A stretch of 64,000 nucleotides of DNA from Candidatus Moranbacteria bacterium GW2011_GWC2_40_12. GTDB lineage: Bacteria; Patescibacteriota; Minisyncoccia; Moranbacterales; UBA11712. The notes below the pieces were generated by a model. That model worked only from the letters and a program-made list of their open reading frames with translations, did not search any database and was not told the origin of the DNA. Both the position numbers and the translations under genes were made by a program. The DNA is taken from positions 135,889 to 199,888 of the forward strand of contig LBYD01000002.1 in assembly GCA_000995965.1 (NCBI GenBank), in the 5' to 3' direction. This document shows positions 1 through 64,000 of the stretch, piece by piece. Position 1 is the first letter of the stretch. Each line of letters begins with the position of its first letter.

Positions 1-127
1 CATACGCGGGCAAGCCATATTTTTTCGAACACAGAAAATGCCCAGCCACATCCAAGCAGGATTGGAAAAGAGACATATTTCTCGTCACCGTAAGTTCCCA
101 ATTTTTATTTCGAAAGCGAATCATATA

Positions 128-1576
128 TTATTTCCTTTTGATTATCCTCACAACCCCCTTATCCGCATCCACTTCCACTAAATCGCCGTCACGCAAAACT
201 TTTGTCGCGATTTTGGTGCCGATGATACAAGGCTTCTTCATTTCTCTTGCGATAATAGCCGCATGACAAGTTATTCCGCCCTCATCTGTTATGAAAGCAG
301 CTGCTTTTTCCATCGCACCTATAAAATCGGGTGTTGTCATGGCCGCGACCAAGATGCACCCTTTTCTGCTTTTTCTAAAATCTGATTTATCCCTAATAAT
401 AACTACTCTTCCTCTAACTTTTCCGCGAAAGGCGACATTGCCTTTGACTTCATGGTTTCCAATATTATCTTCTTCGAAATATTTGTTCTTATACTTTTCT
501 ATTTCTTCTTGATTGGAGGAAAAAATTATCTTATTGGGAGATTTTGAAAAAATAATATAATTCTTCAATCTTTTGGTGAGTTCCGATTTTCTGACTGATC
601 TAATCGATGAAATTTCATTTAGTCTAAACTGAGCAATTTCCCTAAAAGCATATCCCTTTCTTTTCCCTATTTCTGCGAGCAAAGGCCTGATATTAAACAT
701 GGCTAAATTCAAATAATCCGTTCTAAATGTTCGGAAATATACCAATTCCTTTGCGTTTTTAATCAATCGTCTTGCGAATTTATCGGCTTTAATTTGCCTT
801 AAAATTTCCTCTGATTTTTGTTTTAGATTGCGCCTGTTTTTTTCTAGAGTAACTAACTTCTTTGCGCAGTCCTCTTTTACTGATTCTTTCAATCTGACAA
901 ACACGTCTTCTTCAGTCCAAGCATCATCCAAACCGCCTCTTGTCATCCAGCCAAACTTCTTGATGTGTCTTTTGATCCTGACTCGATATTTTTTTGGCAA
1001 ACCAGAGACCAATTGAACGGATATCTTGCCCTTTCTGAACGCAACCGCAATTTTTAGAAGCGCCTCTTGCTCTTTGTTAATAATGTTTTTTTTATATGGC
1101 GAAGACAGAATTGCTAAATCTTCGCCGATATCAATTCTTCTTTTTAATAATTCTCTCAATTTTTCCTCTAAAGGAATCTGCAGACAAAAACCGGCAAGCG
1201 TGACCGAAAAAGTTTCATAATAATCTGTAAATTCATCAAAAATATAGACTAATTCTTCCAAGCTAAGATCTGTTAAATCTATCTTCTTAATATCTGCTGA
1301 TTTTTTTATTAAATCTTCTCCTAACTTATATGTATTCGAAAAAAACTTGTCCAGATAATTTTTTTCTTTCGAATCTTTTTCAAGCAGTCTTTCTCCTAGC
1401 TTCTTGAAGTCTTTGGAATAAAACCAGCGATCAAGAATCACTCCCGATGGTATAAACAAGCTAGAGATAAAGAATATCTTTTCGACCTTTTTTGGCTTAG
1501 AAAAACCTCTGATAAATAATTCGGATGTCAGCACGCCATATTTTCGGGATACGTATTGCTCAAATATTTTTTTCAT
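128..1576 (-). CDS. PEP-utilizing enzyme mobile (phosphohistidine swivel) domain protein, paralog 1
   Basis: 482 aa ORF. The C-terminal ~95 aa (GKVRGRV..TTPDF..AAAFITDEGGITCHAAIIARE..P..GTKIATKVL.DGDLVEVDADKGVV) matches the PEP-utilizers mobile domain of PpsA/PPDK/rifampin phosphotransferase, with the catalytic His in TCHAAI. The N-terminal ~380 aa is an unrecognised domain shared with five paralogs downstream. Confidence 0.75.
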   Translation of the reverse strand: MKKIFEQYVSRKYGVLTSELFIRGFSKPKKVEKIFFISSLFIPSGVILDRWFYSKDFKKLGERLLEKDSKEKNYLDKFFSNTYKLGEDLIKKSADIKKIDLTDLSLEELVYIFDEFTDYYETFSVTLAGFCLQIPLEEKLRELLKRRIDIGEDLAILSSPYKKNIINKEQEALLKIAVAFRKGKISVQLVSGLPKKYRVRIKRHIKKFGWMTRGGLDDAWTEEDVFVRLKESVKEDCAKKLVTLEKNRRNLKQKSEEILRQIKADKFARRLIKNAKELVYFRTFRTDYLNLAMFNIRPLLAEIGKRKGYAFREIAQFRLNEISSIRSVRKSELTKRLKNYIIFSKSPNKIIFSSNQEEIEKYKNKYFEEDNIGNHEVKGNVAFRGKVRGRVVIIRDKSDFRKSRKGCILVAAMTTPDFIGAMEKAAAFITDEGGITCHAAIIAREMKKPCIIGTKIATKVLRDGDLVEVDADKGVVRIIKRK

Positions 1577-2628
1577 CTGTATCTTTTTATTATCTTCACA
1601 ACCCCCTTATCCGCATCAACTTCCACTAGATCACCGTCGTGCAAAACTTTGGTGGCAATTTTCGTGCCAACAATGCAAGGTTTCTGTATTTCTCTTGCTG
1701 TTATAGCCGCGTGGGAGAGCGTGCCGCCAGCGTCAGTTATAAATGCCGACGAATTCATAATCAGGGACAAAAACGCCGGCCTTGTCATTCCAGTAACCAG
1801 TATTTCTCCTTTTTTAATCGTCTGAAGCGTAGGATCTAAGATGATTCTGACTCGACCTCTAACTTTTCCGCGAAAGGCTGGATGTCCTTTTAGAATTTTG
1901 GTAATTTGTTTTCCAATAATTTTATTTTCGTAAAGTTCAGCTTTCTTGCCAGACAGTATTCTGTATTCGCCTCGTTTAAATATCATCGCTATTTTTCTGA
2001 ATCTTTCTTCAAGTATTTTCATCATAGGGACGACATTTTCTTTGTGATAACAATCTATTTCATCCTCTGTTAATTCATTGATTAAAAAAACAGGATATGA
2101 AGTTTTCCGAGAAATCCCAAGGAAATATCTTTGAAAAAATTTTTCTGATTCAACATAAATATGTTCGGAATAAACTCGAGCCTTACTAAATTCTAAAAGC
2201 AACTTCCCATAATCTTTTTTCAAAAGAAAATCGCTAGAAAATTTTATTGCCGCATGCCAAGCGACATAATTTTTCATCGCCTCTAATACTGTGAAATAAT
2301 GTTTTTCTGTTAACTTTTTTTCTTTATGTATTTCCTTTAACATTTTATCTATATAATCGGTTTGCTTTCTAATATTTTTTATCCAAAGAAAAGCTATTTT
2401 TCTGTTTGATTCTATTTTTCGAGCTAGCTTATCGCCAAATTTGGTTATTTCTATTTCTGGCACGAAACCGGCGCTTAAGCCTTTAGCGCCTATTACAAGA
2501 TAATTATCAAAAGAGGTTCCTAGATATTTCCTCATACCTTTAGTATAAAGAAATCCAGGAAATGAAGATGACAACATTCCCCATTTTCCATCCCAAGTCT
2601 TTGTCCACTTCTTATCTTTTTCCATCAT
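1573..2628 (-). CDS. PEP-utilizing mobile domain protein, paralog 2 (short N-terminal domain)
   Basis: 351 aa. Same C-terminal swivel-His domain (TLSHAAITARE, HDGDLVEVDADKGVVKIIKR). Its 3' DNA is ~80% identical to paralog 1, and a 4-nt ATGA overlap couples it to paralog 1. Confidence 0.75.
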   Translation of the reverse strand: MMEKDKKWTKTWDGKWGMLSSSFPGFLYTKGMRKYLGTSFDNYLVIGAKGLSAGFVPEIEITKFGDKLARKIESNRKIAFLWIKNIRKQTDYIDKMLKEIHKEKKLTEKHYFTVLEAMKNYVAWHAAIKFSSDFLLKKDYGKLLLEFSKARVYSEHIYVESEKFFQRYFLGISRKTSYPVFLINELTEDEIDCYHKENVVPMMKILEERFRKIAMIFKRGEYRILSGKKAELYENKIIGKQITKILKGHPAFRGKVRGRVRIILDPTLQTIKKGEILVTGMTRPAFLSLIMNSSAFITDAGGTLSHAAITAREIQKPCIVGTKIATKVLHDGDLVEVDADKGVVKIIKRYR

Positions 2629-3086
2629 ACTTTATTTATCATCATAAGCGCCGCCTCAGCCGCTTCGCGGCCTTTGTTTTCTTTACCGCGGGAGCGGACT
2701 TGGGCTTGCTTCAGATTGTTGCACGTTAGCACTCCAAATCCGATCGGGATATCGAATTTTAGCATCACGTCCATGATGCCTCGCGAGGATTCATTGCAAA
2801 TATAATAATAGTGATCGGTCTGGCCTTTGATGACACAGCCGATAGCGACAAGCGCGTCGTATTTTTTTGTTTGCGCCAGCCTTTGGCAAGCCAGCGGGAT
2901 TTCAAAAGACCCTGGAACCCAAACAGTTTTTATATTTCCCGCCTTAACTTTATTTTCCTTGAGCGTTTCCAGCGCGCCATCAAGCATTGATTTCGTGATA
3001 TTGCTATTGAACTGCGAAACCACAATTCCAATTTTCAATTTTGACCCGTCATTTTTTTTCGAGTGCCCTTTTTTAGCATTTAGCAT
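2625..3086 (-). CDS. ribH: 6,7-dimethyl-8-ribityllumazine synthase
   Basis: 153 aa with KIGIVVSQFN.., GSFEIPLA and VIKGQTDHY motifs typical of RibH. Confidence 0.85.
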   Translation of the reverse strand: MLNAKKGHSKKNDGSKLKIGIVVSQFNSNITKSMLDGALETLKENKVKAGNIKTVWVPGSFEIPLACQRLAQTKKYDALVAIGCVIKGQTDHYYYICNESSRGIMDVMLKFDIPIGFGVLTCNNLKQAQVRSRGKENKGREAAEAALMMINKV

Positions 3087-3675
3087 GTCCGGTATTTTTT
3101 AAAATATTAAAAATATATTTCGCGATTGCATCCGTCTCAATATTCACTTTTGCGCCGACTTTGATTTTTCCGAGATTGGTGTTTTCAAGCGTATAGCTCA
3201 CGAGCGAGACCGTAAACCAGTTTTTCTTTGACTCAACGATTGTGAGGCTGATTCCATCAATGGAAACCGACCCCTTCGGCGCCATAAATTTCATAAATTC
3301 TTTCGGAACTTTTATTTTTATCACTATCGATTCTTTCACTTTTTTTATTTCAATAATTTTACCCACACAATCCACGTGCCCCTGCACAATGTGCCCGTCC
3401 ATGAGATCCCCAACCCGCAAACTTCGCTCAAGATTAACTTCTTTACCTTTTTGAAAATCTCCGACAGTAGTTTTTTTGACTGTTTCCGGCATATATTCGA
3501 CCGTAAAATTACCACGGCTTATTTTATTGACCGTCGAGCAGACACCATTCACTGAAATACTTTCGCCAAGTTTAATATCCCAGCCTCTTGGAATTTTTAT
3601 CTCAACAAAAAGACTTCCCTTTTGCCAAGATATTCTGTCGACTTTCGATAATTTTTTGATTATTCCTGTAAACAT
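3073..3675 (-). CDS. ribE: riboflavin synthase alpha subunit
   Basis: 200 aa starting MFTGII.., with SISVNGVCSTV and GDLMDGHIVQGHVD lumazine-binding repeat motifs. Confidence 0.85.
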   Translation of the reverse strand: MFTGIIKKLSKVDRISWQKGSLFVEIKIPRGWDIKLGESISVNGVCSTVNKISRGNFTVEYMPETVKKTTVGDFQKGKEVNLERSLRVGDLMDGHIVQGHVDCVGKIIEIKKVKESIVIKIKVPKEFMKFMAPKGSVSIDGISLTIVESKKNWFTVSLVSYTLENTNLGKIKVGAKVNIETDAIAKYIFNILKNTGHAKC

Positions 3676-3705
3676 AAGCGACTCGCGAATTTGAGCAAAT
3701 TATAG

Positions 3706-4485
3706 CTAATATAAGCGAACTCTTGGATTTACGATTCGTTTATACTGCAGTTTATTCAACTTGAAATTTATTATTATGCCGAGCTTTAAACCTGTTGCGT
3801 CTAGATATCTTAGCACTTGTTTAACGTCATTGTAATGTATAAAATTCACCCGCTTGAACTCCAGCAAAATTTTATTATCTATAACAAAATCTGCAAAAAA
3901 TTCTCCTATTTCAGAATTATCTTTGGTTTTTACCACCATTTGTCTTTCTTTCTCATAAGGCATTTTGAGCTTTTTTAGTCTTTCCTCAAACAATTTCTGA
4001 TAATGCTTTTCCTGATAAATATTTCCAAGTTCATTGTGCACTTCCATAGCCAAACCGACTATTTTATAACTTAACTCCGGATAAACCAAACCTTTATTCG
4101 CTCCCATTCGCTTTTCATTAGCTCCATATTCGCGAGTTATTCTTTCAATATCTTTTTTTATCTGCCTTTTCAACTCTTCCTCGCTTTTGAATTTCATGAT
4201 GTTTCTAATCTTCTCCCCAATCTCTATTTCAATTTCTTTTCCGTATAAATCCCCCTTGAATCCGATAAGATGCGCTTCGAGCAATTTCCCATCCTGACTC
4301 ACAAAAATCCCAGCCAACCACTCATTCGCTCCGATTCGCTTTCCATTCGCTCCTAATTCGCGAGTTATTACTTTCCCCGCATAAACCCCGTTTTCAATTT
4401 TTTCATGAAGCTTAATATTAGCCGTTGGAAAATCAAGTTTTTTTCCTTTTCCCTTGCCATGAATTACTGTTCCGCATATTTTCAT
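3706..4485 (-). CDS. riboflavin kinase domain fused to GxxExxY-family domain, with repeat-encoded in-frame insertions
   Basis: N-terminal GKGKGKKLDFPTANI..EAHLIGFKGDLYGKEIEIEI resembles the RibF kinase domain. C-terminal IVGLAMEVHNELGNIYQEKHYQ...LGIIINFK resembles GxxExxY proteins. Two segments, RELGANGKRIGANEW and REYGANEKRMGANKG, are encoded by copies of the dispersed attcgc repeat. Confidence 0.6.
   Translation of the reverse strand: MKICGTVIHGKGKGKKLDFPTANIKLHEKIENGVYAGKVITRELGANGKRIGANEWLAGIFVSQDGKLLEAHLIGFKGDLYGKEIEIEIGEKIRNIMKFKSEEELKRQIKKDIERITREYGANEKRMGANKGLVYPELSYKIVGLAMEVHNELGNIYQEKHYQKLFEERLKKLKMPYEKERQMVVKTKDNSEIGEFFADFVIDNKILLEFKRVNFIHYNDVKQVLRYLDATGLKLGIIINFKLNKLQYKRIVNPRVRLY
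4096..4138 (-). repeat. attcgc-family repeat copy inside coding sequence (encodes ..TREYGANEKRMGANKG..)
   Basis: Sequence attcgctcccattcgcttttcattagctccatattcgcgagtt; related copies at 4323-4366, 3686-3745, 12881-12960, 13416-13522 and 50706-50810. Confidence 0.7.
4323..4366 (-). repeat. attcgc-family repeat copy inside coding sequence (encodes ..RELGANGKRIGANEW..)
   Basis: Sequence cattcgctccgattcgctttccattcgctcctaattcgcgagtt, in the same orientation as the copy at 4096, ~230 bp away. Confidence 0.7.
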
Positions 4486-5951
4486 GATTTTCTTTTCAAT
4501 ATTTTTACGACGCCGTGATTCGCCCGCACTTCCACCAAATCTCCATCATGCAAAACTTTTGTCGCAATTTTTGTTGCCACAATCCCGGGAATTTTGAGCT
4601 CGCGTGAAACAATCGCCGCGTGGCAAGTCATTCCGCCTTCATCGGTCACAACTGCAGAGGCTTTCCTCAAAGCGACTATGTAATCAGGAGTTGTCATGGT
4701 TGTAACGAGAATATCGCCTTTTTTCATTTTCCCAATTTCTCTGGGACTAAGCACAATTTTTACTCTTCCCGTCACGTTTCCCCGGTTGACAACCAATCCC
4801 CTGAGTTCCTGTATATTTTTTTCCACACTTTTCTTCGCATACCGCTGAAATGTTTTTTGAGCAGCTATTCCCGAAAACAAATGGATCATTTCTTCGCCCG
4901 GATCCGCGTAGACCAAAAATCCTTTCTTTCTTCTCACGATTTCATCTTCGCTTACTGCCCGTCCGCTTACCAAACTTTCCAGATCCCCGACTGTATAAAA
5001 AAATAAGTTGTCGCTCTTTACTCTATACCTTCCGGAAAATTCCTTGAGAAACAAACTTATGACATAATTCGCCTGGAAAATGAATGATTTCCGGAGATCC
5101 TGCCACCAAATGCAAAAAGCCAGTTGTCGGCCTATTGTCAGGATTGTTTTTGGCAGTTTATGTCTTTTTGCTGTTTTTTTCTTATTTTTAATCGTCTCTT
5201 TTTTTATTTTTTCAATTTCCCTTATCTTCTTTCTCGCCCGCTCCGCAGTTATCCCGCCTAAATTTTTCCCGAAGAAAGAAATAGGCAATATTTGAACATG
5301 ATGGTAACTGTTGAGCATCCAAAAATATTTCTTCTGGTGCTCCGCCAGCCTTTCACCTCTTTTTTTATTATCTTTTTCAAGCGCTATTGCCAGCAAATCC
5401 ATACTTTCTTTTTGATAAAAAGAAAGGTCTTCCGGAGCAGTCAAGCTTTCAAGGGCCTGAATAAAATCGCTTTCGTCTCTTATTCTATTTCTCAATTCTT
5501 TCACGAGCAGCTGCTCGCCGCCCCAGCCGGCCATTTCCGGCAGAAGCCCATTTCGCCAAAAATTTCTATTATAAATTGAAATGAATTTTGAAAATAGTTT
5601 TCTCAAATCAACGTCCGCCAACGAAGAAAGATTCGTTTTTTCGATTTTATTTTTGATCAGGATAAAATTCTTCAAATCTTTTTGCCATTTCGCATAAGCT
5701 TTTTTGAATCTCGTTTTGCTCAAAACATATTTTTTGAAAATTTTCTCCCCGTCATCGTGCAATTTTTTGTGGTCGCATACAAAAACCAGTTTTCCTTTTT
5801 CATAAAAGATAACGTTGGGAGGCCACCCGGGTTGATAAATCCGGCTGAAAATAAACGTTCCCAAATTCCAAAAATCGGGGAACACCGGCTGGCCATCAGC
5901 CGGTCCCCAATAAAATATTTTTCTTTTTGGATCAATCTTGATCTTGATCAT
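4482..5951 (-). CDS. PEP-utilizing mobile domain protein, paralog 3
   Basis: 489 aa with C-terminal swivel-His domain (GGMTCHAAIVSRELKIPGIVATKIATKVLHDGDLVEVRANHGVVKILKRK). Confidence 0.75.
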   Translation of the reverse strand: MIKIKIDPKRKIFYWGPADGQPVFPDFWNLGTFIFSRIYQPGWPPNVIFYEKGKLVFVCDHKKLHDDGEKIFKKYVLSKTRFKKAYAKWQKDLKNFILIKNKIEKTNLSSLADVDLRKLFSKFISIYNRNFWRNGLLPEMAGWGGEQLLVKELRNRIRDESDFIQALESLTAPEDLSFYQKESMDLLAIALEKDNKKRGERLAEHQKKYFWMLNSYHHVQILPISFFGKNLGGITAERARKKIREIEKIKKETIKNKKKTAKRHKLPKTILTIGRQLAFCIWWQDLRKSFIFQANYVISLFLKEFSGRYRVKSDNLFFYTVGDLESLVSGRAVSEDEIVRRKKGFLVYADPGEEMIHLFSGIAAQKTFQRYAKKSVEKNIQELRGLVVNRGNVTGRVKIVLSPREIGKMKKGDILVTTMTTPDYIVALRKASAVVTDEGGMTCHAAIVSRELKIPGIVATKIATKVLHDGDLVEVRANHGVVKILKRKS

Positions 5952-7426
5952 TATAATTTTCTTATCAGCCCCTTTTCCGCATCGACTTCAATGGTATCTC
6001 CGTCTTTTATGACGGACAAAATTCCTTGCACGCCGACAATGCAGGGAGTCTTGAGCTCCCGCGAAACAATGGCCGCGTGGCAGGTGATGCCTCCTTCTTG
6101 CGAAATAATCGCTCCCGCGATTTTCAAAACGGGGAGAAATTCGGGGCGGGGGTTGGGAGCCACCAATATATCGCCCTTTTTCATTTTGTGAAAATCATTT
6201 TGGTCCCGGATGATTTTCACTTTTCCCTCGACAATCCCCGCGTAAGCCGGCATGCCACTAAGCCCCGAATATTTGCCAACTTGCTCTTTGAGAAATACAT
6301 TGAGTCTTTCGGCCTGTTTTCCCTTCATGGCCGAAAATTTTTCGAGGCCGGTTTTGAAATATAGCCAGCCTTTCGGCCGCGATTCAATTTCGCGTATTCT
6401 TTGTTTGTTCAGCTTGAACAAGTTTTTCATTTCCCAGTGGAACATATATTCCACTGCGTTTATCTCAAGTCCGGACTTGCGGCTGAATTCTTCCGCAAAT
6501 TTTCGCAAGGTGTTCCCGGCCATCTGGTTGAAACTTTTTCGCGCGTCACGGAAATTCCCCAGTATCGCCAGAAAATTTATCACGTTAATAAATTCTTTTG
6601 AAAGCCTATATTTTTTCGCTATTCTTTTTTTTCTGCTTTCTAAATTGGCAAGCGCTCTTCGCATTTCTTTTTCCTCCCGAAGTTTCTTTTTATCTTGAAT
6701 AATTTCTTTGATTTTTTTGAGGAAATGCCGCTGGTCCAGATAATGGACTTTCGCAAAATCATTCTGCAGCCAATAATAGTTTGCGACGATACTTCGCAAA
6801 TATTTGTTTCTCCCGTCTTCTGAAATATTTTTCTTCAACATTATCTCCGCCAGTTTCAGCAGGTCCATCCTTTCCTTTTGCAAAAATGACGGTCCCGGGG
6901 GAGTTAGCAAGATTTCCAAATCACTCCCATCAATATTTTTCTTTTCCCTGTCCATGGCCTTCCGCAATATTTCTTCTCCAAAATAGTCGAAGGAATCAAG
7001 AAAAATGGCTTCATACCAAACAGCAAGGTAGATATCGGTAAATTTTTTAAATAAAGCTAAAAGTTCGGCGTCTGAATATTTCGACAAATCTTGGCCAAAT
7101 GTTTTTTTGTTTAAGTTCAAATATGGGTTGACGTATTTTTTGTGCCAGTTGTTGATTAGCTTGGAAATAAATTTTTTATCCCTCTTTTGTCTTTCATAAT
7201 AATATCTTCCTCCGCTCTCCAAAGAGCGTTTAGAGATATAATCGTCCATAAAATCATTTTTTATATAGACAAAAAGTTCGTATTTCGGCGGAATCTTTTT
7301 CCCGAATATTTTCATGAGAGAACATGCGTGCCACGGATAGGAAATATAAAGCGGCTTCACCGCCGCTCCCTGCTGGTACCATTCGATTTTCCCGATTTTT
7401 TCCCTTATTTCTTTGCAGTTCATCAA
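5951..7426 (-). CDS. PEP-utilizing mobile domain protein, paralog 4
   Basis: 491 aa with C-terminus GGITCHAAIVSRELKTPCIVG..DGDTIEVDAEKGLI. Confidence 0.75.
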   Translation of the reverse strand: MMNCKEIREKIGKIEWYQQGAAVKPLYISYPWHACSLMKIFGKKIPPKYELFVYIKNDFMDDYISKRSLESGGRYYYERQKRDKKFISKLINNWHKKYVNPYLNLNKKTFGQDLSKYSDAELLALFKKFTDIYLAVWYEAIFLDSFDYFGEEILRKAMDREKKNIDGSDLEILLTPPGPSFLQKERMDLLKLAEIMLKKNISEDGRNKYLRSIVANYYWLQNDFAKVHYLDQRHFLKKIKEIIQDKKKLREEKEMRRALANLESRKKRIAKKYRLSKEFINVINFLAILGNFRDARKSFNQMAGNTLRKFAEEFSRKSGLEINAVEYMFHWEMKNLFKLNKQRIREIESRPKGWLYFKTGLEKFSAMKGKQAERLNVFLKEQVGKYSGLSGMPAYAGIVEGKVKIIRDQNDFHKMKKGDILVAPNPRPEFLPVLKIAGAIISQEGGITCHAAIVSRELKTPCIVGVQGILSVIKDGDTIEVDAEKGLIRKL

Positions 7427-7427
7427 T

Positions 7428-8861
7428 TTATAGCTTGATTATTTTTGCCACGCCCTTTGTCGCATCAACTTCAACAATGTCATTGTCCTCAAATATTTTC
7501 GTGGCAATTTTCGTCCCCACGATACACGGGATTTTCAATTCCCGCGAAACAATTGCGGCATGGCAAGTGAGCCCGCCCTCATCCGTAATAATTGCAGCCG
7601 CTTTTTTCATTACCGCGATATAGTCTGGGGTAGTCATGCCGCAGATCAACACATCTCTCCTTTTAATCTTCCTCAATGCGTCTTCTAGCCCATTACAGAC
7701 TTTCGCTGTTCCGGTCACTTTGCCCGGCATAGCTCCGAAGCCTTTAACTTCATTGCCGTTCTCAATATTTTCTTTAATCTCTGATCTGAATTTTTTTACA
7801 GCAGCCTTCCCTCTAAAAACCTTTAGTCCGTTGCCGTCTATAAGCGTAAGCGTTGCCTGTTTGCCTTTGATAATTTCTTTACGGTTAAACTTGCCTTTTT
7901 GCAGCGCTTCAAAAACCTCGTTGCCCCAAAGCCAGTTCAGGTCCTCTTCATCAATTTTGAGACGCCTGGACATTTCCAGCATAATCAAATAAAGGGCATG
8001 GTTTGTCTTTACCTGCATCTCTTTTCGCGCCTCGTGATAGTATGCATATTTATCTAAAAATTCGAGCCAAATCGAAATTTTTTCCAGCTTATATTTTTTT
8101 GTTAATCTTGACCGATTGTTTTTTATCTCCCGTTGCTGCGCTCTGATTTCTTTCAATTTTTTCTTTGCCCTGGCTTTATCTGAAATCCTTTTTATTCGAG
8201 AAATAAAATATTTTTCCGAGTGCGGCGTCAAATTTTCCCAGCCAAGACCCGTCCACCAATACCGCTTATATAGCCCCGTATAATCTTTTTCGGTTATATT
8301 TTTTTTCAGGGCAAGCTTCAGCACGGCTTCTTCCTCTTGGTTCAGATACGTTTTGTATGCGGGAATCGATATTGCCTCGAAGAATTTCTGGAATTCTTCT
8401 TCGTTTATTGGTTTTTTCAGATTCTCTTTTATTTTATTTCGAAGAAAATCTTCAAAGTGTACATCAAACGCATCGATGTCCACGTTTAGGAGCCCATGCG
8501 CGGGTCCCGCTTCTCTAATCAGAAAAATATAAAGATTGATTAATTCACCATTTGAACAATCGCGAAGATTGTACTCATAAATCTTTTCAGCCGCAATTAT
8601 TGCTTTTTTAATAAGTTTGTCGAACCGATGAAAGTGTTTTTTTCTTCCAAGGGAAGTGGCGCAAAGCTTCATCGTATGGCGGCCCAAGACGCGGATTCGT
8701 TTTTCTCCCCAAGCGAAGATGAGTTTTGGCCCATGATCAAAGAAAATAGACTCTACGACAGGCGCGCCGGTGAGTTTAGCCGAATACTCATGATGCCCCA
8801 GTAGCGCAAGCGTAAACCAATTTGGATAAATTGTTCCCCTTGAATAAGTTAACCAATCCAT
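7428..8861 (-). CDS. PEP-utilizing mobile domain protein, paralog 5
   Basis: 477 aa with C-terminus GGLTCHAAIVSRELKIPCIVGTKIATKIFEDNDIVEVDATKGVAKIIKL. Confidence 0.75.
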   Translation of the reverse strand: MDWLTYSRGTIYPNWFTLALLGHHEYSAKLTGAPVVESIFFDHGPKLIFAWGEKRIRVLGRHTMKLCATSLGRKKHFHRFDKLIKKAIIAAEKIYEYNLRDCSNGELINLYIFLIREAGPAHGLLNVDIDAFDVHFEDFLRNKIKENLKKPINEEEFQKFFEAISIPAYKTYLNQEEEAVLKLALKKNITEKDYTGLYKRYWWTGLGWENLTPHSEKYFISRIKRISDKARAKKKLKEIRAQQREIKNNRSRLTKKYKLEKISIWLEFLDKYAYYHEARKEMQVKTNHALYLIMLEMSRRLKIDEEDLNWLWGNEVFEALQKGKFNRKEIIKGKQATLTLIDGNGLKVFRGKAAVKKFRSEIKENIENGNEVKGFGAMPGKVTGTAKVCNGLEDALRKIKRRDVLICGMTTPDYIAVMKKAAAIITDEGGLTCHAAIVSRELKIPCIVGTKIATKIFEDNDIVEVDATKGVAKIIKL

Positions 8862-8959
8862 TTGAAGGAATAATCAAGCTGAATTACTAGCCAAATGTTA
8901 GCTTAAAAAGGCCTTTTTTACAAGAGATTTCGCAATTGTTTCACGGAAACACACCGAAC

Positions 8960-8988
8960 TTGACATTTAGAGAAAAAGAGGCTATAAT
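8960..8988 (+). promoter_or_regulatory. consensus sigma70-type promoter (TTGACA-17-TATAAT) driving the high-GC cassette gene
   Basis: ttgaca at 8960-8965, a 17-nt spacer, then tataat at 8983-8988; a perfect match to both hexamers. Confidence 0.6.
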
Positions 8989-9131
8989 TATACGTTATTG
9001 TTCTTTGAAAGCGGGTTTCACGCATTTGCCTGCCGATTAGTTAACTCCAATGTGGTCGCAAAAAAATAATCTTGCGTTTACTTTGAGTTAACTAACGGCA
9101 CCTGGTGCCGATCATTTTGAAGAAGGATGAC

Positions 9132-9779
9132 ATGAACGACAAACCCCAAGTAACGATTGAAACGGTTGAGGTTAATATCCACGGCATGCGCCATGGGGAC
9201 AAGGACGGCGATACCCTGACTGAAAAAGGCAAGGAACAAGTCGCGAAAAGTGCGCGGAAAAACCTGGCCGGTATTTCGATTGACGCCTACTATTCTTCCC
9301 TGCGTACTCGCGCCTTCGAGACGGCTGATGTCGTCTATGAAACCATCGGCTCGAAGACCGAGGTCGAAATCGCCCATCGCCGCGCCGCTTTCGATTTCTG
9401 TGGCGCACCCGGCATCACCAACACCAAGGCTGTAACGGAGGGCGAAAAAGCCTACCGCGAAGAGCACGGCATCGAGAAAGAAACGGTAGGCACCTGGAGG
9501 CAAGGCGCTCCTGCCTGGACGGATTTCCTCCGCGGCCGCGTTTACCAGGGACTCAAAGATGTGGCCACCGAGCAGGCCTTCGACGCCAAGGGCAACGCGG
9601 TGAAAAACGTTTTTATCGGTTCCCACAGCCCGACCATCGAGTTGGCCGTGGCCGACCCCAATTTTCCCCGGCTCCGGGAAGCGGACATGGTGCTCTACCG
9701 TTTCATCGTCGTGAAGACGAACGGCGAAATTACCTCTGTGAACCTGGAAACCGTCGACTACATCGACCGCGGGTTCTAA
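9132..9779 (+). CDS. histidine phosphatase (phosphoglycerate-mutase-like) family protein, in a high-GC horizontally acquired cassette
   Basis: IHGMRHGDKDGDTLTEKGKEQ fits the RHG...LTE.G..Q signature, and FIGSHSPTIE the C-terminal SH motif. GC is ~58% against ~38-40% in the flanks. ATG 9132 has an aagga RBS. The ORF track starts at GTG 9105, which lies inside a cggcacc/ggtgccg palindrome. Confidence 0.6.
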   Translation: MNDKPQVTIETVEVNIHGMRHGDKDGDTLTEKGKEQVAKSARKNLAGISIDAYYSSLRTRAFETADVVYETIGSKTEVEIAHRRAAFDFCGAPGITNTKAVTEGEKAYREEHGIEKETVGTWRQGAPAWTDFLRGRVYQGLKDVATEQAFDAKGNAVKNVFIGSHSPTIELAVADPNFPRLREADMVLYRFIVVKTNGEITSVNLETVDYIDRGF

Positions 9780-9822
9780 ACTCGCACCAACCAGGCCGGC
9801 TAAACCAAAGCCCGTGCCTGCG

Positions 9823-9859
9823 AAAGCCCAGTCTTCGGATTGGGCTTTCTTCTTTTTTG
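9823..9859 (+). terminator. rho-independent terminator (possibly bidirectional)
   Basis: Stem aaagcccagtc, loop ttcg, stem gattgggcttt, followed by cttcttttttg; lies between convergent genes. Confidence 0.7.
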
Positions 9860-10054
9860 AAAAAAAATCGGCACACATCTGAAATATGCCGACATTATTC
9901 ATTCTATTTTTGGTCATTAATTATTGTTTTTTTCTTAATTTTTCCATCCCTTCTTCCGCGATTTTGCGAAATTCGTCATAAAATAAATTTTCCATCATCT
10001 TTTCCAGAAGATCGAGCAGTTTTTTTCGGTTTTTGTAAACAAATGCCATATTAG

Positions 10055-10522
10055 TTATTCTCTCTTCCGTATATCTGCCAAAGCGTCCATGTCATGAAAA
10101 AATTTCTTATTCGGCGTGTCATAAACTTTTTTCCATTCAACGTCCTTGAGCTGATCAAAATCGTTAATGGTGATTATATCCACAACCTCTTTCGTTTTTT
10201 TCTTGTCATATCCCACTGAATCCAAAATGTCTTTGGCTATTTTAGCGCCGGCCAGCATATGCACCAGTTTCGCGTTGACGATTTTTTTTGGTCCAGTCAC
10301 ATAGGCAAAATGTTCCGGAAGAAGCAACGCATGACCAATGTCGTGCATCATTGCAACTGGAATGATCACGTCTTTGTCATGCTTTATATTTCCCTGGTAG
10401 CTTAATACTAATTTTACAGTTTCTTTCGCATGCACGTCATCACCCGGACGGCCTTTTTTCAAGATCGGCAAAGCCTTTTTCCAGATTTTTTCGTATTTCT
10501 CCGGAAGGTTCTCGATTTTCAT
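10055..10522 (-). CDS. HD-domain phosphohydrolase
   Basis: 155 aa with HAKETVKL and MMHDIGHALL, an H..HD metal-binding signature. Confidence 0.65.
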   Translation of the reverse strand: MKIENLPEKYEKIWKKALPILKKGRPGDDVHAKETVKLVLSYQGNIKHDKDVIIPVAMMHDIGHALLLPEHFAYVTGPKKIVNAKLVHMLAGAKIAKDILDSVGYDKKKTKEVVDIITINDFDQLKDVEWKKVYDTPNKKFFHDMDALADIRKRE

Positions 10523-10526
10523 AAAA

Positions 10527-12074
10527 TTACGCTTTCCTTAAAATTTTAACGATCCCCCTATTGGCATCAACCTCGACTAGATCGCCGTCTTTCAAAATTT
10601 TCGTGGCAATTTTTGTTCCGACGATGCAGGGTTTCTTGAGTTCCCGAGAAACAATCGCCGCGTGCGAGATAATTCCTCCTGTGTCCGTCACGATCGCTGC
10701 CGCTCTTTTGAGACCCATAATCAAATCCGGATTAGTTGCCGAGGAAACCAATATATCCCCGTCTTTTACTTTGGCTGCATCTTTAGCGACAAGAACTATT
10801 TTCACCATTCCTTTAGCTTTTCCTTTATACGCCATCATCCCTTTGAGTTCACCAGTTTTCTCCTGGTCGAACTCTTTGTCGCTTTCTATTTTCAGTTTAG
10901 TAATAATTTCTTTTGCCTCCTTGCCTTCAAAAACTTTTATTCCCCCATTTATTGCGATATAACAACAGCGCCTTGTCCTTTCTTTCGCAATCTTTCGGTA
11001 TTTTTTTGCTTTCCTGTTATTAATCGCATCCTTGATATCTTCGAGCACTAAATATTTAATCTCCTTGGATGTCATCACTAATCTTCTCGCGATCTCATTA
11101 ATTATTTTATCCATGGCGACATATGATTTCTGATAAATTCCTTTTCGGAAATCCTTGATGAACATCATTTCCGCTGAAACTTGAAACGCATACTTCAAAT
11201 TTTCTGGCAGTTTTATTTTTTTTTGAATCCTCTGTTTCTCTTTCCTAATATTTTCATAATGATTCAGTATTATATTTTTCTGCTTCTTGGCGTCCCCTGT
11301 TTTCAGATTTTCGGCAAGCGCCCCAAGAAGATATTCCGCAGTCATGGCCGGTCCGGCATAGGCATATGTCAGCCAACCAAAATCTTTGAGATGTTTTTGA
11401 AATAGCTTATCAACCGACGGATACTTTTCGCTAAAATTTTTGTAATTGTTCTTTTCAATGTCCTGAATGACATTTTTTGATTTTTTGTCGGCCATTATTT
11501 TCAGGAGTAAATCCAACCTGGCAATTTCTTCTTCCTGAACTTCACTTTTCTTTTCGCTGGAGCTAAGAACCGTATAGTAATCACTAAACTTTTTCTCCTG
11601 CCCAAGTTTTTCAAGATACTTTCTAAACTCTGCTATGAGATAATCGCTCAAATAGGCTTTCTCCATCCCATCCATTGACGAAGGGATCCAACCCCAAACT
11701 CTCAAGGTCCGCAGTTTCCCCATATAATCAAGATACAATTGTAATAATTGCTTATCGCTTAATTTTTTTACGTTGGCTATTCTGTCAATGCGTTTGCAGA
11801 ATTTCATCAGTTCATCGCTATACTGATAAATGTTCTTGATAGATTTTCGGAAGAATGCTTTATCATCGATTAACTTTTTCAAAAAACCTTCTCCGACAGC
11901 ATTTGCCGATTCGCGATCATAATACATATGAATTCGGTCCTTTTCAAAATAGACGACAGCTTTTTTCACCACTGCCCTGGAAATTTTTCCTATATCTTTG
12001 GTAATCGTGAGGTCAGAAATATACCATGGGTAGATATACATATTGTCCCGCTCAAAAAGAAGTTTGAGAGCCAT
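10527..12074 (-). CDS. PEP-utilizing mobile domain protein, paralog 6
   Basis: 515 aa with C-terminus GGIISHAAIVSRELKKPCIVGTKIATKILKDGDLVEVDANRGIVKILRKA. Confidence 0.75.
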   Translation of the reverse strand: MALKLLFERDNMYIYPWYISDLTITKDIGKISRAVVKKAVVYFEKDRIHMYYDRESANAVGEGFLKKLIDDKAFFRKSIKNIYQYSDELMKFCKRIDRIANVKKLSDKQLLQLYLDYMGKLRTLRVWGWIPSSMDGMEKAYLSDYLIAEFRKYLEKLGQEKKFSDYYTVLSSSEKKSEVQEEEIARLDLLLKIMADKKSKNVIQDIEKNNYKNFSEKYPSVDKLFQKHLKDFGWLTYAYAGPAMTAEYLLGALAENLKTGDAKKQKNIILNHYENIRKEKQRIQKKIKLPENLKYAFQVSAEMMFIKDFRKGIYQKSYVAMDKIINEIARRLVMTSKEIKYLVLEDIKDAINNRKAKKYRKIAKERTRRCCYIAINGGIKVFEGKEAKEIITKLKIESDKEFDQEKTGELKGMMAYKGKAKGMVKIVLVAKDAAKVKDGDILVSSATNPDLIMGLKRAAAIVTDTGGIISHAAIVSRELKKPCIVGTKIATKILKDGDLVEVDANRGIVKILRKA

Positions 12075-12162
12075 AAATTTTGCTTTTATTTGAAATATTT
12101 CCTTAATCCCCCTACTATATAGAGTAAAGGCAAATAGCTAATAAATCAATCATCTACATCTT

Positions 12163-12879
12163 ATGTCCGGACACTCACATTTCGCGGGAATAAAGCATAA
12201 AAAAGCCGCCCAGGACGCCAAGCGCGCGGGAGTTTTCACCAAGGTCGCGCGACTGGTGACTCTGGCCGCCAAAGAGGGAGGAGGCGACCCGGTCACGAAC
12301 TTCAAGCTGCGCCTCGCCATTGACCAGGCGCGGGCGGTGAATATGCCCAAAGACAATATCGACCGGGCGATAAAGCGAGGAACAGGCGAGCTAAGGGACC
12401 AAGCCGCGATCGAGGAAGTTGTGTATGAAGCCATGGCGCCGGGGAATATCGCCATGCTTGTGAAAACCGCGACCGACAACAAAAACCGGACTCTTGGAGA
12501 AATCCGGAACATCGTGGAAAAATCCGGCGGCAAAATGGCGTCAGCCGGAAGCTTGCAATATCTTTTCAAAAATATAGGGGTGATATACACGACGACAAAC
12601 AAAGATAATGCAAATGATGTCGAACTCAAGGCCATCGATGCCGGAGCAGCAGACACAGCCTTTCAAGGGGAGATTCTGCAAATTTTCACCGACCCGCGCG
12701 ATCTCAAAGGGATCAAAGAAGATCTGGAGCAAAAAGGAATTCAAATTGACAATGCCGGGCTGATATTCATGCCCCTTTCCCCAATTCAAATTGACATGGA
12801 AACAAAAATTGACTATGAAAAACTTTTAGAAAAATTGGATGAGTTGGATGACGTTCAAGAAATATACGATAACTTGTAA
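12163..12879 (+). CDS. yebC: YebC/PmpR-family probable transcriptional regulatory protein
   Basis: MSGHSHFAGIKHKKAAQDAKRAGVFTK..KEGGGDP..N.KLR is a canonical YebC/TACO1 N-terminus, and the conserved yebC-ruvC synteny is present. Confidence 0.85.
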   Translation: MSGHSHFAGIKHKKAAQDAKRAGVFTKVARLVTLAAKEGGGDPVTNFKLRLAIDQARAVNMPKDNIDRAIKRGTGELRDQAAIEEVVYEAMAPGNIAMLVKTATDNKNRTLGEIRNIVEKSGGKMASAGSLQYLFKNIGVIYTTTNKDNANDVELKAIDAGAADTAFQGEILQIFTDPRDLKGIKEDLEQKGIQIDNAGLIFMPLSPIQIDMETKIDYEKLLEKLDELDDVQEIYDNL

Positions 12880-12880
12880 A

Positions 12881-12960
12881 AACTCGCGAATGCGGAGCTA
12901 ATGCAATGCGAATAAGTGCGAATTCGCTCAAGTTAGCTTTAATTCGCTCAAATTAGCGAG
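12881..12960. repeat. attcgc-family palindromic repeat element (intergenic yebC-ruvC)
   Basis: aactcgcgaatgcggagctaatgcaatgcgaataagtgcgaattcgctcaagttagctttaattcgctcaaattagcgag, made of left-arm gcgaat units and right-arm attcgc units. Confidence 0.65.
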
Positions 12961-13466
12961 TGCGTATTATTGGAATCGACCCGGGAACGGCCACGACAGG
13001 CTGGGCCGTCGTTGAGGAAGTGAAAAAAAATCCGCGGCTCATTGCTTGCGGGTGCATCAACACGAGCAAATTTAACTCCGACGCGGAGCGGCTGGTTGAA
13101 ATTGGGCGTGATATCGGTTCGCTCATCAAAAAATACAAGCCCGATGAAGCAGCCATTGAGGATCTTTTCTTTTTCAAAAATTTGAAAACCGCCATCACTG
13201 TCGCCCAAGCGCGCGGAGTAATTCTCTACGAAATAAAAAAAAACGGGGTGTCCCTTTCAAATTATACTCCGCTTCAAGTGAAACAAGCCCTCACCGGATA
13301 CGGCCGGGCTGAAAAAAAACAAATTCAGATCATGGTAAAAAATATTTTGAAGCTCCGCTCGGCTCCAAAACCGGACGACGCCGCCGACGCGGTCGCGATT
13401 GCGATATGTCATCTTAACTCGCGAATGAGAGAGCGAATTAATCGCGAATCGGAGCGAACTCGATAA
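12960..13466 (+). CDS. ruvC: crossover junction endodeoxyribonuclease RuvC (GTG start; C-terminal tail encoded by a repeat element)
   Basis: RIIGIDPGTATTGWAVVE.., AIEDLFF.KN and ADAADAVAIAICH motifs. The last ~16 aa (SRMRERINRESERTR) are read from the attcgc repeat at 13416-13522. Confidence 0.85.
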   Translation: MRIIGIDPGTATTGWAVVEEVKKNPRLIACGCINTSKFNSDAERLVEIGRDIGSLIKKYKPDEAAIEDLFFFKNLKTAITVAQARGVILYEIKKNGVSLSNYTPLQVKQALTGYGRAEKKQIQIMVKNILKLRSAPKPDDAADAVAIAICHLNSRMRERINRESERTR

Positions 13467-13522
13467 CAAGACACACTGTTATTCGCTCGTATTCGTTTCA
13501 CATTTGCTCAAATTCGCGAGTT
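13416..13522. repeat. attcgc-family palindromic repeat element (full-length, with terminal inverted repeats)
   Basis: aactcgcgaatgagagagcgaattaatcgcgaatcggagcgaactcg...ttattcgctcgtattcgtttcacatttgctcaaattcgcgagtt; termini aactcgcgaat and attcgcgagtt. Confidence 0.7.
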
Positions 13523-13594
13523 TTTTGTTGACAAAACCGCCCAAAAGCGGTATTTTTTAATCAGTATTTTACCTAAATTTAAGCCAAAAACCAT

Positions 13595-14248
13595 ATGGAC
13601 AACGTAAATCCGTTCGTCACCTTGGCGGCCACTAGCGGAGTGCCCCTTGACACCCTGGTTCTAGTGTTGATTCTTCCCATCATCGTCACAATGATCGCTT
13701 TCTTCCGCCAAGTGATCGGGATCAAAGCTTTCGGCATCTATACGCCGGCTATCATCACTTTTGCCTTGCTTGCCACCAGCCAGCTGAAATACGGAATCAC
13801 GATTTTCGCTACTGTCATTGTCGTTGGAACAATCACTCGTTATCTTCTCAAAAAGGCGAGGCTCCTTTATCTTCCTCGCGTAGCCATCATGATCACCGTG
13901 GTCGGATTTTCAATCCTGCTTCTTCTTTTTGTGGGAGGAGCCTGGAACCGGACCGGGCTTGCGGGCGTGTCCATCTTCCCGATTCTCATTATGATAACAC
14001 TGGTTGAAAAGTTCATCGCCGTTCAAATCGAAAAGGGAAACCGGGCCGCTGTCATCCTCTCGCTCGAGACGCTTTTCATTTCGGTTATCGGCTACTATAT
14101 CGCGAGCTGGCCGCAACTAATCAGAATGATTTTGCACTATCCGTGGATCAGCCTGCTTACCATTCCGATAAACATTTTTTTAGGAAAGTGGACCGGCCTT
14201 CGCCTATCAGAATATTTTCGTTTTAGGCAGATTATCAAACCTAAATGA
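13595..14248 (+). CDS. 7-transmembrane membrane protein (7TM partner of RimK-like ATP-grasp systems)
   Basis: 217 aa with seven hydrophobic segments; sits immediately upstream of, and translationally coupled to (ATGA overlap), the alpha-L-glutamate-ligase-like gene. Confidence 0.5.
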   Translation: MDNVNPFVTLAATSGVPLDTLVLVLILPIIVTMIAFFRQVIGIKAFGIYTPAIITFALLATSQLKYGITIFATVIVVGTITRYLLKKARLLYLPRVAIMITVVGFSILLLLFVGGAWNRTGLAGVSIFPILIMITLVEKFIAVQIEKGNRAAVILSLETLFISVIGYYIASWPQLIRMILHYPWISLLTIPINIFLGKWTGLRLSEYFRFRQIIKPK

Positions 14249-15651
14249 TTTCATATTTCAAGGCTCGACGAAATATATTGGGAATGAACGCCCGCAATCT
14301 TCGGTTTATCCGCCCGAACAATCTTCGGCGAGCCAAAAAAATCGCCGACGACAAGCTTTTGAGCAAAAAAATTCTTGAGAAGGCCGACCTTCCCGTTCCG
14401 AAACTAATCGCGAAAATAGGAAACTTCGAAGAACTTGAAAATTTCGAATGGGGAATTCTTCCGGAAAGCTTTGTCCTGAAGCCCAACCGCGGATTCGGCG
14501 GAGAAGGAATTTTGGTCGTTTACGGAAAGAAGAAACATCTCGAAAATACCTGGATCAAGGCCGACGGTTCAATCGTGACGGCGAATGACATAAAGACGCA
14601 CGTGAGAAATATCTTAGACGGGAGTTTTTCCCTGGCCGGCGTTCCCGACGTTGCTTTTTTTGAGGAAAGACTCAAACTTCTCAAGCTTTTCAAAACTTAT
14701 GCCTACAAAGGAATTCCGGATATCCGAATAATCGTATACAATAAGGTGCCCGTGATGGCGATGCTGCGCCTTCCGACGCGCGAATCAGACGGAAAAGCCA
14801 ATCTCCAGCAGGGAGCGATCGGCGTGGGAATTGATATGGCCACAGGCGTGACTACCACGTCTGTCCTCGGAAAAGGAAAAATGATTGACTATATACCGGG
14901 AACGCGTCTTCTTCTTTCCGGAATCAAAATTCCCTACTGGAAAGATATGCTCCGAATGGCTGTCCGGGCGCAGGAAATTTCCGGCCTGGGGTTTTTGGGC
15001 GCCGACGTTGCCATTGACCGGGACCGGGGACCGGTCTTTTTGGAGCTCAATGCCCGACCGGGGCTTTCCATCCAAATTGCGAACACCGACGGATTGCTGG
15101 GGCGCTTGCGCCGGGTCGAAGATCTCAAGATAAAAACTGTCGAAAAAGGCGTGGCAGTTGGGATGAATCTTTTCGGCGGTGAAATCGAAGATGAGATTGA
15201 AGGAATTTCAGGAAAGAAAATAATTGGAATAATCGAGAAAGTAAGGCTGATCGGAAAAAAGGAAAAAGAAGTCGAAGTCGAGGCGAAAATCGACACAGGC
15301 GCGCAATCATCATCACTGGATATCGACATTGCAACTCAACTGGGTTTTGGAGAAATCGCTGATAAATTTTCAAGCATTGATCTTTCCTCTTATGAAATAG
15401 CCCCTGAAAATGAGAGCCGCATCAAGAAAGATATCCTGGAAAAATACAAGGATTTTGTCCCGGGGCTTGAAGATGTCGCTGTTATTTTTTCCGCCAGCGG
15501 AAATTCGATCCGCCCGGTAGTAAAAATAGAATTTGAGATGGACAAAGAAAGAATTATCTCAAAGATGAATTTGGTGGATCGGAAAAATCTCAAATATCCG
15601 ATGATTATCGGAAAACGCGACCTGAAAAAATTTTTAATCGAAGTGAAATAA
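14245..15651 (+). CDS. alpha-L-glutamate ligase-like (RimK-related) ATP-grasp fused to DUF785 retropepsin-like aspartic protease
   Basis: N-terminus MNARNLRFIRPNN..ADDKLLSKKILEKADLPVP...FVLKPNRGFGGEGILVV...FLELNARPG is RimK-related. C-terminal EVEAKIDTGAQSSSLDIDIA carries the D-T-G-A aspartyl protease motif of the RimB/DUF785 family. Confidence 0.65.
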   Translation: MISYFKARRNILGMNARNLRFIRPNNLRRAKKIADDKLLSKKILEKADLPVPKLIAKIGNFEELENFEWGILPESFVLKPNRGFGGEGILVVYGKKKHLENTWIKADGSIVTANDIKTHVRNILDGSFSLAGVPDVAFFEERLKLLKLFKTYAYKGIPDIRIIVYNKVPVMAMLRLPTRESDGKANLQQGAIGVGIDMATGVTTTSVLGKGKMIDYIPGTRLLLSGIKIPYWKDMLRMAVRAQEISGLGFLGADVAIDRDRGPVFLELNARPGLSIQIANTDGLLGRLRRVEDLKIKTVEKGVAVGMNLFGGEIEDEIEGISGKKIIGIIEKVRLIGKKEKEVEVEAKIDTGAQSSSLDIDIATQLGFGEIADKFSSIDLSSYEIAPENESRIKKDILEKYKDFVPGLEDVAVIFSASGNSIRPVVKIEFEMDKERIISKMNLVDRKNLKYPMIIGKRDLKKFLIEVK

Positions 15652-16625
15652 TGAAAAAAGTTTTGATATTATTCAGCAAAAGCGATTGGAAGACCAGTAC
15701 TCCCCCCAAAGATAAAGCTTACCGTTATTCGTATGAATATTTTTACACGCTTTGCAGAAAAAACAACATTCAAGTGTACCGAGCTTCTTATGAATGGTAT
15801 GACTTCAAGAAAAAGATTTTCAAATATGCTTGGATTTTTGAAAGTGCCGGAAACAATTGGCAAAGAGTCCGGAACATCAAGCCGGACTTTATTTATGACA
15901 AGACAAAGGCACGTCCCGAAATATTTTATAAAAAGGATTTGATAGGTCTAGATTATCCTTTCATAAATCATCTTGAATTCACAAAGATTGTTGACAACAA
16001 GTATACCAACAGCCTTATGTTTTTTAGGTGGAGCAAAAAAGCTTGGCTGGCCCATAATCAAAAGGAGATGAAAAAAATTATTAGGAGCATAAAGACCAGC
16101 AAAATTGTGCTAAAGCCATTGCGCCAGAGCGGGGGTGAAGGTGTTCAAATATTAAATAAGGCGGATGCGTCGAAGTGCCCTAATTTCAATCAGACGCACC
16201 TGTTGCAGGAATTTATCGATTCCTCAGAAGGAGTTCCGGGAGTGGTAAAAGGCATTCATGATCTGAGGCTTATTATGGTTAACAATGAGCTCATATATTC
16301 GTTAATCCGGCAACCTGCCAAAGGCAGTTATCTCGCTAATCTGGCTCAAGGAGGAACAGTGACGTTCATACCATTAAATAAGGTTCCCAGATCTGTCTTT
16401 CCTATTATTAACCAAGCAAAAAAACTTTTTGAATCATTCCGACCTCGAATTTTTTCCATTGATGTTATGTTCGATAAGAAAAAAAAGCCTTGGGTCGTGG
16501 AATTAAATTCAATGCCAGGGCTATATTTTTCTCCAAAAGGAAACCGCTACATGGAAAAGATGTATGCAGCGTTATTAAAAGTTTTTCAGGCTCGCTTAAA
16601 AGATTTATCTGGGAAAAAAATATGA
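15651..16625 (+). CDS. ATP-grasp ligase, YheC/YheD-like (tandem copy A)
   Basis: KIVLKPLRQSGGEGV.., GIHDLRLIMVN.., RQPAKGSYLANLAQGGTV and ELNSMPGL. Confidence 0.6.
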   Translation: MKKVLILFSKSDWKTSTPPKDKAYRYSYEYFYTLCRKNNIQVYRASYEWYDFKKKIFKYAWIFESAGNNWQRVRNIKPDFIYDKTKARPEIFYKKDLIGLDYPFINHLEFTKIVDNKYTNSLMFFRWSKKAWLAHNQKEMKKIIRSIKTSKIVLKPLRQSGGEGVQILNKADASKCPNFNQTHLLQEFIDSSEGVPGVVKGIHDLRLIMVNNELIYSLIRQPAKGSYLANLAQGGTVTFIPLNKVPRSVFPIINQAKKLFESFRPRIFSIDVMFDKKKKPWVVELNSMPGLYFSPKGNRYMEKMYAALLKVFQARLKDLSGKKI

Positions 16626-17581
16626 AAAAAGTTCTCATTCTATATGGGAAAAAAGGCGTAAAGCGACCTCCCTTTGAAAATGATTCCTACCGGATTTCTT
16701 ATGAAATCCTTTACGCCCTTTGTGAGAAAAGAGGAATAAAAATGTTCCGTGCTCCTTATCAAGAATATGACCACAAAAAAAAATATTTCAAGCGGGCTTG
16801 GTTTTTTGACGCGAAACATAAACGCTGGAGCATAACAAAAAATGTCATACCCCATCTTATTTTCGACAAAACTGCGGCAAACTCTCAAGCCGACTGCGAA
16901 AAAGAATCGATCGGGAAAGATTATTTATTTTTCAATGCGCTTGAATTTTCCCAGCTGGTAAGAAATAAACTCGCGATTAGCCTGTTATTTAGCAAATGGA
17001 GCAAAAAAAGCTGGCTCATCGAAAACAAACGCGACTTAAAAAAAATATTACTCAAAATTACCACCGGTAAACTGGTCATCAAGCCGCTAAGGGGCGGCGG
17101 GGGCAAAAATGTCCAGGTACTCGAAAAAAAGGACGCCCTCAAAAACGCTCGCCTAAAAGGTACCTATTTGATTCAGGATTATATTGACTCTTCAGCCGGC
17201 ATTTCCGGCATTAGCAAATCCATGCACGATTTACGGTTAGTTATGATTAACGATAAGATTATCTATTCTTTCGTCCGAGAGCCAAAAGCAGGATGTTTTC
17301 TCGCAAATTGTTCGCAAGGAGGAACTTTGAAAATTGTCCCTTTGAAAGATATTCCGAGGTCTGTTTACCCGATCATTAGCCATGCAACAAAAATGTTCAA
17401 TACTTTTTCTCCCCGATTTTATTCAATTGATCTAATGTTTGACAAAACAAAAAGGCCATGGGTAGTCGAGCTCAATGCCATGCCCGGGCTTAACATATGC
17501 GCTAAGGAAGAGAAGCCATATATTTTACGGTTGTATAAGGAACTAGCCAAGGTTTTTAAGGCTAAAGCAGAATTATGCTAA
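16622..17581 (+). CDS. ATP-grasp ligase, YheC/YheD-like (tandem copy B)
   Basis: Paralog of the preceding gene (KLVIKPLRGGGGKNV, HDLRLVMIN, REPKAGCFLANCSQGGT, ELNAMPGL). Start set at ATG 16622 (MKKVLILYGKKG), which is coupled to the upstream stop; the track ORF begins further upstream at 16490. Confidence 0.6.
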   Translation: MKKVLILYGKKGVKRPPFENDSYRISYEILYALCEKRGIKMFRAPYQEYDHKKKYFKRAWFFDAKHKRWSITKNVIPHLIFDKTAANSQADCEKESIGKDYLFFNALEFSQLVRNKLAISLLFSKWSKKSWLIENKRDLKKILLKITTGKLVIKPLRGGGGKNVQVLEKKDALKNARLKGTYLIQDYIDSSAGISGISKSMHDLRLVMINDKIIYSFVREPKAGCFLANCSQGGTLKIVPLKDIPRSVYPIISHATKMFNTFSPRFYSIDLMFDKTKRPWVVELNAMPGLNICAKEEKPYILRLYKELAKVFKAKAELC

Positions 17582-20136
17582 AAAAAAGACCAAAAATTAT
17601 CAAACGCTGGTTCCTTGAAGGACCAAATAGATACGGAGACCATCCCTCCTTCAGAATCGAGGTACCGGCGCGAAAGGTATCACGGAACTTTGTTCTGATG
17701 AAATCAAAAAAATTGTCGCTCGACGCGAAAGATATGGTTTTCTCAACGAAATCCGATATTTCTTCCTGGATGTTTTCAGTAAAAACTCTCACGCGTCTCG
17801 CGGGCATTGCACTCGAATATCATGAACACTCCGCCATTCAAACAGGAAATGTTTTTGTGGTTTTTAGGGCAGATTCGGCGGAAATAGGAAACACAATCGC
17901 TTGCGAAGCCGCAGCATGGATCAATTCCGGTTTCCAAAAAAACGTTTCTCCATTCGTGACAAGATTGAAAATTGCCGCAAAAAAATATAGCACGGGACCA
18001 ATCACAGGAAGATACCTGCTCCAAGCGAAAAGAAGAGGCATCCCCTCTATCATACTTGCCAAAGAACCAAATTTACTTCAATTTGGATATGGAAGGCGGC
18101 TCAAGAAAGCATTGTCAGCTTCCACCAGCAACACCTCGAGAATCGGATCAAAAATCACCTCGAATAAAAACACGCTCAATGTTTTGCTAAATAAAATTGA
18201 TATTCCGGTTTCATTATCTGAGAAAATTTCCAATCTTTCCGAATTATATTCACTACTCAAAAAATTTAATCTTCCAGTTGTAATAAAACCGGCTGACTCT
18301 ACCGAAGGAAAAGGTGTTTCACTGAACATCCGGGATATTGGAGCTGCAAAAAAAGCATACCGCCGCGCAAGAAAGTTCAGCCGAAATGTCATAATGGAAA
18401 ATCAAATCGAAGGCCGATATTACAGGATAACGTTTGTCGGCGGCAAGATGATAGCATGTGCTAAGGCTAGTCCAGCCTGCGTGATCGGCAATGGAAGAAA
18501 AAAGCTTTCTCATTTAATCAGGGAAGAAAACGCAAAGCCATATCGCCAAACAAACAACAAAGACGCCGCTTTTTACAAAATTGAACTGACGCATAAACTT
18601 AAAACCATTCTTTCTTTCCAGGGAGTTGACTTGAATTCAATTATCCCGAAAATGCGAAAGATATTTCTTTCCTACTCGGGCGTTGACGGCGGAGAATGGA
18701 TAGAAGACAACGCTTCAGTTCATCCTGAAAATATTGATCTGATCAAACGCGCGCTGTTATTTGCCGAACTAGACATTGCCGGAGTGGATATTATCTCGCC
18801 GGATATTTCCAAGCCGCTGGCGTCCAACGGAGGAAAAATAATTGAGATCAATGCTGGCCCCGACACAAACATCCACGCCAACGTTAACCGCGGCAAAAAA
18901 ATATTCGTTGAAAAAGCAATCTTAGATTACCTGTATCCTTATCCCGAAAAAGGACGTATTCCTATTGTGAGCGTCACCGGAACAAACGGAAAAACGACCA
19001 CTTCTAAGCTCATTGCCCATCTCATTAATAATCCCTCCCGGTGGACTGTGGGCCTTGCCACTTCGGATAACAAATATATTAACGGCGAGCTTGTGGCGAA
19101 AGGTGACAAATCAGGCTTTCTCAGCGCCCGCTCACTTCTTATTAATCCTGAAATTGACGCGGCTGTCCTTGAAACTTGCCATATCTTGGGCATAGACATG
19201 CGGGGTTTGGGATATGACTGGAGTGATGCAAGTGTTATAACAAATGTAACTGACGACCATATTGGAACTTTCTGCACTCGAACTGCCGGAGATTTGTTTA
19301 GGATAAAGTCGGTCGTGGCAAAACGAACAAAAAAGAAAGGGTATCTTATTCTTAACGCCGACGACAAAAATGCGCCTCGAATGGCAAGACACACAAAAGC
19401 TACGATCGCTTATTTTAGCTTGGATTCCCATAATCATCAAATAAAATCACATTCCGCCAAGGGGCTACCCGTCTATTACCTGCGGAATGAAAAACTTTGG
19501 GAAGAGCGCGAGGGAAAGAAGACCTTATTGGCTGAGGTAAGTTGTATTCCTATTGCTTTTTCTGGAAAAGCCGAGTTTAATATCCAAAATTGTCTTGGAG
19601 CTCTAGCGGCCGTCAGATTGGTTTTTGGATCTCGTTTTCCTATCGAGAAAATTCGAAACAAATTATATTCTTTTGGCCGACATCCTCAATCCAATCCGGG
19701 ACGCTTCAATCTAATAAGAAAAAAAAATTATCACGTAGTTGTTGACTATGCTCATAATCCCGACGGTTATAAAAAGACCATAGAACTGGCAAGCAAAATC
19801 CCCCATAAAAGATTTGTCGGAATAATTAAGTCGGCCGGCGACCGTCCCGAAGGTTTTATTCACGAACTGGGAAAAATTTCCGGAAACAGCTTCGACTATA
19901 TTTTCATTAAAGAACCATCACCTGAAAAAATTAGGAACAGAGAAAAAGGGGTAGTCTCAAATCTTTTGCAAAAAGGCGTTCTTTCTACCGGATTTCCAAA
20001 AAAATTGACACGGATTATCCATGACGAAAAAACCGCTGTCAACAAAGCTCTGCAGCAATCCCGAGGCGGCGATCTTTTGGTTGTATTTGCACATGATATT
20101 GATAATGTAATTGAACAAATAAACAAATATCCCTAG
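17575..20136 (+). CDS. cphA: cyanophycin synthetase-like (ATP-grasp + Mur-ligase domains)
   Basis: 853 aa. N-terminus ..LEGPNRYGDHPSFRIEV. ATP-grasp: LPVVIKPADSTEGKGVSLN...RITFVGGKMIACAKASPACVIGNGRKKLSHLI. Mur-ligase: YPYPEKGRIPIVSVTGTNGKTTT...DYAHNP. Confidence 0.65.
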   Translation: MLKKRPKIIKRWFLEGPNRYGDHPSFRIEVPARKVSRNFVLMKSKKLSLDAKDMVFSTKSDISSWMFSVKTLTRLAGIALEYHEHSAIQTGNVFVVFRADSAEIGNTIACEAAAWINSGFQKNVSPFVTRLKIAAKKYSTGPITGRYLLQAKRRGIPSIILAKEPNLLQFGYGRRLKKALSASTSNTSRIGSKITSNKNTLNVLLNKIDIPVSLSEKISNLSELYSLLKKFNLPVVIKPADSTEGKGVSLNIRDIGAAKKAYRRARKFSRNVIMENQIEGRYYRITFVGGKMIACAKASPACVIGNGRKKLSHLIREENAKPYRQTNNKDAAFYKIELTHKLKTILSFQGVDLNSIIPKMRKIFLSYSGVDGGEWIEDNASVHPENIDLIKRALLFAELDIAGVDIISPDISKPLASNGGKIIEINAGPDTNIHANVNRGKKIFVEKAILDYLYPYPEKGRIPIVSVTGTNGKTTTSKLIAHLINNPSRWTVGLATSDNKYINGELVAKGDKSGFLSARSLLINPEIDAAVLETCHILGIDMRGLGYDWSDASVITNVTDDHIGTFCTRTAGDLFRIKSVVAKRTKKKGYLILNADDKNAPRMARHTKATIAYFSLDSHNHQIKSHSAKGLPVYYLRNEKLWEEREGKKTLLAEVSCIPIAFSGKAEFNIQNCLGALAAVRLVFGSRFPIEKIRNKLYSFGRHPQSNPGRFNLIRKKNYHVVVDYAHNPDGYKKTIELASKIPHKRFVGIIKSAGDRPEGFIHELGKISGNSFDYIFIKEPSPEKIRNREKGVVSNLLQKGVLSTGFPKKLTRIIHDEKTAVNKALQQSRGGDLLVVFAHDIDNVIEQINKYP

Positions 20137-20140
20137 TGTT

Positions 20141-21634
20141 ATGGAAAAAAAGGCAAAGCCGAGTGGTACTTTCATTCGCGATATTGAAAACCTCAAAACG
20201 CTATTTTCGAGAAACAAAATAAAGATTTTTGGAATCGGGGCTTACCCTTCAACGCGAAGCGAGATCCGCCCCTTGATAGATGATTCCGAAATCATCTGCG
20301 CGAATCAGACCGGCGAATTCGCTTCGGTAAGCCAAAAAATAAAAGTGTCCTGCTTTCGGATAAAAAACAGGCTATCCAGTCTATATCCCGTGCAAAATCC
20401 AGAAGAAATCCTTTCAAAAAAAAGCGTAATCGCCCATATCAGGAAAAATTCAGCGGGCAAAAGAATCGGGATATACATATACAAACCGTCTTTAAAAATA
20501 GAAAAGATTTGTCGGGCAAATGGCTGGATTTTGATCGCAAACCGAATTTCCGTTTTTGACAAACTGGCTGGTAAAGACGAGGCTTGCCGCATTTTCCAAA
20601 AAATAGGAAAAAATCGAGATTTTCAAACAGTACCCCTAAACAGTCTTGAGAAAAAATTACCCGGTTTATTTTCAAGATTTGGAGACAAGATTGTTTTGCA
20701 ATTCCCGCGAGAGGGCGGAGGACGAGGCACTTTCTTTTTCCGCCGCGAAGATTCGAAAAATATAAGTTCGGAAATAGCAAAAAAAAGGAAAGGTTCGGAG
20801 ATAAAAAATTTTTCAAATAGAGTTTTGGTCAACGCTTATATTAAGGGGCCTTCTTTGAGCATCAGCGGCTGCATAACAAAAAGCAACGGCATTCTTTGCG
20901 ACAGCCTTCGCTATCAGCTGATCGACATCGCCGAGGCGAAAAAGATCAACTCCGCCGGAGTATTTTGCGGAAACGACTGGACGCTTGCGAAAAATATTCC
21001 CGCTTTCCTCGACAAACAAGCAAAAAAAATCGCCGTCCTAGTCGGCAATGTCCTAAAATCTGAAGGAGCACTCGGCATGTTTGGAATAGATTTTATCCGA
21101 TGCCGAGAAAGCGATACTCTGGTTCCTATTGAAATAAATCCTCGCCTGCTCGGCACGACCCCTGTTTCAGTTTATGTCCATTTACAAAAAGAACAAATCC
21201 CTCTTGAGGCTTTCCATCTGCTGGAATTCTTGAACATACCCTACAGAAAATTAAAAACTTTACCCAAGGAAAGTTTTTTATCGGCTCATGGGTGCCATTT
21301 GATACTATATAATCAGACTAGCGGCCGCGTTCGCGTCGGCAACGAGTTAAAGGGCGGCGTCTACGCGTTAACGAGGGCTTCGCGGCCCGCGCTCAAATAT
21401 TTGCGCCCTGGTTTTGAGCTTAGCGATATCAAGAATATGAATGAGTTTATTCTTACGGATGGAATGCCTCTTAAGAAGCTGGTCTACCAAAAAAATAAAA
21501 AACTTTTGAGGATTATTTCCAAAAAATCTCTAGTTAAAAAAAGCGCCGCCGAATTAAACTCCTGGGGGAAAAAAGTAGTCAGCCAAGTGCGGAGCAACCT
21601 TAAGATTCATCCGCTAAAAAAAATCAATAGGTAA
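20141..21634 (+). CDS. ATP-grasp domain protein (fifth ATP-grasp of the cluster)
   Basis: 497 aa with GMFGIDFI...PIEINPRLLGTTP, a typical ATP-grasp C-terminal Mg/ATP region. Confidence 0.5.
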   Translation: MEKKAKPSGTFIRDIENLKTLFSRNKIKIFGIGAYPSTRSEIRPLIDDSEIICANQTGEFASVSQKIKVSCFRIKNRLSSLYPVQNPEEILSKKSVIAHIRKNSAGKRIGIYIYKPSLKIEKICRANGWILIANRISVFDKLAGKDEACRIFQKIGKNRDFQTVPLNSLEKKLPGLFSRFGDKIVLQFPREGGGRGTFFFRREDSKNISSEIAKKRKGSEIKNFSNRVLVNAYIKGPSLSISGCITKSNGILCDSLRYQLIDIAEAKKINSAGVFCGNDWTLAKNIPAFLDKQAKKIAVLVGNVLKSEGALGMFGIDFIRCRESDTLVPIEINPRLLGTTPVSVYVHLQKEQIPLEAFHLLEFLNIPYRKLKTLPKESFLSAHGCHLILYNQTSGRVRVGNELKGGVYALTRASRPALKYLRPGFELSDIKNMNEFILTDGMPLKKLVYQKNKKLLRIISKKSLVKKSAAELNSWGKKVVSQVRSNLKIHPLKKINR

Positions 21635-21647
21635 CTCTATTTTTCTT

Positions 21648-23036
21648 ATGGAAAAGCCAAGTATTTTCAGTCAATCATATCTGGAGAGACGTGATCCGAA
21701 AGCTTACGATAAACAATGGCGCCATTTAATTAACCTTTGTCGTTCCTATAACGATCCTTTTACTTATTTAGGGGGCGAAGAAAAATACCGCAAACAGCAG
21801 AAAGATGATTTTTTATCTGGTAAAATTGAAAATCCGGTTCTTGATTATCCGGATATCAATATCGAAGATATAGACAGACGAGAAAAAAAGCTCCTTGAAA
21901 TAAAAGAATACATACTGAAAAAGGAGAAGAGGGAATTCGTTCGCCAGGCATATAAATGGAGAATAAATGAATTAGTGGCCGGCTTTAGAATGCTAAAGGC
22001 CACCGCCTCGGGAAACATGAAAAGATTCCAGCGCTATACCGAATATATCTACGGCAATCCTTCCCGAGATATTTTTTCCTATTCGGTAGAAAAGATTAGA
22101 GCCAACCTGGAAAATTATCTTGACTCGGATAATCTGGACCTGCAGAGCGCTGCCCAAAATCTTTTTGACGCGCTTCCGAAAGATCTTCCCGAGGCTAAAG
22201 TGATTCATTTGCCTGGCCAAGACGTGATTTCTAACGCGAAAAAAATTATCGATGAAGAATTCAGCAATCTATTCGAAATGCCTTCGGAAAAAAAAGAGCT
22301 CGACGCTGAAGATATTTGTCTCATCGCTTCTCAAATTATTAAAGATAAAAAGGCTTTCGACTGGAAAGCGATACTAATCGACGGAGGCAGCGGAAGCAGT
22401 CTGTCAGTGGATCAAGAAAGAAAACAATTTAAAATTCCAAAAGCAAAGACTGTTTCGCCTTCCGAATTTACAGGCACCGCTCGTCATGAAGCGGGCCGTC
22501 ATTTTTTCAGAAGAATTGAGGGTGATCGGAGCCGCTTGCGGCTGTTGGGAATAGGTCTCGACAGATATGACCGAGGGGAAGAAGGAGTCGCCACTGCCAC
22601 AGAACAAGCGGCAGAAGAACGAATGGATGATTTTGCTGGTCTCGCGAGCCATCTCGCGATCAGTTTGGCCATCGGACTTGACGGCAAACCACGAAACTTT
22701 AGGGATACTTATGAATGGATGAAAAAATACTTTACATTTCTCAAAGTTAAAAACGGAAAGAGTTTTTCCTCCGCTGAAACCGAAGCGCGATCGAATGCCT
22801 GGGCAATTTGCATTCGAACCTTTCGCGGAACAAATTGTTCCACTCCCGGCGTTTGTTTCACGAAGGATATCGTGTACAGAGAAGGCAACATAGAAACATG
22901 GGGAATCCTTGAAGAAAATCCTGAAGAAGCTCATCGTTTTAGTGTGGGGAAATACGACCCAGCCAATATGCGGCATCTCTGGATTCTTGATCAAATGGCT
23001 ATAGAAGATCAGGATTTAGAATATTTAGAGAAATAG
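21648..23036 (+). CDS. DUF1704 / QEGLA-family (MATCAP-like) putative metallo-carboxypeptidase
   Basis: 462 aa with an HEAGRH (H-E-x3-H) motif and a GEEGVATATEQ segment resembling the EEGLA signature. Confidence 0.5.
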   Translation: MEKPSIFSQSYLERRDPKAYDKQWRHLINLCRSYNDPFTYLGGEEKYRKQQKDDFLSGKIENPVLDYPDINIEDIDRREKKLLEIKEYILKKEKREFVRQAYKWRINELVAGFRMLKATASGNMKRFQRYTEYIYGNPSRDIFSYSVEKIRANLENYLDSDNLDLQSAAQNLFDALPKDLPEAKVIHLPGQDVISNAKKIIDEEFSNLFEMPSEKKELDAEDICLIASQIIKDKKAFDWKAILIDGGSGSSLSVDQERKQFKIPKAKTVSPSEFTGTARHEAGRHFFRRIEGDRSRLRLLGIGLDRYDRGEEGVATATEQAAEERMDDFAGLASHLAISLAIGLDGKPRNFRDTYEWMKKYFTFLKVKNGKSFSSAETEARSNAWAICIRTFRGTNCSTPGVCFTKDIVYREGNIETWGILEENPEEAHRFSVGKYDPANMRHLWILDQMAIEDQDLEYLEK

Positions 23037-23150
23037 TGTATTATATTGACATAGGCTCAATTTTGATAGAAAATTGAGACTTACCGAATTCGTAATATAT
23101 CCCAAGCCATAGTAATATCTATTTTATCCTGTGGTACGGGATCAGCAAGA

Positions 23151-25385
23151 ATGAAAAACGAACTCGTGGATAACACGAAAAATGCTTTGAAAAAGCCAAA
23201 AAAGAAGCGGAAATGGCTTCGGCGGATTTTCAAAATTTTTGTTTGGTGCTTTGTCGCCGGGCTGCTTTTAGCTATAGGCGTTTTTGCCTATTATGCCAAA
23301 GATTTGCCTAGTCCCGGAAAACTCAACAAGAGGCAAGTCGTCGAATCTACCAAGATATACGACCGCACGGGAGAGCACCTTCTCTATGAAATCCACGGCG
23401 AGGAAAAACGCACCACTATCCCCCTAAAAGACATGGGCGAAGTCATCAAGGCCGCCACTCTTTCTGCCGAAGACCAGAGCTTTTATCAGCATCACGGAAT
23501 TTATTTCAAATCTATCGCGCGGGCCGCGATTTATGATCTTATCGGCCGCCAAGTCAGCCAGGGAGGATCGACCATCAGTCAGCAGCTAATCAAAAACACG
23601 GTACTTACAAACGAAAAAACTTTCACCCGCAAAGTAAAAGAAGTGATTCTTTCGGTCGAGCTCGAGCAAAGATTTTCCAAAGACGAAATTCTCGAGATGT
23701 ATCTCAACGAGATTCCTTATGGCTCCAATGCCTATGGGGTTCAGGCGGCTGCTCAGACTTTTTTCGGAAAAGACGCTAAGAGCCTTACTCTGGCTGAAGC
23801 AGCCCTTCTTGCTTCCCTTCCGAAAGCTCCAACCTATTACTCCCCTTATGGCTCAAACACAGATGACTTGAGAGGCCGGCAGGAGTACGTCTTGGACCAG
23901 ATGGCAAAACTTGGCTACATCACCAGAGAAGAGGCAGAAGGCGCCAAAGAAATTGATATAATTTCCGAAGTCAGACCCTTTCAGGAAAGCATCCAAGCGC
24001 CCCACTTTGTGATGTATGTGAAAGATCTTTTAGTGAACAAGTACGGCGAACAGCAAGTTGAAGAGGGCGGAATGAAAGTATTTACCACTCTTGATTGGGA
24101 CAAGCAGCAAATTGCAGACGAGGCGGTAAAAAAGGGAGTCGCGAATAACTCCAAGTATAAAGCCTCAAACGCGGCTCTCGTCGCTATTGATCCAAAGACG
24201 GGACAAATCCTGGCCATGGTCGGTTCCCGCGATTATTTTGACAAAACCATTGACGGAAACGTGAATGTTGCTATCCGCGACCGTCAACCTGGATCAAGTT
24301 TCAAGCCCTATGTTTACGCAACCGCTTTCAAAAAAGGCTACACCCCGAATACCATGCTTTTTGATGTTGAAACAAATTTTGGGACGAAGGAGAAGCCTTA
24401 TGCTCCTCAAAATTATTCGAATAATTTCAGCGGTCCGGTGAAAATGAAAGAGGCGCTTGCGAGATCCTTGAATATCCCGGCTGTGAAAACCCTTTACCTG
24501 GCCGGCGTGCAAAATTCGGTCAATACGGCCCAATCAATGGGAATCACTACTCTCAAGAACCCAAGCCGCTACGGTCTGGCTTTGGTTCTCGGCGGCGGGG
24601 AAGTCAAGCTCGTTGACCACGTGAACGCGTTCGGGACATTCGCGACAGGAGGAGTCAGACATGACAAGACAGCCATTCTCAAAATCACCTACTCTCAGGG
24701 AAACCTTCTGGACGAATATAAAAATTCAGCCGGGGAAAAAGTGCTGGATCAGGATATTTGCGCCAAAATTGATTCTATTCTTTCCGATAACAGCCTGCGC
24801 TCATCTGTTTTCGGCTCGAACAGCCCTCTCCGATTCGACAGCCGCCCAGTAGCCGTGAAAACCGGGACTACCAATGAATGGCGGGATGCCTGGACAGTTG
24901 GATATGCGCCAAATCTCGTAGCCGGCGTTTGGGCGGGAAACAACAACAACGCACCGATGGCACAAGGGTCCGATGGAGTGTATGTCGCCGCGCCAATTTG
25001 GCGGGAATTTATGGATAGGGCGTTTTCCAATATGGCCATTGAAAAATTTCCTGAAGTGAAAGACGAAAAAACCGGAAAAGCTATTCTCGACGGGACGGTG
25101 CAGGGAGAGGAGAAAGAGGTAACTGTTTGCAAAATCAGTGACGGAAAATATTGCCTTGCCAACGATAATTGTCCAGACAACGAAAAGAGGCGACACAAAA
25201 AATTCTTTTCGGCCCATTCCATCTTATATTGGATTGACAAAGACAACCCCCGCGGAGATGCCCCTAAACAGCCTCAAAAGGATCCTCAGTTTTCCGCTTG
25301 GGAAAAGGGAGTTCAGAAGTGGGCAGAGAAAAAAGAACTTGATGTTCAAGAAAATGTTGAGGAATGCAAGTCCAGTGATTTTTAA
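23151..25385 (+). CDS. class A penicillin-binding protein (PBP1A; transglycosylase + transpeptidase)
   Basis: EDQSFYQHHGI...GGSTISQQLIKN is a GT51 transglycosylase; SGSSFKPYVY is the transpeptidase SxxK motif; an N-terminal TM anchor is present. Confidence 0.9.
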   Translation: MKNELVDNTKNALKKPKKKRKWLRRIFKIFVWCFVAGLLLAIGVFAYYAKDLPSPGKLNKRQVVESTKIYDRTGEHLLYEIHGEEKRTTIPLKDMGEVIKAATLSAEDQSFYQHHGIYFKSIARAAIYDLIGRQVSQGGSTISQQLIKNTVLTNEKTFTRKVKEVILSVELEQRFSKDEILEMYLNEIPYGSNAYGVQAAAQTFFGKDAKSLTLAEAALLASLPKAPTYYSPYGSNTDDLRGRQEYVLDQMAKLGYITREEAEGAKEIDIISEVRPFQESIQAPHFVMYVKDLLVNKYGEQQVEEGGMKVFTTLDWDKQQIADEAVKKGVANNSKYKASNAALVAIDPKTGQILAMVGSRDYFDKTIDGNVNVAIRDRQPGSSFKPYVYATAFKKGYTPNTMLFDVETNFGTKEKPYAPQNYSNNFSGPVKMKEALARSLNIPAVKTLYLAGVQNSVNTAQSMGITTLKNPSRYGLALVLGGGEVKLVDHVNAFGTFATGGVRHDKTAILKITYSQGNLLDEYKNSAGEKVLDQDICAKIDSILSDNSLRSSVFGSNSPLRFDSRPVAVKTGTTNEWRDAWTVGYAPNLVAGVWAGNNNNAPMAQGSDGVYVAAPIWREFMDRAFSNMAIEKFPEVKDEKTGKAILDGTVQGEEKEVTVCKISDGKYCLANDNCPDNEKRRHKKFFSAHSILYWIDKDNPRGDAPKQPQKDPQFSAWEKGVQKWAEKKELDVQENVEECKSSDF

Positions 25386-25430
25386 AAAGGGCTATATCCT
25401 GAAATCCCTCCCGTATATCTGGGGGGATTT

Positions 25431-25718
25431 TTATTTTACTTTTATTTCTTCTACGCTTTCGCTTTCCAGAAAGTTATTAATTTCTTTTTTCAGCCCCTCT
25501 CTTTTCCTCCAAATTTCACTGGCAATCGCCGGATGGGCAGTTTTGATATATATTTTTTTTTCCTCCAGCCTGAAATCAAGAATATCTACTCGCGCGATAC
25601 TTGGTATTTTTTTTTCAAGCAGGCCAAAAAAAACGCTTTCGATGGATTTTTCATCAATTTCCCGCGCGTAATTTCTGCGACTCTTTTTTTTTGCCAGCAA
25701 GTCAGCTATAGCCTTCAT
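25431..25718 (-). CDS. DUF721 (DciA-like) protein
   Basis: 95 aa located immediately downstream of dnaN in the origin neighbourhood, with an IASEIWRKREGL.. pattern typical of DUF721. Confidence 0.45.
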   Translation of the reverse strand: MKAIADLLAKKKSRRNYAREIDEKSIESVFFGLLEKKIPSIARVDILDFRLEEKKIYIKTAHPAIASEIWRKREGLKKEINNFLESESVEEIKVK

Positions 25719-25788
25719 TTTATGTCTAAAGTTCGATTTTTTTCTTTGCCAGCTGACGCTTGCAGTTCATCAAAGTCGAACTTTTTTT

Positions 25789-26940
25789 CTAGTTTCGAAT
25801 CGGCATTATGATATGAAGATAATTTTCATCCAATTTTTCTTTTTCCAGCACCTCCCGGAAAATTACCGGCCCGAAACTGTCATTAAAACCGATATAGACC
25901 ATGTTATTTGAAAAAGAGTTGAGGGCGTCCACAAGATAACGGTTATTAAAAGCTATTATATTTTCTCCCTTGGACTTGCCTTGACAAGGAACTTCGGCAA
26001 TATTTTCACCGGTTTCAACTGACTGGGATTCGATTTTCATTTTGCCGCTGTCTCCTTTTATGCAAAGTTTCACTTCGCGGCTTTTGCTGTCAGAAAAAAT
26101 ACTGGCTGTCCGAACCGCTTTGACTAAATCATCCCGCCCGACAAATACGCTCGAAGAAAATTCTTTTGGTATGACTTGCTTGTATTCTGGGTATTTTCCA
26201 TCAATCAGCCGTGAAACAAACACAACTTCATCGATTTCAAAAAAAATCTGGCTTTCACCGATATAAACCTTTATGCGGCCGCTTTCTTCGCTTATGCTCC
26301 TCGTCACCTCCTGCAAAGTTTTGGCTGGCACAATGATGGAGGAGTTTTTTGAAATAAATTTTTGGTAATTTGCTCCTATATCATTTTTTTCCAGCTTTAT
26401 TTTGGCCTCCGCCAAACGAAAGCTATCCGTAGCCGCAAGAACGAGGCCATCTTTCTCAAAACCGAAATAAACTCCTGTCAATTCTTGCCTCGTCTCTGAA
26501 ATTGCGGCCGAAGCAATCACTTTAGCGGCTTTATTTTGAAAAACCGGCCCATCAATTTCAAAAAGATGCTCTGATTGGGGCTTGGGTATGATTGGAAAAT
26601 CTTTGGCATCAACCCCTTTTATAACCGCCCGACTTCCTTCGCTTGTCAGATATAGCGTTTGATTTTTTGCTTCAATACTCATTTTTGATCCATCTGGAAT
26701 ATTACTCAAATAACTTCCCGCAATTCTTCCCGGAACAGCGATTTTTCCTTCTTTTTCAATTTTTGCCCGAAGCGAACAAACTACGCCAATTTCAAGATTT
26801 GTCGCTGATACTTTTAGCCGGCTTTTTTCCACTTCCAGCAGGATATTTGATAAAATAGGCAGAGTGAGATTTTTGCCTATTATTTTTTCAGCAATTAAAA
26901 TCCCTTTTTTAAAATTTTCTGACAAAGATTGCAATTTCAT
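25789..26940 (-). CDS. dnaN: DNA polymerase III beta sliding clamp
   Basis: 383 aa; the N-terminus reads NLTLPILSNILLEVEKSRLKVSATNLEIG. Confidence 0.9.
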   Translation of the reverse strand: MKLQSLSENFKKGILIAEKIIGKNLTLPILSNILLEVEKSRLKVSATNLEIGVVCSLRAKIEKEGKIAVPGRIAGSYLSNIPDGSKMSIEAKNQTLYLTSEGSRAVIKGVDAKDFPIIPKPQSEHLFEIDGPVFQNKAAKVIASAAISETRQELTGVYFGFEKDGLVLAATDSFRLAEAKIKLEKNDIGANYQKFISKNSSIIVPAKTLQEVTRSISEESGRIKVYIGESQIFFEIDEVVFVSRLIDGKYPEYKQVIPKEFSSSVFVGRDDLVKAVRTASIFSDSKSREVKLCIKGDSGKMKIESQSVETGENIAEVPCQGKSKGENIIAFNNRYLVDALNSFSNNMVYIGFNDSFGPVIFREVLEKEKLDENYLHIIMPIRN

Positions 26941-27213
26941 TTTAGTAGTTAATAATAATTATTAAAGTTATATTAGTTATTTATTATATTAGGCGAGATG
27001 TTGTGGGGGTAAATTGTATTTTCGGCTTAAATAAAAATAATTTAGCGCGGTAAAATTGTGAATAGGGTTGTGGATAATTGTGGATAAGTTGAGTATATTT
27101 GTTTCAATTTCAGCACCATGGACTTTCTCCCAAGTTTATCAACTGTTTTTTCCTCTGTTATTTTTGTTAAAACAGGAACTCAGGGACACTTTTCCTCAGT
27201 TTATCCGCAGTTT
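26941..27213. promoter_or_regulatory. oriC-like region: AT-rich unwinding element plus DnaA boxes (dnaA-dnaN intergenic)
   Basis: An AT-rich tract at 26941-26995 (ttagtagttaataataattattaaagttatattagttatttattatatta), then two perfect tgtggataa boxes (the complement of ttatccaca) at 27069-27077 and 27079-27087, plus a tgtgaatag variant. Confidence 0.6.
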
Positions 27214-28608
27214 TTAGCCATTATTATATATTTTCGCTTTAATATTTTGAAGCTCCTGCTCCAAAGTTTCGTCTTGTTCAACTTCCCGGCTGATTTTTTC
27301 GTAGGCATGCATGGCTGTTGAATGGTCTCTTCCTCCCAGTTGGTCGCCTATTCCCGGAAAAGAGGCTCGGAGCTCTTCTCGCATCAGATACATGGCCACC
27401 TGGCGTGGCCTAACAATATCTTTTCTCCTCGACCGATTCACAAGTTCCTGATGGTTAACGTTATAAAAATCAGCTACGGCTTCAAGTACCTGCTTAAACC
27501 CAATCCCCTTTTTTCTGCCAGAGTGAATAATGTCAGAGAGAGTTTTTTTCACATAGCCCAATGTGGGCTCGGCGTTTTTTAGCTCACAGGTGACAATTAT
27601 GCGGCTTAAGGCCCCCTCGAGCTCTCTGATGTTATGCTGGATGTTCGAGGCTATATAGTTGAGGGCTTCATTTTCAATTTCGAAATCTTTTTGGGCGGCT
27701 TTATGCTGTAATATGGCAATTCTGGTCTCAAGATCTGGTCGCGATACGTCGGCGATCATTCCTCCTTCAAAACGGGACCGGAGACGATCTTCCAGAGTCG
27801 CGATGGCTTTCGGCGGACGGTCGCTTGACAATATAATCTGCTTGTTTAGCTGGTAAAGAGTGTTGAAAATATGGAAAAATTCTTCCTGAGTCTTTTCTTT
27901 TCCGGCAATAAACTGAATGTCATCAATAATAAGGAGATCGGTGTTGAGGTATGATTTTTTGAATTCACGGGCCTGCTGGTTTTTCACCATATCAATATAA
28001 CGGTTAGTGAAAAATTCAGCGGTAGAATAGATTATCCTTTTTTTTGGGTCTTGGGTGAGAATTGAATTGGCGACTGACTGAAGAAGATGGGTTTTCCCAA
28101 GTCCGACACCTCCATAAATGAAGAGAGGGTTGTATGTTCGGCCGGAATTTCTCGAGACTGCGAGACAGGCCGCGTGAGCAAGTTCATTGTTCGAACCAAC
28201 AATGAAATTTTCAAAAGTGTAGCGATGGTTGAGGCCGATATGGCCTCCTTCAGCTTGCTGGAAAGATGTTTCTGTGTTTCGCAGGTCAATAAGGCTTTCT
28301 TCGCCCCCGGAAAGAACTGAATCAACTTCTTTTTTCTGAGAGCGAGGCACTCCCTGCATATTTTTTGCTGAAACAACGCAACGGACTTTTCGGATGTTTT
28401 CCCGGAAATTTCTAAGAGCTTTCAGGATAAACTGATTATATTTGTTTTCCAGCCATTCCTTGGCAAAGCCGTTGGGGACGCTTACGATCACGGCGTCATC
28501 TTTAAATTCAATTATGGAAGTATTTCTAAACCAAGTAGTGAAACTAGCTGGAGAAACAGCCAGTTCAACTTCCCCTAGGACAGCCTGCCAAATTTCATTG
28601 TTGGTCAT
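27214..28608 (-). CDS. dnaA: chromosomal replication initiator DnaA
   Basis: 464 aa with Walker [15 protein letters not shown], the AAA+ domain and a C-terminal DNA-binding domain. Confidence 0.95.
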
Positions 28609-28807
28609 TGTTTAATATATTGAGTTCCCTAATTATAGCACAAAGGAAATCGGGAAGATGTGAGATCTGTTGATAATAATGTTGATAACCTGTTGAAATG
28701 GTAGCGGAGAGGGGTGAAAAAATCAAGATATTTAACGAATGCGTTGACCAAAGTGTTTTTTGCTGGTAAACTTTCAAGAGTTAATAAGAACTTATAAGAC
28801 GAAAAAG
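28609..28807. promoter_or_regulatory. dnaA-rpmH intergenic region with DnaA-box variants and candidate rpmH promoter
   Basis: tgttgataa at 28668-28676 and 28680-28688 (the complement of ttatcaaca, one mismatch from consensus); ttgacc at 28744, 17 nt, then taaact. Confidence 0.45.
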
Positions 28808-28942
28808 ATGAAGAGGACATATCAGCCAAAAAAGAAGAAAAGAGTGAGAAGGCATGGTTTTCGAAAAAGAATGCGGACCAAAGATGGTCGGGCAGTTTTG
28901 GCGCGGAGGCGCAAAAAAGGCCGGAAGAAATTAAGTGTTTAA
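28808..28942 (+). CDS. rpmH: 50S ribosomal protein L34
   Basis: [44 protein letters not shown]. Start set at the internal ATG 28808; the track ORF starts at 28760. Confidence 0.9.
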
Positions 28943-28944
28943 AA

Positions 28945-29292
28945 ATGCTGCCAGCCAAATTCAGATTGAAAAATAAGAAGGATTTCAACAATGTTTTTCA
29001 GCGAGGAAAGACGGTGTCTGACGAAGCTCTTGTGATGAAACACAAAAAAACCGAGGGCAGTATGCTTCAAATTGGTTTTTCTGTCGGTTTAAAGCTTTCT
29101 AAGAAGTCATCAGAAAGAAACCGGGTGAAGAGATGGATGCGGGAGGCAGTCAGACAACTTCTGGGCAAGATAAAAACGGGCCGTCAAATTATTTTTTTGA
29201 TTAATTCTAAGTTTCCATACGAGCAGATAAACTACGAACTTGTTAGGAAAAAAACAGAAGATCTGCTTATGCGGGCTAAGCTAATTAAATGA
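28945..29292 (+). CDS. rnpA: ribonuclease P protein component
   Basis: 115 aa; the RLKNKKDF..VFQRGK pattern and the position after rpmH. Confidence 0.85.
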   Translation: MLPAKFRLKNKKDFNNVFQRGKTVSDEALVMKHKKTEGSMLQIGFSVGLKLSKKSSERNRVKRWMREAVRQLLGKIKTGRQIIFLINSKFPYEQINYELVRKKTEDLLMRAKLIK

Positions 29293-30011
29293 GCCAAGTC
29301 TTTCATTCTTTAGTATTCCAGCCAATCTATAATGCGCTGATATTGCTATATAATATCATCCCGGGCCATGATTTGGGCGTGGCTATCATCTTGCTGACCG
29401 TTGTTGTCCGTCTGTTGCTTTACCCTATCTCGAAAAAGCAGATAGAATCTCAGAAAAAACTTCAAGACCTTCAGCCGGAAATCAAAAAACTGCAAGACAA
29501 ATATAAGGGTGACAAAGAAAAGCAGGGGCGGGCCCTAATGGATTTCTACAAGGAAAAGAAGGTCAATCCCGCTTCCGGCTGTCTCCCGCTGGTTGTCCAG
29601 ATAGTTTTTTTCATTGCTCTCTATCAGGCATTTATCGCGGGAATCAATTTCAATTCGGCCTGCAGCGATCTTTATAAATCGGTCGCCTGTCCGGACAGTA
29701 TTAATGTGAACTTTTTCGGAATATTGGACCTTGCAAAGCCAAATATTGTCCTGGCAATTATCGCCGCGGCCGGACAGTTTATACAGACTAAAATGATGAT
29801 GACCAAAAATCCCGTTCCGGCAAAGAAGGGCGATTTCTCGTCAATTATGACCCAGCAAATGCTTTATCTTGGCCCTCTGCTCACCCTTTTTATCGGGATG
29901 AGATTTCCGGCCGGCTTGGCTCTTTATTGGGTGGTGAATACTCTCTTCGCGATAGTTCAGCAGTATCTGACGATGAAAAAATCGGAATTGGCAACCAGCG
30001 ATAATAAGTAG
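29289..30011 (+). CDS. yidC: membrane protein insertase YidC (short form)
   Basis: 240 aa, multi-TM, with LYPISKKQ..SQKKLQ.LQPEIKKLQ.KYK.D and GCLP..VQ motifs, in the conserved rnpA-yidC-jag order. Confidence 0.85.
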   Translation: MSQVFHSLVFQPIYNALILLYNIIPGHDLGVAIILLTVVVRLLLYPISKKQIESQKKLQDLQPEIKKLQDKYKGDKEKQGRALMDFYKEKKVNPASGCLPLVVQIVFFIALYQAFIAGINFNSACSDLYKSVACPDSINVNFFGILDLAKPNIVLAIIAAAGQFIQTKMMMTKNPVPAKKGDFSSIMTQQMLYLGPLLTLFIGMRFPAGLALYWVVNTLFAIVQQYLTMKKSELATSDNK

Positions 30012-30025
30012 CTTTTGATAAAATT

Positions 30026-30514
30026 ATGGCGAAACCGGAAAACATAGAAATGCTCAAGAAGCTTGTCGAAGAAACGCTTGGGAAAATGACTTTTTCCGAT
30101 TTTTCGCTGGATGTTCGGGATGAAGCAGGATCGGATGGAGAAAATATAGTTTTCAACATAAGCTCTCGGGAGTCAGATCTTCTCATTGGCCAATACGGAG
30201 TGAATCTTCGGGCTCTCCAGCACATTATCCGGGCAATAGCCCGGAAAAAAACCGATGAGAAGCTGAAATTTTCGGTGGATGTCAATGATTATAACAGAAG
30301 CAAAATCGGAACTCTCGAGGATTTGGCAAAAAATATGGCCCGGCAAGCCACAAATGATAAGCGCCCGGTGGTTTTGAGGCCAATGACCGCCTATGAGCGG
30401 AGAATTATCCATTTAGCTCTTGCGGAGAATGACCAAGTGCAGACAGAAAGTATCGGAGAAGGAGAAGAAAGGAAGGTCGTTATCAAACCGGTGGGAAATA
30501 TCGAGAGCGAATAA
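30026..30514 (+). CDS. jag: Jag/KhpB-like KH + R3H domain RNA-binding protein
   Basis: 162 aa with MTAYERRIIHLAL (R3H) and LIGQYG.NLRALQHI (KH). Confidence 0.8.
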   Translation: MAKPENIEMLKKLVEETLGKMTFSDFSLDVRDEAGSDGENIVFNISSRESDLLIGQYGVNLRALQHIIRAIARKKTDEKLKFSVDVNDYNRSKIGTLEDLAKNMARQATNDKRPVVLRPMTAYERRIIHLALAENDQVQTESIGEGEERKVVIKPVGNIESE

Positions 30515-30627
30515 TGCAAAATTAAAAAATCAAAATGAAAAATGACATTGTAAAATGCTAAAATTTAGAACATTTTTACAGTTTAAATTGCAATTTTGAT
30601 TTTTGACTTTTGTATTTTACATTATTT
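30515..30627. repeat. AT-rich palindromic 'caaaatg' intergenic element
   Basis: aatcaaaatgaaaaatgacattgtaaaatg ... ttgcaattttgatttttgacttttgtattttacatt form inverted arms; related elements are at 49017-49143, 49845-49900 and 50255-50290. Confidence 0.55.
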
Positions 30628-32076
30628 ATGTCTCTTCCTCGGCGCATTGCTTATAATGCTATTTTCACATCAGCTGCCAAAATTCTTGGCACAATTTTAT
30701 CGCTGGTCAGCATAGGATTCATCACCCGCTATTTGGGCAGGGAGGGGTTTGGAGATTATTCTACGGTTCTCGCTTTCTTCGCTTTTTTCTCAGCCATTGC
30801 CGATCTTGGACTTTATGTCATTTCAACAAGGGAAATATCCAGGCCGGAAAGCGATGAGAAGAAGATTCTCGGAAATGTTTTTGCCATCCGGATCGCCGTT
30901 TCTTTTTTCATCCTTCTCGTCTCTCCCCTTCTCATTCTTTTTTTCCCCTACTCCGGGGATGTGAAGGTAGGGGTGGTAATCGCTGCCTCGGCCTATTTTT
31001 TCGCTTCGGGATACTCAGTCCTTATTGGTCTTTTCCAGAAGAGGCTGGCCATGGACAAGGTGGCTATCGGGGAATTTGTTGGAAAAATGGTTCAGCTTGC
31101 CATAGTCGTGATAGCAGTCAAAAGCAATTTTGGATTTTTGGCGATCACGAGTTCTCTTCTTTTTAATATGCTGGCGAGTTTTTTCGTCGTATATCTTTTT
31201 TCGAAAAAATATATCACCTTTTCCCTCCGTTTCGACTGGCAGGCTTGGAAAAAATTCTTGAAGGAATCATATCCTGTCGGGGTCTCAGCGATTATCGTGT
31301 TTGCCTATTTTAAGCTGGATACGATCATCCTCTCAATTCTCAAAACAAACGCGGATGTGGGGATTTATAATGCGGCCTATAAAGTGGTCGAAAACGTGGC
31401 TTTTTTCCCAGCAATGTTTGTGGGTCTTGTCATGCCGATAATGTCCCGCTACATTTTTCACGAACGGGAGAAATTTGAAAAAGTAGCTGACAAAACCTTC
31501 AAAGTTTTTTTAGTTCTGGTTGTGCCTCTTCTGGTCGGCATGATTTTTTTTGCCAAAAATATCATCGGACTAATCGGCGGAGCGGGCTATGAAGATTCAG
31601 TGCTGGTTCTCAAAATATTGGCCTTTGCTATGGCGTTTATATTTTTTGGAAGCTTCTTTACGAATGTGATAATCGCCGGAAATCAGCAACGAAAATTGAT
31701 TGCCATTTTGCTTTTCTGCGCGGTTTTCAATATTACGCTTAACTTGTATATGATACCCCGGTTTTCCTATAAAGGCGCGGCGGTCACATCGAGTCTTACG
31801 GAGTTTTTGGTCGCTGTTCTTTCGGGAGCGGCCTGCTGGAGATTGCTAAAGTACACGCCTTCTTTTGAAAAATCTTTTGCCATTATTTTTTCGGGCATTG
31901 CGATGGGAGGATTTTTATATATTTTTTCGAATCTCCATTTTTTAGTGCGGGCGGTGGCGGGAGCAGCTCTCTATTTTGTGCTGCTTTGGGTTTTCCGGGC
32001 GGTCAGCACCAATGAAGTTCTAAGTCTCATTAGCCGGAAAGGGCCGGAGATGAGGGAATACGAACCGTTGGCTTAG
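30628..32076 (+). CDS. polysaccharide biosynthesis protein / Wzx-like flippase (MOP superfamily)
   Basis: 12 or more TM segments. Start set at ATG 30628; the track begins at TTG 30610. Confidence 0.6.
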   Translation: MSLPRRIAYNAIFTSAAKILGTILSLVSIGFITRYLGREGFGDYSTVLAFFAFFSAIADLGLYVISTREISRPESDEKKILGNVFAIRIAVSFFILLVSPLLILFFPYSGDVKVGVVIAASAYFFASGYSVLIGLFQKRLAMDKVAIGEFVGKMVQLAIVVIAVKSNFGFLAITSSLLFNMLASFFVVYLFSKKYITFSLRFDWQAWKKFLKESYPVGVSAIIVFAYFKLDTIILSILKTNADVGIYNAAYKVVENVAFFPAMFVGLVMPIMSRYIFHEREKFEKVADKTFKVFLVLVVPLLVGMIFFAKNIIGLIGGAGYEDSVLVLKILAFAMAFIFFGSFFTNVIIAGNQQRKLIAILLFCAVFNITLNLYMIPRFSYKGAAVTSSLTEFLVAVLSGAACWRLLKYTPSFEKSFAIIFSGIAMGGFLYIFSNLHFLVRAVAGAALYFVLLWVFRAVSTNEVLSLISRKGPEMREYEPLA

Positions 32077-32091
32077 CTAATATTCAATAAA

Positions 32092-32880
32092 ATGCTCCTT
32101 ACGATTCAAATTGTAAACTACAACAGCCGCGACAATCTTCATGCCTGCCTTCGTTCGATACGAGAAAATATTCCCGAACAAATAAACCTTCAGATCATAG
32201 TCATCAACAATGACAAAGAGAAGCTGGAAGTATATTCAGAAGAATCCAGAGTCGAATTAATCGAGAAAAATGAGAATATAGGATTCGGGAAAGCTCATAA
32301 TATCGGATCTCAGGCGGCAAAAGGAAAGTATGTCTTGTTTCTCAACCCGGACACGAAACTTTTTCCATCAGCGGTAGAAAAACTTCTAAGCGTTTTTTCA
32401 AAAGATGAAAAAATCGGCATAGTTGGCCCGGTTCATATGGGAGAAAATGATATTTCGGAAGAAGAATATTTTGGTTGGCAAAGGACGCCGCTTTCGGTAA
32501 TCAGAGCAAAAATATGGAGGAAAAGACAGCCAATTCCAAACGATGTTTTTGAAACGGATTGGGTAAGCGGCGGGGCACTGATGGCAAAAAAAGATTTATT
32601 TTTGGATCTTGGCGGATTTGACGGGAATTATTTCATGTATTTTGAGGATGTGGACCTCTGTCTTCAGGCCAAGAAGAAAGGATGGAAAATAGTCGTCCAC
32701 CCGGAAGCTAAAATATTTCACAAAAGCGGACAAAGTTTTTCCTGCAATCGAAAGAAAAAAAAATACTACTACGATTCGCAGGCTTACTATATAAAAAAGA
32801 ATTTCGGGCCTTTTTGGTCCTGGTTTGTGAAAATATTACGTTTTCCCCTGTATGTTCGGAATGTATATTGCAAGAGGTAA
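32092..32880 (+). CDS. family 2 glycosyltransferase
   Basis: LTIQIVNYNS.., LFLNPDT.. and YFEDVDLC are a GT2 DxD-type signature. Confidence 0.75.
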   Translation: MLLTIQIVNYNSRDNLHACLRSIRENIPEQINLQIIVINNDKEKLEVYSEESRVELIEKNENIGFGKAHNIGSQAAKGKYVLFLNPDTKLFPSAVEKLLSVFSKDEKIGIVGPVHMGENDISEEEYFGWQRTPLSVIRAKIWRKRQPIPNDVFETDWVSGGALMAKKDLFLDLGGFDGNYFMYFEDVDLCLQAKKKGWKIVVHPEAKIFHKSGQSFSCNRKKKKYYYDSQAYYIKKNFGPFWSWFVKILRFPLYVRNVYCKR

Positions 32881-34190
32881 TGAAAAAATATATTTTTTTA
32901 GGCATCGTTGCTCTTCTCCCCCTCCAGTTCGCGCTTAACGCGGGCAGCAGTGTTGACTTGGTTACGACTCGTTTGCTGGTCCCGGCAATTTTATTGCTAT
33001 GGCTTTTGGACGGATTTTCCAGAAAAAATATTTGGGTGGCAAACAAGGCGGAAACTTGGCTGATTATATTGTTTTTATTTTTGCCCGCGTTTTCTCTGTG
33101 GATCGGATTGGATCCGGGGAAGGGCGTGAGGAAAATCCTGTATCTTTTCTCAATTTTTCCGATATACTTTGTGGCGGCGGATTTTGCCCGGGATGAAAAA
33201 TTTCGTGCCGGGATAGTCAAAGCAATTTGGGCGAGCGGAGCGTTGGCGGCCGCGGTTGGAATCGGGCAATTTCTGCTCCCCTTTTTGGTCGGCCTCGATC
33301 CGACGCTTGCCGCTTGGCGAAAAATAACCCCGTTTTTTTTGGGGAGTTCTTTTGGCAAGTTAGTCACGGACAATCCAAGCTGGCTGGTGAATATTTCCGG
33401 TGAAACCTGGATGCGGGCTTTTGGCTTTTTCCCCGATCCGCATACGTTTTCTTTCTTTGTGAGCTTGTGTTTTTTCGCCGGTCTGGGATACTTTGCTTGG
33501 GAAAGGAATAGGAAATGGAAAATAGTGGCGGGCGTTTCTGTCGCTCTCATGTTTTTTGCGATAGTGCTTTCATTTTCAAGGGGGGCGTATCTTGGCGTGA
33601 TAATCGGAGGGCTGTTTTTCCTTGCCGTGTTGCTGCACGGATCAAGGAGTGCGGGAAGGGTCGTGGTGATAGGAGCTGTTTCTTTTTTTCTGGCGGCCAT
33701 TTTTTTTCAGGGGACATTTCAAAACCGGCTCGTGTCCGCGTTTGATCTCAAGGAAGGATCAAACGCTGAGCGAATGAAAAATTGGCAGCAGGCAATAAGT
33801 GTGGTCAGGGAATATCCTCTTTTTGGGATCGGATTGGGGAATTATTCATCATATGTAGATCCGGCTTCGGGGGAACGTTCTTCAATTTACGCCCACAATA
33901 CTTTGCTGGATATTTCTTCGGAAACGGGAATCATAAACGGGTTTGTATTCTTAGCTTTGATATTGGCTAGTTTTTGGCGGAACGCCGACTCAAAAAATAT
34001 GCTGAATCTCGGGTTAGCTTCAGGGTTGGTATATTTTCTCGTTCATGGCATTTTTGACACGGCGATTTGGTCGCCGCAAGTGATGGTGATCTTGCTGGTT
34101 ATATTGGCGGTGGGATTACACAAAAATAATGAAAAGTTCAAATATCCCGCCGACGCTAAATCTTTGGCGGGCAAGCAAAATTCAAAATGA
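32880..34190 (+). CDS. O-antigen ligase/polymerase-like membrane protein (Wzy_C family)
   Basis: Multi-TM with YAHNTLLDISSETGIINGF, the H-N..L...E.G. signature. Start set at ATG 32880, which overlaps the upstream stop. Confidence 0.6.
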   Translation: MKKYIFLGIVALLPLQFALNAGSSVDLVTTRLLVPAILLLWLLDGFSRKNIWVANKAETWLIILFLFLPAFSLWIGLDPGKGVRKILYLFSIFPIYFVAADFARDEKFRAGIVKAIWASGALAAAVGIGQFLLPFLVGLDPTLAAWRKITPFFLGSSFGKLVTDNPSWLVNISGETWMRAFGFFPDPHTFSFFVSLCFFAGLGYFAWERNRKWKIVAGVSVALMFFAIVLSFSRGAYLGVIIGGLFFLAVLLHGSRSAGRVVVIGAVSFFLAAIFFQGTFQNRLVSAFDLKEGSNAERMKNWQQAISVVREYPLFGIGLGNYSSYVDPASGERSSIYAHNTLLDISSETGIINGFVFLALILASFWRNADSKNMLNLGLASGLVYFLVHGIFDTAIWSPQVMVILLVILAVGLHKNNEKFKYPADAKSLAGKQNSK

Positions 34191-35461
34191 CAATTCAAAA
34201 TTTCAAATTGATAAAAGCAAATATTCAGGAGGTTTTAATTTTGGCTGTTTTGTTTCTTCTGCCTTTTTATTTCATAAAGCTTAAATATGGCTGGGTTTCT
34301 TTGAATTTGATTGAAATTTTGATAATAGCGCTTTTTTTTGTTTGGTTTTTTAATAAAGATAAAAAATTCTCAATTCTCAATTCTCAATTCTCAATTCCTG
34401 CTGGATTAATCCTACTTGGTGTCGCATCCTCAATTCTGGTAAACAAAAACTACTATATTGGGCTTGGCATCCTCAAGGGCTGGTTTATCCTTCCGATAAT
34501 TTTTGCGGTGATTTTATATAATAATCTCAAAAAAGATGAAAAGCTGCTGGAAAAAATATTCATTGCTCTTTTCGCTTCCGGCGTATTTGTTGCGGCAGAG
34601 GGAATATATTTTTGGTTTTCAGGACTTCTGACATACGACGGGCGCCTGCGAATATTTTTTGATTCGCCTAATCAGCTGGCGATGTTTCTTGCGCCGGCGT
34701 TTCTGATCGGAATATTACAGCTTGGCAAAAGCTTGGCTTTGATGAATTGTTCCGGCTTAGACGGGACAAGAGAAAAGCCGATCTTTGGAAAAAAGGCCGA
34801 GCTTTGGAAAAAAGTTCTTGCAATCGCTGGGATGTTATTTATTTCATTCAGCTTATATCTCACAAAATCATATGGAGCATGGCTCGCGACTGGCTTGACG
34901 CTTGTTGCCGTATTTTGGCTTAAATATAGGGAAAAATGGTCAAAAAAATATCTTTCTATAATTATTATATTATGCATAATTCTTATATCTCTGGCTGGCT
35001 TTGGGAAATTTGAAAACATAAAAAAACTTGGCGATCGCTCCTCGCTGGCGTCGCGAGAGATGATCTGGAAATCAGCCGGGCTGATGATCGAGAGGAATCC
35101 TGTTTTTGGAATCGGGCCGGGAAATTTTCAAAAGACCTATCTCGAATACCAAAAATATTTTCCACCTTATCTCGAGTGGGCGGTGCCCCAGCCGCACAAT
35201 TTATATCTCGCTTTTTGGCTTGAGTCAGGGCTGTCAGGCCTCATCGGATTTATTTGGCTATTGGTTTTATTTTTCCGCGACAACAAAAAAGCCCGTGAAT
35301 ATAATCTTGAAACGGGCTTGCTGTGCCTCGCGATAATTCTCTATTTTCTTATTCACGGACTTGTTGACACGACATATTGGAGAAACGATATGGCGGTGAT
35401 TTTTTGGGCGGTGATTGTGGCGAATTTATATATTTCGAAACAATCCGATAAAGTTGATTAG
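34187..35461 (+). CDS. O-antigen ligase/polymerase-like membrane protein, second copy
   Basis: PQPHNLYLAFWLESGLSGLIGF signature. Contains a 7-bp repeat (ttctcaa, four copies) at 34367-34398. Confidence 0.6.
   Translation: MTIQNFKLIKANIQEVLILAVLFLLPFYFIKLKYGWVSLNLIEILIIALFFVWFFNKDKKFSILNSQFSIPAGLILLGVASSILVNKNYYIGLGILKGWFILPIIFAVILYNNLKKDEKLLEKIFIALFASGVFVAAEGIYFWFSGLLTYDGRLRIFFDSPNQLAMFLAPAFLIGILQLGKSLALMNCSGLDGTREKPIFGKKAELWKKVLAIAGMLFISFSLYLTKSYGAWLATGLTLVAVFWLKYREKWSKKYLSIIIILCIILISLAGFGKFENIKKLGDRSSLASREMIWKSAGLMIERNPVFGIGPGNFQKTYLEYQKYFPPYLEWAVPQPHNLYLAFWLESGLSGLIGFIWLLVLFFRDNKKAREYNLETGLLCLAIILYFLIHGLVDTTYWRNDMAVIFWAVIVANLYISKQSDKVD
34367..34398 (+). repeat. heptanucleotide tandem repeat (ttctcaa x4.3) inside coding sequence
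   Basis: ttctcaattctcaattctcaattctcaattcc; the unit length is not a multiple of 3. Confidence 0.8.
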
Positions 35462-35582
35462 CCAATTATTTTCTATAAATTAAATATCCGATTTCGCCGG
35501 ATGTTTCCAGCGCGGCTGATGGGGCAACATACTAAAGCATAAGCACACTATACTTTTGTGATACTATTCGTTAAGTATATTT

Positions 35583-36833
35583 TTATTTTTCCAACATCCA
35601 CTTCCAAATCGGCATAACCGTTATAGTTTTGCCATTTTCTTTCATAGCAGACTCTTCTTCGTGTGTCAGGATGAGTCCCTTCTCCAGCTTGTAGGTTTCC
35701 ATCGCTTCTCTCAATCCTGCCAGCTCTCTTTTCTTTGTTTCCGCGGGAGCGATTGTTTGAGCCACTTGTATCGCTTCTTCAATCTTTCCATATTCGCGCA
35801 CGACAAAGTCGCACTCCCTTTTGCCGCGGTGATAATAAACTTCCTTTTTTCTCCTCTTTAGTTCCAAAAAAACCGCGTTTTCCAAAATCTTCCCGGCGTT
35901 GCCGGAGAATTTGAAAGATACGGCATTAACAACGCCCGTGTCAATCGCGTAGACTTTTCTGTCGTTGACTATTTGCTTTTTCACGGAATAATCGAACTTG
36001 GGAATCGCGAAAAAAAGATAAGCCTCTTCCATAAAATCAATATAATTTTTCACCGTGGTAACGCTTTTAACTCCCAGAACATCGCGAACTTTGTGAAAAC
36101 TGATCGGGGAGGAAATATTGGAAAGAAGAAAAAGCGCCGTCTCTCTGAAAGATTTTGTCTCTCTGATCCCGAATCTGACAAGCAGGTCTTTTATGAGAAT
36201 ATCCTGATACAGCTGTTTGAGCTCCTCGATGTTTTCGCTGATAACAATTTCGGGAAAACCGCCGAGCCGAAGATATTCGTTGAATTGCTTCAGTATTGTT
36301 ATTTTTTCCTTCGTATCCAATGTGTTTTTCGCCGCTAAATTGTGGTATGTCAGAAATTCCGCGAAGCTAAAAGGAAAAAGTTCGAGTTTCAAGTGCCTTC
36401 CCGACAATGTGGTCGCGAGCTCGGAACTTAATATCTTAGCATTGCTGCCGGTGATAAAAAGCTTCTTTCCGTCTTCAAAAAGTCTCCGGGCAAACTTTTC
36501 CCAGCCAAAAATATTCTGGATCTCGTCGAAAAGAAAGGCCCTTTGTTCTCCGTGGAGTTCGAGAAAAACTTCGTAGAGCTTGTTGAAATCGCGAAAAGTG
36601 AAATCCAAGAACCGTTCGTCTTCAAAATTAAGATAATGATAGGATTCGAAAGTTTGCGCGATCTCCTTGAGAAGCGTTGATTTCCCGCTGCGTCTTATGC
36701 CGCTGATGACGGAAATTTTCCTGGTTTTCAAAAAATTAGAGGGGATATCCCGCTTAATTATGCTCATCTTTTTCTCAAAAATTTTCCTCTGCTCGATCAC
36801 AGCCAGCTTTATGATGTTTTTGTCCATTAGCAA
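35583..36833 (-). CDS. AAA+ ATPase (AAA_14 + DUF4143 family)
   Basis: ISGIRRSGKSTLL Walker A, LFDEIQ Walker B, and a typical COG1373 layout. Confidence 0.8.
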   Translation of the reverse strand: MLMDKNIIKLAVIEQRKIFEKKMSIIKRDIPSNFLKTRKISVISGIRRSGKSTLLKEIAQTFESYHYLNFEDERFLDFTFRDFNKLYEVFLELHGEQRAFLFDEIQNIFGWEKFARRLFEDGKKLFITGSNAKILSSELATTLSGRHLKLELFPFSFAEFLTYHNLAAKNTLDTKEKITILKQFNEYLRLGGFPEIVISENIEELKQLYQDILIKDLLVRFGIRETKSFRETALFLLSNISSPISFHKVRDVLGVKSVTTVKNYIDFMEEAYLFFAIPKFDYSVKKQIVNDRKVYAIDTGVVNAVSFKFSGNAGKILENAVFLELKRRKKEVYYHRGKRECDFVVREYGKIEEAIQVAQTIAPAETKKRELAGLREAMETYKLEKGLILTHEEESAMKENGKTITVMPIWKWMLEK

Positions 36834-36966
36834 TGTATGCTATTTAGGATTATTGAACATTTCAAATGTATAATATCTGAATTTATTTGTCAAATATTGT
36901 TGTTCGGAGTTGTCTCTTTGGCAAGCCAACTATCACATAATAGTTGTGTAGCGAATAACACAGCTA

Positions 36967-37710
36967 TTAGTATGTTTGCTTCTTGACTTCCCTATACCTT
37001 CTCCAAAGCCAGAATCCTAAACTGGCGAGGACAAGAATTATTCCGGCAGCGATGAGAATCCATTTGCCTGGCGCCGTGGAGTTATTTTCCGTGTCAGTTT
37101 GCACGATGCCGGCTTTTTCCATCAAAACCGGATCAAGTTTCGTCTCCCCTTTCACGCAATCCCGGGGGCAATTTTCGCTGTCCTCAATCGGTGTGTCGCA
37201 CTTTCCATTCTCATTGCAGGTGGCTTTGGAAGCGAGATCAATCGTCAAAACCTTTTTCCCGAATGGGTCGTAGATGTCGGCGTATTTCCCGTTGGGGAAA
37301 TATGGCATATCAATAGTGAGCTCTCCTTCAGTAAGATCGCTACACCCGCCGCTTATCTTTTCAGAGGCCATATCAAAGTGATCTTCACAGAGCGTAGAAG
37401 ATAAATTATTGGCTACCGGAAAAAATCCCAGAGAATTCCCCACGAAAGATACGATTACTCCATTGGTTATTTTTCCTTTGTAAGAACTGTAATCTTTGCT
37501 ATATGAACAGCTCCCCAATATAATCTCAAATTTCTTCACCTCAAGCTGCTTTTCATTTTTAAATATACTAACTTTAACTTCTCGTTCTGTTTGATAAGAA
37601 GGTGGAGCAATGTTTTCCGAGACCGCAGATACTCGAATGCTATAAATCAGAAAAAACAGTATGCCCATAGTAATGTCTAAAAAAGCTAAGTCTCTTTGTT
37701 TCAAAGTCAT
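36967..37710 (-). CDS. secreted/membrane-anchored hypothetical protein
   Basis: N-terminal signal/TM, Cys-containing ectodomain (CPRDC), C-terminal TM anchor. Confidence 0.4.
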   Translation of the reverse strand: MTLKQRDLAFLDITMGILFFLIYSIRVSAVSENIAPPSYQTEREVKVSIFKNEKQLEVKKFEIILGSCSYSKDYSSYKGKITNGVIVSFVGNSLGFFPVANNLSSTLCEDHFDMASEKISGGCSDLTEGELTIDMPYFPNGKYADIYDPFGKKVLTIDLASKATCNENGKCDTPIEDSENCPRDCVKGETKLDPVLMEKAGIVQTDTENNSTAPGKWILIAAGIILVLASLGFWLWRRYREVKKQTY

Positions 37711-37749
37711 AAGCGTTACAAAAAATAGCTGTTTCCTCTTGTGTTTAAT

Positions 37750-39474
37750 CTAGTATTCTATAATAATGGTCTCTTTAACTGGTGAGATTAAGTCGCCCAG
37801 CTCATTCCACGGACCTTTAGGCCATTGAATAGCCCAGTATTTTAAGATAAATGTGTTTACAGATCCGAATGTTGCGTTAGAATCACTTTTCATAATACTG
37901 CTACTGGAAGATCTATAAAATTCGGTTGTTGAGTATAAGCATCCGGGGACACATTCTTGGCTTAAATTCCGATTTTTCCATTTAGGACAATTTTTGTCGG
38001 GCGTGCAATTCAAAGTATATCCGAACGAGTTTTGGAAATAATTTCTATAATCTTTCCCTAAATTAGTATATTCGTCATCTAAATGTCCAAAAGAATGACC
38101 TATTTGTTCATGGGAGAAAACATTAGGCTGTATTAGCGCATCTTCGCAATATTGCGCAGACCCATTAATTATGGCTCTTGCTTTTTTGCCCGTCCCCGAA
38201 AAGATATAGCCGTAGCTTGAATATTTTGCTTCCGGGCAGTTTTCATCTTTTTCGTTCACATCTAATATTTTACTGCTCCAATATATCGCAAATTTTGAAT
38301 CAAAATATGGAAGATTTTGCTCGGACTCGTTTTCAGCAATCTGCGCTGCAACTGGTGGTTCGATAATATGGGAACCATCCTCTTCCCAGTCAGATTGTGA
38401 AAACGGACATAGTTTATTTCTGACATTTGTGTCATTGCTTCGAACAAGAATGAAAATAAACTCTGCAGACGGATTGCCGCCAGAAAAGTGACAGGTGTTG
38501 TTTTCGCCACAAGATGTGCAGCCCTCAGTATTAAACGTTGGCTTCCCCGGGACTTGCGCATTCACTTTCGGAATGTTTAAACTATTTCCTAAAAAAGAAA
38601 ATTTATCTTTCGTTTCCGCGCCGGCGGTTTCCGTATTCGGGCACGAATTTATATAAACCTTCGCCTGATTCGAATTTTTTTCCTGATATTTCGCTTCGAC
38701 ATACGGCGGGCTTTCAGATGATGATCCAAGCGAGGTCGTCACGGCCTGAACGAGGCCTTTCGCCACTTTGATTTGCGTTTCGTCGCTGGCTTTCCATTCA
38801 GCTTGCGCCGTTATATTCTCTTCGCTTGTTTCAGTCGAGCCGTCGCTTTTCTGGCAGGTGTATTTTGCGACGGCTTTGAGCTGTTTCGTTTTTCCTTTGT
38901 CGTCTTCAGAAAGCGTATCGAGGACAATATAAAATCCGGTTCCGTCTCCTTCCAGCTTGAAATCTTTTTCGTCGCATTGGATTTTGATTGAATCAAGCTT
39001 CCTGTCTTTCTGGTCGCATTTGGTTTCGGCCTTTTTCTCCCCGTCTTCGCTCGCAGTCTGGCTTTCGTTGCTGGCTATGTCAGCGCTGCCCTGGCAGTCA
39101 AACTGCCACCAGTTGGTGACTTTGTTGTATCCTGTCGCTTTGAGGATCGCGTCGACGACCAGCCAGGAGAAATGATAAAGTAAAAAGCCGGCGAGGACGG
39201 TGATAAACGTTTTTTTTGCGAGCTCCATCAAATTCTTGCTTCCGCTTGAGAACATATACAGTATTCCGGCGATGATGATGAAAACAGTCACGACGGCGAC
39301 AATAATAATCCCGAGATAGTCAAAAATCCTTTTCATGCCCGATATGATGTCGCAGAGATTGCAATTGTCCTTGCAGGGGACAAGTTCGAGCGCATGAGCG
39401 CAAAAAGGCGACGCGAAGATAAGCGCGAAAAAAATCAATAAGAAGATTGTTTTCTTACTCTTGATCTGGCTCAT
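37750..39474 (-). CDS. VirB2/TrbC-like pilin-domain protein with large extracellular C-terminal domain
   Basis: Signal peptide, Cys-rich segment, then two TM helices (IIIVAVVTVFIIIAGILY / FITVLAGFLLYHFSWLVV), followed by a ~450 aa Cys-rich domain that includes SHEQIGHSFGH. Confidence 0.45.
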   Translation of the reverse strand: MSQIKSKKTIFLLIFFALIFASPFCAHALELVPCKDNCNLCDIISGMKRIFDYLGIIIVAVVTVFIIIAGILYMFSSGSKNLMELAKKTFITVLAGFLLYHFSWLVVDAILKATGYNKVTNWWQFDCQGSADIASNESQTASEDGEKKAETKCDQKDRKLDSIKIQCDEKDFKLEGDGTGFYIVLDTLSEDDKGKTKQLKAVAKYTCQKSDGSTETSEENITAQAEWKASDETQIKVAKGLVQAVTTSLGSSSESPPYVEAKYQEKNSNQAKVYINSCPNTETAGAETKDKFSFLGNSLNIPKVNAQVPGKPTFNTEGCTSCGENNTCHFSGGNPSAEFIFILVRSNDTNVRNKLCPFSQSDWEEDGSHIIEPPVAAQIAENESEQNLPYFDSKFAIYWSSKILDVNEKDENCPEAKYSSYGYIFSGTGKKARAIINGSAQYCEDALIQPNVFSHEQIGHSFGHLDDEYTNLGKDYRNYFQNSFGYTLNCTPDKNCPKWKNRNLSQECVPGCLYSTTEFYRSSSSSIMKSDSNATFGSVNTFILKYWAIQWPKGPWNELGDLISPVKETIIIEY

Positions 39475-39485
39475 GAATCAGATAA

Positions 39486-40649
39486 TTATATAGACAGCTT
39501 GTGAAGTTTTCCATCACTCTTTGAGACAAAGAAGAGTGATTTTTCATCCGGGGAAAGGAAAGGGTTGAGGACGTCGTAGGAGCTGCCGATTTTCTCCGGA
39601 TCAACCAGTCTCTCTTTTTTGCCGCTTGTTATGTCGATTTTCCAAAATGTATCTGAAGTCGTGACTTTTCCCTCTTGCCAGTCGTTGGGAAGAATGGCCG
39701 AATCCGGAATATCTCCGGGCATGGCGCAATATAAAGTTTTTGAATCAGACGACCAGGCGCATTTCGCCGCAAAGGTAGGAAAAACCAATGACTGAATCTC
39801 GCCTCCCTGCCGGCTCATAAGGAGAAGATCAATCTTATGGCCCCCTTTTTCATCTGAAGCGCTTAAAGCGGCCTGGTCTCCATTGGGGGACCAAAGAAGG
39901 TCAACTCCATAACGGTCCTTGAAAAGCTCTTTTTGGTTTTCTCCACCGAACGTCACAGAAGCTACAAAAGCAGCGGTAAAGGCATTGGGGCTGGGCCAGA
40001 AAGAAATATCGGATGAGCCTGGGATGGGGGCCATTTCAGCGCTGCGATAGCTCATTTCGGCAACCGTATGCCAGTTTTTGCCATCCGGATCAGCGACATT
40101 TACGGTTCGCTTTTTTGTTTTTGGATCATAGTGTTTATAGATAATCTTGTCTCCAAGATTGGACCAGGAAACTGAGTCAATATTTCCTTTGAGCACGGAC
40201 ACTTTTTTCCCGGAAATGTCAAAATAGAGAAATTTCGCCATGCCCGGCGCGGGTTCTGTTTTGATGATCGCCTTGTTTCTTGGCTTGTTCCAAGTGATTT
40301 TTTTGATATCTTCAAATTTTTCAGTGGAGAGAACCTTTTCCAATTTTCCGGAAAGGTCGAATTGGTTAAGCTGTCCGTTGCTCGCCAAAAAAGCGTAAAG
40401 AAAATTCCCGTCTGGCGAGAGAGTCGCGCCAAAAACGGGCTCATCAGAAATAGCTTGGATGGACGCGTTTTTTTCGGCTGTTTTTCCCGAAGAATCCGTT
40501 GCGTTGAGTTTCCCCTCCTCGCTGATCTTCGCGTTGTCCAAACCCTCCTCCTGGGAAGCCGGTTTTTTGAAAAGAAAATTATAGGCAAAAATGGCCCCAA
40601 TCACGAGCACCAGAAGAAGAGTCGAAATGGCGAATATTTTTTTAGTCAT
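39486..40649 (-). CDS. secreted beta-propeller (TolB/PD40-like) protein
   Basis: N-terminal TM plus repeated ..SPDG..LY.. / WSPNGD.. / LSPDEKSLFF segments. Confidence 0.5.
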   Translation of the reverse strand: MTKKIFAISTLLLVLVIGAIFAYNFLFKKPASQEEGLDNAKISEEGKLNATDSSGKTAEKNASIQAISDEPVFGATLSPDGNFLYAFLASNGQLNQFDLSGKLEKVLSTEKFEDIKKITWNKPRNKAIIKTEPAPGMAKFLYFDISGKKVSVLKGNIDSVSWSNLGDKIIYKHYDPKTKKRTVNVADPDGKNWHTVAEMSYRSAEMAPIPGSSDISFWPSPNAFTAAFVASVTFGGENQKELFKDRYGVDLLWSPNGDQAALSASDEKGGHKIDLLLMSRQGGEIQSLVFPTFAAKCAWSSDSKTLYCAMPGDIPDSAILPNDWQEGKVTTSDTFWKIDITSGKKERLVDPEKIGSSYDVLNPFLSPDEKSLFFVSKSDGKLHKLSI

Positions 40650-40670
40650 ATAGTTGAGAACAAAGCCTTT

Positions 40671-41222
40671 TTATTCATTTTGATAATAATCAATCAGCAA
40701 ATTTCTGATCTCTTCATCGGGATTGCCTAGAATTTTATATTCTTCTCCCGAAGAAGTTTCTTCCGAAAGCAGATAAACTCGGCTACCAGATTTATCATAG
40801 GCGATAACAATTCCCGTCCCGCCGCAATTGTGTTCCGTGCATCCGAATAGAAGGAGGATTTCCCGGCCATCGTTCAGTACGATGTTTGATGCCGGTGTTG
40901 ACACGGCCATTTTAGCGATTGAAAAATCAGACATCAGCTCTTTGGTTTGTCCGACTATGTTCGGGCTGTCCTTCAGAATATCATGGGAATATTGCTCCAA
41001 TCTGTAGGGCTGGTACTTATTTTCCTGTTTCCTTTTTTCCCATTCAGAGGAAAAAGAAGAAGGCGGGAGCGGGATGGGCTGGTCGATTTCTTCCGGAGCC
41101 TTTTTTTCCTCGGGACGATTTGCGTTCTTTTTTGAGATGAAAAAAATCAAAGTCAGCGCAAGGGCGAATATCGTCAAGGAAATAAAAATAATTGAAAAAT
41201 ATTTTTTTGTTGCGCCACTCAT
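40671..41222 (-). CDS. small secreted/membrane-anchored hypothetical protein
   Basis: 183 aa with an N-terminal TM. Confidence 0.4.
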   Translation of the reverse strand: MSGATKKYFSIIFISLTIFALALTLIFFISKKNANRPEEKKAPEEIDQPIPLPPSSFSSEWEKRKQENKYQPYRLEQYSHDILKDSPNIVGQTKELMSDFSIAKMAVSTPASNIVLNDGREILLLFGCTEHNCGGTGIVIAYDKSGSRVYLLSEETSSGEEYKILGNPDEEIRNLLIDYYQNE

Positions 41223-41310
41223 ATTTTTTTAGCGAGGCGATTATACCATTATGGATTATCTTTGGAAAGAGGCGAACAGACGACCGGGAAATTTCCAGTT
41301 TTTTCAGTTT

Positions 41311-42222
41311 CTATTTGACGGTGCACGGTTCATTTTTGTATGATTCGGATTTTCCCATGACACTGGGGATGTATTTTTTGGTTTCGTTGGGCATTGGCTG
41401 TCCCTTTTTGCCTAGTCCTGTTTTCAAAAAAGAATCCATGTTTCCCGTTCCCCAATTGTATGCTCCTAAAGCATTTTCCCAATTGCCGTATTTGCTGTAC
41501 ATCTGGGATAAATATTTGGTTCCTCCCATGATGTTTTGGTATGGATCAGCACTGTTCGTAACGCCAAGCCCGCTGGCTGTTCCTGGCATAAGCTGCATCA
41601 AGCCAAAAGCACCGGCAGGGCTTTTAGCATTGTAAATCCCCATGCTCTCCTGGTCGATAACGGCCTTTATTATGTATTCGGGCACTCCAAATTTTGCGGA
41701 AGCTTCCATGATGATATCGCAATATGAATTTACCCGTTCCTTGACCGATCCTTTGAGAGAAATGGCGTCATATTTTCCGCTAGTCGTTCCTGTCGCTACT
41801 GTCCCCGTTGGCGTTTCCGCGATGTTGATAGTGCAGGGAACTGTTTCGCCGAGGCTCACTTTCACGAGATTGGGGTTGATGGTGTAGAGGATTATCCAGG
41901 AAAGAAGCCCAAGGAAGAGACCCAGTATGGCGTAGTTGACGGTGTTCTTGGCGCTGGTCATCTTGGCCGTGTTTCCGATGGAGACAATATACTGGAAAGC
42001 GCCGATGCCCAGCATGAACATGGTCAGGATTCCGATGGTCGCGTAGCCGAAACAGATGATTTGCTGGATATAAGTGGATATGTCGCAAGTCCTCGAAGTA
42101 GCTCCGGGAATCATCTGCTGATTGGAATAGAGGTTTACTTCCGCGGAGAAAACAGGCCGGAGAATAAAAATACTCACAAAAAAAATAGCGAACGCCAGCA
42201 AAATTGTTTTTTTGTTTTTCAT
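41311..42222 (-). CDS. VirB2/TrbC-like pilin domain fused to SLT-family lytic transglycosylase (VirB1-like)
   Basis: N-terminus IPGATS..CFGYATIGILTMFMLGIGAFQYI..AILGLFLGLLSWIIL is paralogous to 42376-42765. C-terminus ..DQESMGIYNAKSPAGAFGLMQLMPGTA..AYNWG is an SLT domain. Start set at the internal ATG (MKNKKTILLAF). Confidence 0.6.
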   Translation of the reverse strand: MKNKKTILLAFAIFFVSIFILRPVFSAEVNLYSNQQMIPGATSRTCDISTYIQQIICFGYATIGILTMFMLGIGAFQYIVSIGNTAKMTSAKNTVNYAILGLFLGLLSWIILYTINPNLVKVSLGETVPCTINIAETPTGTVATGTTSGKYDAISLKGSVKERVNSYCDIIMEASAKFGVPEYIIKAVIDQESMGIYNAKSPAGAFGLMQLMPGTASGLGVTNSADPYQNIMGGTKYLSQMYSKYGNWENALGAYNWGTGNMDSFLKTGLGKKGQPMPNETKKYIPSVMGKSESYKNEPCTVK

Positions 42223-42375
42223 TTTTCCAATTCCAAAAATGTCTTGAAAAAATTCTTCGATTTCTGGGATAAAATTACCAACCGGTTCCTGATCCTCCTC
42301 CTCCGCTGCCGGTTCCCCCGGCATTTCCCGTGCCGGTACTCCCACTTTGCGAGCCTGGTGGTGAGCTGCTCTGAT

Positions 42376-42765
42376 TTACTGCCCCCCCACAGAGATATTC
42401 TTGAAGGCCACGAGATCAGGATGGATTTTGGAAAGGATTATCCAGGAAAGAAGCCCAAGCACAAGGCCGAAAACGGCCGAACCAATCGTTTCCCGGGCGC
42501 TTTCCGCTTTGCCAATGTTCCCGGCGGCCATCAGATACTGGTAAGCTCCGATACAGAGCATAAACATGGCCAAAATTCCAATCGTCGCGTAGCCGAAACC
42601 GATTATATCTTTGACATACGGAATAAATTCCGATTGCTGACTGGAGGCTCCCGGAATTTTTTCCTGGTTTTGGTACTGATACTGAGCCAGAGCCGATGAT
42701 CCGAAAAGAATAGCAATGCACAAGAAAGCGGAAACATTCAGAAATAATTTTCTAATTATTTTCAT
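42376..42765 (-). CDS. VirB2/TrbC-like pilin
   Basis: 129 aa: signal peptide then IPGASS..IGFGYATIGILAMFMLCIGAYQYL..AVFGLVLGLLSWIIL. Confidence 0.55.
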   Translation of the reverse strand: MKIIRKLFLNVSAFLCIAILFGSSALAQYQYQNQEKIPGASSQQSEFIPYVKDIIGFGYATIGILAMFMLCIGAYQYLMAAGNIGKAESARETIGSAVFGLVLGLLSWIILSKIHPDLVAFKNISVGGQ

Positions 42766-45700
42766 GGCCTGTGAACTTTTGAATTAGGGAATAAAGCCAA
42801 AAACTGGCAAAAAGCATGATAAGAACGGTGAGTGCCAAACGAAGATTATACATTACATAATGCGGCAGGTGGGTTCCGATGGCGGCCAGGAGCTGGGTCG
42901 GTTTACCCGAACTGATTATGTCAGTCACCGGTTCTTCGACGGTCGTGACGGTGATAGAGCGGTCGCTTTCGAGAGGACGCGGGACGATGTCCCAAGCGTT
43001 GAGCATAATATTCACTTCATCTTCTGACCAATATTTTTTCAGGTTGACCGAGATATTCAAGTAGGCGCCAACGCTTTCGGGAGCGACGAAAATCAAATCG
43101 TCTCCTTCAACTGTGAGCACATTGAGGTCTCCGTATGTTTCTTCAAAGCTTTCATCGCTGATGCTCAATCCTCCAAATTGCCAGTCAATGACGGTGTTTT
43201 CGTCTTCCGCGAGAAGATAATAGGGCACAAAATCAAGATAAAGGGAAACATTTGAGCCTGGAAAAGTTTCGAGCATATTGAGATTTTCCACAACCTGGTA
43301 CGAATCCTTTGTTGAGCCGACTTTTACGTTTTCGGACTTGGGCCAGGCAGTAAGTTTGTCTGACGATCGGATGAGCGCTACCGGTTCTACAACCGTGATA
43401 AGCCGGCTAGATTTCACCGGCTCAAGTTTATCCTTTGGAGTCACGGTAACGGAAACCTCTTCAATCTGCTGCTCATTTTTGGTGATCGGGAAAAAAACGG
43501 TAGTGTTTGACCAGCCGTTGAAATATTCGGAAACATTCGTTGGCGTGTTGAGGGGATTTCCGTTCGTCTGCCAGGCAAATTCACTGTTGCTGGTATTGTA
43601 GCGATCACCGGAAATTTTGGCGGCAAGCATCTGGCCTTTGACAGCTGGGCAAAGAGCGGCATAGAGCCCCTCCGTGCAAATTTTGTCGGGGCTGCTGCTT
43701 CCGCTGTCAAAACCGGCTTTTTTGTCAGTGATAACCACTCGATATAGGTCAATTTTAACGCCATCCTTGTTTACGGGAATGATGACGCTCGATCTGCCGC
43801 GATTTGCTTCAACGCCGGAGGTTTGGGCAACCGTGGCCGTGACTTTGAAATAAATGATATTATCTGCGGAAGCCTCCAGAGCCTTTTCCTTTGGAGTGAA
43901 ATTGAAATCGGTCAGTCCCAGTCCGGATGATTTGGAAGTCGTCGTGAAATTGTCGCTGATATCCAGGGCATCCCCCCAAGTGTCGGTTTTTGGGTCTCCC
44001 CTTTGGATTTGCCAGGTATAATAGAGAAAATTTGGATTGAGCTGGGTGTTGTCAAGGGAAGAAGAAACCGAGATTTTGTCAGCGTCAAGAATATTTCCAT
44101 TCTCGTCAATATTTTCAGCGTTTGCATCGCTGGGGTCTGCCACGGGATTGTCGGGAGAAAAAGAAAGGGAAATCTTCAATTTAACATTGCTCTGTTCATT
44201 CGGAGACCTTGTCGCCATAAATCCATAATTGTAATCACCAGAATTGTCGCAAAGGTCGCCGTCCAAAAGCTTGGTTTTTGTCGGATCGCAGACATCGAGA
44301 TAGCCCCACATAATCTTATAATAAGCGTTCTGCTCGTCAGTCGGGATCATGGAGGTTCCTTCAACGATGACTCCGACGCGATCGCCCGGTTGGTAAGTCC
44401 AGGTGAAATCCTGCTGACCGAGGCCAATGACATCGGCTTCGTCATTGAAGCCGTCGCCGTCCGTGTCGGGGTCAATCGGATCGGTTTTCCAGTATTGTTC
44501 TTCGCCAGTCGGAAATTTTCCGGAGCCGCTTTTGTAGCCAGGCGCGTTTTCCCATCGGTGCTTGCAATCCGTGCGGAAGTCCTGTCCTGAGGGATCCCCC
44601 CCGTAATCATTGGACGATCCGGAATATCCCTGATAGCCCAGGGGATCATAACTTGTTCCAAAATTATGTTCGAAGCACCTTGAATAGGAAGTATTGTCGC
44701 CGTATATGTTTCTCGCTTCTGCGGAGCCAACCGTAAAACTGCTTTCGTGGATAGCATCCCACTCTGCAACGCAGGCGCTATATTGGCTGTCGAGGCAACT
44801 TGCGAGCAGGCTTGTGTTTGTCGATTGAAGGGCACTGTAATCATAGCAACTTTCATAGGCTGCATCGTAGGAGCTGGGACAATAATTTGCGGCGCTGTCG
44901 TATTCTGAATAATCCGTATCCTCTGGGGCAGTAACAAGATAACAGCATTGGTTGTTTGAAGACAGAGTTGAGGAAAAAGTGATATTTGCTTGGCAATAGG
45001 TGCAATACTCGCCTGACTGGCTGGGCTGCATGGCGTAATAGCTGTTGAAACTGCTTTTTTCGGTATAAAGATTGCAGCTGCCCACAGAATGAGCCCCTTT
45101 GTCGTTGCAATAACCAGCGGCCGTGTTATAGGGCTCAAAATTATCGCTTTCTTCAGTCAATCCCCCGACACCGTCAGCTCCTCCCATTGGAGCCGCAGTC
45201 CTGCCTTCGTCATAGCTGTCGTCAATTGCCGGCCAGCCATCCCCGTCAGGGTCATCACTGGCGCTAGATGCGTAGTGTTGGCCGTCAAGGATGGGGTCAT
45301 AATCCCCCCGGGACATGATTCTGGCGGCTTCCCTTTTTCCGGAGTCGACTGAATTGGTGGCGGTTTGGGATGTGCCGTCTTCAGTATGGATCAAATACCA
45401 GGTGTAATAGAGATTCTGCGGATCATTCTTGAAAAATTCCGGCATTGCATGAGCCGTCACTTTCTCGCCGGCTTTCGGATTAGTATTGTCGAAAAACAGT
45501 TCCACCTTGGGAGGCGTGGTCTTTCGCTGGGCTGTTCGCCAGACATTTTCATTGATTCCGTACCTATTTTCGGAAGAACTCAGAAAATTTTCCGTGATGT
45601 CATTTGTGCGGGTCAAGGTTTGGTTTATGGCGTTGTTTGTTTCTTCGGCCACGTTGACCGTGCACCCATCCCAGAGAGAGCAGGAAAAAGCCTCGGCTGT

Positions 45701-45814
45701 TTTCGGGCTGAACGAAACAAGATTCAGAAAAATAAAGACAGATGTTGTTATGGTGGAAATTAGTTTTCTGTTTTTTTTCATTTTCATATATTTAAAGCGC
45801 TTAAAAACCTCCAA
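42752..45814 (-). CDS. very large cell-surface protein with thrombospondin-type-3-like Ca-binding repeats
   Basis: 1020 aa with signal peptide, DPDGDGWPAIDD and DPDTDGDGFNDEAD motifs, many Cys/Tyr/Ser, and a C-terminal TM anchor. Confidence 0.6.
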   Translation of the reverse strand: MEVFKRFKYMKMKKNRKLISTITTSVFIFLNLVSFSPKTAEAFSCSLWDGCTVNVAEETNNAINQTLTRTNDITENFLSSSENRYGINENVWRTAQRKTTPPKVELFFDNTNPKAGEKVTAHAMPEFFKNDPQNLYYTWYLIHTEDGTSQTATNSVDSGKREAARIMSRGDYDPILDGQHYASSASDDPDGDGWPAIDDSYDEGRTAAPMGGADGVGGLTEESDNFEPYNTAAGYCNDKGAHSVGSCNLYTEKSSFNSYYAMQPSQSGEYCTYCQANITFSSTLSSNNQCCYLVTAPEDTDYSEYDSAANYCPSSYDAAYESCYDYSALQSTNTSLLASCLDSQYSACVAEWDAIHESSFTVGSAEARNIYGDNTSYSRCFEHNFGTSYDPLGYQGYSGSSNDYGGDPSGQDFRTDCKHRWENAPGYKSGSGKFPTGEEQYWKTDPIDPDTDGDGFNDEADVIGLGQQDFTWTYQPGDRVGVIVEGTSMIPTDEQNAYYKIMWGYLDVCDPTKTKLLDGDLCDNSGDYNYGFMATRSPNEQSNVKLKISLSFSPDNPVADPSDANAENIDENGNILDADKISVSSSLDNTQLNPNFLYYTWQIQRGDPKTDTWGDALDISDNFTTTSKSSGLGLTDFNFTPKEKALEASADNIIYFKVTATVAQTSGVEANRGRSSVIIPVNKDGVKIDLYRVVITDKKAGFDSGSSSPDKICTEGLYAALCPAVKGQMLAAKISGDRYNTSNSEFAWQTNGNPLNTPTNVSEYFNGWSNTTVFFPITKNEQQIEEVSVTVTPKDKLEPVKSSRLITVVEPVALIRSSDKLTAWPKSENVKVGSTKDSYQVVENLNMLETFPGSNVSLYLDFVPYYLLAEDENTVIDWQFGGLSISDESFEETYGDLNVLTVEGDDLIFVAPESVGAYLNISVNLKKYWSEDEVNIMLNAWDIVPRPLESDRSITVTTVEEPVTDIISSGKPTQLLAAIGTHLPHYVMYNLRLALTVLIMLFASFWLYSLIQKFTGHENN

Positions 45815-46481
45815 AATTTATGTACCTTATTAGCATTATATCCAAGCCCAAGGAAATTAGCCACATTGCCGCGGCGGAATAATATAATGATCGGCTTTTT
45901 TGAACCACAAAACCGGAGAAAAGTGATGACCCCAAAACGAGAAAAATCATAGGCCACGGTCCCCTGATGGCAAGCAGAGTTTGAAAAAAGCTTTGCAGAA
46001 AAAGCGAGAATATCCCAAGCTTTTTTTCAAGTCCCAGCTGGATGAACCCCCGAAAGAAAAATTCCCAGAAAAAATGCATGGGAAGGGCGATGATAAGCTC
46101 GAACCAAAGAAAATACCAAAAATTTCTGGCTATTCCGGAAGGGAGGAAGAGCTGGTTGCGCCAAAAGACTTTCGAAACAATGAAATAGCTGGCGGCCGCA
46201 AGGACAAGGAAGGCAATCGCGGCAAGGATCATGCCGTTTCGGGCGTTTCCGATTTTCATTCCGAAATCTTTCAGATTTTCGTTGAGGACAAAACGAATGA
46301 TCAGCAAAGGAAAGACGAAGAATAAGGCCAGGGACATCCAAAAAACCTCGCCGCTCAAGTTTGCCGGGAAGATTAGCCTGACAAGGAGGACAAGGAGGGC
46401 GCAAAAACCGATCAAAAATTCACGCCGATGTTTTTTCAGAAATGGAGCTTGGGGGGATGTGTTTTTTAAGTTTATAGCCAT
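45801..46481 (-). CDS. CPBP (CAAX/Abi)-family intramembrane metalloprotease-like membrane protein
   Basis: Multi-TM with WEFFFRGF resembling the EExxxR motif. Confidence 0.4.
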   Translation of the reverse strand: MAINLKNTSPQAPFLKKHRREFLIGFCALLVLLVRLIFPANLSGEVFWMSLALFFVFPLLIIRFVLNENLKDFGMKIGNARNGMILAAIAFLVLAAASYFIVSKVFWRNQLFLPSGIARNFWYFLWFELIIALPMHFFWEFFFRGFIQLGLEKKLGIFSLFLQSFFQTLLAIRGPWPMIFLVLGSSLFSGFVVQKSRSLYYSAAAMWLISLGLDIMLIRYINFGGF

Positions 46482-46518
46482 TTTGTTAATTGAAATGATT
46501 TTTTATTTAAGCCGCTTC

Positions 46519-47148
46519 TTATTGCGAATAGCCGTCGGCGTATTGGGGCTTGGGCTGGTTTGGTTCATCTTTCTTTTCTTGGGATGAGGTGGCTCTGCCG
46601 AAGAGGACAAAACAATAAATCACAAGTGTATCAATGAACGCGAGAGGCAGCCAGCCGATGGCGGGAAGAGCTTCTAAGACGAATCCAATCCCCAATCCGG
46701 CAAAATATTTTCCGCTTTTCCTTGATGAAAGTTTTTCACCAATAAGCATAAGGCTGATAATTGTAAGAATCGTGAGCATTAATGAGAGGATGAAAAGGAT
46801 AATTGTTCCCAGCCCCGGAAGCATTGCATCTAGAGCGGCGCAACCGAAGTCGAGCAAATCTTTCAGCAGGGAAAACGGCAGGGCCAGGCAAAGATATGGC
46901 CAATCACGGGTCGGCGCAATTTGGCGAAACATGCCAAAAGCTAATTGAGCTGCTTGGCGCATGGCTGATTGAGGATCGGCGGCTATCTTGGCAAGATTTT
47001 TTGTAGCTTGTTTTGTATCGATTTTGCTGCTATTAATTTGCTGTCTTTGCTCGTTTTTCAACGCCTGACTCAATCTTTCTTGGCCTCTGGGATCGACAGT
47101 ATCACCGTCGCCGCCGAATTGATTGTTTTCTCCGGGTGATGAAAGCAT
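46519..47148 (-). CDS. membrane protein, hypothetical
   Basis: 209 aa; soluble N-terminus then 3-4 TM segments. Confidence 0.4.
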   Translation of the reverse strand: MLSSPGENNQFGGDGDTVDPRGQERLSQALKNEQRQQINSSKIDTKQATKNLAKIAADPQSAMRQAAQLAFGMFRQIAPTRDWPYLCLALPFSLLKDLLDFGCAALDAMLPGLGTIILFILSLMLTILTIISLMLIGEKLSSRKSGKYFAGLGIGFVLEALPAIGWLPLAFIDTLVIYCFVLFGRATSSQEKKDEPNQPKPQYADGYSQ

Positions 47149-47171
47149 AACTTATGCCAATATTATCTATA

Positions 47172-49016
47172 TCATTCCGCTTTTTCCACTGCTTCCTCTT
47201 TTCTTCTCAAAATCTGCTCGGGGTTTGTTGTCACCAGCTGGTCTTCCGAATAGGAAGCTACAATCTGGATGGCCACGTGTTTCGTGCCGGCGAAAAATAT
47301 TCCTTCCCCCACGCCGCACTCGAGCAGCATAAACTTTTCCTGGTCAGTAAGATAAAAAGTGTCGCCGATCACGTCAATCGCTGCCGGAGACTGCTTGAGG
47401 AGAAGCTGAATTGAGGAATTGGTGACGATCGGCTTGCCGTAGCGCGAGGCTAAAAAGTCAGAAATGTCCTGAGTGATGGTCGTAAGGCCGGCAAAATATT
47501 TCCGGCAGCGCTTGGCGATGGAAAACATGAAAGATCCAGCGTCCTCATGCTGCATCATCACCCAGGCCTCGTCAACGACAATCATCCGTTTTTTGAGCTT
47601 TGAGCGGATTTCATTCCAGATGAAATCCAATACGACATACATTGCCACCGGCCGCAGCTCTTCTTCCATGTCGCGGATATTGAAGACAACCATTTGGTTA
47701 TCGAGACTGACGTTGCTTTGGTTGTTGAGAAAGCCGGAAAAAATTCCTTGGGTGTATTTTTCAAGGCGCGTGGCGAGATCCTCCCCTCCTTCCATGTTCC
47801 GAAGCACATCGTATAAGTCGGACATTGTTGGAATTTGTTCTTTCGGGAATATCCTAAGTTTGCTTTCCAAAGTGATGTCTTTTATGGCATAAGTCTCGCT
47901 GATGGCCCGGTCAAGTATAGAATCCTCTTCCGGCGTTATATTCCCGAGCATGATGTGGAGCAAGCCGAGGAGGCTCGCGATGTTGCTTCGGAGTATATCG
48001 TTCAAATCCTCGTTCTCTCCAATGTCAGGGAGATCAAAAGGATTGAGGTGATAGTTGGAAGTCAAGGAAATGTTTATGAAGCTTCCTCCGATAGCCTCAC
48101 AAAGAAATTGGTATTCATTTTCCGGATCGATGACAATAACATCCGTTCCGAACATAAGGGAGCGGAGAATCTCGAGCTTCACGGCATAACTTTTTCCCGC
48201 GCCTGACTTGGCGAAAATGACCATATTGGCGTTTTCCATTTCAAACCGGTCGAAAAGGACCAAGCTGTTGTTGTGCCGGTTGATTCCATAGAGAATGCCG
48301 CTTGAAGAAGAGAGGTCTGAGGAGACGAAAGGGAAAGTGGTCGAAAGCGGCTGGCTGTTCATGTTGTTCGAAACGTTCAGCTCGTCATTGGCCAGCGGCA
48401 ATGTGGAGGAAAAGCCCTGCTCGGAACGGAAAACGGCTTCTTTGACATAAGTCAGCCTGGACTCCAGGAGGGACTCGATGAACTGGGCGGATTTTTCCGC
48501 CTCAAGCTTGCTTTTCCCGTATATTGTGATATATAGACCGAATCGGAAAAAGCGCTCGGTTCCCTGCTGAAGCTGGTCGCGAAGCTGTTCGATGTCCTGA
48601 AGAGCGGTTTCGAGGGCCGGATCACGGACCTTTCCGGCTTCGGCTTCGAGATGAATTTCCGATTCGACTTGGGTGATCCGGCGCCGCAGGCTCTTCATCA
48701 CGGTGACACTTTCCACCGGATAAATGGACATGGAGATATCCATCGGGATATCGAGGTTGATGATCGGAGAAAACCAGGCCGTGTGGAGAAATCTCGGATA
48801 AGTGGTGACGAAAATTGTTTTAGCGAATGTCTCGCCAACTTGGATGAAATTTGAGCCAATATCAAGTGCCGACGGGGCGATAAGATCGGTGATGGTGGCA
48901 AGCCCTTCGCGGAATATTTTTTCCACGTCGGATCCCTCAACGAAGAGTTCCGCGGGTTTCTTTTTTTCTTCCTTTATATTTTTGAGAAAATCTAGCATGA
49001 AAAATTGAAAATGCAA
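47172..49016 (-). CDS. virB4: VirB4/TraE-like type IV secretion ATPase
   Basis: 614 aa with Walker A FAKSGAGKSYAV and Walker B MIVVDEAW; length and layout fit the VirB4 family. Confidence 0.8.
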   Translation of the reverse strand: MHFQFFMLDFLKNIKEEKKKPAELFVEGSDVEKIFREGLATITDLIAPSALDIGSNFIQVGETFAKTIFVTTYPRFLHTAWFSPIINLDIPMDISMSIYPVESVTVMKSLRRRITQVESEIHLEAEAGKVRDPALETALQDIEQLRDQLQQGTERFFRFGLYITIYGKSKLEAEKSAQFIESLLESRLTYVKEAVFRSEQGFSSTLPLANDELNVSNNMNSQPLSTTFPFVSSDLSSSSGILYGINRHNNSLVLFDRFEMENANMVIFAKSGAGKSYAVKLEILRSLMFGTDVIVIDPENEYQFLCEAIGGSFINISLTSNYHLNPFDLPDIGENEDLNDILRSNIASLLGLLHIMLGNITPEEDSILDRAISETYAIKDITLESKLRIFPKEQIPTMSDLYDVLRNMEGGEDLATRLEKYTQGIFSGFLNNQSNVSLDNQMVVFNIRDMEEELRPVAMYVVLDFIWNEIRSKLKKRMIVVDEAWVMMQHEDAGSFMFSIAKRCRKYFAGLTTITQDISDFLASRYGKPIVTNSSIQLLLKQSPAAIDVIGDTFYLTDQEKFMLLECGVGEGIFFAGTKHVAIQIVASYSEDQLVTTNPEQILRRKEEAVEKAE

Positions 49017-49143
49017 ATGTCAAAAATCAAAATGACAATTAAAAATGTAAAATTAATTTTAGCGTCCGTTAAGGAAAATTTATAATTTAATGTATATTTT
49101 AATTTCGTATTGTCATTTTCCATTTTGATTTTTTAATTTTGAA
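49017..49143. repeat. AT-rich palindromic 'caaaatg' intergenic element
   Basis: tcaaaaatcaaaatgacaat ... attgtcattttccattttgatttttt inverted arms flanking a ~70 nt AT-rich core. Confidence 0.55.
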
Positions 49144-49866
49144 TTAAATGCGGTTTATCTCCAATTTCTCCGCTTCTATTTTTTCCGCTGACTCGGTCAC
49201 TTTCGGATTATAAGCGTTGTAGAAAAGCTCGACTAGCTCTTCCGTCTCAAGCGGAGCGATTTTTATTCCGGTTCCGGAAAGTCCGGCGACAATGTGGTCC
49301 ACTCTCTGCCAAAGCTGGCTCCTATAATTCTCAAACTCCATTTCTCGTTCGATTTTGGCTTGCTTTGGATTAAGGGCTATTTTCAGCTTTTCCAAAAAAC
49401 CGTCTTTTTTTCCTTCTGTCAGGGCGAAGGGAACGACAATATAGAAATTTTTGGCCATAATATTCGAGGTGTTGACCAGGTTTTTGATAAAAGCGTGATA
49501 CTCGCTGATTTGGAAACGGAGCAGGTCATTGGGCTGGGTATGCTCTTTCTCCGAGAGCAGTTCGAGATAGGGATTGATATCCAGCTTCCGGGTGCTGATG
49601 AGTATCTGAAGCGGAAAATCGAGAGAATTCAAGAAGCCCTGGTAGGCGGCGACAATCGCCTCCTGCTCCTGCGTGGCTTTCAGGTCAAAATTTATGGAAG
49701 ATACCATCAAGACCGCTCGGAGCGAATTATTCTTGAGAATAACCACTCCGTCTTTGATTTCAGAAATATCAACAAAATCCTGGGTTGATTTCCCGAGAGC
49801 ATCGTTTTTGGTTAAATTTTTGGAATGTAAGCTTTCCATGATAGAAATGTAAAATGTAAATCTCAA
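49144..49866 (-). CDS. hypothetical protein (T4SS-locus associated)
   Basis: 240 aa with no recognisable motif; sits between the virB4-like and prgI-like genes. Confidence 0.4.
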   Translation of the reverse strand: MRFTFYISIMESLHSKNLTKNDALGKSTQDFVDISEIKDGVVILKNNSLRAVLMVSSINFDLKATQEQEAIVAAYQGFLNSLDFPLQILISTRKLDINPYLELLSEKEHTQPNDLLRFQISEYHAFIKNLVNTSNIMAKNFYIVVPFALTEGKKDGFLEKLKIALNPKQAKIEREMEFENYRSQLWQRVDHIVAGLSGTGIKIAPLETEELVELFYNAYNPKVTESAEKIEAEKLEINRI

Positions 49867-49896
49867 AATGGAAAATGATAGTGTAAATTGTCAAAA

Positions 49897-50265
49897 TCAT
49901 TTTTCCTTTAGCGTTATAATGCCCTTAGCTATAATATTTGATATTTCAATTAATTCTTGCAGAAGCCACTCTAGTTCTTTTCGGTCGCCTTTTTCAGTGT
50001 CCCGAAGCAGTGTCAACCAAACTTTTGATTCATTCGAAGATTTCAGAGAATGGGTGAAAAAATTAATGAAATCTTTTTTAGAACTCGCCGAGTTTGCTTC
50101 AATATAGTTCGCTAAAATACTTGTCCCGCTTCTCAGAAGCTGTTTTCCCATGACGCCGCATACAGAATCTTTTGGCAGCTTATCTATGAATTTAATAAGT
50201 CTCAAAACCCAATTATATAATCTCTTTTTGAATTCATTTTTAAACTTTGCCTTGTCATTTTGCAT
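49897..50265 (-). CDS. four-helix-bundle protein (23S rRNA intervening-sequence protein family)
   Basis: 122 aa with LRSGTSILANYIEA and KDFINFFTHSLKSSNESKVWL; flanked by AT-rich caaaatg elements. Confidence 0.65.
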   Translation of the reverse strand: MQNDKAKFKNEFKKRLYNWVLRLIKFIDKLPKDSVCGVMGKQLLRSGTSILANYIEANSASSKKDFINFFTHSLKSSNESKVWLTLLRDTEKGDRKELEWLLQELIEISNIIAKGIITLKEK

Positions 50266-50282
50266 TTTTATTTTTCAATTTT

Positions 50283-50699
50283 TCATTTCTTCGTGTCCAG
50301 CACCCACGCGATCCTTTTCAGTTGGCTTTGGCTGGGGATGCGTTTTATCTGCGCCGCGGGAGCGGCCTGTTTTTTCCTGGCCTCGTGGAGAGATTTGGAA
50401 AAGGTCGATTCTTTCGCGTTATACATTCTTCTCCAGACATATTTTTTTGGGCTGGCGAAATACTGGACCATGTATCCGAAAAAAGATAAAAAAGTAATCC
50501 CTTGCGGCCGGTAAAAAGTAAAAGTCCCAAAAATAATAATTACGAAAATGGCAGCGAAAAGGAAAACTTTGCGATCGACGAGGCTATAGAGAATGATGAG
50601 GCAACCAGCCATTCCGCCCATCCACAAAAGCTGCTTCGAGGTGAGCCCGAAAGCAATTTTGTCTTCAATGTCTATGAATTGGGGGACATTTACATGCAT
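50283..50699 (-). CDS. PrgI-like (VirB3 analogue) small membrane protein
   Basis: VPQFIDIEDKIAFGLTSKQLLWMGG plus two TM helices, placed ahead of virB4. Confidence 0.5.
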   Translation of the reverse strand: MHVNVPQFIDIEDKIAFGLTSKQLLWMGGMAGCLIILYSLVDRKVFLFAAIFVIIIFGTFTFYRPQGITFLSFFGYMVQYFASPKKYVWRRMYNAKESTFSKSLHEARKKQAAPAAQIKRIPSQSQLKRIAWVLDTKK

Positions 50700-50705
50700 A
50701 ATATT

Positions 50706-50810
50706 GACTCACGAATGAAGAGCGAATTAGAAACGAATTAGAGCGAATATTTTTCCATGCTAGCAAGTTCGTTCACATTCGCTTTCCATTCGTTCTTTAA
50801 TTCGCGAGTT
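50706..50810. repeat. attcgc-family palindromic repeat element
   Basis: gactcacgaatgaagagcgaattagaaacgaattagagcgaat...attcgctttccattcgttctttaattcgcgagtt. Confidence 0.65.
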
Positions 50811-50813
50811 ATT

Positions 50814-52271
50814 TTATTCATCTCCGCTCAAATCAACGATATTCCCCTCAACCCTTGGTTCCGGCTTTTCTTCCCTTTGAGGTCCATAATGGGGATAAAA
50901 GATATTTTTTGGACGGCTGGGAGCGTAGGGCTTTAGAGGCTCGGTAGGAGCTAAAGCTTGATTTTGAGGAACCCCGACGTTACGTCGGGGGGGAGAAGTC
51001 GAACCTTGATTAGCAGGTTGAACCTTGGACGATACAGGAGGAACCGAACCTTGATTATCCCTTGAAATCCCCTCCGAAAATCCCTTGAGTTTCACGGGCG
51101 CTTCGCCAGCCACTTCGTGGCTTTCCGGCGCCGGAAAGGGATTTACAAACTGTATCGCTTTGCGAGAATTGGGAATATTTTTTTGAATTGGCCGGGGCAA
51201 AGTTGGCGGTTTTGCTGGAGCAGCGGACCTGTCCGCCGCATTTCCCGCAGGGCGGGATACGGGTGGATAAGGCCTGATGAAGCTGTTTTCAACTGGTTTA
51301 AGGGGAGATGTTGGCCTTGGCACAACTTTCGGGTATGCCCTAATGAATGATTCTTGCGCATGACTTTGGCTTGGGATCGAAGTTCTGCGTTCTGCGTTCT
51401 GCGTTCCTAGATTCTCAAACACCACCTCATTGTTCTCCGTGTCAATCGGAAGCGGCGTGTTTTCGTCAAAGGACTTCAGTATTATACCCAATTTATCCCG
51501 TTCTGACGAGGACAAGTTCTTCGCGTTTTCCGACCGGAAAAGATAATTTGTCCTTTGTATTGAATCGTGAGCCCCTTGCCCGAGAATGGAAGTATAATCA
51601 TAAAGCCAGTTTTTGATCGAAGGCCGGACGGGACGGTCGAAACTTTTGATTTTCAACGGCGACGAGGTAATTCCCTGCTCGCCGATTTTGGGATATTGCT
51701 GGATAGCTTGTTTGATTGTGTATTTTTCCAACTTTTTCGTAGAGGTGGCAGCTTTTTTTCCGAGTGCCGGAAGCATTTCTGCTTTTATTTCTTGCAATGA
51801 TTGGGAAAGATACATCGGAAATTTCATGATATATTCAACTGCTGTGTCATCCAAGTCCACAATCGGTTCGATCAGGAAATAGTCGTAAAGGCGGAAAATC
51901 CGCATAAGCCTGATTTGATCTTTTTCGTTCAATCTTTGAATCTCCGGATTGTTCATTGAATATTCAAGAAAAGTATTTGGCTCCCGGGGAGTCCTCCGTT
52001 GCTTGTCCAGGTATCTCTTGAGCCAAACGTTCACCGGCATTCCTCCAATGTTTTGAGTATTTTTCTTCAAATAGAAATTCAGAAGCCTGATCAAAGATTC
52101 TCTCGCGGAATAATCAACACTGATGAATTTATTCATAACTTCCCACTCCAAATATGTCGGGTCTTCGACTTCAAGAGTCTCCAAAAGATGTCCTTGAAGC
52201 AACAGGCCGCACTCCTGATCGGAAAGTCTCGAAAAATTAGCTAAAGTTTTTTCCATCTTTTCATTGGGCAT
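50814..52271 (-). CDS. hypothetical protein with proline-rich low-complexity C-terminal half
   Basis: 485 aa. C-terminus PRPTSPLKPV..PPVSRPAGN..APAKPPTLPRP. Contains a tgcgttc x3 repeat at 51386-51406. Confidence 0.45.
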   Translation of the reverse strand: MPNEKMEKTLANFSRLSDQECGLLLQGHLLETLEVEDPTYLEWEVMNKFISVDYSARESLIRLLNFYLKKNTQNIGGMPVNVWLKRYLDKQRRTPREPNTFLEYSMNNPEIQRLNEKDQIRLMRIFRLYDYFLIEPIVDLDDTAVEYIMKFPMYLSQSLQEIKAEMLPALGKKAATSTKKLEKYTIKQAIQQYPKIGEQGITSSPLKIKSFDRPVRPSIKNWLYDYTSILGQGAHDSIQRTNYLFRSENAKNLSSSERDKLGIILKSFDENTPLPIDTENNEVVFENLGTQNAERRTSIPSQSHAQESFIRAYPKVVPRPTSPLKPVENSFIRPYPPVSRPAGNAADRSAAPAKPPTLPRPIQKNIPNSRKAIQFVNPFPAPESHEVAGEAPVKLKGFSEGISRDNQGSVPPVSSKVQPANQGSTSPPRRNVGVPQNQALAPTEPLKPYAPSRPKNIFYPHYGPQREEKPEPRVEGNIVDLSGDE

Positions 52272-52297
52272 TTATTCTGGCTTCAACAATAAAATAT

Positions 52298-54457
52298 TTA
52301 ATAATCCATATCATATTCATCCTTGAGTTCTCGATTGCCTTTCCCCTGCCCTTTGCCGCCAGCTTTAGTTTGTTTTTCCTTGTAGACATCAGTAATGAGA
52401 CTCACAAAATGTTCTCTCCCCTGCCCTCTCAAAATTTCAGCGGCATCCATGTTCTTAGTGGGGAAATCAGGTCGGCAACGATTCAGATGCAAGCCATTTG
52501 CATTTTCAATCACATCCATTACTTTTGGTCCGACTAAGCCATTCATGTTTACGGGATTACCTTTCGCGTCAACTTCCAAAGTCGCTTCGGGGTGAATGTT
52601 TATCATCAGGTGCTGTATATTGGCGTTCTTGAGTTTTCCTGCAACATCCTCTGCTTGTTCCCATTCCTCTGTCAATCTCAATGTGCCATCGGCATTTCTT
52701 CTTGTCATTCCATATAAATGATAATCTCCTTTCCCCCAAGCTTGGTCGCTGAATTTTTCCATCTCTTCAAGAGCTGCTTGTTCGTCCATTCCGCTGTTTA
52801 TGAAAAGATCATACATGGCCTTTTTCGCGTTTTCTGAAGACATATGTATGCCAAGCCCCTGTTTAAGCCATTCGTTCCAGTTTCTTCCGTCCTCTAGGAT
52901 TTGAGAATAGGCAACAAGCATTTCTTGGGATTCGCTGTCAGTTCTGCCTTGCAGAGCTTTGATGCCTGCGACGCAAATCTTGTCCGTAGTGCCCATAACT
53001 TCCAATTCTTTTTTACGTCTTGCGATATTTTCCGCGCGCCTCTTCTTTGGATAATAACCAGCCGGCTTCTGGCCTTTTTTGAAGGTTTGACTCAATGTTT
53101 CTTGTGCATCCGCTTGCGCGTCTCCGTATATTTTTTCGTCAATTTCTTTTTTCCTGGTGTCCCAAGCTTGTTTCAAGGCTTTTGGACTAAGAGGTATCTT
53201 CTTCCCTCCGATTGTGATCGATTTCTGCGCCAATTTTCTGTCAGCTGCTTCCCAACCCTTCTTCGCCCCCCATTTCGTTCCCTTCCAGCCTTTTTGCGGG
53301 AAGAATGACATAGCCTTGTTTGCCCGGCTGGTGATGGCGCCGGCGAAAGCAACGCCAAATTTTTGGGAAATGATGAGGCCGGCATAGAGGAAAACAAGGA
53401 CGACGAAATAAGGAACGATAGACACCACAACAAAAGCAAACACGGGATCTGCATTGCTGGATCTTTGGGCTTCCAGTGTCTTGAAAAGGGATGAATCTAG
53501 CAAAAATGTGGAAAGCCAGAGAAAGAAAGCAATGGCCGGGCCGACATAGGAATATTTGAAAAGGGCGTCCCACCAGTCGGAGGACATTTTTTTGAAATCA
53601 GGAATGGCGTTGAACAAGAAAGCGAAAGGAGAGACGATTATCAAGAGCCACAAGGCGATGATACGAATGAGGAGATAGATGGCCATTACAAAAAGAGCGG
53701 TTCCAAACATAAACAAAAAAACAATCGTAAAGAGATATTTCACGGCCAGAGAAAGCCAGCCTTGTCCGTATGAAATAGTGAGCTGCTCGTTGCTCCAGAT
53801 CGTTTTCGCAATCTTTGAAGTATTGGCAATCGTGGTTGCATATGAAGAGCCTCCGCCTGACAGTTTGTTCAGAAAAAAATTCATGAGAAGCTGGGAGCCG
53901 TCGAAAATGAAGATGGCGATGGGCTTGGAAAAATTGACGAGAAGGGCCATCAGGATGAAGGTGAGAAGGATTTTCTTGGCATGATATCTTTCAATTTGGA
54001 GAATAGTGCAAAAAGCGATGAAGAGAAGGATGAGGAGAAAAAAAAGATTGCAGACGTCCCGCACGGCTATCCAACCGGTAGTGATCATTGATTCTCCCGT
54101 GAAATTATACAGGCTGGGGCTGAGCATCGACTCCAAAAAATAGGCGGCAATATTAACGAACAAATAGCAAAAAGACGCGATAATCCATAATACGGCGATA
54201 ATTGGGGCAAAAAAAGCAGTTCCAAGGAAATTCGCAACTTTTTCCCATACCCTTTTTTCTATGTTGGATAACGGGGTGTTGACTTGTGGATCCAGGTCTG
54301 TTCCTTGCGCCAGGCACAATTTTGAAAAGGAAAAAAACATCGTTGAGACTACGATGACAAAGAATAGGAGAAATAATATATTTTTAGAAGTCAGAATGTT
54401 AGCAAATTTTTTTTTGATGATTTTTGACATCAACTGTATATTTCTATTATTCTTCAT
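52298..54457 (-). CDS. VirB6/TrbL-like polytopic membrane protein with Lys-rich cytoplasmic tail
   Basis: 719 aa: signal peptide, about seven TM segments over ~380 aa, then a charged tail; sits in the T4SS-like locus. Confidence 0.4.
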   Translation of the reverse strand: MKNNRNIQLMSKIIKKKFANILTSKNILFLLFFVIVVSTMFFSFSKLCLAQGTDLDPQVNTPLSNIEKRVWEKVANFLGTAFFAPIIAVLWIIASFCYLFVNIAAYFLESMLSPSLYNFTGESMITTGWIAVRDVCNLFFLLILLFIAFCTILQIERYHAKKILLTFILMALLVNFSKPIAIFIFDGSQLLMNFFLNKLSGGGSSYATTIANTSKIAKTIWSNEQLTISYGQGWLSLAVKYLFTIVFLFMFGTALFVMAIYLLIRIIALWLLIIVSPFAFLFNAIPDFKKMSSDWWDALFKYSYVGPAIAFFLWLSTFLLDSSLFKTLEAQRSSNADPVFAFVVVSIVPYFVVLVFLYAGLIISQKFGVAFAGAITSRANKAMSFFPQKGWKGTKWGAKKGWEAADRKLAQKSITIGGKKIPLSPKALKQAWDTRKKEIDEKIYGDAQADAQETLSQTFKKGQKPAGYYPKKRRAENIARRKKELEVMGTTDKICVAGIKALQGRTDSESQEMLVAYSQILEDGRNWNEWLKQGLGIHMSSENAKKAMYDLFINSGMDEQAALEEMEKFSDQAWGKGDYHLYGMTRRNADGTLRLTEEWEQAEDVAGKLKNANIQHLMINIHPEATLEVDAKGNPVNMNGLVGPKVMDVIENANGLHLNRCRPDFPTKNMDAAEILRGQGREHFVSLITDVYKEKQTKAGGKGQGKGNRELKDEYDMDY

Positions 54458-55466
54458 TGAAATAAATGGACTCCCTCATTCCCGATTGGATGTCGCTTTG
54501 GGTCTGGTTGATGCTCGTTCCGACTTTGTTTCGGACATCCGTGATGGATTTGTCAATCGGATCGGTCACTTGGCGGATGCCGTTGCTGATGAGGTTGGTG
54601 AGGGTCTGGGCCACCATGTTGGCGACCACTTCGGGGATAGATCGGGCAAATTCAGTCATTTTCACGCCCATGAGAGAAATTTCTGACGTGATATCTTTCA
54701 TAATCGAACCGGGGAGAGAAGTAAGCCCGTCTTCGGAAACCGATGCGGAGTCTTCCCCTTCCGTTCCGTATCCCCCTGGGCCGTATTTTCCGGCGGCATA
54801 TGAGGAGCTTGAAGATTTTTTCTCTGTTCCGGTGAATCCTTCAAAGGCGATGGCCTTTGTCTCACGAATCTTTTCTTGCGATTCACGGGAAATTTTATCC
54901 AGGGCGGCCGCTCGAAGGAAAAAAGAAGCTTCGGCATTCTGGGGAGCGAAGGCCATTCGGCCAGCCTGCCAGGAACTGGTTGATTTTGTTGGGTCAAATA
55001 TGAAGGCTGCTTTTCCTTCGCTGACATAATTCTGAAGGTCGGATTTTTGTGTTATGGCATCGGCACCCATTGCTTTTTCCGCGTTGTTCACCACCCTCTC
55101 CATTCCTGAGCTGATGCCGCTTCGCATGCCGTTGAAAAAAGTATTGACGGTGTTATCGGCTGTTCTTTGCGCCGAGCCGAATATATAATCCTGCCAGTCG
55201 GTGATGAATCCCGATGAGCCGCCGATGCAATAGGCGCCGCAGGATCCGGTGAGAAGCACTTGGAGCCTTCCCTGGATGACGCGGATAGCCATGATTTTGA
55301 GATTAGCGACCATTGTTTTCTCAATCGTGTCGAGCATATTGGTGAGATTCACTCCTTCGATGGCGGCGGCCAAATTTGTCCCCCAGGCCTCAGCCGAAGC
55401 TCGCTTTGGCGCGAATAAGAAAAGAGTTGAAATAATTAGCAATGTAACAAGGGCTTTCTTTGGCAT
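54447..55466 (-). CDS. secreted hypothetical protein
   Basis: Signal peptide MPKKALVTLLIISTLFLFAPKRASA. Confidence 0.4.
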   Translation of the reverse strand: MPKKALVTLLIISTLFLFAPKRASAEAWGTNLAAAIEGVNLTNMLDTIEKTMVANLKIMAIRVIQGRLQVLLTGSCGAYCIGGSSGFITDWQDYIFGSAQRTADNTVNTFFNGMRSGISSGMERVVNNAEKAMGADAITQKSDLQNYVSEGKAAFIFDPTKSTSSWQAGRMAFAPQNAEASFFLRAAALDKISRESQEKIRETKAIAFEGFTGTEKKSSSSSYAAGKYGPGGYGTEGEDSASVSEDGLTSLPGSIMKDITSEISLMGVKMTEFARSIPEVVANMVAQTLTNLISNGIRQVTDPIDKSITDVRNKVGTSINQTQSDIQSGMRESIYFNEE

Positions 55467-55505
55467 TTTTTTATTTTAGTTTATAAATGGCCTAAAACAA
55501 TTCTC

Positions 55506-56612
55506 CTAGGGGAAATTTATAAGGCTGATTCCATACTGTTCGGCGACTGATTGCATCTCCTGGCCGAGTTTCATGGCCGCATCCCCCACCGCTCGGATTG
55601 AACTGAAAGCAGCCAGGCTTTTCAAGGGGTCATTGGGATCAACAACAGCCTTGTCTTTGAGGTCGAGAGTATATATCGCGAGTTGCAATGCCGACTTGTG
55701 AAGGTCTTCGAGGACATAAGGCACCTCAATTTTTTTGATTTGATCGATTCCGGCGCGGGCTTTTTGGGCGTATTCGTCCACTTTGGCCTTGTTACCGCTG
55801 GTGAGGGCCGTGAGCAAATTTCCCTGCTCTTTTTCAAGACTCGAGACGAGATTTTCCGGCTCATCAATTGAAAAAGGAGAGTTTGAGGCAAAGACAAAAG
55901 CCAGAGACACCAGGTATTTTTCAATTTCTTTTTTCTGCTCCTCCTTCACTTCCTCGGGCTCGAGCCCCTTTTCATCAACGGGCGGCAGAAGCTTGATTTC
56001 ATCTTCCCGAATGGCAGGCAGTTCTTTGGTGATATCAGTAGATCGAAGGGCGTTTTGGGCGACCAATGAAAGGTCATCGGCAGAAAAATTCGGGTTGCTG
56101 GCAAAATCTTCGGAACTCCCGGCTTTGTCTTTGGTCAGGCTCATCAGCTGCCCGATCATCTCATTGGTCAGATTCGGATTTTCAGGGTCAGAGGACAAAT
56201 CGCCCAAAGTGTCATTGGTCAGATTCTGGCTGTTGAGGTCCACAAGGCTGGTTGAGCCGGAAATATTTCTGGGGTCGGAAGCCGTTGACGCCGCAGCTGG
56301 ATTTTGGGTAGCGGCAAGGTCGGCTCCAGCCACGATCTGGTCTCCCGGCGCGGCCTTCAGGGGATTATAGCCGCTTGCCACTTCTTTTCCGTCGGAATAT
56401 CCGTCTTTGTCACTGTCCGCTTTCAGGGGGTCGGTGCCGATCATTCTTTCCTCCTGGTCTGTCAGTCCATCCTGGTCGGAGTCGAGAAAAAGAGAATTTG
56501 CGTTCTTGTTTTCGGCGACGGCAAAAAGCGTCCAGAAAAACACGGTGAAAGTGGCGATTCCCGTTCCGATGATTTTTATCTTATTCACTTTTTTTGCTTC
56601 GCTTGAAAGCAT
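55506..56612 (-). CDS. membrane-anchored protein with Ca-binding TSP3/dockerin-like D-x-D repeats
   Basis: N-terminal TM plus DSDQDGLTDQEE...DSDKDGYSDGKE. Confidence 0.45.
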   Translation of the reverse strand: MLSSEAKKVNKIKIIGTGIATFTVFFWTLFAVAENKNANSLFLDSDQDGLTDQEERMIGTDPLKADSDKDGYSDGKEVASGYNPLKAAPGDQIVAGADLAATQNPAAASTASDPRNISGSTSLVDLNSQNLTNDTLGDLSSDPENPNLTNEMIGQLMSLTKDKAGSSEDFASNPNFSADDLSLVAQNALRSTDITKELPAIREDEIKLLPPVDEKGLEPEEVKEEQKKEIEKYLVSLAFVFASNSPFSIDEPENLVSSLEKEQGNLLTALTSGNKAKVDEYAQKARAGIDQIKKIEVPYVLEDLHKSALQLAIYTLDLKDKAVVDPNDPLKSLAAFSSIRAVGDAAMKLGQEMQSVAEQYGISLINFP

Positions 56613-56866
56613 GTTTTTGTTTTGGTTAATTTCTTTTTATGTCCCTGGCAAAATTCCCCCGCTAATCTTTTCCCATGAGGAAATGCTAACGGGTTTGATA
56701 TGGAAAAATTATACCATATTTTTTTATTGTCAACAAAGGAAAATATTGATAAATGGCAATCTCTATGCTAGTTTGTGGATAAGTCAGAAAGAAACGTCAA
56801 AAAAAGAATAGAAAATATGCTGAACAAAAGCTAAAATTTCAATGTTTTTGCCTTTTTGCTGCTATT

Positions 56867-58555
56867 TTGCGCTTTTCGATTCCAGTGTGTAATTTTTTTA
56901 TGAAAATGCTCCAAAAAATCAAGAAAATAGTCGATGCCATCGAAAACTTCCCCCTCTCACTCTCCCGATTTATCCTCGCTTTCTCGGCCCTTATCGCTCT
57001 TCGGGTGCTGGGCGAAAACTTTTTGTCGCATTTTGGAAGCCGGCCGGCCGAGTTTATTGCTGGCTCAATCCTTGCCACATATCTCTTTTTCCTTTTTTCG
57101 ATAATCCTTTTGATTTTGTTTTTAGGCGCATATCTCCAGGAATCTTCCAAGAAAATTGCCAATCTCCTTCTTTGGGGTTTTTTCTTGGTCATTTCTCCTC
57201 CGCTTCTCGATAAATATTTCTGCGGAGACCAGCGGTGCTGGAGCTTCTATGCTTTTGACAGTCTGGCGGGGCTCGGGAAAAGATTTCTCACTTTTTTCGG
57301 AAGCGACCCGGTGATCGGGATCACCTACGGCGTCCGGATTGAAGTGGCGCTGGCGGTTTTGTTCCTGATAATCTATATATTTGTCAAAACCAAAAACGCT
57401 CTCAAGGCTTTTTTAGGGGGATTTTTTGCGTACACGATCCTTTTCATTCTTGGCTCATTCCCTTCCTGGCTCGCGTTCCTCTTTTTAGCGCCTGAAAAAA
57501 GCATTGCTCGCGTCGAAGGGCTTGATATAGCCGGGCTTTTTCTCTCCCCGATACGCTACTTTTCTTTTTCCGGGACTGAAATCTTGAACGCGCTCAACGC
57601 CAAGATGAATTTGATCTACGCTTTTCTTTTGGTTCCAGCAATTGTTTTCTTTTTTTGGCTCAACTTCAGAGAGAAATTCTGGGCGGTGGCGAAAAACGTC
57701 CGCTGGATCCAGATTCTGATTCACGCGGGACTCGTTCTTTTTGGCGCGGGTTTGGGGGCGTTCTATTTTCCAAAAAATATCACGTTTGACGCGTTCTCTT
57801 TTTTTGCCCTTGCAAACCTCATTCTGGCGGCCGTTTTTGCTTGGATCGCCTCGGTATTTTTGAACGATATCGCTGATATTGAAATTGATAAAATAACCAA
57901 CAAAAAAAGGCCGACGGCCACGGGAGAAGTTCCAACAGAAGATTATTGGCAGCTCTTTCTGGCCAGCTTTCTCATATCCCTTGTTCTAGCGCTCACAGTC
58001 GGGGTGAAATTTTTTCTTTTGATTCTTGTCTACCAAATCATTGGCTGGGCGTATTCCTGCTGGCCCTTTCGTCTCAAAAGATTTCCGGGAGTGGCCGGGT
58101 TTCTCTCGGCTTTTGCCCTCGCTCTCCTTTTTTCGGACGGATTCATGCTTCTTGCCGATGATCAGGACATTTCCCGTCTTCCGGCCAAGGTTTTTTGGCT
58201 GCTCATCATTGCCTTCATGATTTCCCTTCCGATAAAAGATTTGAAAGACATCGAAGGAGATCAAAAAAATGGAATTTGGACGATTCCCGTTCTTCTCGGC
58301 GAAACTTGGGCGCGGTTCGCAATCGGCTTGGGAATCTTTGTATCCTACGCTTTGAGCGTCGTCTGGCTCAACGCCAAAGTTTTGTTTTTTCCGGCCATGG
58401 TTCTGGGAGCTGTGTCTTTTTGGATTTTGCAGAATAAAAAAATATCGCCCCGAAGGGTGCATATCTTTGTTTTTGGGTTGTTGTTTCTTTACGTTTTGCT
58501 TATGGCCTATTTTCTTTTCTGGAAAAATATGCAATTAGTAATTAGTAATTTGTAA
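56867..58555 (+). CDS. polytopic membrane protein with C-terminal UbiA-family prenyltransferase domain
   Basis: NDIADIEIDKITNKKRP is the UbiA NDxxDxxxD motif, with a second Asp-rich region further downstream; the N-terminal ~300 aa is an extra multi-TM domain. Confidence 0.55.
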   Translation: MRFSIPVCNFFMKMLQKIKKIVDAIENFPLSLSRFILAFSALIALRVLGENFLSHFGSRPAEFIAGSILATYLFFLFSIILLILFLGAYLQESSKKIANLLLWGFFLVISPPLLDKYFCGDQRCWSFYAFDSLAGLGKRFLTFFGSDPVIGITYGVRIEVALAVLFLIIYIFVKTKNALKAFLGGFFAYTILFILGSFPSWLAFLFLAPEKSIARVEGLDIAGLFLSPIRYFSFSGTEILNALNAKMNLIYAFLLVPAIVFFFWLNFREKFWAVAKNVRWIQILIHAGLVLFGAGLGAFYFPKNITFDAFSFFALANLILAAVFAWIASVFLNDIADIEIDKITNKKRPTATGEVPTEDYWQLFLASFLISLVLALTVGVKFFLLILVYQIIGWAYSCWPFRLKRFPGVAGFLSAFALALLFSDGFMLLADDQDISRLPAKVFWLLIIAFMISLPIKDLKDIEGDQKNGIWTIPVLLGETWARFAIGLGIFVSYALSVVWLNAKVLFFPAMVLGAVSFWILQNKKISPRRVHIFVFGLLFLYVLLMAYFLFWKNMQLVISNL

Positions 58556-58590
58556 TTCGGATATTATTATCCAGATTACAGCAAGTGCAA

Positions 58591-59382
58591 CTAGCGAAAT
58601 TGCTCATTACCAATTACTTCGTATAGCTTCACCCAATCCTCCACCCCCAGTTTCTCTGCCCGCACTCCCGGCTCAAGGCCGGATTTTTTCATCCATTCCA
58701 AAATTTTATCTTTGGAAATTTGAAAACTCGAAGACAGATTATTGACGAGCATTTTGCGCTTGGATGAAAATCCGGCGCGGACGAGAGAGAAAAATTGTTT
58801 GATATCGATATCCGGAATATTTTCTTTTCTTTTTATCCTAATCACCGCTGAATCTACCTCCGGAGAGGGATCAAAATTTTCCCGGGAAACGTCAAAAAGC
58901 AATTCCGGATCGGCGTAGAATTTCACGGATATGGACAGGATGCTTTCTTTGCCGTCGAGCGCGACGATTCTCTCCCCGACTTCTTTTTGGACCATCAAAA
59001 CCATCTCTTGAGGCGTATATTTTGTCTCAAGAAGCAGGCGGATGATTTTCGAAGTGATGTAATAGGGCAGATTTGCGACGACTTTATATTCTTTGAAATT
59101 ATTTTCTTCAATCAAGCGCGGCAAGTTTATTTTCAAAATATCTCCCTCGATTATTTTCGTGTTTTTATATTTTTCTTTTTGCAACTTGCCGGCTAAATCG
59201 CGGTCTATTTCCAGCGCCAAAACTTTCGCAGCCTTTTTGGCGAGATATTTTGTCAGGATTCCCGTTCCCGGGCCGATTTCAAGGACGTTTTCACGGGATG
59301 AAAAATTTGCGGAATTCGCAATCCGTTCAGCGATGGAATCGTTGGCGAGAAAATTTTGACCCAGTGATTTTTTCGGTTGCAT
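58591..59382 (-). CDS. rsmA: 16S rRNA (adenine1518/1519-N6)-dimethyltransferase
   Basis: KSLGQNFL and LEIGPGTGILT motifs. Confidence 0.9.
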   Translation of the reverse strand: MQPKKSLGQNFLANDSIAERIANSANFSSRENVLEIGPGTGILTKYLAKKAAKVLALEIDRDLAGKLQKEKYKNTKIIEGDILKINLPRLIEENNFKEYKVVANLPYYITSKIIRLLLETKYTPQEMVLMVQKEVGERIVALDGKESILSISVKFYADPELLFDVSRENFDPSPEVDSAVIRIKRKENIPDIDIKQFFSLVRAGFSSKRKMLVNNLSSSFQISKDKILEWMKKSGLEPGVRAEKLGVEDWVKLYEVIGNEQFR

Positions 59383-59390
59383 AGTCAGAT

Positions 59391-60431
59391 TTAGCTCAAA
59401 ATACGGACTAAAATGCGTCCAAGAAGTCTTATCCTGACGCCGATAGCGACTAAATCGAAAACAAAATTTCGCAATGGGCCGGAATAGTAGACAATTCTCA
59501 AAAGCAAATGGTGCCAGTCGCGCTCTTGCAGAGCCTCTTTTATCAGTCTTGGCTGGTAGTTCTTTTCCAAAATTATGCGGGCGATCTCTTCACCGGAAAC
59601 CAACGCCTGATATATTCCTTCCCCGGTGAATCCGGAAGCGAGTCCAGCCGCGTCGCCCGCTAAAAAAATATTTTTGAATTTATATCCTCGAAAATCACAG
59701 TTTATTGGAAATGATTGAAGGGCAATATTATCAAGGCAAATGTTATTTTTTCGAGCCCAATAGCTAAATCCCCCCCTTATTTTAACCGGGTCAATTTTTT
59801 TTAAATTATGGGATTTTGACGGATGGCCGTAGCCGACAGAGACATAATCATGGCGCGGGAAAATCCAGGCATACCAACAGCTGAAAAGGACCGAGTCGAA
59901 ATGCAGCTCAAGATCTTCAAATTTATTTTGAGGGACAAGATATTGGATTGCCACGCCATATATTTTGGTCGGAACTTTCAAATAGCGTCGGACAATCGAG
60001 GCTGATCCGTCCGCGCCAATCAGATATTTGTAACCTGTTTTTTCTCCGTTATTAATAATCAAGGAATCTTCCATAATTTTTGTTACCCGGGCTTTGGTTC
60101 TCACGGTTACGTTTTGGCGATTTATTTTTGCCAGCTGCCACTGCCCGAGTTTTTCTCGGTCAACGAGAAAAAAATAATCTTTTTCCAGGCGGATTTTTGT
60201 TTTGAAATGCGGGGATCGGAAAATTATGGAAGAAAAACTTTTCTCGATGAGATTATCCGGCAGTCCAAGATATTCTCGGCTTTTTCGGGTCAATCCGCCT
60301 GCGCATATTTTTGGCCCGATCCTCTCATTTTTTTCGAGGAGCAAAACTTTTTTTCCGGCATTACCCAAAATTTCGGCGGCTCGCAATCCAGCTGGTCCGG
60401 CTCCTGCAATAATAACGTCAAATATTTGCAT
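59391..60431 (-). CDS. geranylgeranyl reductase-family FAD-dependent oxidoreductase
   Basis: DVIIAGAGPAGLRAAE..KVLLLEKN..KICAGGLT FAD fold in a GGR-like arrangement. Confidence 0.6.
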   Translation of the reverse strand: MQIFDVIIAGAGPAGLRAAEILGNAGKKVLLLEKNERIGPKICAGGLTRKSREYLGLPDNLIEKSFSSIIFRSPHFKTKIRLEKDYFFLVDREKLGQWQLAKINRQNVTVRTKARVTKIMEDSLIINNGEKTGYKYLIGADGSASIVRRYLKVPTKIYGVAIQYLVPQNKFEDLELHFDSVLFSCWYAWIFPRHDYVSVGYGHPSKSHNLKKIDPVKIRGGFSYWARKNNICLDNIALQSFPINCDFRGYKFKNIFLAGDAAGLASGFTGEGIYQALVSGEEIARIILEKNYQPRLIKEALQERDWHHLLLRIVYYSGPLRNFVFDLVAIGVRIRLLGRILVRILS

Positions 60432-60435
60432 AAAT

Positions 60436-61371
60436 TTAATTCAATATCTCCTCCACTTTCACATTGATCACTCCCGCTCCGATGTCCCCTATTTTTTGGA
60501 AAGCTTTTTTATTGAGATCAATGACGCGGCCTTTGCCGTAGGGGCCGGAGTCGTTCACCTGGACAATCACCGATTTCCCATTCGACCGGTTCGTCACGCG
60601 GAGATATTTTCCTTGCGCGAAGTCGAGACTGGCGCAGGTCAGGCCATCGCCATAGACATACCAAGTGGCGGATCCGGTTTGGGTTTTTCCTACGATGATT
60701 TTTGTCCCGACGACTTCGATTTGGGAAACGGGTGTCTTCGTGATCTTGCTTCCCAGCAATTGCCGGTTGGTTTCTTTGCCGTTGGTATAAGTGATTTTGT
60801 ATGTTTTTTCACGAATTCCTTTTTCCCCTTTCTGTTTTGTTTCCTTTTTTCTCCAGAGAACAGTTTTATCTTCTTTTTCGACCGTTTGGAAAGGAATATC
60901 TTCCTCGAGCGTAATTTCTTCGAAATTTATTCTTGTGACAATAATATCGGCATTGGGTTTGAGGAGGGAATCAAGAGCCGGATTGATTTTATCGGCATGC
61001 GACAAAATCAGATCAGCTTCATTTATTGCATCTCTCACTGTTATGCCAAGAGTATCCATTTTAATCTTTTGTCCGTCAACTGAAATCCCTACCGGCATGG
61101 CCCGGCGGACGGCGATTTTGCTTCCCGGAAAAATTTTCGTATCCAGTGCGGGAAAAATATAGTCCCCTTCGCCGAGCGCAATATTTTCTTCAGCGAGAAA
61201 TTCGGAAACGGTTATTTTTTCGGTGATTGCGTGAAAAACCACTCCATTGTCAGAAATTTCCACCGCGAAAGCCTTTTTTTGGTCAAATATCCTCTTCTCG
61301 AAAGGCCAAAAGAAATATATCAGTATTGCCGCAACCACTGCCAGCAGAAATATTTTGAAATAAAAACGCAT
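60436..61371 (-). CDS. DUF348/G5-domain protein with RlpA-like double-psi beta-barrel (RpfB-like architecture)
   Basis: N-terminal TM; a G5-like stretch (..VEKEDKTVLWRKKETKQKGEKGIREKTYKITYTNGKE..); C-terminal ATWYVYGDGLTCAS..VIVQVNDSGPY..VIDL DPBB domain. Confidence 0.5.
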   Translation of the reverse strand: MRFYFKIFLLAVVAAILIYFFWPFEKRIFDQKKAFAVEISDNGVVFHAITEKITVSEFLAEENIALGEGDYIFPALDTKIFPGSKIAVRRAMPVGISVDGQKIKMDTLGITVRDAINEADLILSHADKINPALDSLLKPNADIIVTRINFEEITLEEDIPFQTVEKEDKTVLWRKKETKQKGEKGIREKTYKITYTNGKETNRQLLGSKITKTPVSQIEVVGTKIIVGKTQTGSATWYVYGDGLTCASLDFAQGKYLRVTNRSNGKSVIVQVNDSGPYGKGRVIDLNKKAFQKIGDIGAGVINVKVEEILN

Positions 61372-61373
61372 AA

Positions 61374-62105
61374 CTAAATGTTTCTTCTCATAAATTTTAC
61401 GAAGTTTCGCTGAAGATCCGCTATTTCGGGATTTTCAATTATAACACCAACGAGATTAACAAGCGAGAGCATGGCAACCTTATTTCCGGCGACCATGAGA
61501 TCAACCGATAATTCAAAATCTTTCGGCAAGATTTTGGGTGTGCCAATTCCAGTATAAAATTCTCTTTTTGCATGTTTCTTGCCAGTCGAGCTGTTTTCAA
61601 TCAGATCTTTTATCTTTCCTCCGCTCTCTCGGATATTTTGGAAAAACTTCTCATTGTCTTCATTGTTAAAAATGGCAAAATATTTTTCGGCCGAAAAAGC
61701 TCCGTAAATTGTGTGCGAGGTTTTTGTCATCTCGTCGTATATCGTTCGCAATCCTTCGATGCCTTCGTAAAATCTTATTTGCGGATGGTGGCGCGAAACG
61801 GCGTATATTTCTTTGAGCTGCGGCAGAATGGACGAGATCTTCCTTTTCCTTTTTTCCAGTATCTTCACAAGCTTATCGGGATTTTCGGCGGCATAAAAAA
61901 TTCTTTTCTTCCGGATGGTTTTGTAAAGCAGACTTTCGCTTGTCAGCTTGTCCAGATACTCATAGATCGTTGTTCTCTTGATTCCCGACTTTCGGGAGAT
62001 ATCCGAAACCGTCGCTTTCCCCAATTCCAAAACCGCCAAATATATTTCAGCCTCCTTTTCTTCGAATCCAGCTTCTTTGAGCTGTTTTAGAATGCTTTCA
62101 TGCAT
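61374..62105 (-). CDS. TrmB-family transcriptional regulator
   Basis: LKEAGFEEKEAEIYLAVLELGKATVSDISRKSGIKRTTIYEYLDKL is a winged HTH. Confidence 0.7.
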   Translation of the reverse strand: MHESILKQLKEAGFEEKEAEIYLAVLELGKATVSDISRKSGIKRTTIYEYLDKLTSESLLYKTIRKKRIFYAAENPDKLVKILEKRKRKISSILPQLKEIYAVSRHHPQIRFYEGIEGLRTIYDEMTKTSHTIYGAFSAEKYFAIFNNEDNEKFFQNIRESGGKIKDLIENSSTGKKHAKREFYTGIGTPKILPKDFELSVDLMVAGNKVAMLSLVNLVGVIIENPEIADLQRNFVKFMRRNI

Positions 62106-62297
62106 AGCGAGAGATTAACATTTCCTTATTAAAGTGTCAATATATTCGTCATATTATTTATTATTTTTTTATTTATTAGCTTATATAAAGTATATTATGA
62201 TAATTAATCTAAATATATTTGTCTCATATTTTTCTTTATTATATTCTAATTTATTCCCTATTATGGGATAGCTATTTAACAACTTGGGAGGAATGTT

Positions 62298-62555
62298 ATG
62301 AAAATCACCAAAATCGCTTTTTGGATTTCTTGGGGAATCCTGCTTGTGGGGGTGATTTCAACTCTTGGAGCTTGGATTTATGCAACATTACTGGCAACCG
62401 CGGGAAATACGAACCAATATCTTTTTTGGAAGAACATCAGTGACAAATCTTTGGCATCATTGCCTCTGGGAAGTATACTGCTACTGATTTTTTCTGCAGT
62501 CCATGTTGTGAAGCTAAATGAAATTAACAGGAGAGGGAAAAATGAAAAAGAGTAA
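62298..62555 (+). CDS. small membrane protein, hypothetical
   Basis: 85 aa with two TM segments. Confidence 0.35.
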   Translation: MKITKIAFWISWGILLVGVISTLGAWIYATLLATAGNTNQYLFWKNISDKSLASLPLGSILLLIFSAVHVVKLNEINRRGKNEKE

Positions 62556-62877
62556 AAATAACACCTTCGACTTTAGTTTTGCGTACTGGATTACTATTTT
62601 TATTATAATCCAGCTGTCATTTAACTTTTTCACCACTTTAGTTTTCTCTTTAGCTCTGGCAAATCTCCACCACAACACCATAGCCAATTTCCAAATTGGA
62701 TGGTGGCAAATAGCTGGCATTGCAACCTCATTAATTTCATTCATATACGCTATTGCTGCCTTAGTCTTGATGTTTATTCCCTTGGTACACTTTTCAGTTG
62801 GTCGGCAGCAACAAAAAGAAAGGATGGAAAGGGAGGGGGCAGGAGCTGGAGTAACTGAAGAAAAAGATGAAGGCTAA
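62518..62877 (+). CDS. small membrane protein, hypothetical
   Basis: 119 aa with three TM segments and a charged C-terminus. Confidence 0.35.
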   Translation: MKLTGEGKMKKSKNNTFDFSFAYWITIFIIIQLSFNFFTTLVFSLALANLHHNTIANFQIGWWQIAGIATSLISFIYAIAALVLMFIPLVHFSVGRQQQKERMEREGAGAGVTEEKDEG

Positions 62878-62937
62878 GGTGAAGATTTGGGAGAATCGCG
62901 AAACTGCGCGGTTATCAAAACCACTTAGGGATTCTCT

Positions 62938-62978
62938 GGGAGACTGTCAACGCGCAGTTCTCCCTCTTTTTATTTCCC
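62938..62978 (+). terminator. rho-independent terminator with upstream near-duplicate arm (possible alternative structure)
   Basis: gggagactg tcaacgcg cagttctccc followed by tctttttatttc; an upstream copy gggagaatcgcgaaactgcgcgg at 62889-62911 can pair with the same 3' arm. Confidence 0.5.
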
Positions 62979-63112
62979 GCAATTTTTCCACAAATATAAT
63001 TTACAAAAACCAAGTTCCTTCTTGCCGAACGCATTACACATGTTTGCGATCGTCATCATATGTAATATAATGAATGCATAGAAATAATGATAAATTTTGT
63101 TAATACGAAACC

Positions 63113-63697
63113 ATGCCAAGCCAAAAAATGCTTTCGTCTCTCGCCAAGAGCATAATGAGCGGAAGCTACAGGACATCTAGTTTTATTTGCACCACTCTAT
63201 TTGAATTGGGAGAAATATATCTGGAAATCTTTTTCAATCCGAAATATGCCTTCACCCGTCCCTCGCGGAGATTGTTTGATTTGGATCAGAACTGGCAGCC
63301 GAGCCGGAACTCCCTCCAGGTTGAGGTTAAAAGGCTGATCGATCAGGGTATTGTTGGAAAAAAGAACTCTAAGCTGGGTCTCACGAAAGAAGGCCGCTCA
63401 ATTATCAGCGGCTTGGTGGCTAAGCGAAAAATATTGGACAAGAAATGGGACGGAAAATATCGGCTGGTGATATTTGACATTCCTGAAATAAAAAAAGCAT
63501 CCCGAAGATGGCTGCGTGAAGAATTGTATCTTTTGCAATATATTCAGCTTCAAAAAAGCGTTTTCATCGGTAAATATCCTTTGAGTCAGAATATCATAAG
63601 AGATATAAAAAAGTCGAGGCTAAGCGATTTCGTGAATTATCTACTGGTGGATAAAATTTATGATGAGAGAAAATTGAAACTTTTCAATCCGCATTAA
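63113..63697 (+). CDS. PaaX-like transcriptional regulator family protein
   Basis: WDGKYRLVIFDIPE...RRWLREEL...GF..LQKSVFIGKYP resembles the PaaX C-terminal region. Confidence 0.4.
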   Translation: MPSQKMLSSLAKSIMSGSYRTSSFICTTLFELGEIYLEIFFNPKYAFTRPSRRLFDLDQNWQPSRNSLQVEVKRLIDQGIVGKKNSKLGLTKEGRSIISGLVAKRKILDKKWDGKYRLVIFDIPEIKKASRRWLREELYLLQYIQLQKSVFIGKYPLSQNIIRDIKKSRLSDFVNYLLVDKIYDERKLKLFNPH

Positions 63698-63820
63698 CCG
63701 TTTCCAGCGTGATTGCGAATATGCTTTGTATTACACTTGTTGACGATCGTAAATAAGTGTAATATGAGATACTGGAAAGCGCAGGATATTTATTTGCGAA
63801 TCAAATATATCTTTCAATAC

Positions 63821-64000
63821 TTATATCTGTCTCTGCCGATATTGGATTGCTTCGGCGAGGTGCGGGACTTCGATATTTTCGCTGTCCGCGAGGTCCGCGA
63901 TGGTGCGGGCGATTTTTATTATTCTGTGAAAAGCCCGGGCGCTAAGATGGAGAGAGTCGACGGCTTGGCGGAGAAGTGCCATTTCTTTTTCACCGAGCGG
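63821..64000 (-). CDS. ComM/YifB (Mg-chelatase-like) family protein, C-terminal fragment (runs off window)
   Basis: The reverse translation ..[38 protein letters not shown] matches the conserved YifB C-terminus. Confidence 0.55.

What the first reader, a model, noticed from the sequence alone, without database searches (positions are those of the whole stretch)
13595..23036. Seven-gene cluster with five ATP-grasp amide ligases, two peptidases and a 7TM protein: candidate undescribed peptide/poly-amino-acid tailing and trimming system
The genes are co-directional and tightly coupled, with overlapping stops and starts. Their order is: (1) a 7TM protein; (2) an alpha-L-glutamate-ligase-like (RimK-related) ATP-grasp fused to a DUF785 retropepsin-like protease; (3) and (4) duplicated YheC/YheD-like ATP-grasp genes; (5) a cyanophycin-synthetase-like gene (ATP-grasp plus Mur-ligase); (6) another ATP-grasp gene; and (7) a DUF1704/QEGLA (MATCAP-like) metallopeptidase. 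From comparative-genomics literature on amidoligases I recall the core trio 7TM + RimK-like ligase + DUF1704, but not this expansion with a CphA-like enzyme and YheCD-like ligases, and not in a Patescibacteria-like genome. By analogy to RimK adding poly-Glu to protein S6, to tubulin tyrosination/detyrosination (TTL and MATCAP) and to cyanophycin synthesis, I infer the cluster could build and trim an amino-acid polymer or protein C-terminal tail at the membrane.
Basis: partly seen in the sequence, partly recalled or inferred. Interest (0 to 1): 0.9.

Follow-up and report, generated by a model that had tools for sequence, protein, structure and literature searches.

The report
Membrane-anchored peptide add-and-trim gene cluster
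A tiny uncultured (Patescibacteria) bacterium carries a real seven-gene operon of five ATP-driven amide-bond-forming enzymes, two peptidases and a membrane protein; it is an enlarged, previously undescribed version of a widespread but mechanistically unsolved system that most likely builds and trims an amino-acid chain at the cell membrane without the ribosome.

Summary
Seven co-directional, mostly overlapping genes (13595-23036) encode a 7TM protein, an ATP-grasp ligase fused to a retropepsin, two RimK-like paralogs, a cyanophycin-synthetase-like enzyme, a further ATP-grasp protein and a MATCAP-type metallocarboxypeptidase.

The cluster is not unique. Its core is the 7TM protein plus the ligase-retropepsin fusion. 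This core sits in over 20 Patescibacteria species, typically between RuvC and a class-A PBP, and in one Pacearchaeota genome. It is related to the Pseudomonas rloABC operon. The ligases between the anchors vary by lineage.

Domain fusions elsewhere tie the parts together: ligase+MATCAP in 43 of the 150 best relatives, 7TM+ligase, and ligase+retropepsin+gene-6-like ATP-grasp.

The CphA-like enzyme keeps the ATP and catalytic residues of both ligase domains. It has replaced every residue that reads Asp and Arg in true cyanophycin synthetases, partly with charge reversal, and lacks the primer-making HxxEH motif. It forms a small clade found only in these islands.

Best reading: a membrane-docked, ribosome-independent system that extends and trims a peptide or poly-amino-acid. 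The product is unknown and probably goes to the cell envelope. This is a new variant of a known kind. The full seven-gene form is lineage-restricted.

The parts
13528..13556 (+). Promoter-like site (TTGACA-17-TATTTT) in the 128-nt gap between RuvC and g1
   Evidence: Consensus scan. This is a pattern match only, not proof of function.
13595..14248 (+). g1: 217-aa 7TM membrane protein. It corresponds to the C-terminal 7TM half of RloB and has no extracellular domain. Predicted N-out/C-in, with a conserved basic cytoplasmic tail WTGLRxSEYFRFR.
   Evidence: PF14402, 4e-29. RloB model positions 309-507 matched. Seven hydrophobic segments and a K/R-rich C-terminal tail. Conservation across 27 loci.
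14245..15651 (+). g2: 468-aa fusion. Residues 8-295 are an RloC/RimK-related ATP-grasp ligase (ATPgrasp_ST). Residues ~322-467 are a retropepsin-type aspartic protease with catalytic D350-T-G-A.
   Evidence: PF14397, 236.8 bits; TIGR02291, 298.8 bits; PF05618, 41.6 bits; RloA1-3 models. PDB matches to RloA-type proteases 9g58 and 2pma. DTGA and E-x-N are invariant in 27 loci.
15651..16625 (+). g3: 324-aa RimK-like ATP-grasp ligase
   Evidence: PF08443, 54.5 bits; weaker ATPgrasp_ST, GSH-S_ATP, YheCD and TTL hits. 49% identical to g4.
16622..17581 (+). g4: 319-aa RimK-like ATP-grasp ligase, tandem paralog of g3
   Evidence: PF08443, 52.0 bits. Start confirmed by public gene calls and by the paralog alignment.
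17575..20136 (+). g5: 853-aa CphA-architecture enzyme. It has a short divergent N domain (1-137, no HxxEH), an ATP-grasp G domain (~138-455) and a Mur-ligase M domain (~456-853). Catalytic residues are kept. The residues that read substrate in CphA1 are replaced.
   Evidence: TIGR02068, 688.5 bits against a cut-off of 850. 1e-120 to CphA1 structures 7wac and 7lg5 over residues 127-849. Residue map.
20141..21634 (+). g6: 497-aa three-domain ATP-grasp enzyme of a small family restricted to Patescibacteria and DPANN archaea; substrate unknown
   Evidence: PF02655, 1.3e-9. Only 48 clusters among 5.8 billion proteins. AF2 model with pLDDT 88. Nearest solved folds are biotin carboxylase, PurD, PurK and BacD at TM ~0.5 and ~13% identity.
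21648..23036 (+). g7: 462-aa MATCAP/TMCP-family (DUF1704) metallocarboxypeptidase. H280-E281-xxx-H285 and E311-E312-G313 are kept. I saw no N-terminal hydrophobic leader in the translation, so I take it to be cytoplasmic.
23151..25385 (+). Conserved downstream neighbour: class-A PBP (transglycosylase + transpeptidase). Whether it belongs to the system is uncertain.
   Evidence: Pfam Transgly and Transpeptidase domains. It lies directly downstream of the island in 17 of 28 distinct loci. No terminator-like site lies on the + strand between g7 and this gene, but a promoter-like site lies at 23046-23074.

Best explanation
The cluster is an operon for ribosome-independent, ATP-driven extension and trimming of an amino-acid chain at the inner face of the membrane.

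Shown here:
- The 7TM protein and an RloC/RimK-type ligase fused to a retropepsin are the invariant core.
- That core is linked, by gene order and by domain fusion in other organisms, to the MATCAP-type carboxypeptidase and to the g6-type ATP-grasp.
- All ligase and peptidase catalytic motifs are intact.

Inferred from the characterised relatives (RimK/RimB, RloABC, CphA1, MATCAP/TMCP):
- g2, g3 and g4 add alpha-linked residues, probably acidic ones, to a free C-terminus.
- g5 works like cyanophycin synthetase. One domain extends a backbone and the other adds a side branch. Its rewired, partly charge-reversed pocket means the building blocks are not Asp and Arg.
- g6 adds a further, unknown residue or makes a primer.
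- The retropepsin domain cuts inside acidic runs. This limits chain length and creates new primers.
- The MATCAP-like enzyme removes residues from the C-terminal end.
- The 7TM protein docks the machinery through its conserved cytoplasmic tail and probably hands the product to the cell surface.

I think a free or membrane-anchored, envelope-directed polyamide is the most likely product.
For: Operon structure and intact motifs.

Conservation:
- 22 of 45 species-level loci anchored on g6 have 7TM + fusion directly upstream. The usual order is RuvC-[island]-PBP1.

Domain fusions among the 150 best of 443 relatives of g2 (E<=1e-30):
- All 43 proteins of 740-840 aa are ligase+MATCAP. In all, 50 of the 150 carry a MATCAP-like domain, and HExxxH is kept in 44 of those 50.
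- Three are 7TM+ligase.
- One is ligase+retropepsin+ATP-grasp_3.

g5:
- Kept: K198, K238, R284, E-x-N, GTNGKT, the Mg-chelating Glu that aligns with TeCphA1 E558, the DH pair, and the Arg and His of the M-domain lid.
- Changed: D/E215->K/R, R323->A/S, NLSTGG->G[AV]DGG, T397->D, G456->D, R458->N.
- These changes are fixed across the 8-10 sequences of the Patescibacteria clade (51-77% identical to g5) and absent from about 30 canonical CphA1s.
- This clade occurs only inside the islands. Canonical CphA1 never does.

g7 is MATCAP-like by sequence, motif and fold.

Literature:
- RimB cleaves poly-Glu tails and stimulates RimK (PMC11957791).
- RloA cleaves poly-Glu. The defects of a triple rloA1-3 deletion are suppressed by deleting rloB or rloC (PMC12239564).
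- TMCP/MATCAP enzymes shorten poly-Glu chains (PMC10499314).

Envelope link:
- The membrane partner is invariant.
- The 7TM protein carries extracellular PKD domains in several loci.
- Glycosyltransferases and a GH130 enzyme are embedded in some islands.
- PBP1 or LytR genes are neighbours.
Against: - No product, substrate or activity is known for any protein of this cluster.
- Even for rloABC the product is unidentified.
- The 7TM protein has no demonstrated transport function, and I could not model it.
- The protease and carboxypeptidase here are cytoplasmic, unlike secreted RloA, so export is an inference.
- MATCAP homologs are common stand-alone genes in Patescibacteria. Their place in this operon is seen only in the window lineage and two to three diverged contigs.
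- The window's own island has no glycosyltransferase.
- The PBP1 adjacency could be plain synteny near the replication origin.
- The substrate inference for g5 rests on alignment to CphA1 structures, not on a complex model.
Confidence: 0.5

Rival explanations
1. Post-translational tailing of a specific protein. The ligases add a poly-Glu-like tail to the C-terminus of a target protein, such as ribosomal protein S6 (as RimK does), an envelope protein or the 7TM protein itself. The retropepsin and MATCAP-like enzymes reverse this. It would be a bacterial counterpart of the tubulin TTL/TTLL-MATCAP/CCP cycle.
For: The characterised relatives cited here for three of the families act on protein C-termini, although RimK also makes free poly-Glu: RimK/RimB on RpsF (PMC11957791) and MATCAP/TMCP on tubulin tails (PMC10499314). 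g3 and g4 give weak TTL-family hits. Ligase-MATCAP fusions fit an add/remove cycle on one substrate. Both peptidases are cytoplasmic.
Against: No candidate acceptor is encoded in the islands, and small ORFs there are not conserved. A CphA-type polymerase and up to five different ligases are more than single-residue tailing needs. The obligatory membrane partner, with extracellular domains in relatives, and the embedded glycosyltransferases point to the envelope. RimK itself also makes free poly-Glu. The S6 C-terminus of this organism was not examined.
Confidence: 0.25
2. Amide-linked decoration of a cell-wall glycopolymer, peptidoglycan precursor or lipid-linked intermediate. The ligases attach amino acids or short peptides to carboxyl groups of a sugar polymer or stem peptide at the membrane, and the peptidases edit them.
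For: Pfam names the g2 ligase family 'sugar-transfer associated ATP-grasp'. GT4, GT2 and GH130 genes and a stand-alone Mur ligase lie inside related islands. A class-A PBP follows the island in 17 of 28 loci. LytR_cpsA_psr is nearby in L077. Pseudomonas rlo mutants have morphology, osmotic and beta-lactam phenotypes (PMC12239564).
Against: The window's island contains no glycosyltransferase. Many islands consist only of 7TM + fusion + g6. A retropepsin endopeptidase specific for poly-Glu and a carboxypeptidase suggest a peptide chain of some length rather than single-residue decoration.
Confidence: 0.17
3. Ordinary cyanophycin (poly-Asp with Arg branches) nitrogen storage, with g5 as a true CphA1 and the other genes as unrelated neighbours or accessory enzymes.
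For: g5 has the N-G-M architecture of CphA1 and is ~35-38% identical to canonical CphA1s, with E 1e-120 to solved CphA1 structures. NCBI annotated a partial copy as cyanophycin synthetase.
Against: g5 is below the curated cut-off (688.5 against 850 bits). Every residue shown to bind the incoming Asp (R323, N394, S396, R458) and the Arg branch (D/E215) is replaced clade-wide. There is no HxxEH primer site. Bit scores drop sharply (901 to 514) between this clade and canonical enzymes. This clade is always embedded in the 7TM/ligase island. I did not scan the window for a cyanophycinase.
Confidence: 0.05
4. Chance juxtaposition of unrelated amide ligases and peptidases in a gene-dense small genome.
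For: Patescibacteria genomes are compact, and gene overlap is common. Island content varies between lineages.
Against: The same families recur together in over 20 species and across the bacteria/archaea divide. They are fused into single polypeptides elsewhere.
Confidence: 0.03

Closest known systems
rloABC operon of Pseudomonas aeruginosa (RloA retropepsin, RloB inactive-transglutaminase 7TM protein, RloC ATP-grasp); PMC12239564
   Same: The same three families are present: the 7TM_transglut membrane domain, an ATPgrasp_ST / TIGR02291-type ligase, and a PF05618 retropepsin with DTG. All are encoded in one operon.
   Different: g1 lacks the periplasmic inactive transglutaminase domain. The protease is not secreted; it is fused to the C-terminus of the cytoplasmic ligase. 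Four further ligase genes and a MATCAP-type peptidase are added. The host is Patescibacteria, whereas 96% of RloB hits were Proteobacteria according to that paper.
RimK-RimB and the RimBK hybrid (poly-alpha-L-glutamate synthesis and RpsF tailing/trimming); PMC11957791
   Same: A cytoplasmic ATP-grasp ligase is paired with, or fused to, a retropepsin that cuts the ligase's acidic product. The protease stimulates polymer synthesis.
   Different: In RimBK the protease is N-terminal to the ligase; in g2 the order is reversed. g2's ligase belongs to ATPgrasp_ST rather than RimK proper (TIGR00768, 43 bits against a cut-off of 143). The Rim system has no membrane partner.
Cyanophycin synthetase CphA1 (PDB 7lg5, 7wac); PMC9427784, PMC9262961
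   Same: Both have the N-G-M architecture. The ATP-binding and catalytic residues of both ligase domains are conserved. By analogy, g5 would extend a chain at its C-terminus and add a side branch.
   Different: The Asp- and Arg-reading residues are replaced, partly with charge reversal. The large loop is two residues shorter. The N domain is shorter and lacks HxxEH. g5 scores below the curated family cut-off. It is embedded in a multi-ligase operon.
MATCAP / TMCP1-2 tubulin carboxypeptidases (PF08014, PDB 7z5g); PMC10499314
   Different: Identity is 21%. g7 has an extra ~190-residue helical N-terminal region. The substrate is prokaryotic and unknown. In many relatives the domain is fused directly to the ligase.

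Membership tests
Rlo-type system (7TM_transglut + ATPgrasp_ST ligase + retropepsin) | Membrane protein with the PF14402 7TM domain | tested here: met
   g1: 102.2 bits against a cut-off of 25. Seven hydrophobic segments.
Rlo-type system (7TM_transglut + ATPgrasp_ST ligase + retropepsin) | Periplasmic inactive transglutaminase domain on the 7TM protein (RloB) | tested here: not met
   g1 is 217 aa and matches only positions 309-507 of the 508-position RloB model (79.9 bits against a cut-off of 900).
Rlo-type system (7TM_transglut + ATPgrasp_ST ligase + retropepsin) | ATP-grasp ligase of the alpha-L-glutamate-ligase-like family (TIGR02291 / PF14397) | tested here: met
   PF14397: 236.8 bits against a cut-off of 31.4. 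TIGR02291: 298.8 bits, just under its equivalog cut-off of 314.2.
Rlo-type system (7TM_transglut + ATPgrasp_ST ligase + retropepsin) | Retropepsin-like aspartic protease with a DTG active site | tested here: met
   PF05618: 41.6 bits against a cut-off of 27. D350-T-G-A is invariant in 27 loci.
Rlo-type system (7TM_transglut + ATPgrasp_ST ligase + retropepsin) | Protease secreted through an N-terminal signal peptide | tested here: not met
   The protease domain is residues ~322-467 of a fusion whose N-terminus is the cytoplasmic ligase.
Cyanophycin synthetase CphA1 | Score above the curated family cut-off (TIGR02068) | tested here: not met
   688.5 bits against a cut-off of 850.
Cyanophycin synthetase CphA1 | G (ATP-grasp) and M (Mur-ligase) domains with ATP and catalytic residues | tested here: met
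   K198, K238, R284, E-x-N, GTNGKT, the Glu that aligns with TeCphA1 E558, the DH pair, and the Arg and His of the M-domain lid are all kept.
Cyanophycin synthetase CphA1 | Residues that bind the incoming Asp (R323, N394, S396, R458) and the Arg branch (D/E215) | tested here: not met
   They are A298, deleted, V370, N432 and K193 in g5. The changes are fixed in the whole Patescibacteria clade and absent from canonical enzymes.
Cyanophycin synthetase CphA1 | N-domain Cx19HxxEH primer-generating site (present in ~80% of CphA1s, so not strictly defining) | tested here: not met
   No HxxEH in the first 200 residues of g5 or the seven aligned clade members, nor in the first 220 of two further members, L058 and L059. 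It is present in all 18 aligned canonical sequences.
Cyanophycin synthetase CphA1 | Produces poly-Asp with Arg branches | not testable with these tools
   Needs an enzyme assay.
MATCAP / TMCP (PF08014, DUF1704) | Pfam score above the gathering threshold | tested here: met
   68.5 bits against a cut-off of 27. The narrower TIGR02421 QEGLA equivalog is not met (47.5 against 338.65).
MATCAP / TMCP (PF08014, DUF1704) | HExxxH zinc motif and EEG third-ligand motif | tested here: met
   H280-E281-A-G-R-H285 aligns to RHEIGTH of human MATCAP. H280, E281, H285, E312 and G313 are invariant and E311 nearly invariant in 29 homologs. The motif definition comes from PMC10499314.
MATCAP / TMCP (PF08014, DUF1704) | MATCAP fold | tested here: met
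MATCAP / TMCP (PF08014, DUF1704) | Carboxypeptidase activity on acidic C-terminal tails | not testable with these tools
   Needs an enzyme assay.
RimK (S6 glutamate ligase) for g3/g4 | RimK family score (TIGR00768) and the RimK_N pre-ATP-grasp domain | tested here: not met
   53.5 and 49.6 bits against a cut-off of 143.4. No PF18030 hit at E<=0.01. Only the generic PF08443 ATP-grasp domain is met.
YheC/D ATP-grasp for g3/g4 | PF14398 as the best-fitting family | tested here: inconclusive
   32.0 and 31.5 bits against a cut-off of 26.8, but RimK, ATPgrasp_ST and (for g3 only) GSH-S_ATP score higher.

The most novel reading that the evidence does not exclude
The islands are a modular, ribosome-independent polyamide assembly line typical of ultra-small Patescibacteria and DPANN cells. 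An invariant membrane dock (the 7TM protein) and a ligase-protease starter unit are combined with interchangeable ligases of differing specificity. In this lineage, a new clade of cyanophycin-synthetase-like enzymes makes a branched poly-amino-acid that is not Asp/Arg. The product would be displayed on or in the cell envelope, where it could serve osmoprotection or attachment to host cells.
Probability: 0.27. Interest if true: 0.85.

Novelty: new variant of a known kind. Interest (0 to 1): 0.68.

Why it matters
- Patescibacteria have genomes of about 1 Mb and lack most biosynthesis, by general knowledge of the group rather than anything measured here. This lineage nevertheless spends 9.4 kb on six ATP-dependent amide-forming domains and two peptidases, and the core is kept in over 20 species. 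The product is therefore probably important for the cell envelope or for life on a host.
- The comparative picture may help the open question of what RloB and RloC make in Pseudomonas and Vibrio, where the operon affects osmotic tolerance, biofilm formation, cell shape and antibiotic susceptibility. The ligase-MATCAP, 7TM-ligase and ligase-protease fusions, and the compact cytoplasmic version here, suggest a minimal set of proteins to reconstitute.
- The CphA-like clade has a coherently rewired pocket. It is a concrete candidate for a new natural poly-amino-acid and for engineering cyanophycin-like materials.
- The ligase-MATCAP fusions show that the ATP-grasp ligase / MATCAP carboxypeptidase pairing known from the tubulin code also exists in prokaryotes.

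Tried and rejected
- Canonical cyanophycin synthesis: rejected on residue evidence.
- Anti-phage defence system: no PADLOC hit for any of the seven proteins.
- Peptide-precursor (RiPP-like) reading: small ORFs inside related islands are not conserved and look spurious. No conserved short gene accompanies the ligases.
- RNA elements: no tRNA and no Rfam hit in the whole window.
- Recent horizontal transfer of the island: GC content of 14-22 kb (0.40-0.44) is within the window's range. Not pursued further.
- g6 as a biotin-dependent carboxylase: the fold resembles biotin carboxylase at only TM ~0.5 and 13% identity. No biotin-carrier or carboxyltransferase domain was detected in the seven cluster proteins.
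- Dead ends:
  - The Iyer et al. 2009 amidoligase paper, which defined ATPgrasp_ST and 7TM_transglut, is not held. What it predicted is cited from memory and from Pfam names only.
  - The afdb50 fold library was unavailable.
  - The taxonomy look-up of the source name failed.
  - Literature searches for this cluster in Patescibacteria found nothing.

Full report
**1. The observation**

Seven ORFs lie head to tail on the + strand from 13595 to 23036.
- Four junctions overlap, by 4, 1, 4 and 7 nt. The last two are gaps of 4 and 13 nt.
- The mechanical ORF list starts gene 4 at a TTG (16490). The ATG at 16622 overlaps the stop of gene 3, is the start called in three public assemblies, and is where the alignment to its paralog begins.
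- A promoter-like site lies in the gap after RuvC (13528-13556). No + strand terminator-like site separates gene 7 from the PBP gene that follows. That gene has its own promoter-like site and a strong terminator at 25407-25426.
- The identical cluster is present in JGI, NCBI (GCA_003489455.1) and ENA assemblies. The exact gene-5 protein is indexed in 60 blocks of the collection.
- A 100%-identical partial copy is named 'Parcubacteria group bacterium GW2011_GWD1_38_16'. The locus lies next to dnaN and dnaA.

**2. Domain content**

- g1 is a 217-aa 7TM_transglut protein. It matches only the C-terminal 7TM half of the RloB model.
- g2 joins an ATPgrasp_ST / TIGR02291 ligase (residues 8-295) to a PF05618 / RloA-type retropepsin (~322-467, D350-T-G-A).
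- g3 and g4 are 49%-identical tandem paralogs. Their best match is the generic RimK ATP-grasp domain. The YheC/D and TTL matches are weaker.
- g5 matches cyanophycin synthetase over residues 72-851 but scores below the curated cut-off.
- g6 has only an ATP-grasp_3 hit.
- g7 is PF08014 MATCAP.
- All five ATP-grasp domains keep the E-x-N motif.
- None of the seven proteins matches a PADLOC defence model.

**3. The cluster is a variant of a conserved island**

- The g6 family is small: 48 clusters in 5.8 billion proteins, mostly Patescibacteria MAGs.
- A scan of species-representative genomes with a g6 profile returned 45 loci, from Patescibacteria and from DPANN archaea.
- I mapped the window's proteins onto all ORFs of these loci. 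In 22 species, g6 is preceded directly by a 7TM gene and a ligase-retropepsin fusion.
- The usual order is (YebC)-RuvC-[7TM]-[fusion]-(0-3 RimK-like ligases)-[g6]-(a small CphA-G-like ATP-grasp)-[class-A PBP]. The PBP follows the island in 17 of 28 distinct loci.
- One Pacearchaeota genome has 7TM + fusion + g6 (L028). An Aenigmatarchaeota locus has g6 next to a GNAT, a double retropepsin and two RimK genes.
- Island content varies between lineages:
  - only 7TM + fusion + g6 (L016, L023, L031, L034);
  - only 7TM + fusion + a CphA-like gene (L053, L059);
  - glycosyltransferases, a GH130 enzyme and a stand-alone Mur ligase in some islands (L004, L008, L009, L036, L040).
- In several loci the 7TM protein carries two extracellular PKD domains.
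- Across 27 loci, the DTGA of the protease, the E-x-N of the ligase and a basic cytoplasmic tail motif of the 7TM protein (WTGLRxSEYFRFR) are conserved.

**4. Fusions tie the parts together**

- An exhaustive HMMER search with g2 found 443 cluster representatives at E<=1e-30.
- Among the best 150, all 43 proteins of 740-840 aa are ATPgrasp_ST plus a C-terminal MATCAP domain. In all, 50 of the 150 carry a MATCAP-like domain, and HExxxH is kept in 44 of those 50. The DTG of the middle region is usually lost in these proteins.
- Three proteins fuse the 7TM domain to the ligase. One fuses ligase, retropepsin and a g6-like ATP-grasp_3. One fuses a YdjC domain.
- In locus L077 the genes are PKD-7TM / ligase-MATCAP / RimK-like, with overlapping stops and starts.
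- A contig about 47% identical in g7 has RimK-RimK-g6-MATCAP in the same order as the window.
- In contrast, MATCAP homologs are common stand-alone genes in Patescibacteria. None of the 45 g6-anchored loci contains one.
- The full seven-gene form is therefore restricted to this lineage.

**5. The CphA-like enzyme**

- g5 aligns to solved CphA1 structures at 1e-120 over residues 127-849.
- I used the residue roles established for TeCphA1 and SuCphA1 (PMC9427784; PMC9262961).
- Kept: the ATP and catalytic residues of both ligase domains (K198, K238, R284, E-x-N, GTNGKT, the Glu that aligns with TeCphA1 E558, the DH pair, and the Arg and His of the M-domain lid).
- Changed:
  - the acidic residue that holds the Arg branch (D/E215) is K/R;
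  - the Arg residues that hold the carboxylates of the incoming Asp are A/S (R323) and N (R458);
  - the NLSTGG loop is G[AV]DGG, two residues shorter, so N394 is lost;
  - two new Asp residues appear (T397D, G456D).
- These changes are fixed in all members of a small Patescibacteria clade (51-77% identical to g5). They are absent from about 30 canonical CphA1s.
- The clade lacks the HxxEH primer site.
- It is separated from canonical enzymes by a drop from 901 to 514 bits.
- It occurs only inside 7TM/fusion islands, whereas canonical CphA1 loci never do.
- Stand-alone G-domain-like ligases near other islands carry different large-loop motifs. This suggests diversified specificities.
- g5 therefore works like a CphA but is not a cyanophycin synthetase by the residues that define its substrates.

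**6. The other proteins**

- g7 keeps HExxxH and the EEG motif that define MATCAP/TMCP (PMC10499314).
- The g6 model (pLDDT 88) is a classical three-domain ATP-grasp. Its nearest solved folds are biotin carboxylase, PurD, PurK and BacD at TM ~0.5 and ~13% identity. It is a distinct family of unknown substrate.

**7. Mechanism**

Relevant literature:
- RimK makes poly-alpha-Glu and tails RpsF. RimB, a retropepsin, cuts these tails and stimulates synthesis. A RimB-RimK hybrid exists with the protease at the N-terminus (PMC11957791).
- RloA retropepsins cleave poly-Glu. The defects of a triple rloA1-3 deletion are suppressed by deleting rloB or rloC (PMC12239564). This implies that the ligase and the 7TM protein make something the protease must process.
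- TMCP/MATCAP enzymes remove C-terminal Tyr and Glu and shorten poly-Glu chains.

Put together with the fusions, the best-supported reading is a membrane-docked system in which several ligases extend a chain at its C-terminus. One of them, g5, would add backbone plus branch. An endopeptidase and a carboxypeptidase would set chain length and regenerate primers.

Several facts favour an envelope-directed product:
- the membrane partner is invariant;
- relatives of the 7TM protein carry extracellular domains;
- glycosyltransferases are embedded in some islands;
- PBP or LytR genes are neighbours;
- Pseudomonas rlo mutants have envelope-related phenotypes.

A protein C-terminal tail or decoration of a wall polymer cannot be excluded. 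No computation here identifies the product.

**8. Novelty and verdict**

- The core is a known kind: the Rlo/Rim-type ligase-protease system, and Pfam families defined from the 2009 amidoligase survey, which I could not read.
- As far as the held literature shows, the following are new:
  - the reversed ligase-retropepsin fusion;
  - the 7TM protein without a transglutaminase domain;
  - the g6 family as a regular partner;
  - the rewired CphA-like clade;
  - the ligase-MATCAP fusions;
  - the spread across Patescibacteria and DPANN.
- I rate this a new variant of a known kind, of fairly high interest.

Noticed in passing
window 128-12074 (- strand): Six tandem paralogous ORFs (351-515 aa). 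Each has only a C-terminal PEP-utilizers phosphohistidine swivel domain (E 1e-21 to 1e-26) after a ~270-435-aa N-terminal region with no Pfam hit. They are interleaved with small genes and an HD-domain protein. They are not conserved upstream of the island in other Patescibacteria loci.
   Followed up: partly
window 37750-56612 (- strand): Type IV secretion-like cluster: VirB2/TrbC-like pilin hits, an SLT lytic transglycosylase fused to a pilin-like region, and a VirB4/TraC-like ATPase (614 aa). Several large ORFs have no Pfam family (1020, 719, 485 and 339 aa).
   Followed up: partly
window 30610-35461 (+ strand): Surface-polysaccharide genes a few kb from the island: a Polysacc_synt / MurJ-like flippase and a Wzy_C O-antigen-ligase-like protein were scanned. 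Neighbouring ORFs were not scanned.
   Followed up: partly
window 25789-30514: Replication-origin neighbourhood next to the island: dnaN, dnaA, then rnpA, yidC and a KH/R3H (Jag-like) gene, according to the Pfam labels of the identical public contigs.
   Followed up: no
P0299 (= EKD49309.1, 800 aa); L077:8001-10400: The ATPgrasp_ST-MATCAP fusion protein of an 'uncultured bacterium' is annotated in GenBank as 'ketopantoate hydroxymethyltransferase', which looks like a misannotation. The same architecture sits between a PKD-7TM gene and a RimK-like gene in L077.
   Followed up: yes
L026:11916-13985 and L029:8221-10280: In Aenigmatarchaeota the g6 homolog is flanked by two conserved genes of ~340 aa. 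One starts 'M-K-(I/F)-x-x-I-D-F-R-P-G-F-x-V-Y-R-N-G-x-G-P-V-W-V-C-P-H-x-G-P'. Pfam found no family at all for the two L026 genes, and only a weak CbiA match, below its cut-off, for the L029 8221-9243 gene; the L029 9240-10280 gene was not scanned. In the non-CPR locus L007 the g6 homolog is followed by an FGase-family amidohydrolase.
   Followed up: partly
L042:893-3874; P0316 (926 aa); P0290 (688 aa): There are longer derivatives of the ligase-retropepsin fusion: one with a g6-like ATP-grasp_3 domain, one with a YdjC-like carbohydrate deacetylase domain, and a 993-aa ORF in L042 whose extra region was not analysed.
   Followed up: partly
window 56867-58555 (+ strand): A UbiA-family prenyltransferase domain (residues 310-520) is preceded by a ~300-residue N-terminal region with no family hit.
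   Followed up: no

What the first reader, a model, noticed from the sequence alone, without database searches (positions are those of the whole stretch)
14245..15651. RimK-like ligase and RimB/DUF785-like aspartic protease fused in one polypeptide
The ligase and its associated retropepsin-like protease are usually separate genes (for example in the Pseudomonas rimABK operon). Here they form a single 468-aa protein, with the D-T-G-A active site at residues ~350, directly coupled to the 7TM gene. The fusion implies obligatory coupling of ligation with proteolysis.
Basis: partly seen in the sequence, partly recalled or inferred. Interest (0 to 1): 0.55.

Follow-up and report, generated by a model that had tools for sequence, protein, structure and literature searches.

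The report
Ligase fused to its trimming protease
This is a real, widely conserved gene of tiny uncultured (Patescibacteria) bacteria in which an enzyme that builds peptide chains is joined to a retrovirus-type protease that probably cuts them, a fused variant of the recently described but mechanistically unsolved Pseudomonas rloABC system.

Summary
Observation confirmed. ORF 14245-15651 (+) encodes 468 aa. Residues 8-295 are an RloC-type ATP-grasp ligase (PF14397 at 3.5e-70; TIGR02291 at 299 bits). Residues ~324-468 are a retropepsin domain (PF05618 above its cutoff; best PDB fold matches 2PMA, RloA and RloA2). K348-I-D350-T-G-A is present. The start overlaps the stop of a 7TM gene (ATGA).

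It is not a frameshift artefact. More than 120 homologues of ~468 aa (66-91% identity) and 21 genome loci keep the fusion and the order yebC-ruvC-7TM-fusion. The apparently separate protease genes lie in frameshift-riddled assemblies.

The closest known system is Pseudomonas rloABC, not RimK/RimB proper. It differs in four ways:
- The protease is fused to the ligase, has no signal peptide and no cysteines, so it is cytoplasmic.
- The 7TM partner lacks the transglutaminase domain.
- The operon adds four more amide ligases.
- The operon ends with a MATCAP-like metallopeptidase.

The poly-Glu-contacting residues of RloA (K46, R114, R137) are invariant here. I infer a membrane-associated writer-plus-eraser enzyme for acidic peptide chains.

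One caveat: many distant fused relatives have lost DTGA, so ligation is not always coupled to retropepsin proteolysis.

Verdict: new variant of a known kind, moderate interest.

The parts
13528..13556 (+). Promoter-like site (TTGACA-17-TATTTT) in the ruvC-7TM intergenic gap; candidate operon promoter
   Evidence: Consensus scan, 10 of 12 matches; sequence read. A consensus match only, not shown to function.
13595..14248 (+). 7TM membrane protein (217 aa), RloB-like but without the N-terminal inactive transglutaminase domain
   Evidence: PF14402 7TM_transglut 4.1e-29. It matches only positions 309-507 of the 508-position RloB model NF052267. Hydropathy gives 5 strong plus 2 weaker TM segments and a basic C-terminal tail. 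It lies immediately upstream of the fusion in all 21 loci; the 20 Moranbacteria-type loci are 60-95% identical and Dojkabacteria L020 is 36%.
14245..15651 (+). Fusion gene: RloC-type ATP-grasp ligase joined to an RloA/RimB-type retropepsin (468 aa)
   Evidence: No TM segment (maximum KD19 1.17) and no cysteine.
14266..15129 (+). ATP-grasp ligase domain (residues 8-295)
   Evidence: TIGR02291 298.8 bits and PF14397 236.8 bits. Best PDB fold matches are ArgX/LysX, RimK, Ddl and CphA1. K79, D254, E267, N269 and R271 are invariant in 47 sequences.
15130..15213 (+). Conserved acidic linker IKTVEKGVAVGMNLFGGEIEDEIEGISG (residues 296-323)
   Evidence: Translation. G311, G312, E313, E319, S322 and G323 are invariant. 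The motif persists in distant fused relatives and is absent from unfused RloC-like proteins. pLDDT is below 50 at residues 314-318. Function unknown.
15214..15648 (+). Retropepsin (clan AA, PF05618/DUF785) domain (residues 324-468)
   Evidence: PF05618 41.6 bits; RloA3/RloA/RloA2 models at 4e-11 to 8e-8. phmmer hits to 9G58, 2PMA and 9G59. AF2 domain model has pLDDT 86.3 and pTM 0.80. Top Foldseek PDB hits are 2PMA, 9G58 and 9G59, then HIV-1 protease and Ddi1.
15286..15303 (+). Active-site motif K348-I-D350-T-G-A353
   Evidence: Translation. K348, D350, T351, G352 and A353 are invariant in 47 sequences. The motif aligns with the AKLDTGA motif of RloA in 9G58.
15322..15447 (+). Two-helix insert (residues ~360-401) at the position of the retropepsin flap
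   Evidence: AF2 secondary structure H360-376 and H387-401. The insert is absent from the 119-aa stand-alone PF05618 proteins P0308-P0311. RloA has a long disordered flap at this position (PMC12239564).
15651..16625 (+). RimK/GshB-like ATP-grasp ligase (324 aa), same operon
   Evidence: PF08443 1.5e-14; homologues lie downstream of the fusion in many loci.
16622..17581 (+). Second RimK/GshB-like ATP-grasp ligase (319 aa), a paralogue of the previous gene
   Evidence: PF08443 8.4e-14.
17575..20136 (+). Cyanophycin-synthetase-like protein (853 aa; ATP-grasp plus Mur-ligase domains)
   Evidence: TIGR02068 688.5 bits, below the equivalog cutoff of 850; Mur_ligase_M and Mur_ligase_C.
20141..21634 (+). 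Further ATP-grasp protein (497 aa)
   Evidence: PF02655 1.3e-9; PRK06524 1.2e-21, far below its cutoff.
21648..23036 (+). MATCAP/DUF1704-like metallopeptidase (462 aa), last gene of the operon
   Evidence: PF08014 6.7e-19, 68.5 bits against a cutoff of 27. HEAGRH motif at residues 280-285. Fused to the ligase::retropepsin protein in other CPR lineages.

Best explanation
The gene encodes a genuine bifunctional cytoplasmic enzyme of a Moranbacteria-type (Patescibacteria/CPR) bacterium. It is the fused counterpart of RloC (ATP-grasp amide ligase) and RloA (retropepsin) of the rloABC system, translationally coupled to an RloB-like 7TM protein that lacks the transglutaminase domain.

Proposed mechanism:
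- At the cytoplasmic face of the 7TM partner, the ATP-grasp domain uses ATP to add alpha-linked acidic residues (most likely Glu) to a peptide or protein acceptor.
- Two fusion chains pair their C-terminal domains into a retropepsin dimer with a D350/D350' dyad.
- That dimer cuts the acidic chains, setting chain length, recycling the acceptor, or generating new primer ends.
- The other four ligases and the MATCAP-like carboxypeptidase of the operon elaborate and trim the same product.

Shown here: domain identities, intact catalytic and substrate-contact residues, fusion conservation, operon structure, and absence of export signals.

Inferred: the Glu/acidic substrate, dimerisation, the role of the 7TM protein, and the biological purpose.
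For: Domains and folds are supported.

Catalytic competence: the ATP-grasp residues K79, D254, E267-x-N269 and R271 and the protease residues K348, D350-T-G-A, R423 and R446 are invariant in 47 sequences at 66-91% identity.

Substrate contacts: K348, R423 and R446 align with RloA(Pa) K46, R114 and R137, with the same 23-residue R-R spacing. These residues contact poly-Glu, and R114A and R137A abolish function (PMC12239564). RimB and RloA cleave runs of at least 8 Glu. RimK plus RimB together set tail length, and RimB raises RimK ATPase and poly-Glu synthesis (PMC7343187; PMC11957791).

Fusion conservation: more than 120 homologues of the same length. 21 genome loci have 7TM-fusion adjacency followed by further ATP-grasp genes.

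Independent 'Rosetta-stone' fusions in relatives: 7TM::ligase, ligase::retropepsin::MATCAP, and ligase::retropepsin::second ATP-grasp.

Localisation and operon: no TM helix, signal peptide or Cys. Stop/start overlaps are ATGA and TAATG.
Against: - No biochemical data exist for any RloC-type ligase, so its substrate is unknown even in Pseudomonas (PMC12239564).
- Pfam names the ligase family 'sugar-transfer associated', so a non-peptide acceptor is possible.
- In Pseudomonas RloA is secreted and RloC is cytoplasmic, so the two need not act in one compartment.
- 71 of 101 extended cluster representatives lack an intact DTGA, so the domain can persist without catalysis.
- TIGR02291 scores just below its curated cutoff (298.8 against 314.2).
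- Retropepsin dimerisation and the inter-domain geometry were not modelled (full-length pTM 0.62).
Confidence: 0.6

Rival explanations
1. The retropepsin domain acts mainly as a structural or regulatory module, for dimerisation, allosteric activation of the ligase, or binding of the acidic chain. Proteolysis is minor or absent, and real trimming is done by the MATCAP-like peptidase of the operon.
For: Among the 150 best 50%-identity cluster representatives, 23 of 46 proteins of 400-560 aa and 48 of 55 proteins longer than 560 aa keep the domain but have a degenerate DTGA, while the C-terminal 'IIGRRDL' strand stays conserved. RimB stimulates RimK ATPase (PMC7343187). The window operon has its own MATCAP-like gene with an HExxxH motif.
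Against: In the window's clade K348, D350, T351, G352, A353, R423 and R446 are all invariant across 47 sequences down to 66% identity, and also in the 26-sequence domain alignment down to 37% identity. That is the signature of selection on catalysis. Loss of DTGA goes mainly with the long MATCAP-type fusions, which the window protein is not.
Confidence: 0.2
2. The protein is a polyprotein. The retropepsin cuts itself free at the conserved acidic linker, as retroviral proteases do, so that the mature ligase and protease act as separate proteins as in Rim/Rlo.
For: A strongly conserved acidic, low-confidence linker (LFGGEIEDEIEGISG) lies directly N-terminal to the protease domain. It is absent from unfused RloC-like proteins. 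Retropepsins classically autoprocess (established knowledge).
Against: RloA needs at least 8 consecutive Glu and is blocked by interruptions (PMC12239564); the linker has alternating E and I/D residues only. The linker is equally conserved in relatives with a dead DTGA. It is not tested here.
Confidence: 0.1
3. It is the RimK-RimB ribosomal protein S6 (RpsF) polyglutamylation system in fused form.
For: The PF08443 RimK domain is hit above its cutoff. The protease is cytoplasmic and lacks cysteines like RimB (PMC12239564). RimK is among the best fold matches.
Against: The RimK family model TIGR00768 gives 43.2 bits against a cutoff of 143.4, and the S6-ligase equivalog NF007764 is not hit by this protein. 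TIGR02291 (RloC-type) scores 298.8 bits. The gene is translationally coupled to an RloB-type 7TM gene in all 21 loci. No rpsF or acidic-tailed ribosomal protein was found in the window.
Confidence: 0.07
4. Two adjacent genes were merged by a sequencing or assembly error.
For: None found. A few ~160-aa 'stand-alone' close relatives exist.
Against: The same 454-489-aa single frame (one cluster of 514 aa) occurs in more than 120 independent clusters from NCBI, JGI, ENA and Logan and in 21 genomes. The stand-alone copies sit in assemblies where every neighbouring gene is also fragmented (L022, L023). The linker itself is conserved.
Confidence: 0.01

Closest known systems
rloABC operon of Pseudomonas aeruginosa / P. 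fluorescens (RloA retropepsin, RloB inactive-transglutaminase 7TM protein, RloC ATP-grasp; PMC12239564)
   Same: The same three protein families occur in one operon: TIGR02291/PF14397 ligase, PF05618 retropepsin with DTGA, and the PF14402 7TM module. The RloA poly-Glu contact residues K46, R114 and R137 and the catalytic Asp are conserved. The top fold matches are the RloA and RloA2 crystal structures and 2PMA.
   Different: - The protease is fused to the C-terminus of the ligase.
- It has no signal peptide and no disulfide cysteines, so it is cytoplasmic rather than secreted.
- The flap is replaced by a two-helix insert.
- The 7TM protein lacks the transglutaminase domain.
- The operon adds two RimK-like ligases, a CphA-like ligase, another ATP-grasp protein and a MATCAP-like peptidase.
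- The host is Patescibacteria rather than Gammaproteobacteria.
RimK-RimB (rimABK) of Pseudomonas fluorescens (PMC7343187, PMC11957791)
   Same: A cytoplasmic ATP-grasp Glu ligase works with a cytoplasmic, cysteine-free, dimeric DTG retropepsin that cleaves poly-Glu. The ligase and protease interact, and together they set chain length.
   Different: The Rim proteins are separate polypeptides with no membrane partner, and their target is RpsF. The window's ligase domain fails the RimK family model (43 bits against a cutoff of 143) and belongs to the RloC/ATPgrasp_ST branch. There is no RimA.
Cyanophycin synthetase CphA1 with its cryptic hydrolytic site (PMC9262961, title and abstract seen)
   Same: It is a poly-amino-acid polymerase that carries its own chain-cleaving activity in the same polypeptide, which creates primers for polymerisation. 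A CphA-like gene is in the same operon.
   Different: The cleaving domain is of a different kind and the polymer is different (beta-Asp-Arg). The analogy is mechanistic only and was not tested here.
Eukaryotic tubulin tail code: TTL/TTLL ATP-grasp ligases with MATCAP carboxypeptidase
   Same: ATP-grasp 'writers' are paired with a MATCAP-family (PF08014) 'eraser'. In CPR relatives the two lie in one polypeptide (P0131, 800 aa), and in the window they lie in one operon. The HExxxH motif is present; that this motif is typical of MATCAP is from my own knowledge.
   Different: The ligase family is different (RloC-type, not TTL). No tubulin-like target is known, and a retropepsin and a 7TM partner are added.

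Membership tests
Pfam PF05618 (DUF785 / Zn_protease / 'RimB-like' retropepsin domain) | Score above the Pfam gathering threshold | tested here: met
   41.6 bits against a cutoff of 27, E 1.4e-10. The HMM stretch covers only residues 411-467, but the RloA models and PDB alignments cover 324-465.
Retropepsin-like aspartic peptidases (clan AA) | D-T/S-G-A catalytic motif in the conserved position | tested here: met
   D350-T-G-A aligns with the DTGA of 9G58 and 2PMA and is invariant in 47 and in 26 sequences.
Retropepsin-like aspartic peptidases (clan AA) | Retropepsin half-barrel fold | tested here: met
   AF2 domain model with pLDDT 86.3. Foldseek PDB hits: 2PMA 4.3e-6, RloA 5.2e-6, RloA2 5.5e-6, then HIV-1 protease (TM normalised to target ~0.7) and Ddi1.
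Retropepsin-like aspartic peptidases (clan AA) | Homodimer bringing two catalytic Asp together | not testable with these tools
   Only single-chain prediction is available. It needs a multimer model or SEC-MALS.
RloA (NCBIfam NF052262-4; secreted retropepsin of the rlo operon) | Score above the curated cutoff of an RloA model | tested here: not met
   RloA3 42.8 against 210, RloA 38.5 against 280, RloA2 31.9 against 250. It is a homologue, not an equivalog.
RloA (NCBIfam NF052262-4; secreted retropepsin of the rlo operon) | N-terminal signal peptide and conserved disulfide pair (periplasmic location; PMC12239564) | tested here: not met
   The domain is C-terminal to a cytoplasmic ATP-grasp. 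There is no hydrophobic segment (maximum KD19 1.17) and no Cys in the whole protein.
RloA (NCBIfam NF052262-4; secreted retropepsin of the rlo operon) | Basic poly-Glu-binding residues K46, R114, R137 | tested here: met
   K348, R423 and R446 align with them and are invariant. Binding itself is not tested.
RloC / TIGR02291 alpha-L-glutamate ligase-like protein | Score above the curated cutoff | tested here: not met
   298.8 bits against 314.2, just below. It is by far the best-scoring ligase family, and the match covers positions 9-294 of 317 in the model.
Pfam PF14397 ATPgrasp_ST | Score above the gathering threshold over the full domain | tested here: met
   236.8 bits against 31.4, covering profile positions 2-277 of 278.
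ATP-grasp superfamily (active enzyme) | Conserved ATP/Mg2+ residues (Lys, Asp, E-x-N, Arg) | tested here: met
   K79, D254, E267, N269 and R271 are invariant. The fold matches ArgX/LysX, RimK, Ddl and CphA1. Activity is not tested.
RimK (TIGR00768 / NF007764 S6-Glu ligase) | Score above the curated cutoff | tested here: not met
   TIGR00768 gives 43.2 bits against 143.4; NF007764 is not hit by this protein.
RloB (NF052267; inactive transglutaminase fused to 7TM) - the neighbouring gene | N-terminal inactive transglutaminase domain plus C-terminal 7TM module | tested here: not met
   Only the 7TM half is present: a 217-aa protein matching model positions 309-507 of 508, at 79.9 bits against a cutoff of 900. 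PF14402 is met at 102 bits against 25.
rlo-type operon | Ligase, retropepsin and 7TM module encoded together | tested here: met
   ATGA overlap in the window. The 7TM-fusion adjacency holds in 21 of 21 loci.

The most novel reading that the evidence does not exclude
The operon is a prokaryotic multi-writer, two-eraser 'peptide-tail code' machine. Five amide ligases build a short, acidic and possibly branched peptide tail on a protein or envelope precursor held at a 7TM scaffold. Two dedicated erasers remove it: a retropepsin fused to the lead ligase and a MATCAP-family carboxypeptidase. On this reading the ATP-grasp/MATCAP pairing of the eukaryotic tubulin code descends from, or is paralleled by, an ancient bacterial membrane-associated system. 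The cytoplasmic fused protease would also show that the true substrate of Rlo-type proteases is the RloC product itself.
Probability: 0.15. Interest if true: 0.8.

Novelty: new variant of a known kind. Interest (0 to 1): 0.48.

Why it matters
The rloABC operon affects osmotic tolerance, biofilm formation, cell shape and antibiotic resistance in Pseudomonas. The activity of RloC, the role of RloB and the natural substrate of RloA are all unknown (PMC12239564).

The natural fusions in Patescibacteria help in three ways:
- The ligase::protease, 7TM::ligase and ligase::protease::MATCAP fusions are 'Rosetta-stone' evidence that these components act on one another's product in one membrane-associated complex.
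- They show that the protease can work on the cytoplasmic side.
- A single 52-kDa cysteine-free polypeptide with both activities is a convenient in-vitro handle for identifying the product.

The system also extends, with a different architecture, to ultra-small uncultured bacteria. It links bacterial ATP-grasp ligases to MATCAP-family peptidases.

Tried and rejected
- Frameshift or merge artefact: rejected.
- Stand-alone close relatives of the protease domain: the search with residues 311-468 returned mostly gene fragments on 1-3 kb contigs. The two on long contigs lie in assemblies with all genes broken.
- Anti-phage defence: no PADLOC hit for any of the six operon proteins tested; the MATCAP-like protein was not scanned.
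- Second retropepsin, 7TM or RloC copy in the window: none.
- Candidate acceptor with an acidic C-terminal tail or an internal D/E run of at least 6 in the window: only a small unannotated membrane ORF at 62518-62877, with no family hit; rpsF was not found.
- Acidic tail as a general feature of unfused RloC-like ligases (self-priming idea): not seen.
- Foldseek with the full-length model returned only ATP-grasp hits, so the C-terminal domain was modelled separately.
- The afdb50 fold library was unavailable.
- Iyer et al. 2009 (PMC3268129), the paper behind the Pfam families, is not held. Anything said about it rests on memory.
- Literature searches for PF05618, PF14397, PF14402, TIGR02291, and for RimK together with Patescibacteria, found no description of the fused CPR system.
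Full report
**1. Observation**

The window contains an uninterrupted ATG-started ORF at 14245-15651 (+) of 468 aa. Pfam places ATPgrasp_ST (PF14397) on residues 17-292, with E 3.5e-70 and 236.8 bits. It also gives above-threshold hits to RimK (PF08443, 33 bits against a cutoff of 21) and to Zn_protease/DUF785 (PF05618, 41.6 bits against 27).

NCBIfam gives TIGR02291 'alpha-L-glutamate ligase-like protein' on residues 8-295 at 298.8 bits. The three RloA retropepsin models match residues 322-465 with E values from 4e-11 to 8e-8.

The D-T-G-A motif is at residues 350-353, nt 15292-15303. The ATG overlaps the TGA of the upstream gene as ATGA. The stop overlaps the next ATG as TAATG.

**2. Not an artefact**

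A search of 5.8 billion protein clusters returned at least 120 clusters with 66-91% identity. All but one are 452-489 aa (one is 514 aa), and nearly all carry both PF14397 and PF05618. They come from independent NCBI, JGI, ENA and Logan assemblies and are named Moranbacteria, Parcubacteria or Patescibacteria where named at all.

A scan of GTDB species genomes found 21 loci with 51-90% identity, including a Dojkabacteria genome. In all of them one frame spans both domains.

A search with the C-terminal 158 residues found apparently stand-alone ~160-aa proteins. Most lie on 1-3 kb contigs. The two on long contigs, L022 and L023, sit in assemblies where the 7TM gene, the ligase part and the neighbouring genes are all chopped into pieces. 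Frameshift errors split this gene; none merged it.

**3. Anatomy of the protein**

*Ligase domain.* The ATP-grasp residues K79, D254, E267-x-N269 and R271 are invariant in a 47-sequence alignment. The full-length AF2 model has mean pLDDT 83.9 and pTM 0.62. It matches ArgX/LysX, RimK, Ddl and CphA1 best.

*Linker.* Residues 296-323 carry a conserved acidic motif, LFGGEIEDEIEGISG. G311, G312, E313, E319, S322 and G323 are invariant, and the model has low confidence here. The motif persists in distant fused relatives but is missing from unfused ~300-320 aa RloC-like proteins. Its role is unexplained.

*Protease domain.* Residues 324-468 align end to end with P. fluorescens RloA (9G58), P. aeruginosa RloA2 (9G59) and Legionella Lpg0085/DUF785 (2PMA). 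A separate AF2 model of the domain has pLDDT 86.3 and pTM 0.80. It retrieves these three structures first, then HIV-1 protease and Ddi1.

*Substrate-contact residues.* K348, D350, R423 and R446 align with RloA(Pa) K46, D48, R114 and R137. The R-R spacing of 23 residues is identical. The RloA study showed that these residues line the poly-Glu channel and that R114A and R137A abolish function (PMC12239564). All four are invariant here.

*Flap.* The flap position is occupied by a confidently predicted two-helix insert, residues ~360-401. It is absent from short stand-alone PF05618 proteins.

*Localisation.* The protein has no hydrophobic segment and no cysteine. The protease domain must therefore be cytoplasmic, like RimB. 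RloA, by contrast, has a signal peptide and a conserved disulfide (PMC12239564).

**4. Surroundings**

A promoter-like site at 13528-13556 precedes a tightly packed plus-strand operon:

| Coordinates | Product | Evidence |
|---|---|---|
| 13595-14248 | 7TM protein, PF14402; matches only the C-terminal 7TM half (309-507 of 508) of RloB, so no transglutaminase domain | |
| 14245-15651 | Ligase::retropepsin fusion | |
| 15651-16625 | RimK/GshB-like ATP-grasp | |
| 16622-17581 | RimK/GshB-like ATP-grasp, paralogue | |
| 17575-20136 | Cyanophycin-synthetase-like protein, 688 bits against a cutoff of 850 | |
| 20141-21634 | Further ATP-grasp protein | |
| 21648-23036 | MATCAP/DUF1704-like metallopeptidase, PF08014 at 68.5 bits, with an HEAGRH motif | |

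The cluster is flanked by yebC-ruvC upstream and a class A PBP downstream. The same flanks occur in most of the related loci.

The 7TM-fusion pair is constant across the 21 loci. The set of downstream ligases and the MATCAP gene vary.

**5. The wider family**

An exhaustive HMMER search of 1.84 billion 50%-identity cluster representatives found 2020 relatives at E ≤ 1e-3, of which 443 are at E ≤ 1e-30. The best 150 divide as follows:

| Length class | Count | Intact D[TS]GA | Degenerate |
|---|---|---|---|
| < 400 aa (unfused RloC-like proteins or fragments) | 49 | n/a | n/a |
| 400-560 aa | 46 | 23 | 23 |
| > 560 aa | 55 | 7 | 48 |

Of the eight proteins longer than 560 aa that were scanned with Pfam, three of ~790-800 aa and one of 916 aa carry an added C-terminal MATCAP domain. 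P0148 has a second ATP-grasp, P0122 a YdjC domain, P0142 only the ligase and retropepsin domains, and P0259 only a partial ligase domain. P0252 (576 aa) is a 7TM::ligase fusion.

Three contexts are informative:
- P0131 (EKD49309.1, an uncultured CPR bacterium) lies in the same yebC-ruvC position. It sits next to a 7TM protein whose N-terminus carries PKD domains instead of a transglutaminase. More ATP-grasps and another MATCAP gene follow it.
- A 7TM::ligase fusion on an archaeal-looking contig is followed by a separate Transglut_core gene.
- The module is therefore combinatorial. The pairwise fusions argue that the 7TM protein, the ligase and the peptidases form one functional unit.

**6. Mechanism**

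*Shown here:*
- An apparently active ATP-grasp ligase and an apparently active retropepsin lie in one cytoplasmic chain.
- The gene is translationally coupled to a 7TM protein.
- It is co-operonic with four more amide ligases and a second peptidase.

*From the literature:*
- RimK adds alpha-linked Glu to RpsF and makes poly-alpha-Glu.
- RimB cuts poly-Glu, interacts with RimK, raises its ATPase and poly-Glu output, and the pair sets tails of about four residues (PMC7343187; PMC11957791).
- RloA cuts runs of at least 8 Glu.
- The defects of rloA1-3 mutants are suppressed by deleting rloB or rloC. This points to a toxic RloBC-dependent product that RloA removes (PMC12239564).

*Inferred for this protein:*
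- The ligase domain extends an acidic peptide chain at the 7TM scaffold.
- A retropepsin dimer formed by two fusion chains cleaves that chain. This limits its length, recycles the acceptor, or creates new primer ends.
- Primer creation would parallel CphA1, whose cryptic hydrolytic site makes primers for polymerisation (PMC9262961, abstract seen).

I put about 0.6 on this writer-plus-eraser reading.

*Rivals:*
- A mainly structural or regulatory protease domain (about 0.2). It is supported by the frequent loss of DTGA in relatives and contradicted by strict invariance in this clade.
- Autoprocessing at the acidic linker (about 0.1).
- A fused RimK/RimB acting on S6 (about 0.07). It is contradicted by the HMM scores and by the 7TM coupling.
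- Artefact (about 0.01).

**7. Comparison with known systems and novelty**

The system works most like RimK/RimB, in that both activities are cytoplasmic. By descent it is closest to rloABC. It fails several defining features of the latter as curated:
- The RloA models are far below their cutoffs.
- There is no signal peptide and no disulfide.
- The RloB partner has no transglutaminase domain.
- TIGR02291 is just under its cutoff.

The domain-level families PF05618, PF14397 and PF14402 are all met (see the membership table).

The rlo study reports RloB as 96% proteobacterial and treats the operon as a gammaproteobacterial innovation. It does not mention the fused Patescibacteria form. Full-text searches for the family accessions, and for RimK together with CPR names, found no description of the fused system.

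The proteins are in public databases under generic names such as 'sugar-transfer associated ATP-grasp domain-containing protein' and 'alpha-L-glutamate ligase-like protein'. I therefore rate it a new variant of a known kind, not a new kind.

**8. Verdict**

The interest is moderate (0.48), for four reasons:
- The fusion is common in its lineage.
- Its chemistry is plausibly that of Rim/Rlo.
- It offers Rosetta-stone evidence and an experimentally convenient handle on the unsolved rloABC mechanism.
- It puts the Rlo-type protease in the cytoplasm and ties these ligases to MATCAP-family peptidases.

Noticed in passing
window 21648-23036 (+); L025 3474-5876: A MATCAP/DUF1704-like metallopeptidase (PF08014, HEAGRH motif) closes the operon. 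In other CPR lineages the same domain is fused to the ligase::retropepsin protein (~800 aa, e.g. EKD49309.1), and there the DTGA motif is usually degenerate. This looks like replacement of one eraser by another.
   Followed up: partly
window 15169-15213 (residues 309-323 of the fusion): A strongly conserved acidic linker, LFGGEIEDEIEGISG, lies between the two domains. It is present even in distant and catalytically dead fused relatives and absent from unfused RloC-like proteins. Its function is unknown; it could be a pseudo-substrate, a processing site or an acceptor mimic.
   Followed up: partly
window 17575-20136 (+); L019 11411-13703; L021 11412-13644: The cyanophycin-synthetase-like gene scores below the CphA equivalog cutoff (688 bits against 850). 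In relatives it is replaced by separate ATP-grasp (~318-336 aa) and Mur-ligase (~423 aa) genes.
   Followed up: no
L025 1870-3420; L024 6001-8801: The extracellular N-terminal part of the 7TM partner is interchangeable. It is absent in the window, PKD domains in L025, and a transglutaminase in Proteobacteria. In L024 the 7TM module is fused to the ligase and a separate Transglut_core gene follows, on a contig with archaeal-type genes (PTH2, TruD, intein).
   Followed up: partly
window 23151-25385 (+), 25789-26940 (-), 27214-28608 (-): The operon always sits between yebC-ruvC and a class A penicillin-binding protein. dnaN and dnaA follow on the opposite strand, so the locus is close to the likely replication origin. 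Whether the PBP adjacency is functional (the rlo mutants of Pseudomonas have cell-shape and beta-lactam phenotypes) or only syntenic is open.
   Followed up: no
L005, L007, L011, L013 (record titles); P0033: MAGs titled 'uncultured Bdellovibrionales', and a protein labelled 'Candidatus Bathyarchaeia', carry the Moranbacteria-type gene order or sequence (62-73% identity). These are probably taxonomic mislabels or mis-binned contigs.
   Followed up: no
L022 and L023 (ENA ERZ25039515, ERZ25039495): These assemblies have pervasive frameshifts. The 7TM, ligase, CphA-like and PBP genes are all broken into fragments, which creates spurious 'stand-alone' retropepsin proteins in protein databases.
   Followed up: yes
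window 62518-62877 (+): A small predicted membrane ORF (119 aa) with an acidic C-terminal tail (...GVTEEKDEG). It is the only ORF in the window with such a tail, and it has no Pfam hit. It may be spurious.
   Followed up: partly
window 10527-12074 (-); L002 1-5954; L003 1-6530: A PEP-utilising-enzyme mobile-domain protein lies upstream. In related genomes the same region holds up to four tandem paralogues of it.
   Followed up: no

Follow-up and report, generated by a model that had tools for sequence, protein, structure and literature searches.

The gene at 17575..20136 on the forward strand of the window, by which is meant the whole 64,000-nucleotide stretch of DNA analyzed here, encodes a genuine three-domain (N/G/M) relative of cyanophycin synthetase (CphA1). 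Its architecture and the catalytic residues of both ligase sites are intact, its specificity residues are replaced, its clade is rare and its context is conserved: the gene forms an optional cassette within a conserved Rlo-like island of ultra-small (CPR) bacteria. The reading favored here, with moderate confidence, is a re-specified polymerase of the CphA1 type, whose product would be a peptide polymer other than cyanophycin and possibly anionic. Because the Asp-recognition residues and some polymer-contact residues are replaced and the gene lies in a variable peptide-ligase island, the product is probably an amino-acid polymer other than cyanophycin and not a nitrogen store. We infer this change of substrate, like every statement on substrates below, from homology.

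Architecture and catalytic residues

CphA1 polymerizes amino acids without a template, at two ligase sites that depend on ATP. The CphA-like gene and its domains are as follows.

17575..20136, forward strand: CphA-like gene, ATG-to-stop open reading frame of 853 aa
17575..17994, forward strand: N domain, residues 1-140 (alignment blocks, hhalign, superposition)
17995..18939, forward strand: G domain, ATP-grasp, residues ~141-455 (manual mapping from the CphA1 alignment, MSA statistics)
18940..20136, forward strand: M domain, Mur-ligase-like, residues ~456-853 plus stop (Pfam, alignment blocks)

The preliminary description had reported this open reading frame with four motifs, all of which are found (KPADSTEGKGV at residues 238-248, VGGKMIACAKASPACVIGNG at 288-307, IPIVSVTGTNGKTTT at 462-476 and DYAHNP at 724-729), and its claim of a full CphA architecture holds. 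Pfam places Mur_ligase_M at residues 467-680, Mur_ligase_C at 709-838 and weak ATP-grasp matches at 198-353, and the NCBIfam model TIGR02068 ('cyanophycin synthetase') aligns with residues 72-851 (E=1e-206). A PDB sequence search gives E~1e-120 for 7wac and 7lg5, solved chains of CphA1. The AlphaFold2 model (pLDDT 89.5, pTM 0.84) superposes on full-length TeCphA1 (7wae_A) with a TMq of 0.91 over 888 alignment columns, N domain covered. By membership tests the protein nevertheless falls outside CphA1: it stays below the TIGR02068 equivalog cut-off (688.5 vs 850 bits), and the Pfam scan gives no match to the PF18921 N-domain, none being precomputed for P0001-P0009 either. GenBank (source Candidatus Moranbacteria) and IMG both carry the label 'cyanophycin synthetase'. 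The clade amounts to just one 50%-identity cluster in a set of 1.84 billion representatives.

The two Mur-ligase domains, a match to MurE models over residues 451-837 (E=1e-33) and the closeness of the gene to a PBP1A gene would also suit a peptidoglycan ligase paralogue of the MurE/MurF type that carries an unrelated extension at its N-terminus, but this is vanishingly improbable. The TM score is 0.91 to CphA1, N and ATP-grasp domains included, and 0.36 to MurE; E-values in the HMM and PDB searches are 1e-206 and 1e-120 for CphA1 against 1e-33 and 1e-11 for MurE; and the protein does not have the N-terminal UDP-binding domain of Mur ligases. Such a paralogue is excluded because the N domain too superposes on CphA1, as does the rest of the chain.

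The window G domain keeps the catalytic and ATP/Mg residues K198, K238, R284, D405, E424 and N426. Across the clade K220, K261, R309, D431, E450 and N452 (CphA1 numbering) are intact in 8/8 members, as are the M-domain P-loop, E558 and D585/H586; the window M domain has the P-loop TGTNGKTT, E533 (for E558), D561-H562 (for D585-H586) and DYAHNP. In CphA1, D585/H586 are catalytic and E607 contacts cyanophycin (PMC9262961). Compared with SuCphA1 (7LG5, Synechocystis) and TeCphA1 (7WAE, Trichodesmium), the protein has the same N/G/M fold and shows 30-38% identity in the G and M domains; at both sites the residues for ATP, Mg and catalysis are identical. Since architecture and catalytic residues match, it very probably shares the two-site, primer-extending chemistry of CphA1, and by homology both ligase sites would be catalytically competent.

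The N domain has the CphA1 N-domain fold but is ~20 residues shorter. In the alignment it is missing the metallopeptidase-like motif Cx19HxxEH, which serves primer generation in CphA1 (PMC9262961), and H57, C59, H79 and H83 are replaced in 8/8 clade members (MSA). Clade-specific motifs (WFLEGxNRYG, SSWE) are present instead. By hhalign, clade and canonical N domains are collinear over 127 columns, though weakly (probability 33%, E=4.5e-4).

Replaced specificity residues and the cyanophycin alternative

In TeCphA1 the substrate Asp is bound at its beta-carboxylate by R323 and N394 and at its alpha-carboxylate by R458, and E215 binds the terminal dipeptide by its Arg side chain (PMC9427784); the CphA2 equivalent of E215 is D212 (PMC10273328). 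Inspection of the Asp- and Arg-binding residues, proposed earlier as a check, finds the Asp site (R323, N394, S396, R458) lost in 8/8 clade members and E215 and E607 turned into K/R. Each of the four Asp-site residues is present in 111/111 close CphA1s and, among 121 diverse 50%-cluster representatives, in 111 (R323), 110 (N394), 109 (S396) and 109 (R458). Throughout the clade (8/8) they are A/S, deleted, A/V and N, respectively, with A298, V and N432 in the window protein at the three positions that remain. R561 (111/111 close, 116/121 diverse) is H in all eight. E/D215 (111/111 close, 77/121 diverse) and E607 (109/111 close, 71/121 diverse) are K/R in all eight, K193 and K583 in the window protein; R/K occurs in 6/121 diverse CphA1s at position 215 and in 21/121 at position 607. 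Since diverse CphA1s do not always have an acidic residue at these positions, the argument from charge reversal is no more than suggestive. Other changes in the window G domain are E244 (for H/Q267), D430 (for G456) and the loop LSYSG--VDGG. In the M domain, ETAR-GG has become ETCHILG and the conserved KE--DxDLRGR has become KEPxxEKIRGR; as free Arg is not seen in the CphA1 structures compared, a change in M-domain specificity would be read from conservation patterns alone.

The losses are focused, mostly at the G-domain Asp site. Among 102 diverse canonical representatives, 86 columns reach >=90% conservation; of these, 69 are kept in the clade and 12 are lost completely. Eight of the lost columns lie in or directly beside the G-domain Asp site and four in the M-domain core, three of these beside the Mg ligand E558. 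General divergence is not the explanation, since the window protein lies at a mean Kimura distance of 1.49 from canonical CphA1s, for which the mean distance to one another is 1.21. The replacement residues K297, K329, D371, D430 and N432 are each conserved in 8/8 members, which argues for selection and not decay. The new conserved G-omega residues are partly acidic (D371, E374, D430), and the incoming amino acid could instead be basic; K297 and K329 might substitute for R323, in which case it may still be Asp or Glu.

CphA2, a CphA1 derivative that polymerizes beta-Asp-Arg dipeptides, shows that the CphA1 family can be re-tooled. Its G domain (7TA5, 8FXH) is homologous to that of the window protein, yet the TM score is only 0.55, and its M domain is truncated and inactive whereas that of the window protein is complete, with catalytic residues intact. 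CphA2 also keeps the loop residues N393/S395 and the acidic D212 (PMC10273328); the window protein has lost those loop residues.

A genuine but fast-evolving cyanophycin synthetase is an unlikely alternative in which multi-L-arginyl-poly-L-aspartate would be a nitrogen or amino-acid store of a host-dependent cell, degraded by the neighboring retropepsin and MATCAP peptidases or by an unlinked cyanophycinase. It agrees with the CphA1 architecture, the intact catalytic residues and the database labels, and the clade-conserved K297 and K329 might stand in for R323. However, the four Asp-site residues lost in 8/8 members are kept in ~90-100% of comparably divergent CphA1s, the acidic Arg contact E215 is replaced by K/R, and the TIGR02068 score is 688.5 where the equivalog cut-off is 850. 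An optional cassette in a ligase island of which other variants contain no CphA homologue is, moreover, unexpected for a storage-polymer gene.

As described earlier, no CphB-type S51 peptidase is nearby: the 50 open reading frames of at least 130 aa scanned in the 64 kb window include no Peptidase_S51 (CphB), IadA or IaaA. A recognizable cyanophycinase is, however, found in only 658/1,614 CphA1-encoding genomes and absent in 956/1,614; where both are recognizable, cphA1 usually clusters with the cyanophycinase gene (PMC10206079), whereas the partners of the CphA-like gene are Rlo-like. A cphA1 without cphB is thus ordinary, which also suits the cyanophycin alternative, and the missing cphB is a weak cue. 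The preliminary interpretation had offered two options and stands in part: there is no need to assume another way of degrading true cyanophycin, while a different polymer or primer substrate is favored by the Asp-binding residues replaced in 8/8 members, the missing N-domain primer site and the intact catalytic residues, and also by K/R at positions 215 and 607, which vary among diverse CphA1s as well.

The Rlo-like island

Pfam and NCBIfam bear out the neighbors listed in the preliminary description, other ATP-grasp ligases and DUF1704/DUF785 peptidases. The most informative context had been missed there, namely an optional cassette beside a core of 7TM protein and RloC-like ligase-retropepsin.

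12960..13466, forward strand: ruvC (NF000711, 220 bits, above cut-off)
13528..13556, forward strand: promoter-like site TTGACA-17-TATTTT (consensus scan), in the 128 bp separating ruvC from the first gene of the island
13595..14248, forward strand: 7TM protein, 217-aa polytopic membrane protein (PF14402 7TM_transglut, E=4e-29)
14245..15651, forward strand: ATPgrasp_ST-retropepsin fusion, 468 aa (PF14397, E=3.5e-70; PF05618/DUF785, E=1.4e-10)
15651..16625, forward strand: RimK-like ATP-grasp ligase 1, 324 aa, variable-cassette gene (PF08443 RimK, E=1.5e-14)
16622..17581, forward strand: RimK-like ATP-grasp ligase 2, 319 aa, paralogue of ligase 1 (PF08443, E=1e-13)
20141..21634, forward strand: AG3, ATP-grasp_3 ligase, 497 aa (PF02655, E=1.3e-9)
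21648..23036, forward strand: MATCAP/DUF1704-family metallocarboxypeptidase, 462 aa (PF08014, E=6.7e-19)
23046-23074: promoter-like site of the PBP1A gene (promoter scan)
23151..25385, forward strand: class A penicillin-binding protein, PBP1A family (TIGR02074, 531.7, above 508.75)
25407-25426: terminator-like hairpin of the PBP1A gene (terminator scan)

The island plan is RuvC-[core + variable ligases, sometimes with glycosyltransferases]-PBP1A, with content that varies between genomes. The ruvC gene, outside the island system, is the conserved left boundary and holds the same place in most relatives examined, not in L005. The PBP1A gene is by synteny the usual right boundary, and its adjacency may be mere synteny. 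Promoter-like sites are only modestly more numerous in the region than in shuffled sequence, and the one at 13528..13556 is weakly supported. In 6/6 relatives' loci (L001-L006), as in the window, the CphA-like gene comes after the genes for the 7TM protein, first of the core and immediately upstream in all relatives examined, and the fusion, second of the core. A second CphA-like lineage (P0242) is located in the same island type and groups as sister to the window clade (80/100, neighbor-joining tree), which could reflect long-branch or compositional attraction. Some island variants contain no CphA homologue. The L036 cassette has three family-4 and one family-2 (cellulose-synthase-like) glycosyltransferases, and L037 has a 51-aa Zn-ribbon whose C-terminus is basic, not acidic as in LysW.

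The Rlo parts are a secreted retropepsin (RloA), a 7TM protein with an inactive transglutaminase (RloB) and an ATP-grasp enzyme (RloC). The core is homologous to all three components of Pseudomonas aeruginosa Rlo (PF14402, TIGR02291, PF05618 with DTG). The 7TM protein corresponds to the 7TM part of RloB, matching NF052267 RloB only at model positions 309-507 (79.9 vs a cut-off of 900 bits), and is without a transglutaminase or other extracytoplasmic domain; some relatives (L001, L036, L037) carry N-terminal PKD domains on it. A hydropathy scan gives seven hydrophobic windows that partly overlap, so no exact helix count is assigned. The fusion joins an RloC-like ATP-grasp ('alpha-L-glutamate ligase-like', ~8-295) to a RimB/RloA-like retropepsin (~322-467) with the DTG motif at residue 350 (nt 15292-15300); it scores 298.8 for TIGR02291 (cut-off 314.2) and 42.8 for NF052264 RloA3 (cut-off 210), and its C-terminal domain matches 9g58 and 2pma in the PDB sequence search. 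Because the retropepsin is C-terminal on the ligase, a signal peptide is impossible and the domain is cytoplasmic, like RimB, in contrast to the secreted RloA. For the fusion, homologues at E<=1e-20 number at least 7,910; the best 120 are 66-91% identical, and the named ones among them are almost all Patescibacteria, one being labelled Bathyarchaeia. Unlike in Rlo, the core is then followed by a variable cassette of further ligases that includes the CphA-like enzyme. Pseudomonas RloA, whose substrate channel is positively charged, cleaves RimB substrates/poly-Glu tails, and Rlo mutants have envelope phenotypes (PMC12239564).

Searched against PDB sequences, RimK-like ligase 1 comes closest to the alpha-L-glutamate ligase RimK of Pseudomonas and E. 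coli (7qys, 5zct, 4iwx). The true start of ligase 2 is the in-frame ATG at 16622, which overlaps the preceding stop (ATGA), whereas the ORF finder gave TTG at 16490; the L004 orthologue has 318 aa. AG3, without a PDB sequence match, belongs to a small family (46 homologues in total, the closer source-named ones from Patescibacteria) and is an optional cassette gene found beside the CphA-like gene in 3/7 places (window, L004, L005). The MATCAP-family gene (HEAGRH, an HExxxH motif, at residue 280, nt 22485-22502) is likewise optional, present in L004 and, without a CphA-like gene, in L034.

A possible pathway and its product

By homology with CphA1, the G domain would phosphorylate the C-terminal carboxylate of the growing peptide, a step supported by the conservation of R284, K198, K238, D405, E424 and N426, and would then add an incoming amino acid recognized otherwise than Asp. 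The M domain would phosphorylate the carboxylate on the added unit and attach a second amino acid, and the result of this two-site addition would therefore be a branched or alternating polyamide other than multi-L-arginyl-poly-L-aspartate. The N domain would be unable to cut its own primers. Since the CphA-like gene always follows the 7TM and ligase-retropepsin genes, the enzyme may extend or decorate a peptide made and trimmed by this core. RimK-type enzymes make oligo-alpha-glutamate, and the core product may for this reason resemble it. Trimming or turnover would likely fall to the retropepsin domain and the MATCAP carboxypeptidase. The operon would thus represent one version of a peptide-polymer pathway of Patescibacteria that is membrane-associated and varies between strains; polymer identity and charge, priming by the core ligase and cellular destination are speculative.

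RimK and RimB act on ribosomal protein S6; TTL/TTLL and MATCAP enzymes, a ligase and carboxypeptidase pairing for acidic peptide tails, act on tubulin. The operon might similarly write and erase an amino-acid tail at the C-terminus or side chains of a specific protein, the CphA-like enzyme adding branched units; this, too, is improbable. RimK is the best PDB match of the RimK-like ligases, which show marginal TTL/TTLL7 similarity; MATCAP-family enzymes are by family name (PF08014) protein C-terminal carboxypeptidases; Glu tails made by RimK are trimmed by RimB (PMC12239564); ligases this basic could associate with ribosomes or RNA; and the missing primer-making site fits an external acceptor. 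Against this, no acceptor gene is conserved in the island, the Zn-ribbon of L037 not being LysW-like, and the invariant partner is a 7TM membrane protein. Processive-type and other glycosyltransferases in one island variant point to a polymer or envelope product, and elongation by CphA1-type enzymes is known only for free polymer. The likeness to the tubulin-code enzymes, RimK/TTL-like ligases with a PF08014 HExxxH peptidase, is at family level only, in a bacterial setting without tubulin.

The product of the re-specified polymerase may be anionic: charge is reversed at two polymer contacts, and a strongly basic character is shared by the CphA-like protein, the two RimK-like ligases and AG3. 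The CphA-like protein has a net charge of +58 and a pI of 9.9, RimK-like ligase 1 a net charge of +32 and AG3 +48; the core ligase fusion is basic, yet within the range of other window proteins. The background proteome is fairly basic too. Clade pI values range from 8.1 to 9.9, against 6.5±1.2 for canonical CphA1s, and the G domain has a net charge of +11 to +23 in 8/8 members, against -1.4±4.8. One clade protein, P0007, combines a pI of 8.1 with an M-domain net charge of -8.

Architecture, fold and family membership

The CphA-like gene (17575-20136, + strand) starts with ATG and runs for 853 codons, and the motifs quoted in the preliminary description are all found in place. Pfam recognizes Mur_ligase_M, Mur_ligase_C and, weakly, ATP-grasp in the product, and TIGR02068, the NCBIfam equivalog of cyanophycin synthetase, covers residues 72-851 (E=1e-206). 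The closest solved structures are CphA1 of Trichodesmium (TeCphA1) and of Synechocystis (E~1e-120, from about residue 127 on). An AlphaFold2 model with a 40-sequence alignment as input (pLDDT 89.5, pTM 0.84) superposes on full-length TeCphA1 (7wae_A) with a TMq of 0.91 over 888 alignment columns; the TM values are 0.55 to CphA2 and 0.36 to MurE. Because this superposition (TM 0.91) includes the N domain, the full CphA architecture read earlier from the sequence is real, and superposition and Pfam/NCBIfam together place the three CphA1 domains (N, ATP-grasp G and Mur-ligase-like M) in the window protein. A MurE paralogue with an unrelated N-terminus, which the preliminary description had left as a counter-reading, is excluded by the same fit of the N domain. 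The protein shares with the Mur ligases (MurC-F) the central and C-terminal domains only (residues 451-837); the N-terminal UDP-MurNAc-binding domain is absent, Mur-ligase models, whose cut-offs are at least 257 bits, give 116, and identity as a Mur ligase paralogue is excluded.

The scores for CphA1 itself remain below the curated thresholds: 688.5 against 850 bits for TIGR02068 and 655.1 against 877 for NF010623, with alignments beginning at residue 71-72. PF18921, the CphA1 N domain, has no match in the window protein at E<=0.001 and no precomputed match in any of the nine clade sequences P0001-P0009, whereas canonical CphA1 matches have it. In the superposed model the fold of the N domain is kept despite weak profile-profile likeness (hhalign probability 33%, collinear with canonical N domains). 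This domain is about 20 residues shorter than the canonical one, and all four residues of the Cx19HxxEH motif (H57, C59, H79, H83), the primer-generating site of CphA1 (PMC9262961), are replaced in 8/8 full-length clade members. The motif occurs in 83% of CphA1s and is typical, not obligatory. The window protein would work like CphA1 but departs from it in substrate-related features and in the curated score.

A word-indexed search of 5.8 billion clusters yields nine relatives with identities of 51-100%, of which seven are full-length (850-853 aa) and two are fragments; all those with a source name are Patescibacteria, and canonical CphA1s follow at 38% or less. In an exhaustive HMMER search of 1.84 billion representatives clustered at 50% identity, the clade is present as one full-length sequence (1474 bits) and as P0346, a 251-aa fragment with 58% identity across residues 603-852, and no sequence from outside it scores above 454 bits. 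In these searches the clade is tiny and isolated. A contig scan with the window protein returned only canonical CphA1s (31-39% identity), almost all from Firmicutes/Clostridia, and back-translated patterns are too window-specific to show the spread of the clade among GTDB species. The identical GenBank entry (KKT33463.1), present on 31 contigs, is named "Cyanophycin synthetase" (Candidatus Moranbacteria GW2011_GWC1_45_18 / GWC2_40_12), which makes the minimal-genome organism of the preliminary description a member of the CPR/Patescibacteria. On these Moranbacteria proteins the label is probably a mis-annotation, and metabolic reconstructions that rely on it would wrongly credit CPR bacteria with nitrogen storage. 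The literature searched contains no description of a cyanophycin synthetase from CPR or Moranbacteria, of a "cyanophycin synthetase-like" or "CphA3" enzyme, or of any enzyme of the CphA1 type whose Asp site is rebuilt.

The lack of a nearby cyanophycinase (CphB) had been taken as a sign of something unusual. The absence itself is borne out, with no match to Peptidase_S51, IadA or IaaA in the 50 window ORFs scanned and none among the called genes of 12 related loci. Its significance is not: only 658/1,614 CphA1-encoding genomes have a recognisable cyanophycinase, which is absent from 59% (PMC10206079), and since most cphA1 genomes are without one, a missing cyanophycinase is weak evidence of anything.

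Catalytic and substrate-contacting residues

Residue roles are those seen in the structures of TeCphA1 and SuCphA1 (PMC9427784, PMC9262961) and of CphA2 (PMC10273328), in TeCphA1 numbering. The eight full-length clade members (the window protein and seven relatives) were compared, in separate alignments, with two sets of CphA1s: 111 close canonical sequences and 121 diverse representatives. All eight keep the ATP, Mg and catalytic residues of the G domain (K220, K261, R309, D431, E450, N452) and, in the M domain, the P-loop TGTNGKTT (K499), E558 and D585/H586. The changes fall elsewhere.

Residues altered throughout the clade (residue; role; conservation in close and diverse canonical CphA1s; state in clade)
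R323; beta-carboxylate of Asp (PMC9427784); 111/111 and 111/121; A or S in 8/8
N394; beta-carboxylate of Asp, G-omega loop (PMC9427784); 111/111 and 110/121; deleted in 8/8
S396; lines the Asp pocket; 111/111 and 109/121; A or V in 8/8
R458; alpha-carboxylate of Asp (PMC9427784); 111/111 and 109/121; N in 8/8
E/D215; salt bridge with the Arg side chain in the terminal beta-Asp-Arg unit; 111/111 and 77/121; K or R in 8/8
E607; M-domain contact to cyanophycin; 109/111 and 71/121; K or R in 8/8
R561; adjoins the Mg ligand E558; 111/111 and 116/121; H in 8/8

Among 102 diverse canonical representatives, 86 columns are conserved at 90% or more; 69 of these are retained in the clade and 12 are wholly lost. 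Eight of the lost columns are in or immediately beside the G-domain Asp site and four in the M-domain core, three of these beside the Mg ligand. The replacement residues K297, K329, D371, D430 and N432 (numbering of the window protein) are invariant within the clade, and the mean Kimura distance from the window protein to canonical CphA1s is 1.49 versus 1.21 among canonical CphA1s. Because the losses are focused, the replacements invariant and the overall divergence only modestly larger than among canonical CphA1s, the pattern reads as the signature of a specificity shift under selection, and neither as decay nor as generic fast evolution. In the alignment the Asp pocket is rebuilt, the acidic contact to Arg reversed and the self-priming peptidase site lost; the monomers would not be Asp and Arg. 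A true but divergent cyanophycin synthetase would share the fold and the intact ATP and Mg residues, yet it would have to manage with the contacts to both of its monomers changed in every clade member, and we consider it improbable.

Under a shift in specificity, the chemistry would follow that of CphA1. By homology, the G domain would activate the C-terminal carboxylate of a peptide primer (with the R309 equivalent, two Lys and two acidic Mg ligands) and add an amino acid; the M domain would activate a carboxylate on the new unit and attach a second amino acid. Two or three of R323, N394 and R458 also deviate in other CphA1-like representatives (P0338, P0369, P0324, P0353, P0385, P0373), and re-specification of CphA1 may have occurred more than once, beyond CPR too. 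The composition of these six proteins, arginine-rich and lysine-poor with acidic pI, is typical of high-GC organisms.

The ligase island and its Rlo-like core

The genes at 13595-23036 lie on one strand, their ends overlapping or nearly abutting.

Genes of the island in the window, in order
Gene 1; 217-aa 7TM protein (PF14402, membrane part of RloB)
Gene 2; 14245-15651; RloC-like ATP-grasp fused to a RimB/RloA-like retropepsin, DTG intact
Genes 3 and 4; two RimK-like ligases, the second beginning at the ATG at 16622, not 16490
Gene 5; 17575-20136, +; CphA-like gene
Gene 6; AG3, a 497-aa ATP-grasp_3 protein
Gene 7; MATCAP/DUF1704 metallopeptidase with HExxxH

The first two genes resemble the Rlo system of Pseudomonas aeruginosa, which consists of secreted RloA retropepsins, the RloB membrane protein and the RloC ATP-grasp, and controls hypo-osmotic survival, cell shape, biofilm formation and antibiotic resistance (PMC12239564). 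The ATP-grasp of the fusion is a close relative but falls just short of the cut-off, with 298.8 against 314.2 for TIGR02291 (model positions 9-294 of 317), the "alpha-L-glutamate ligase-like" family to which the cytoplasmic RloC belongs; unlike RloC, it is fused to a protease domain. RloB combines an inactive periplasmic transglutaminase with seven TM helices, whereas the 217-aa window protein is the 7TM part only, and the RloB model NF052267 accordingly matches at positions 309-507 only (79.9 against a cut-off of 900). RloA is a separate retropepsin secreted by a signal peptide; in the window the retropepsin (DTG) is the C-terminal domain of the ligase, without signal peptide, and scores 42.8 against a cut-off of 210 for NF052264 (RloA3). 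The substrate channel of RloA is positively charged, and the enzyme cuts the poly-Glu tails made by RimK (PMC12239564).

The CphA-like gene lies 3' of the 7TM gene and the ligase-retropepsin fusion in the window and in 6/6 relatives' loci fetched; in four of these (L001, L002, L003, L006) it directly follows the fusion, giving a three-gene core. The fusion is much commoner and more conserved than the CphA-like gene, with at least 7,910 matches, the top 120 at 66-91% identity. Such conservation in Patescibacteria, although CPR proteins are generally divergent, would imply an important function of the Rlo-like core in CPR. In close relatives the island sits between ruvC and the PBP1A gene, near dnaN and dnaA, and its cassettes differ.

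Ligase cassettes in loci of relatives
L033 and L035; RimK-like genes and a methyltransferase
L034; three RimK-like genes, YdjC and MATCAP
A further cassette; other ATP-grasps and AG3
L036, 1305-15310; PKD-7TM, RimK-like, stand-alone Mur ligase, AG3, three family-4 and one cellulose-synthase-like family-2 glycosyltransferase

Because other islands carry different cassettes on the same core, the CphA-like gene is an optional module of a variable ligase island. Extra peptide ligases, joined in one case by glycosyltransferases, argue that the core makes or handles a peptide-type polymer, and the gene set of L036 suggests a glycopeptide or envelope product. In L036 the 7TM protein has PKD domains at its N-terminus. 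The stand-alone Mur ligase of this locus was considered as a split-off CphA-like M domain and rejected (BLASTP 26% over 183 residues, E=0.002).

A second CphA-like lineage is represented by P0242 (L037, 8001-10664; 887 aa, pI 9.8, no HxxEH), which is 38% identical to the window protein and lies within the same island, here RuvC-PKD-7TM-RloC/A (L037, 5000-12079). Next come genes for a 417-aa Mur ligase and for a Zn-ribbon protein of 51 aa. Like the window clade, P0242 has R458N and R561H, but R323, N394 and S396 are retained, and it groups with that clade in 80/100 neighbour-joining bootstraps; P0242 may be an evolutionary intermediate. The Zn-ribbon protein is rejected as a LysW-type carrier with extended acidic C-terminus, its C-terminus being basic (…KMRRGR).

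Primer or acceptor for the CphA-like enzyme would come from outside it, and the most plausible source is the RloC-like ligase-retropepsin conserved alongside, which would "make and trim" in the way RimK and RimB do as a pair. In a rival reading the island writes and erases protein tails in the manner of RimK/RimB or TTL/MATCAP. The RimK-like ligases, the retropepsin and the MATCAP peptidase would suit such a system, and the CphA1-derived polymerase and the glycosyltransferases would have less place in it; this reading seems rather doubtful. For an assembled polymer, a place in the envelope or at the surface, with the 7TM protein handling it at the membrane, is speculative; the idea builds on the variable cassette, the PKD-bearing 7TM variants, the L036 glycosyltransferases and the neighbouring PBP1A.

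That the product is anionic is likewise speculative. The window protein has a net charge of +58 (pI 9.9); the pI is 8.1-9.9 in the clade versus 6.5±1.2 in canonical CphA1s, and the charge of the G domain is +11 to +23 in all eight members. Both RimK-like ligases and AG3 are, like the CphA-like protein, very basic. The idea draws on these basic ligases, on the reversed contacts and on the poly-Glu theme of RimK, RimB and MATCAP; against it, positions E215 and E607 are not universally acidic among CphA1s, the background proteome is basic and some new pocket residues are acidic. The E215/E607 charge reversal does not prove an anionic product and is at most suggestive of one, since 6/121 and 21/121 diverse CphA1s have R or K at these two positions.

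Taken as a whole, the island could possibly be a strain-variable locus of Patescibacteria near the replication origin, between RuvC and PBP1A, in which interchangeable ATP-grasp, Mur-type and CphA-type ligases, with or without glycosyltransferases, are arranged around a 7TM anchor or exporter and the RloC-like ligase-retropepsin and assemble, with neither ribosome nor NRPS, a (glyco)peptide polymer destined for the cell envelope or for the surface in contact with the host. In the window variant, a CphA1-derived two-site polymerase would make a new branched poly-amino acid, which could be an anionic "inverse cyanophycin", such as a backbone decorated with Glu or Asp, for which the core ligase would supply the primer. 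This reading is tentative. To our knowledge, CphA1 is among very few template-free amino-acid polymerases, and only one product chemistry is known (Asp backbone with Arg or Lys branches). If the proposal is true, it would bring to light a new natural biopolymer and also indicate the type of molecule made by the Rlo systems of Pseudomonas and Vibrio. With both catalytic engines kept and the substrate site rewritten, the enzyme is a clonable candidate for such a polymer and also a natural experiment on how CphA1 encodes specificity, useful for engineering designer polyamides. It is a clear and testable lead, both towards a possible new biopolymer and towards the Rlo product class; the evidence is purely computational and the clade rare.

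Other loci in the window

No tRNA and no Rfam element is found in the window. On the - strand at 128-12074 lie six tandem paralogues of 351-515 aa (128-1576, 1573-2628, 4482-5951, 5951-7426, 7428-8861 and 10527-12074), interleaved with riboflavin genes. Nothing in them is recognisable except, at the C-terminus, a PEP-utilizers mobile (phosphohistidine swivel) domain; the N-terminal regions (about 400 aa in five, about 270 aa in the 351-aa one) have no credible Pfam match even at E<=1. Similar arrays occur beyond yebC-ruvC in L033 and L034, in L033 with a separate PPDK_N gene, and the array may form another variable island beside this locus. The gene at 3706-4485 (-) joins a riboflavin kinase (flavokinase) domain and a PD-(D/E)XK nuclease-superfamily domain (PF13366) in one protein; L033 and L034 encode the flavokinase alone, as a protein of 109 aa.

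A type IV secretion/conjugation-like cluster occupies about 41300-55500 (-), and several of its large ORFs are without a Pfam family, e.g., 42752-45814 (1020 aa) and 52298-54457 (719 aa). The stretch 25789-30514 is a replication-origin neighbourhood, and the cumulative GC skew has its minimum between about 12 and 28 kb of the window, consistent with an origin there.

Further genes in the window
25789-26940, -; dnaN
27214-28608, -; dnaA
29289-30011, +; yidC
30026-30514, +; KH/R3H Jag-like gene
30610-32076; Polysacc_synt flippase-like gene
32092-32880; family-2 glycosyltransferase
32814-35461, +; two adjacent Wzy_C (O-antigen ligase/polymerase-like) paralogues
41311-42345, -; SLT transglycosylase
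47172-49016, -; VirB4/TraG-like ATPase
50283-50699, -; PrgI-family protein

The Wzy_C paralogues follow the flippase-like and glycosyltransferase genes, and the genes at 30610-35461, some 7 kb away from the ligase island, resemble a locus for surface glycans.
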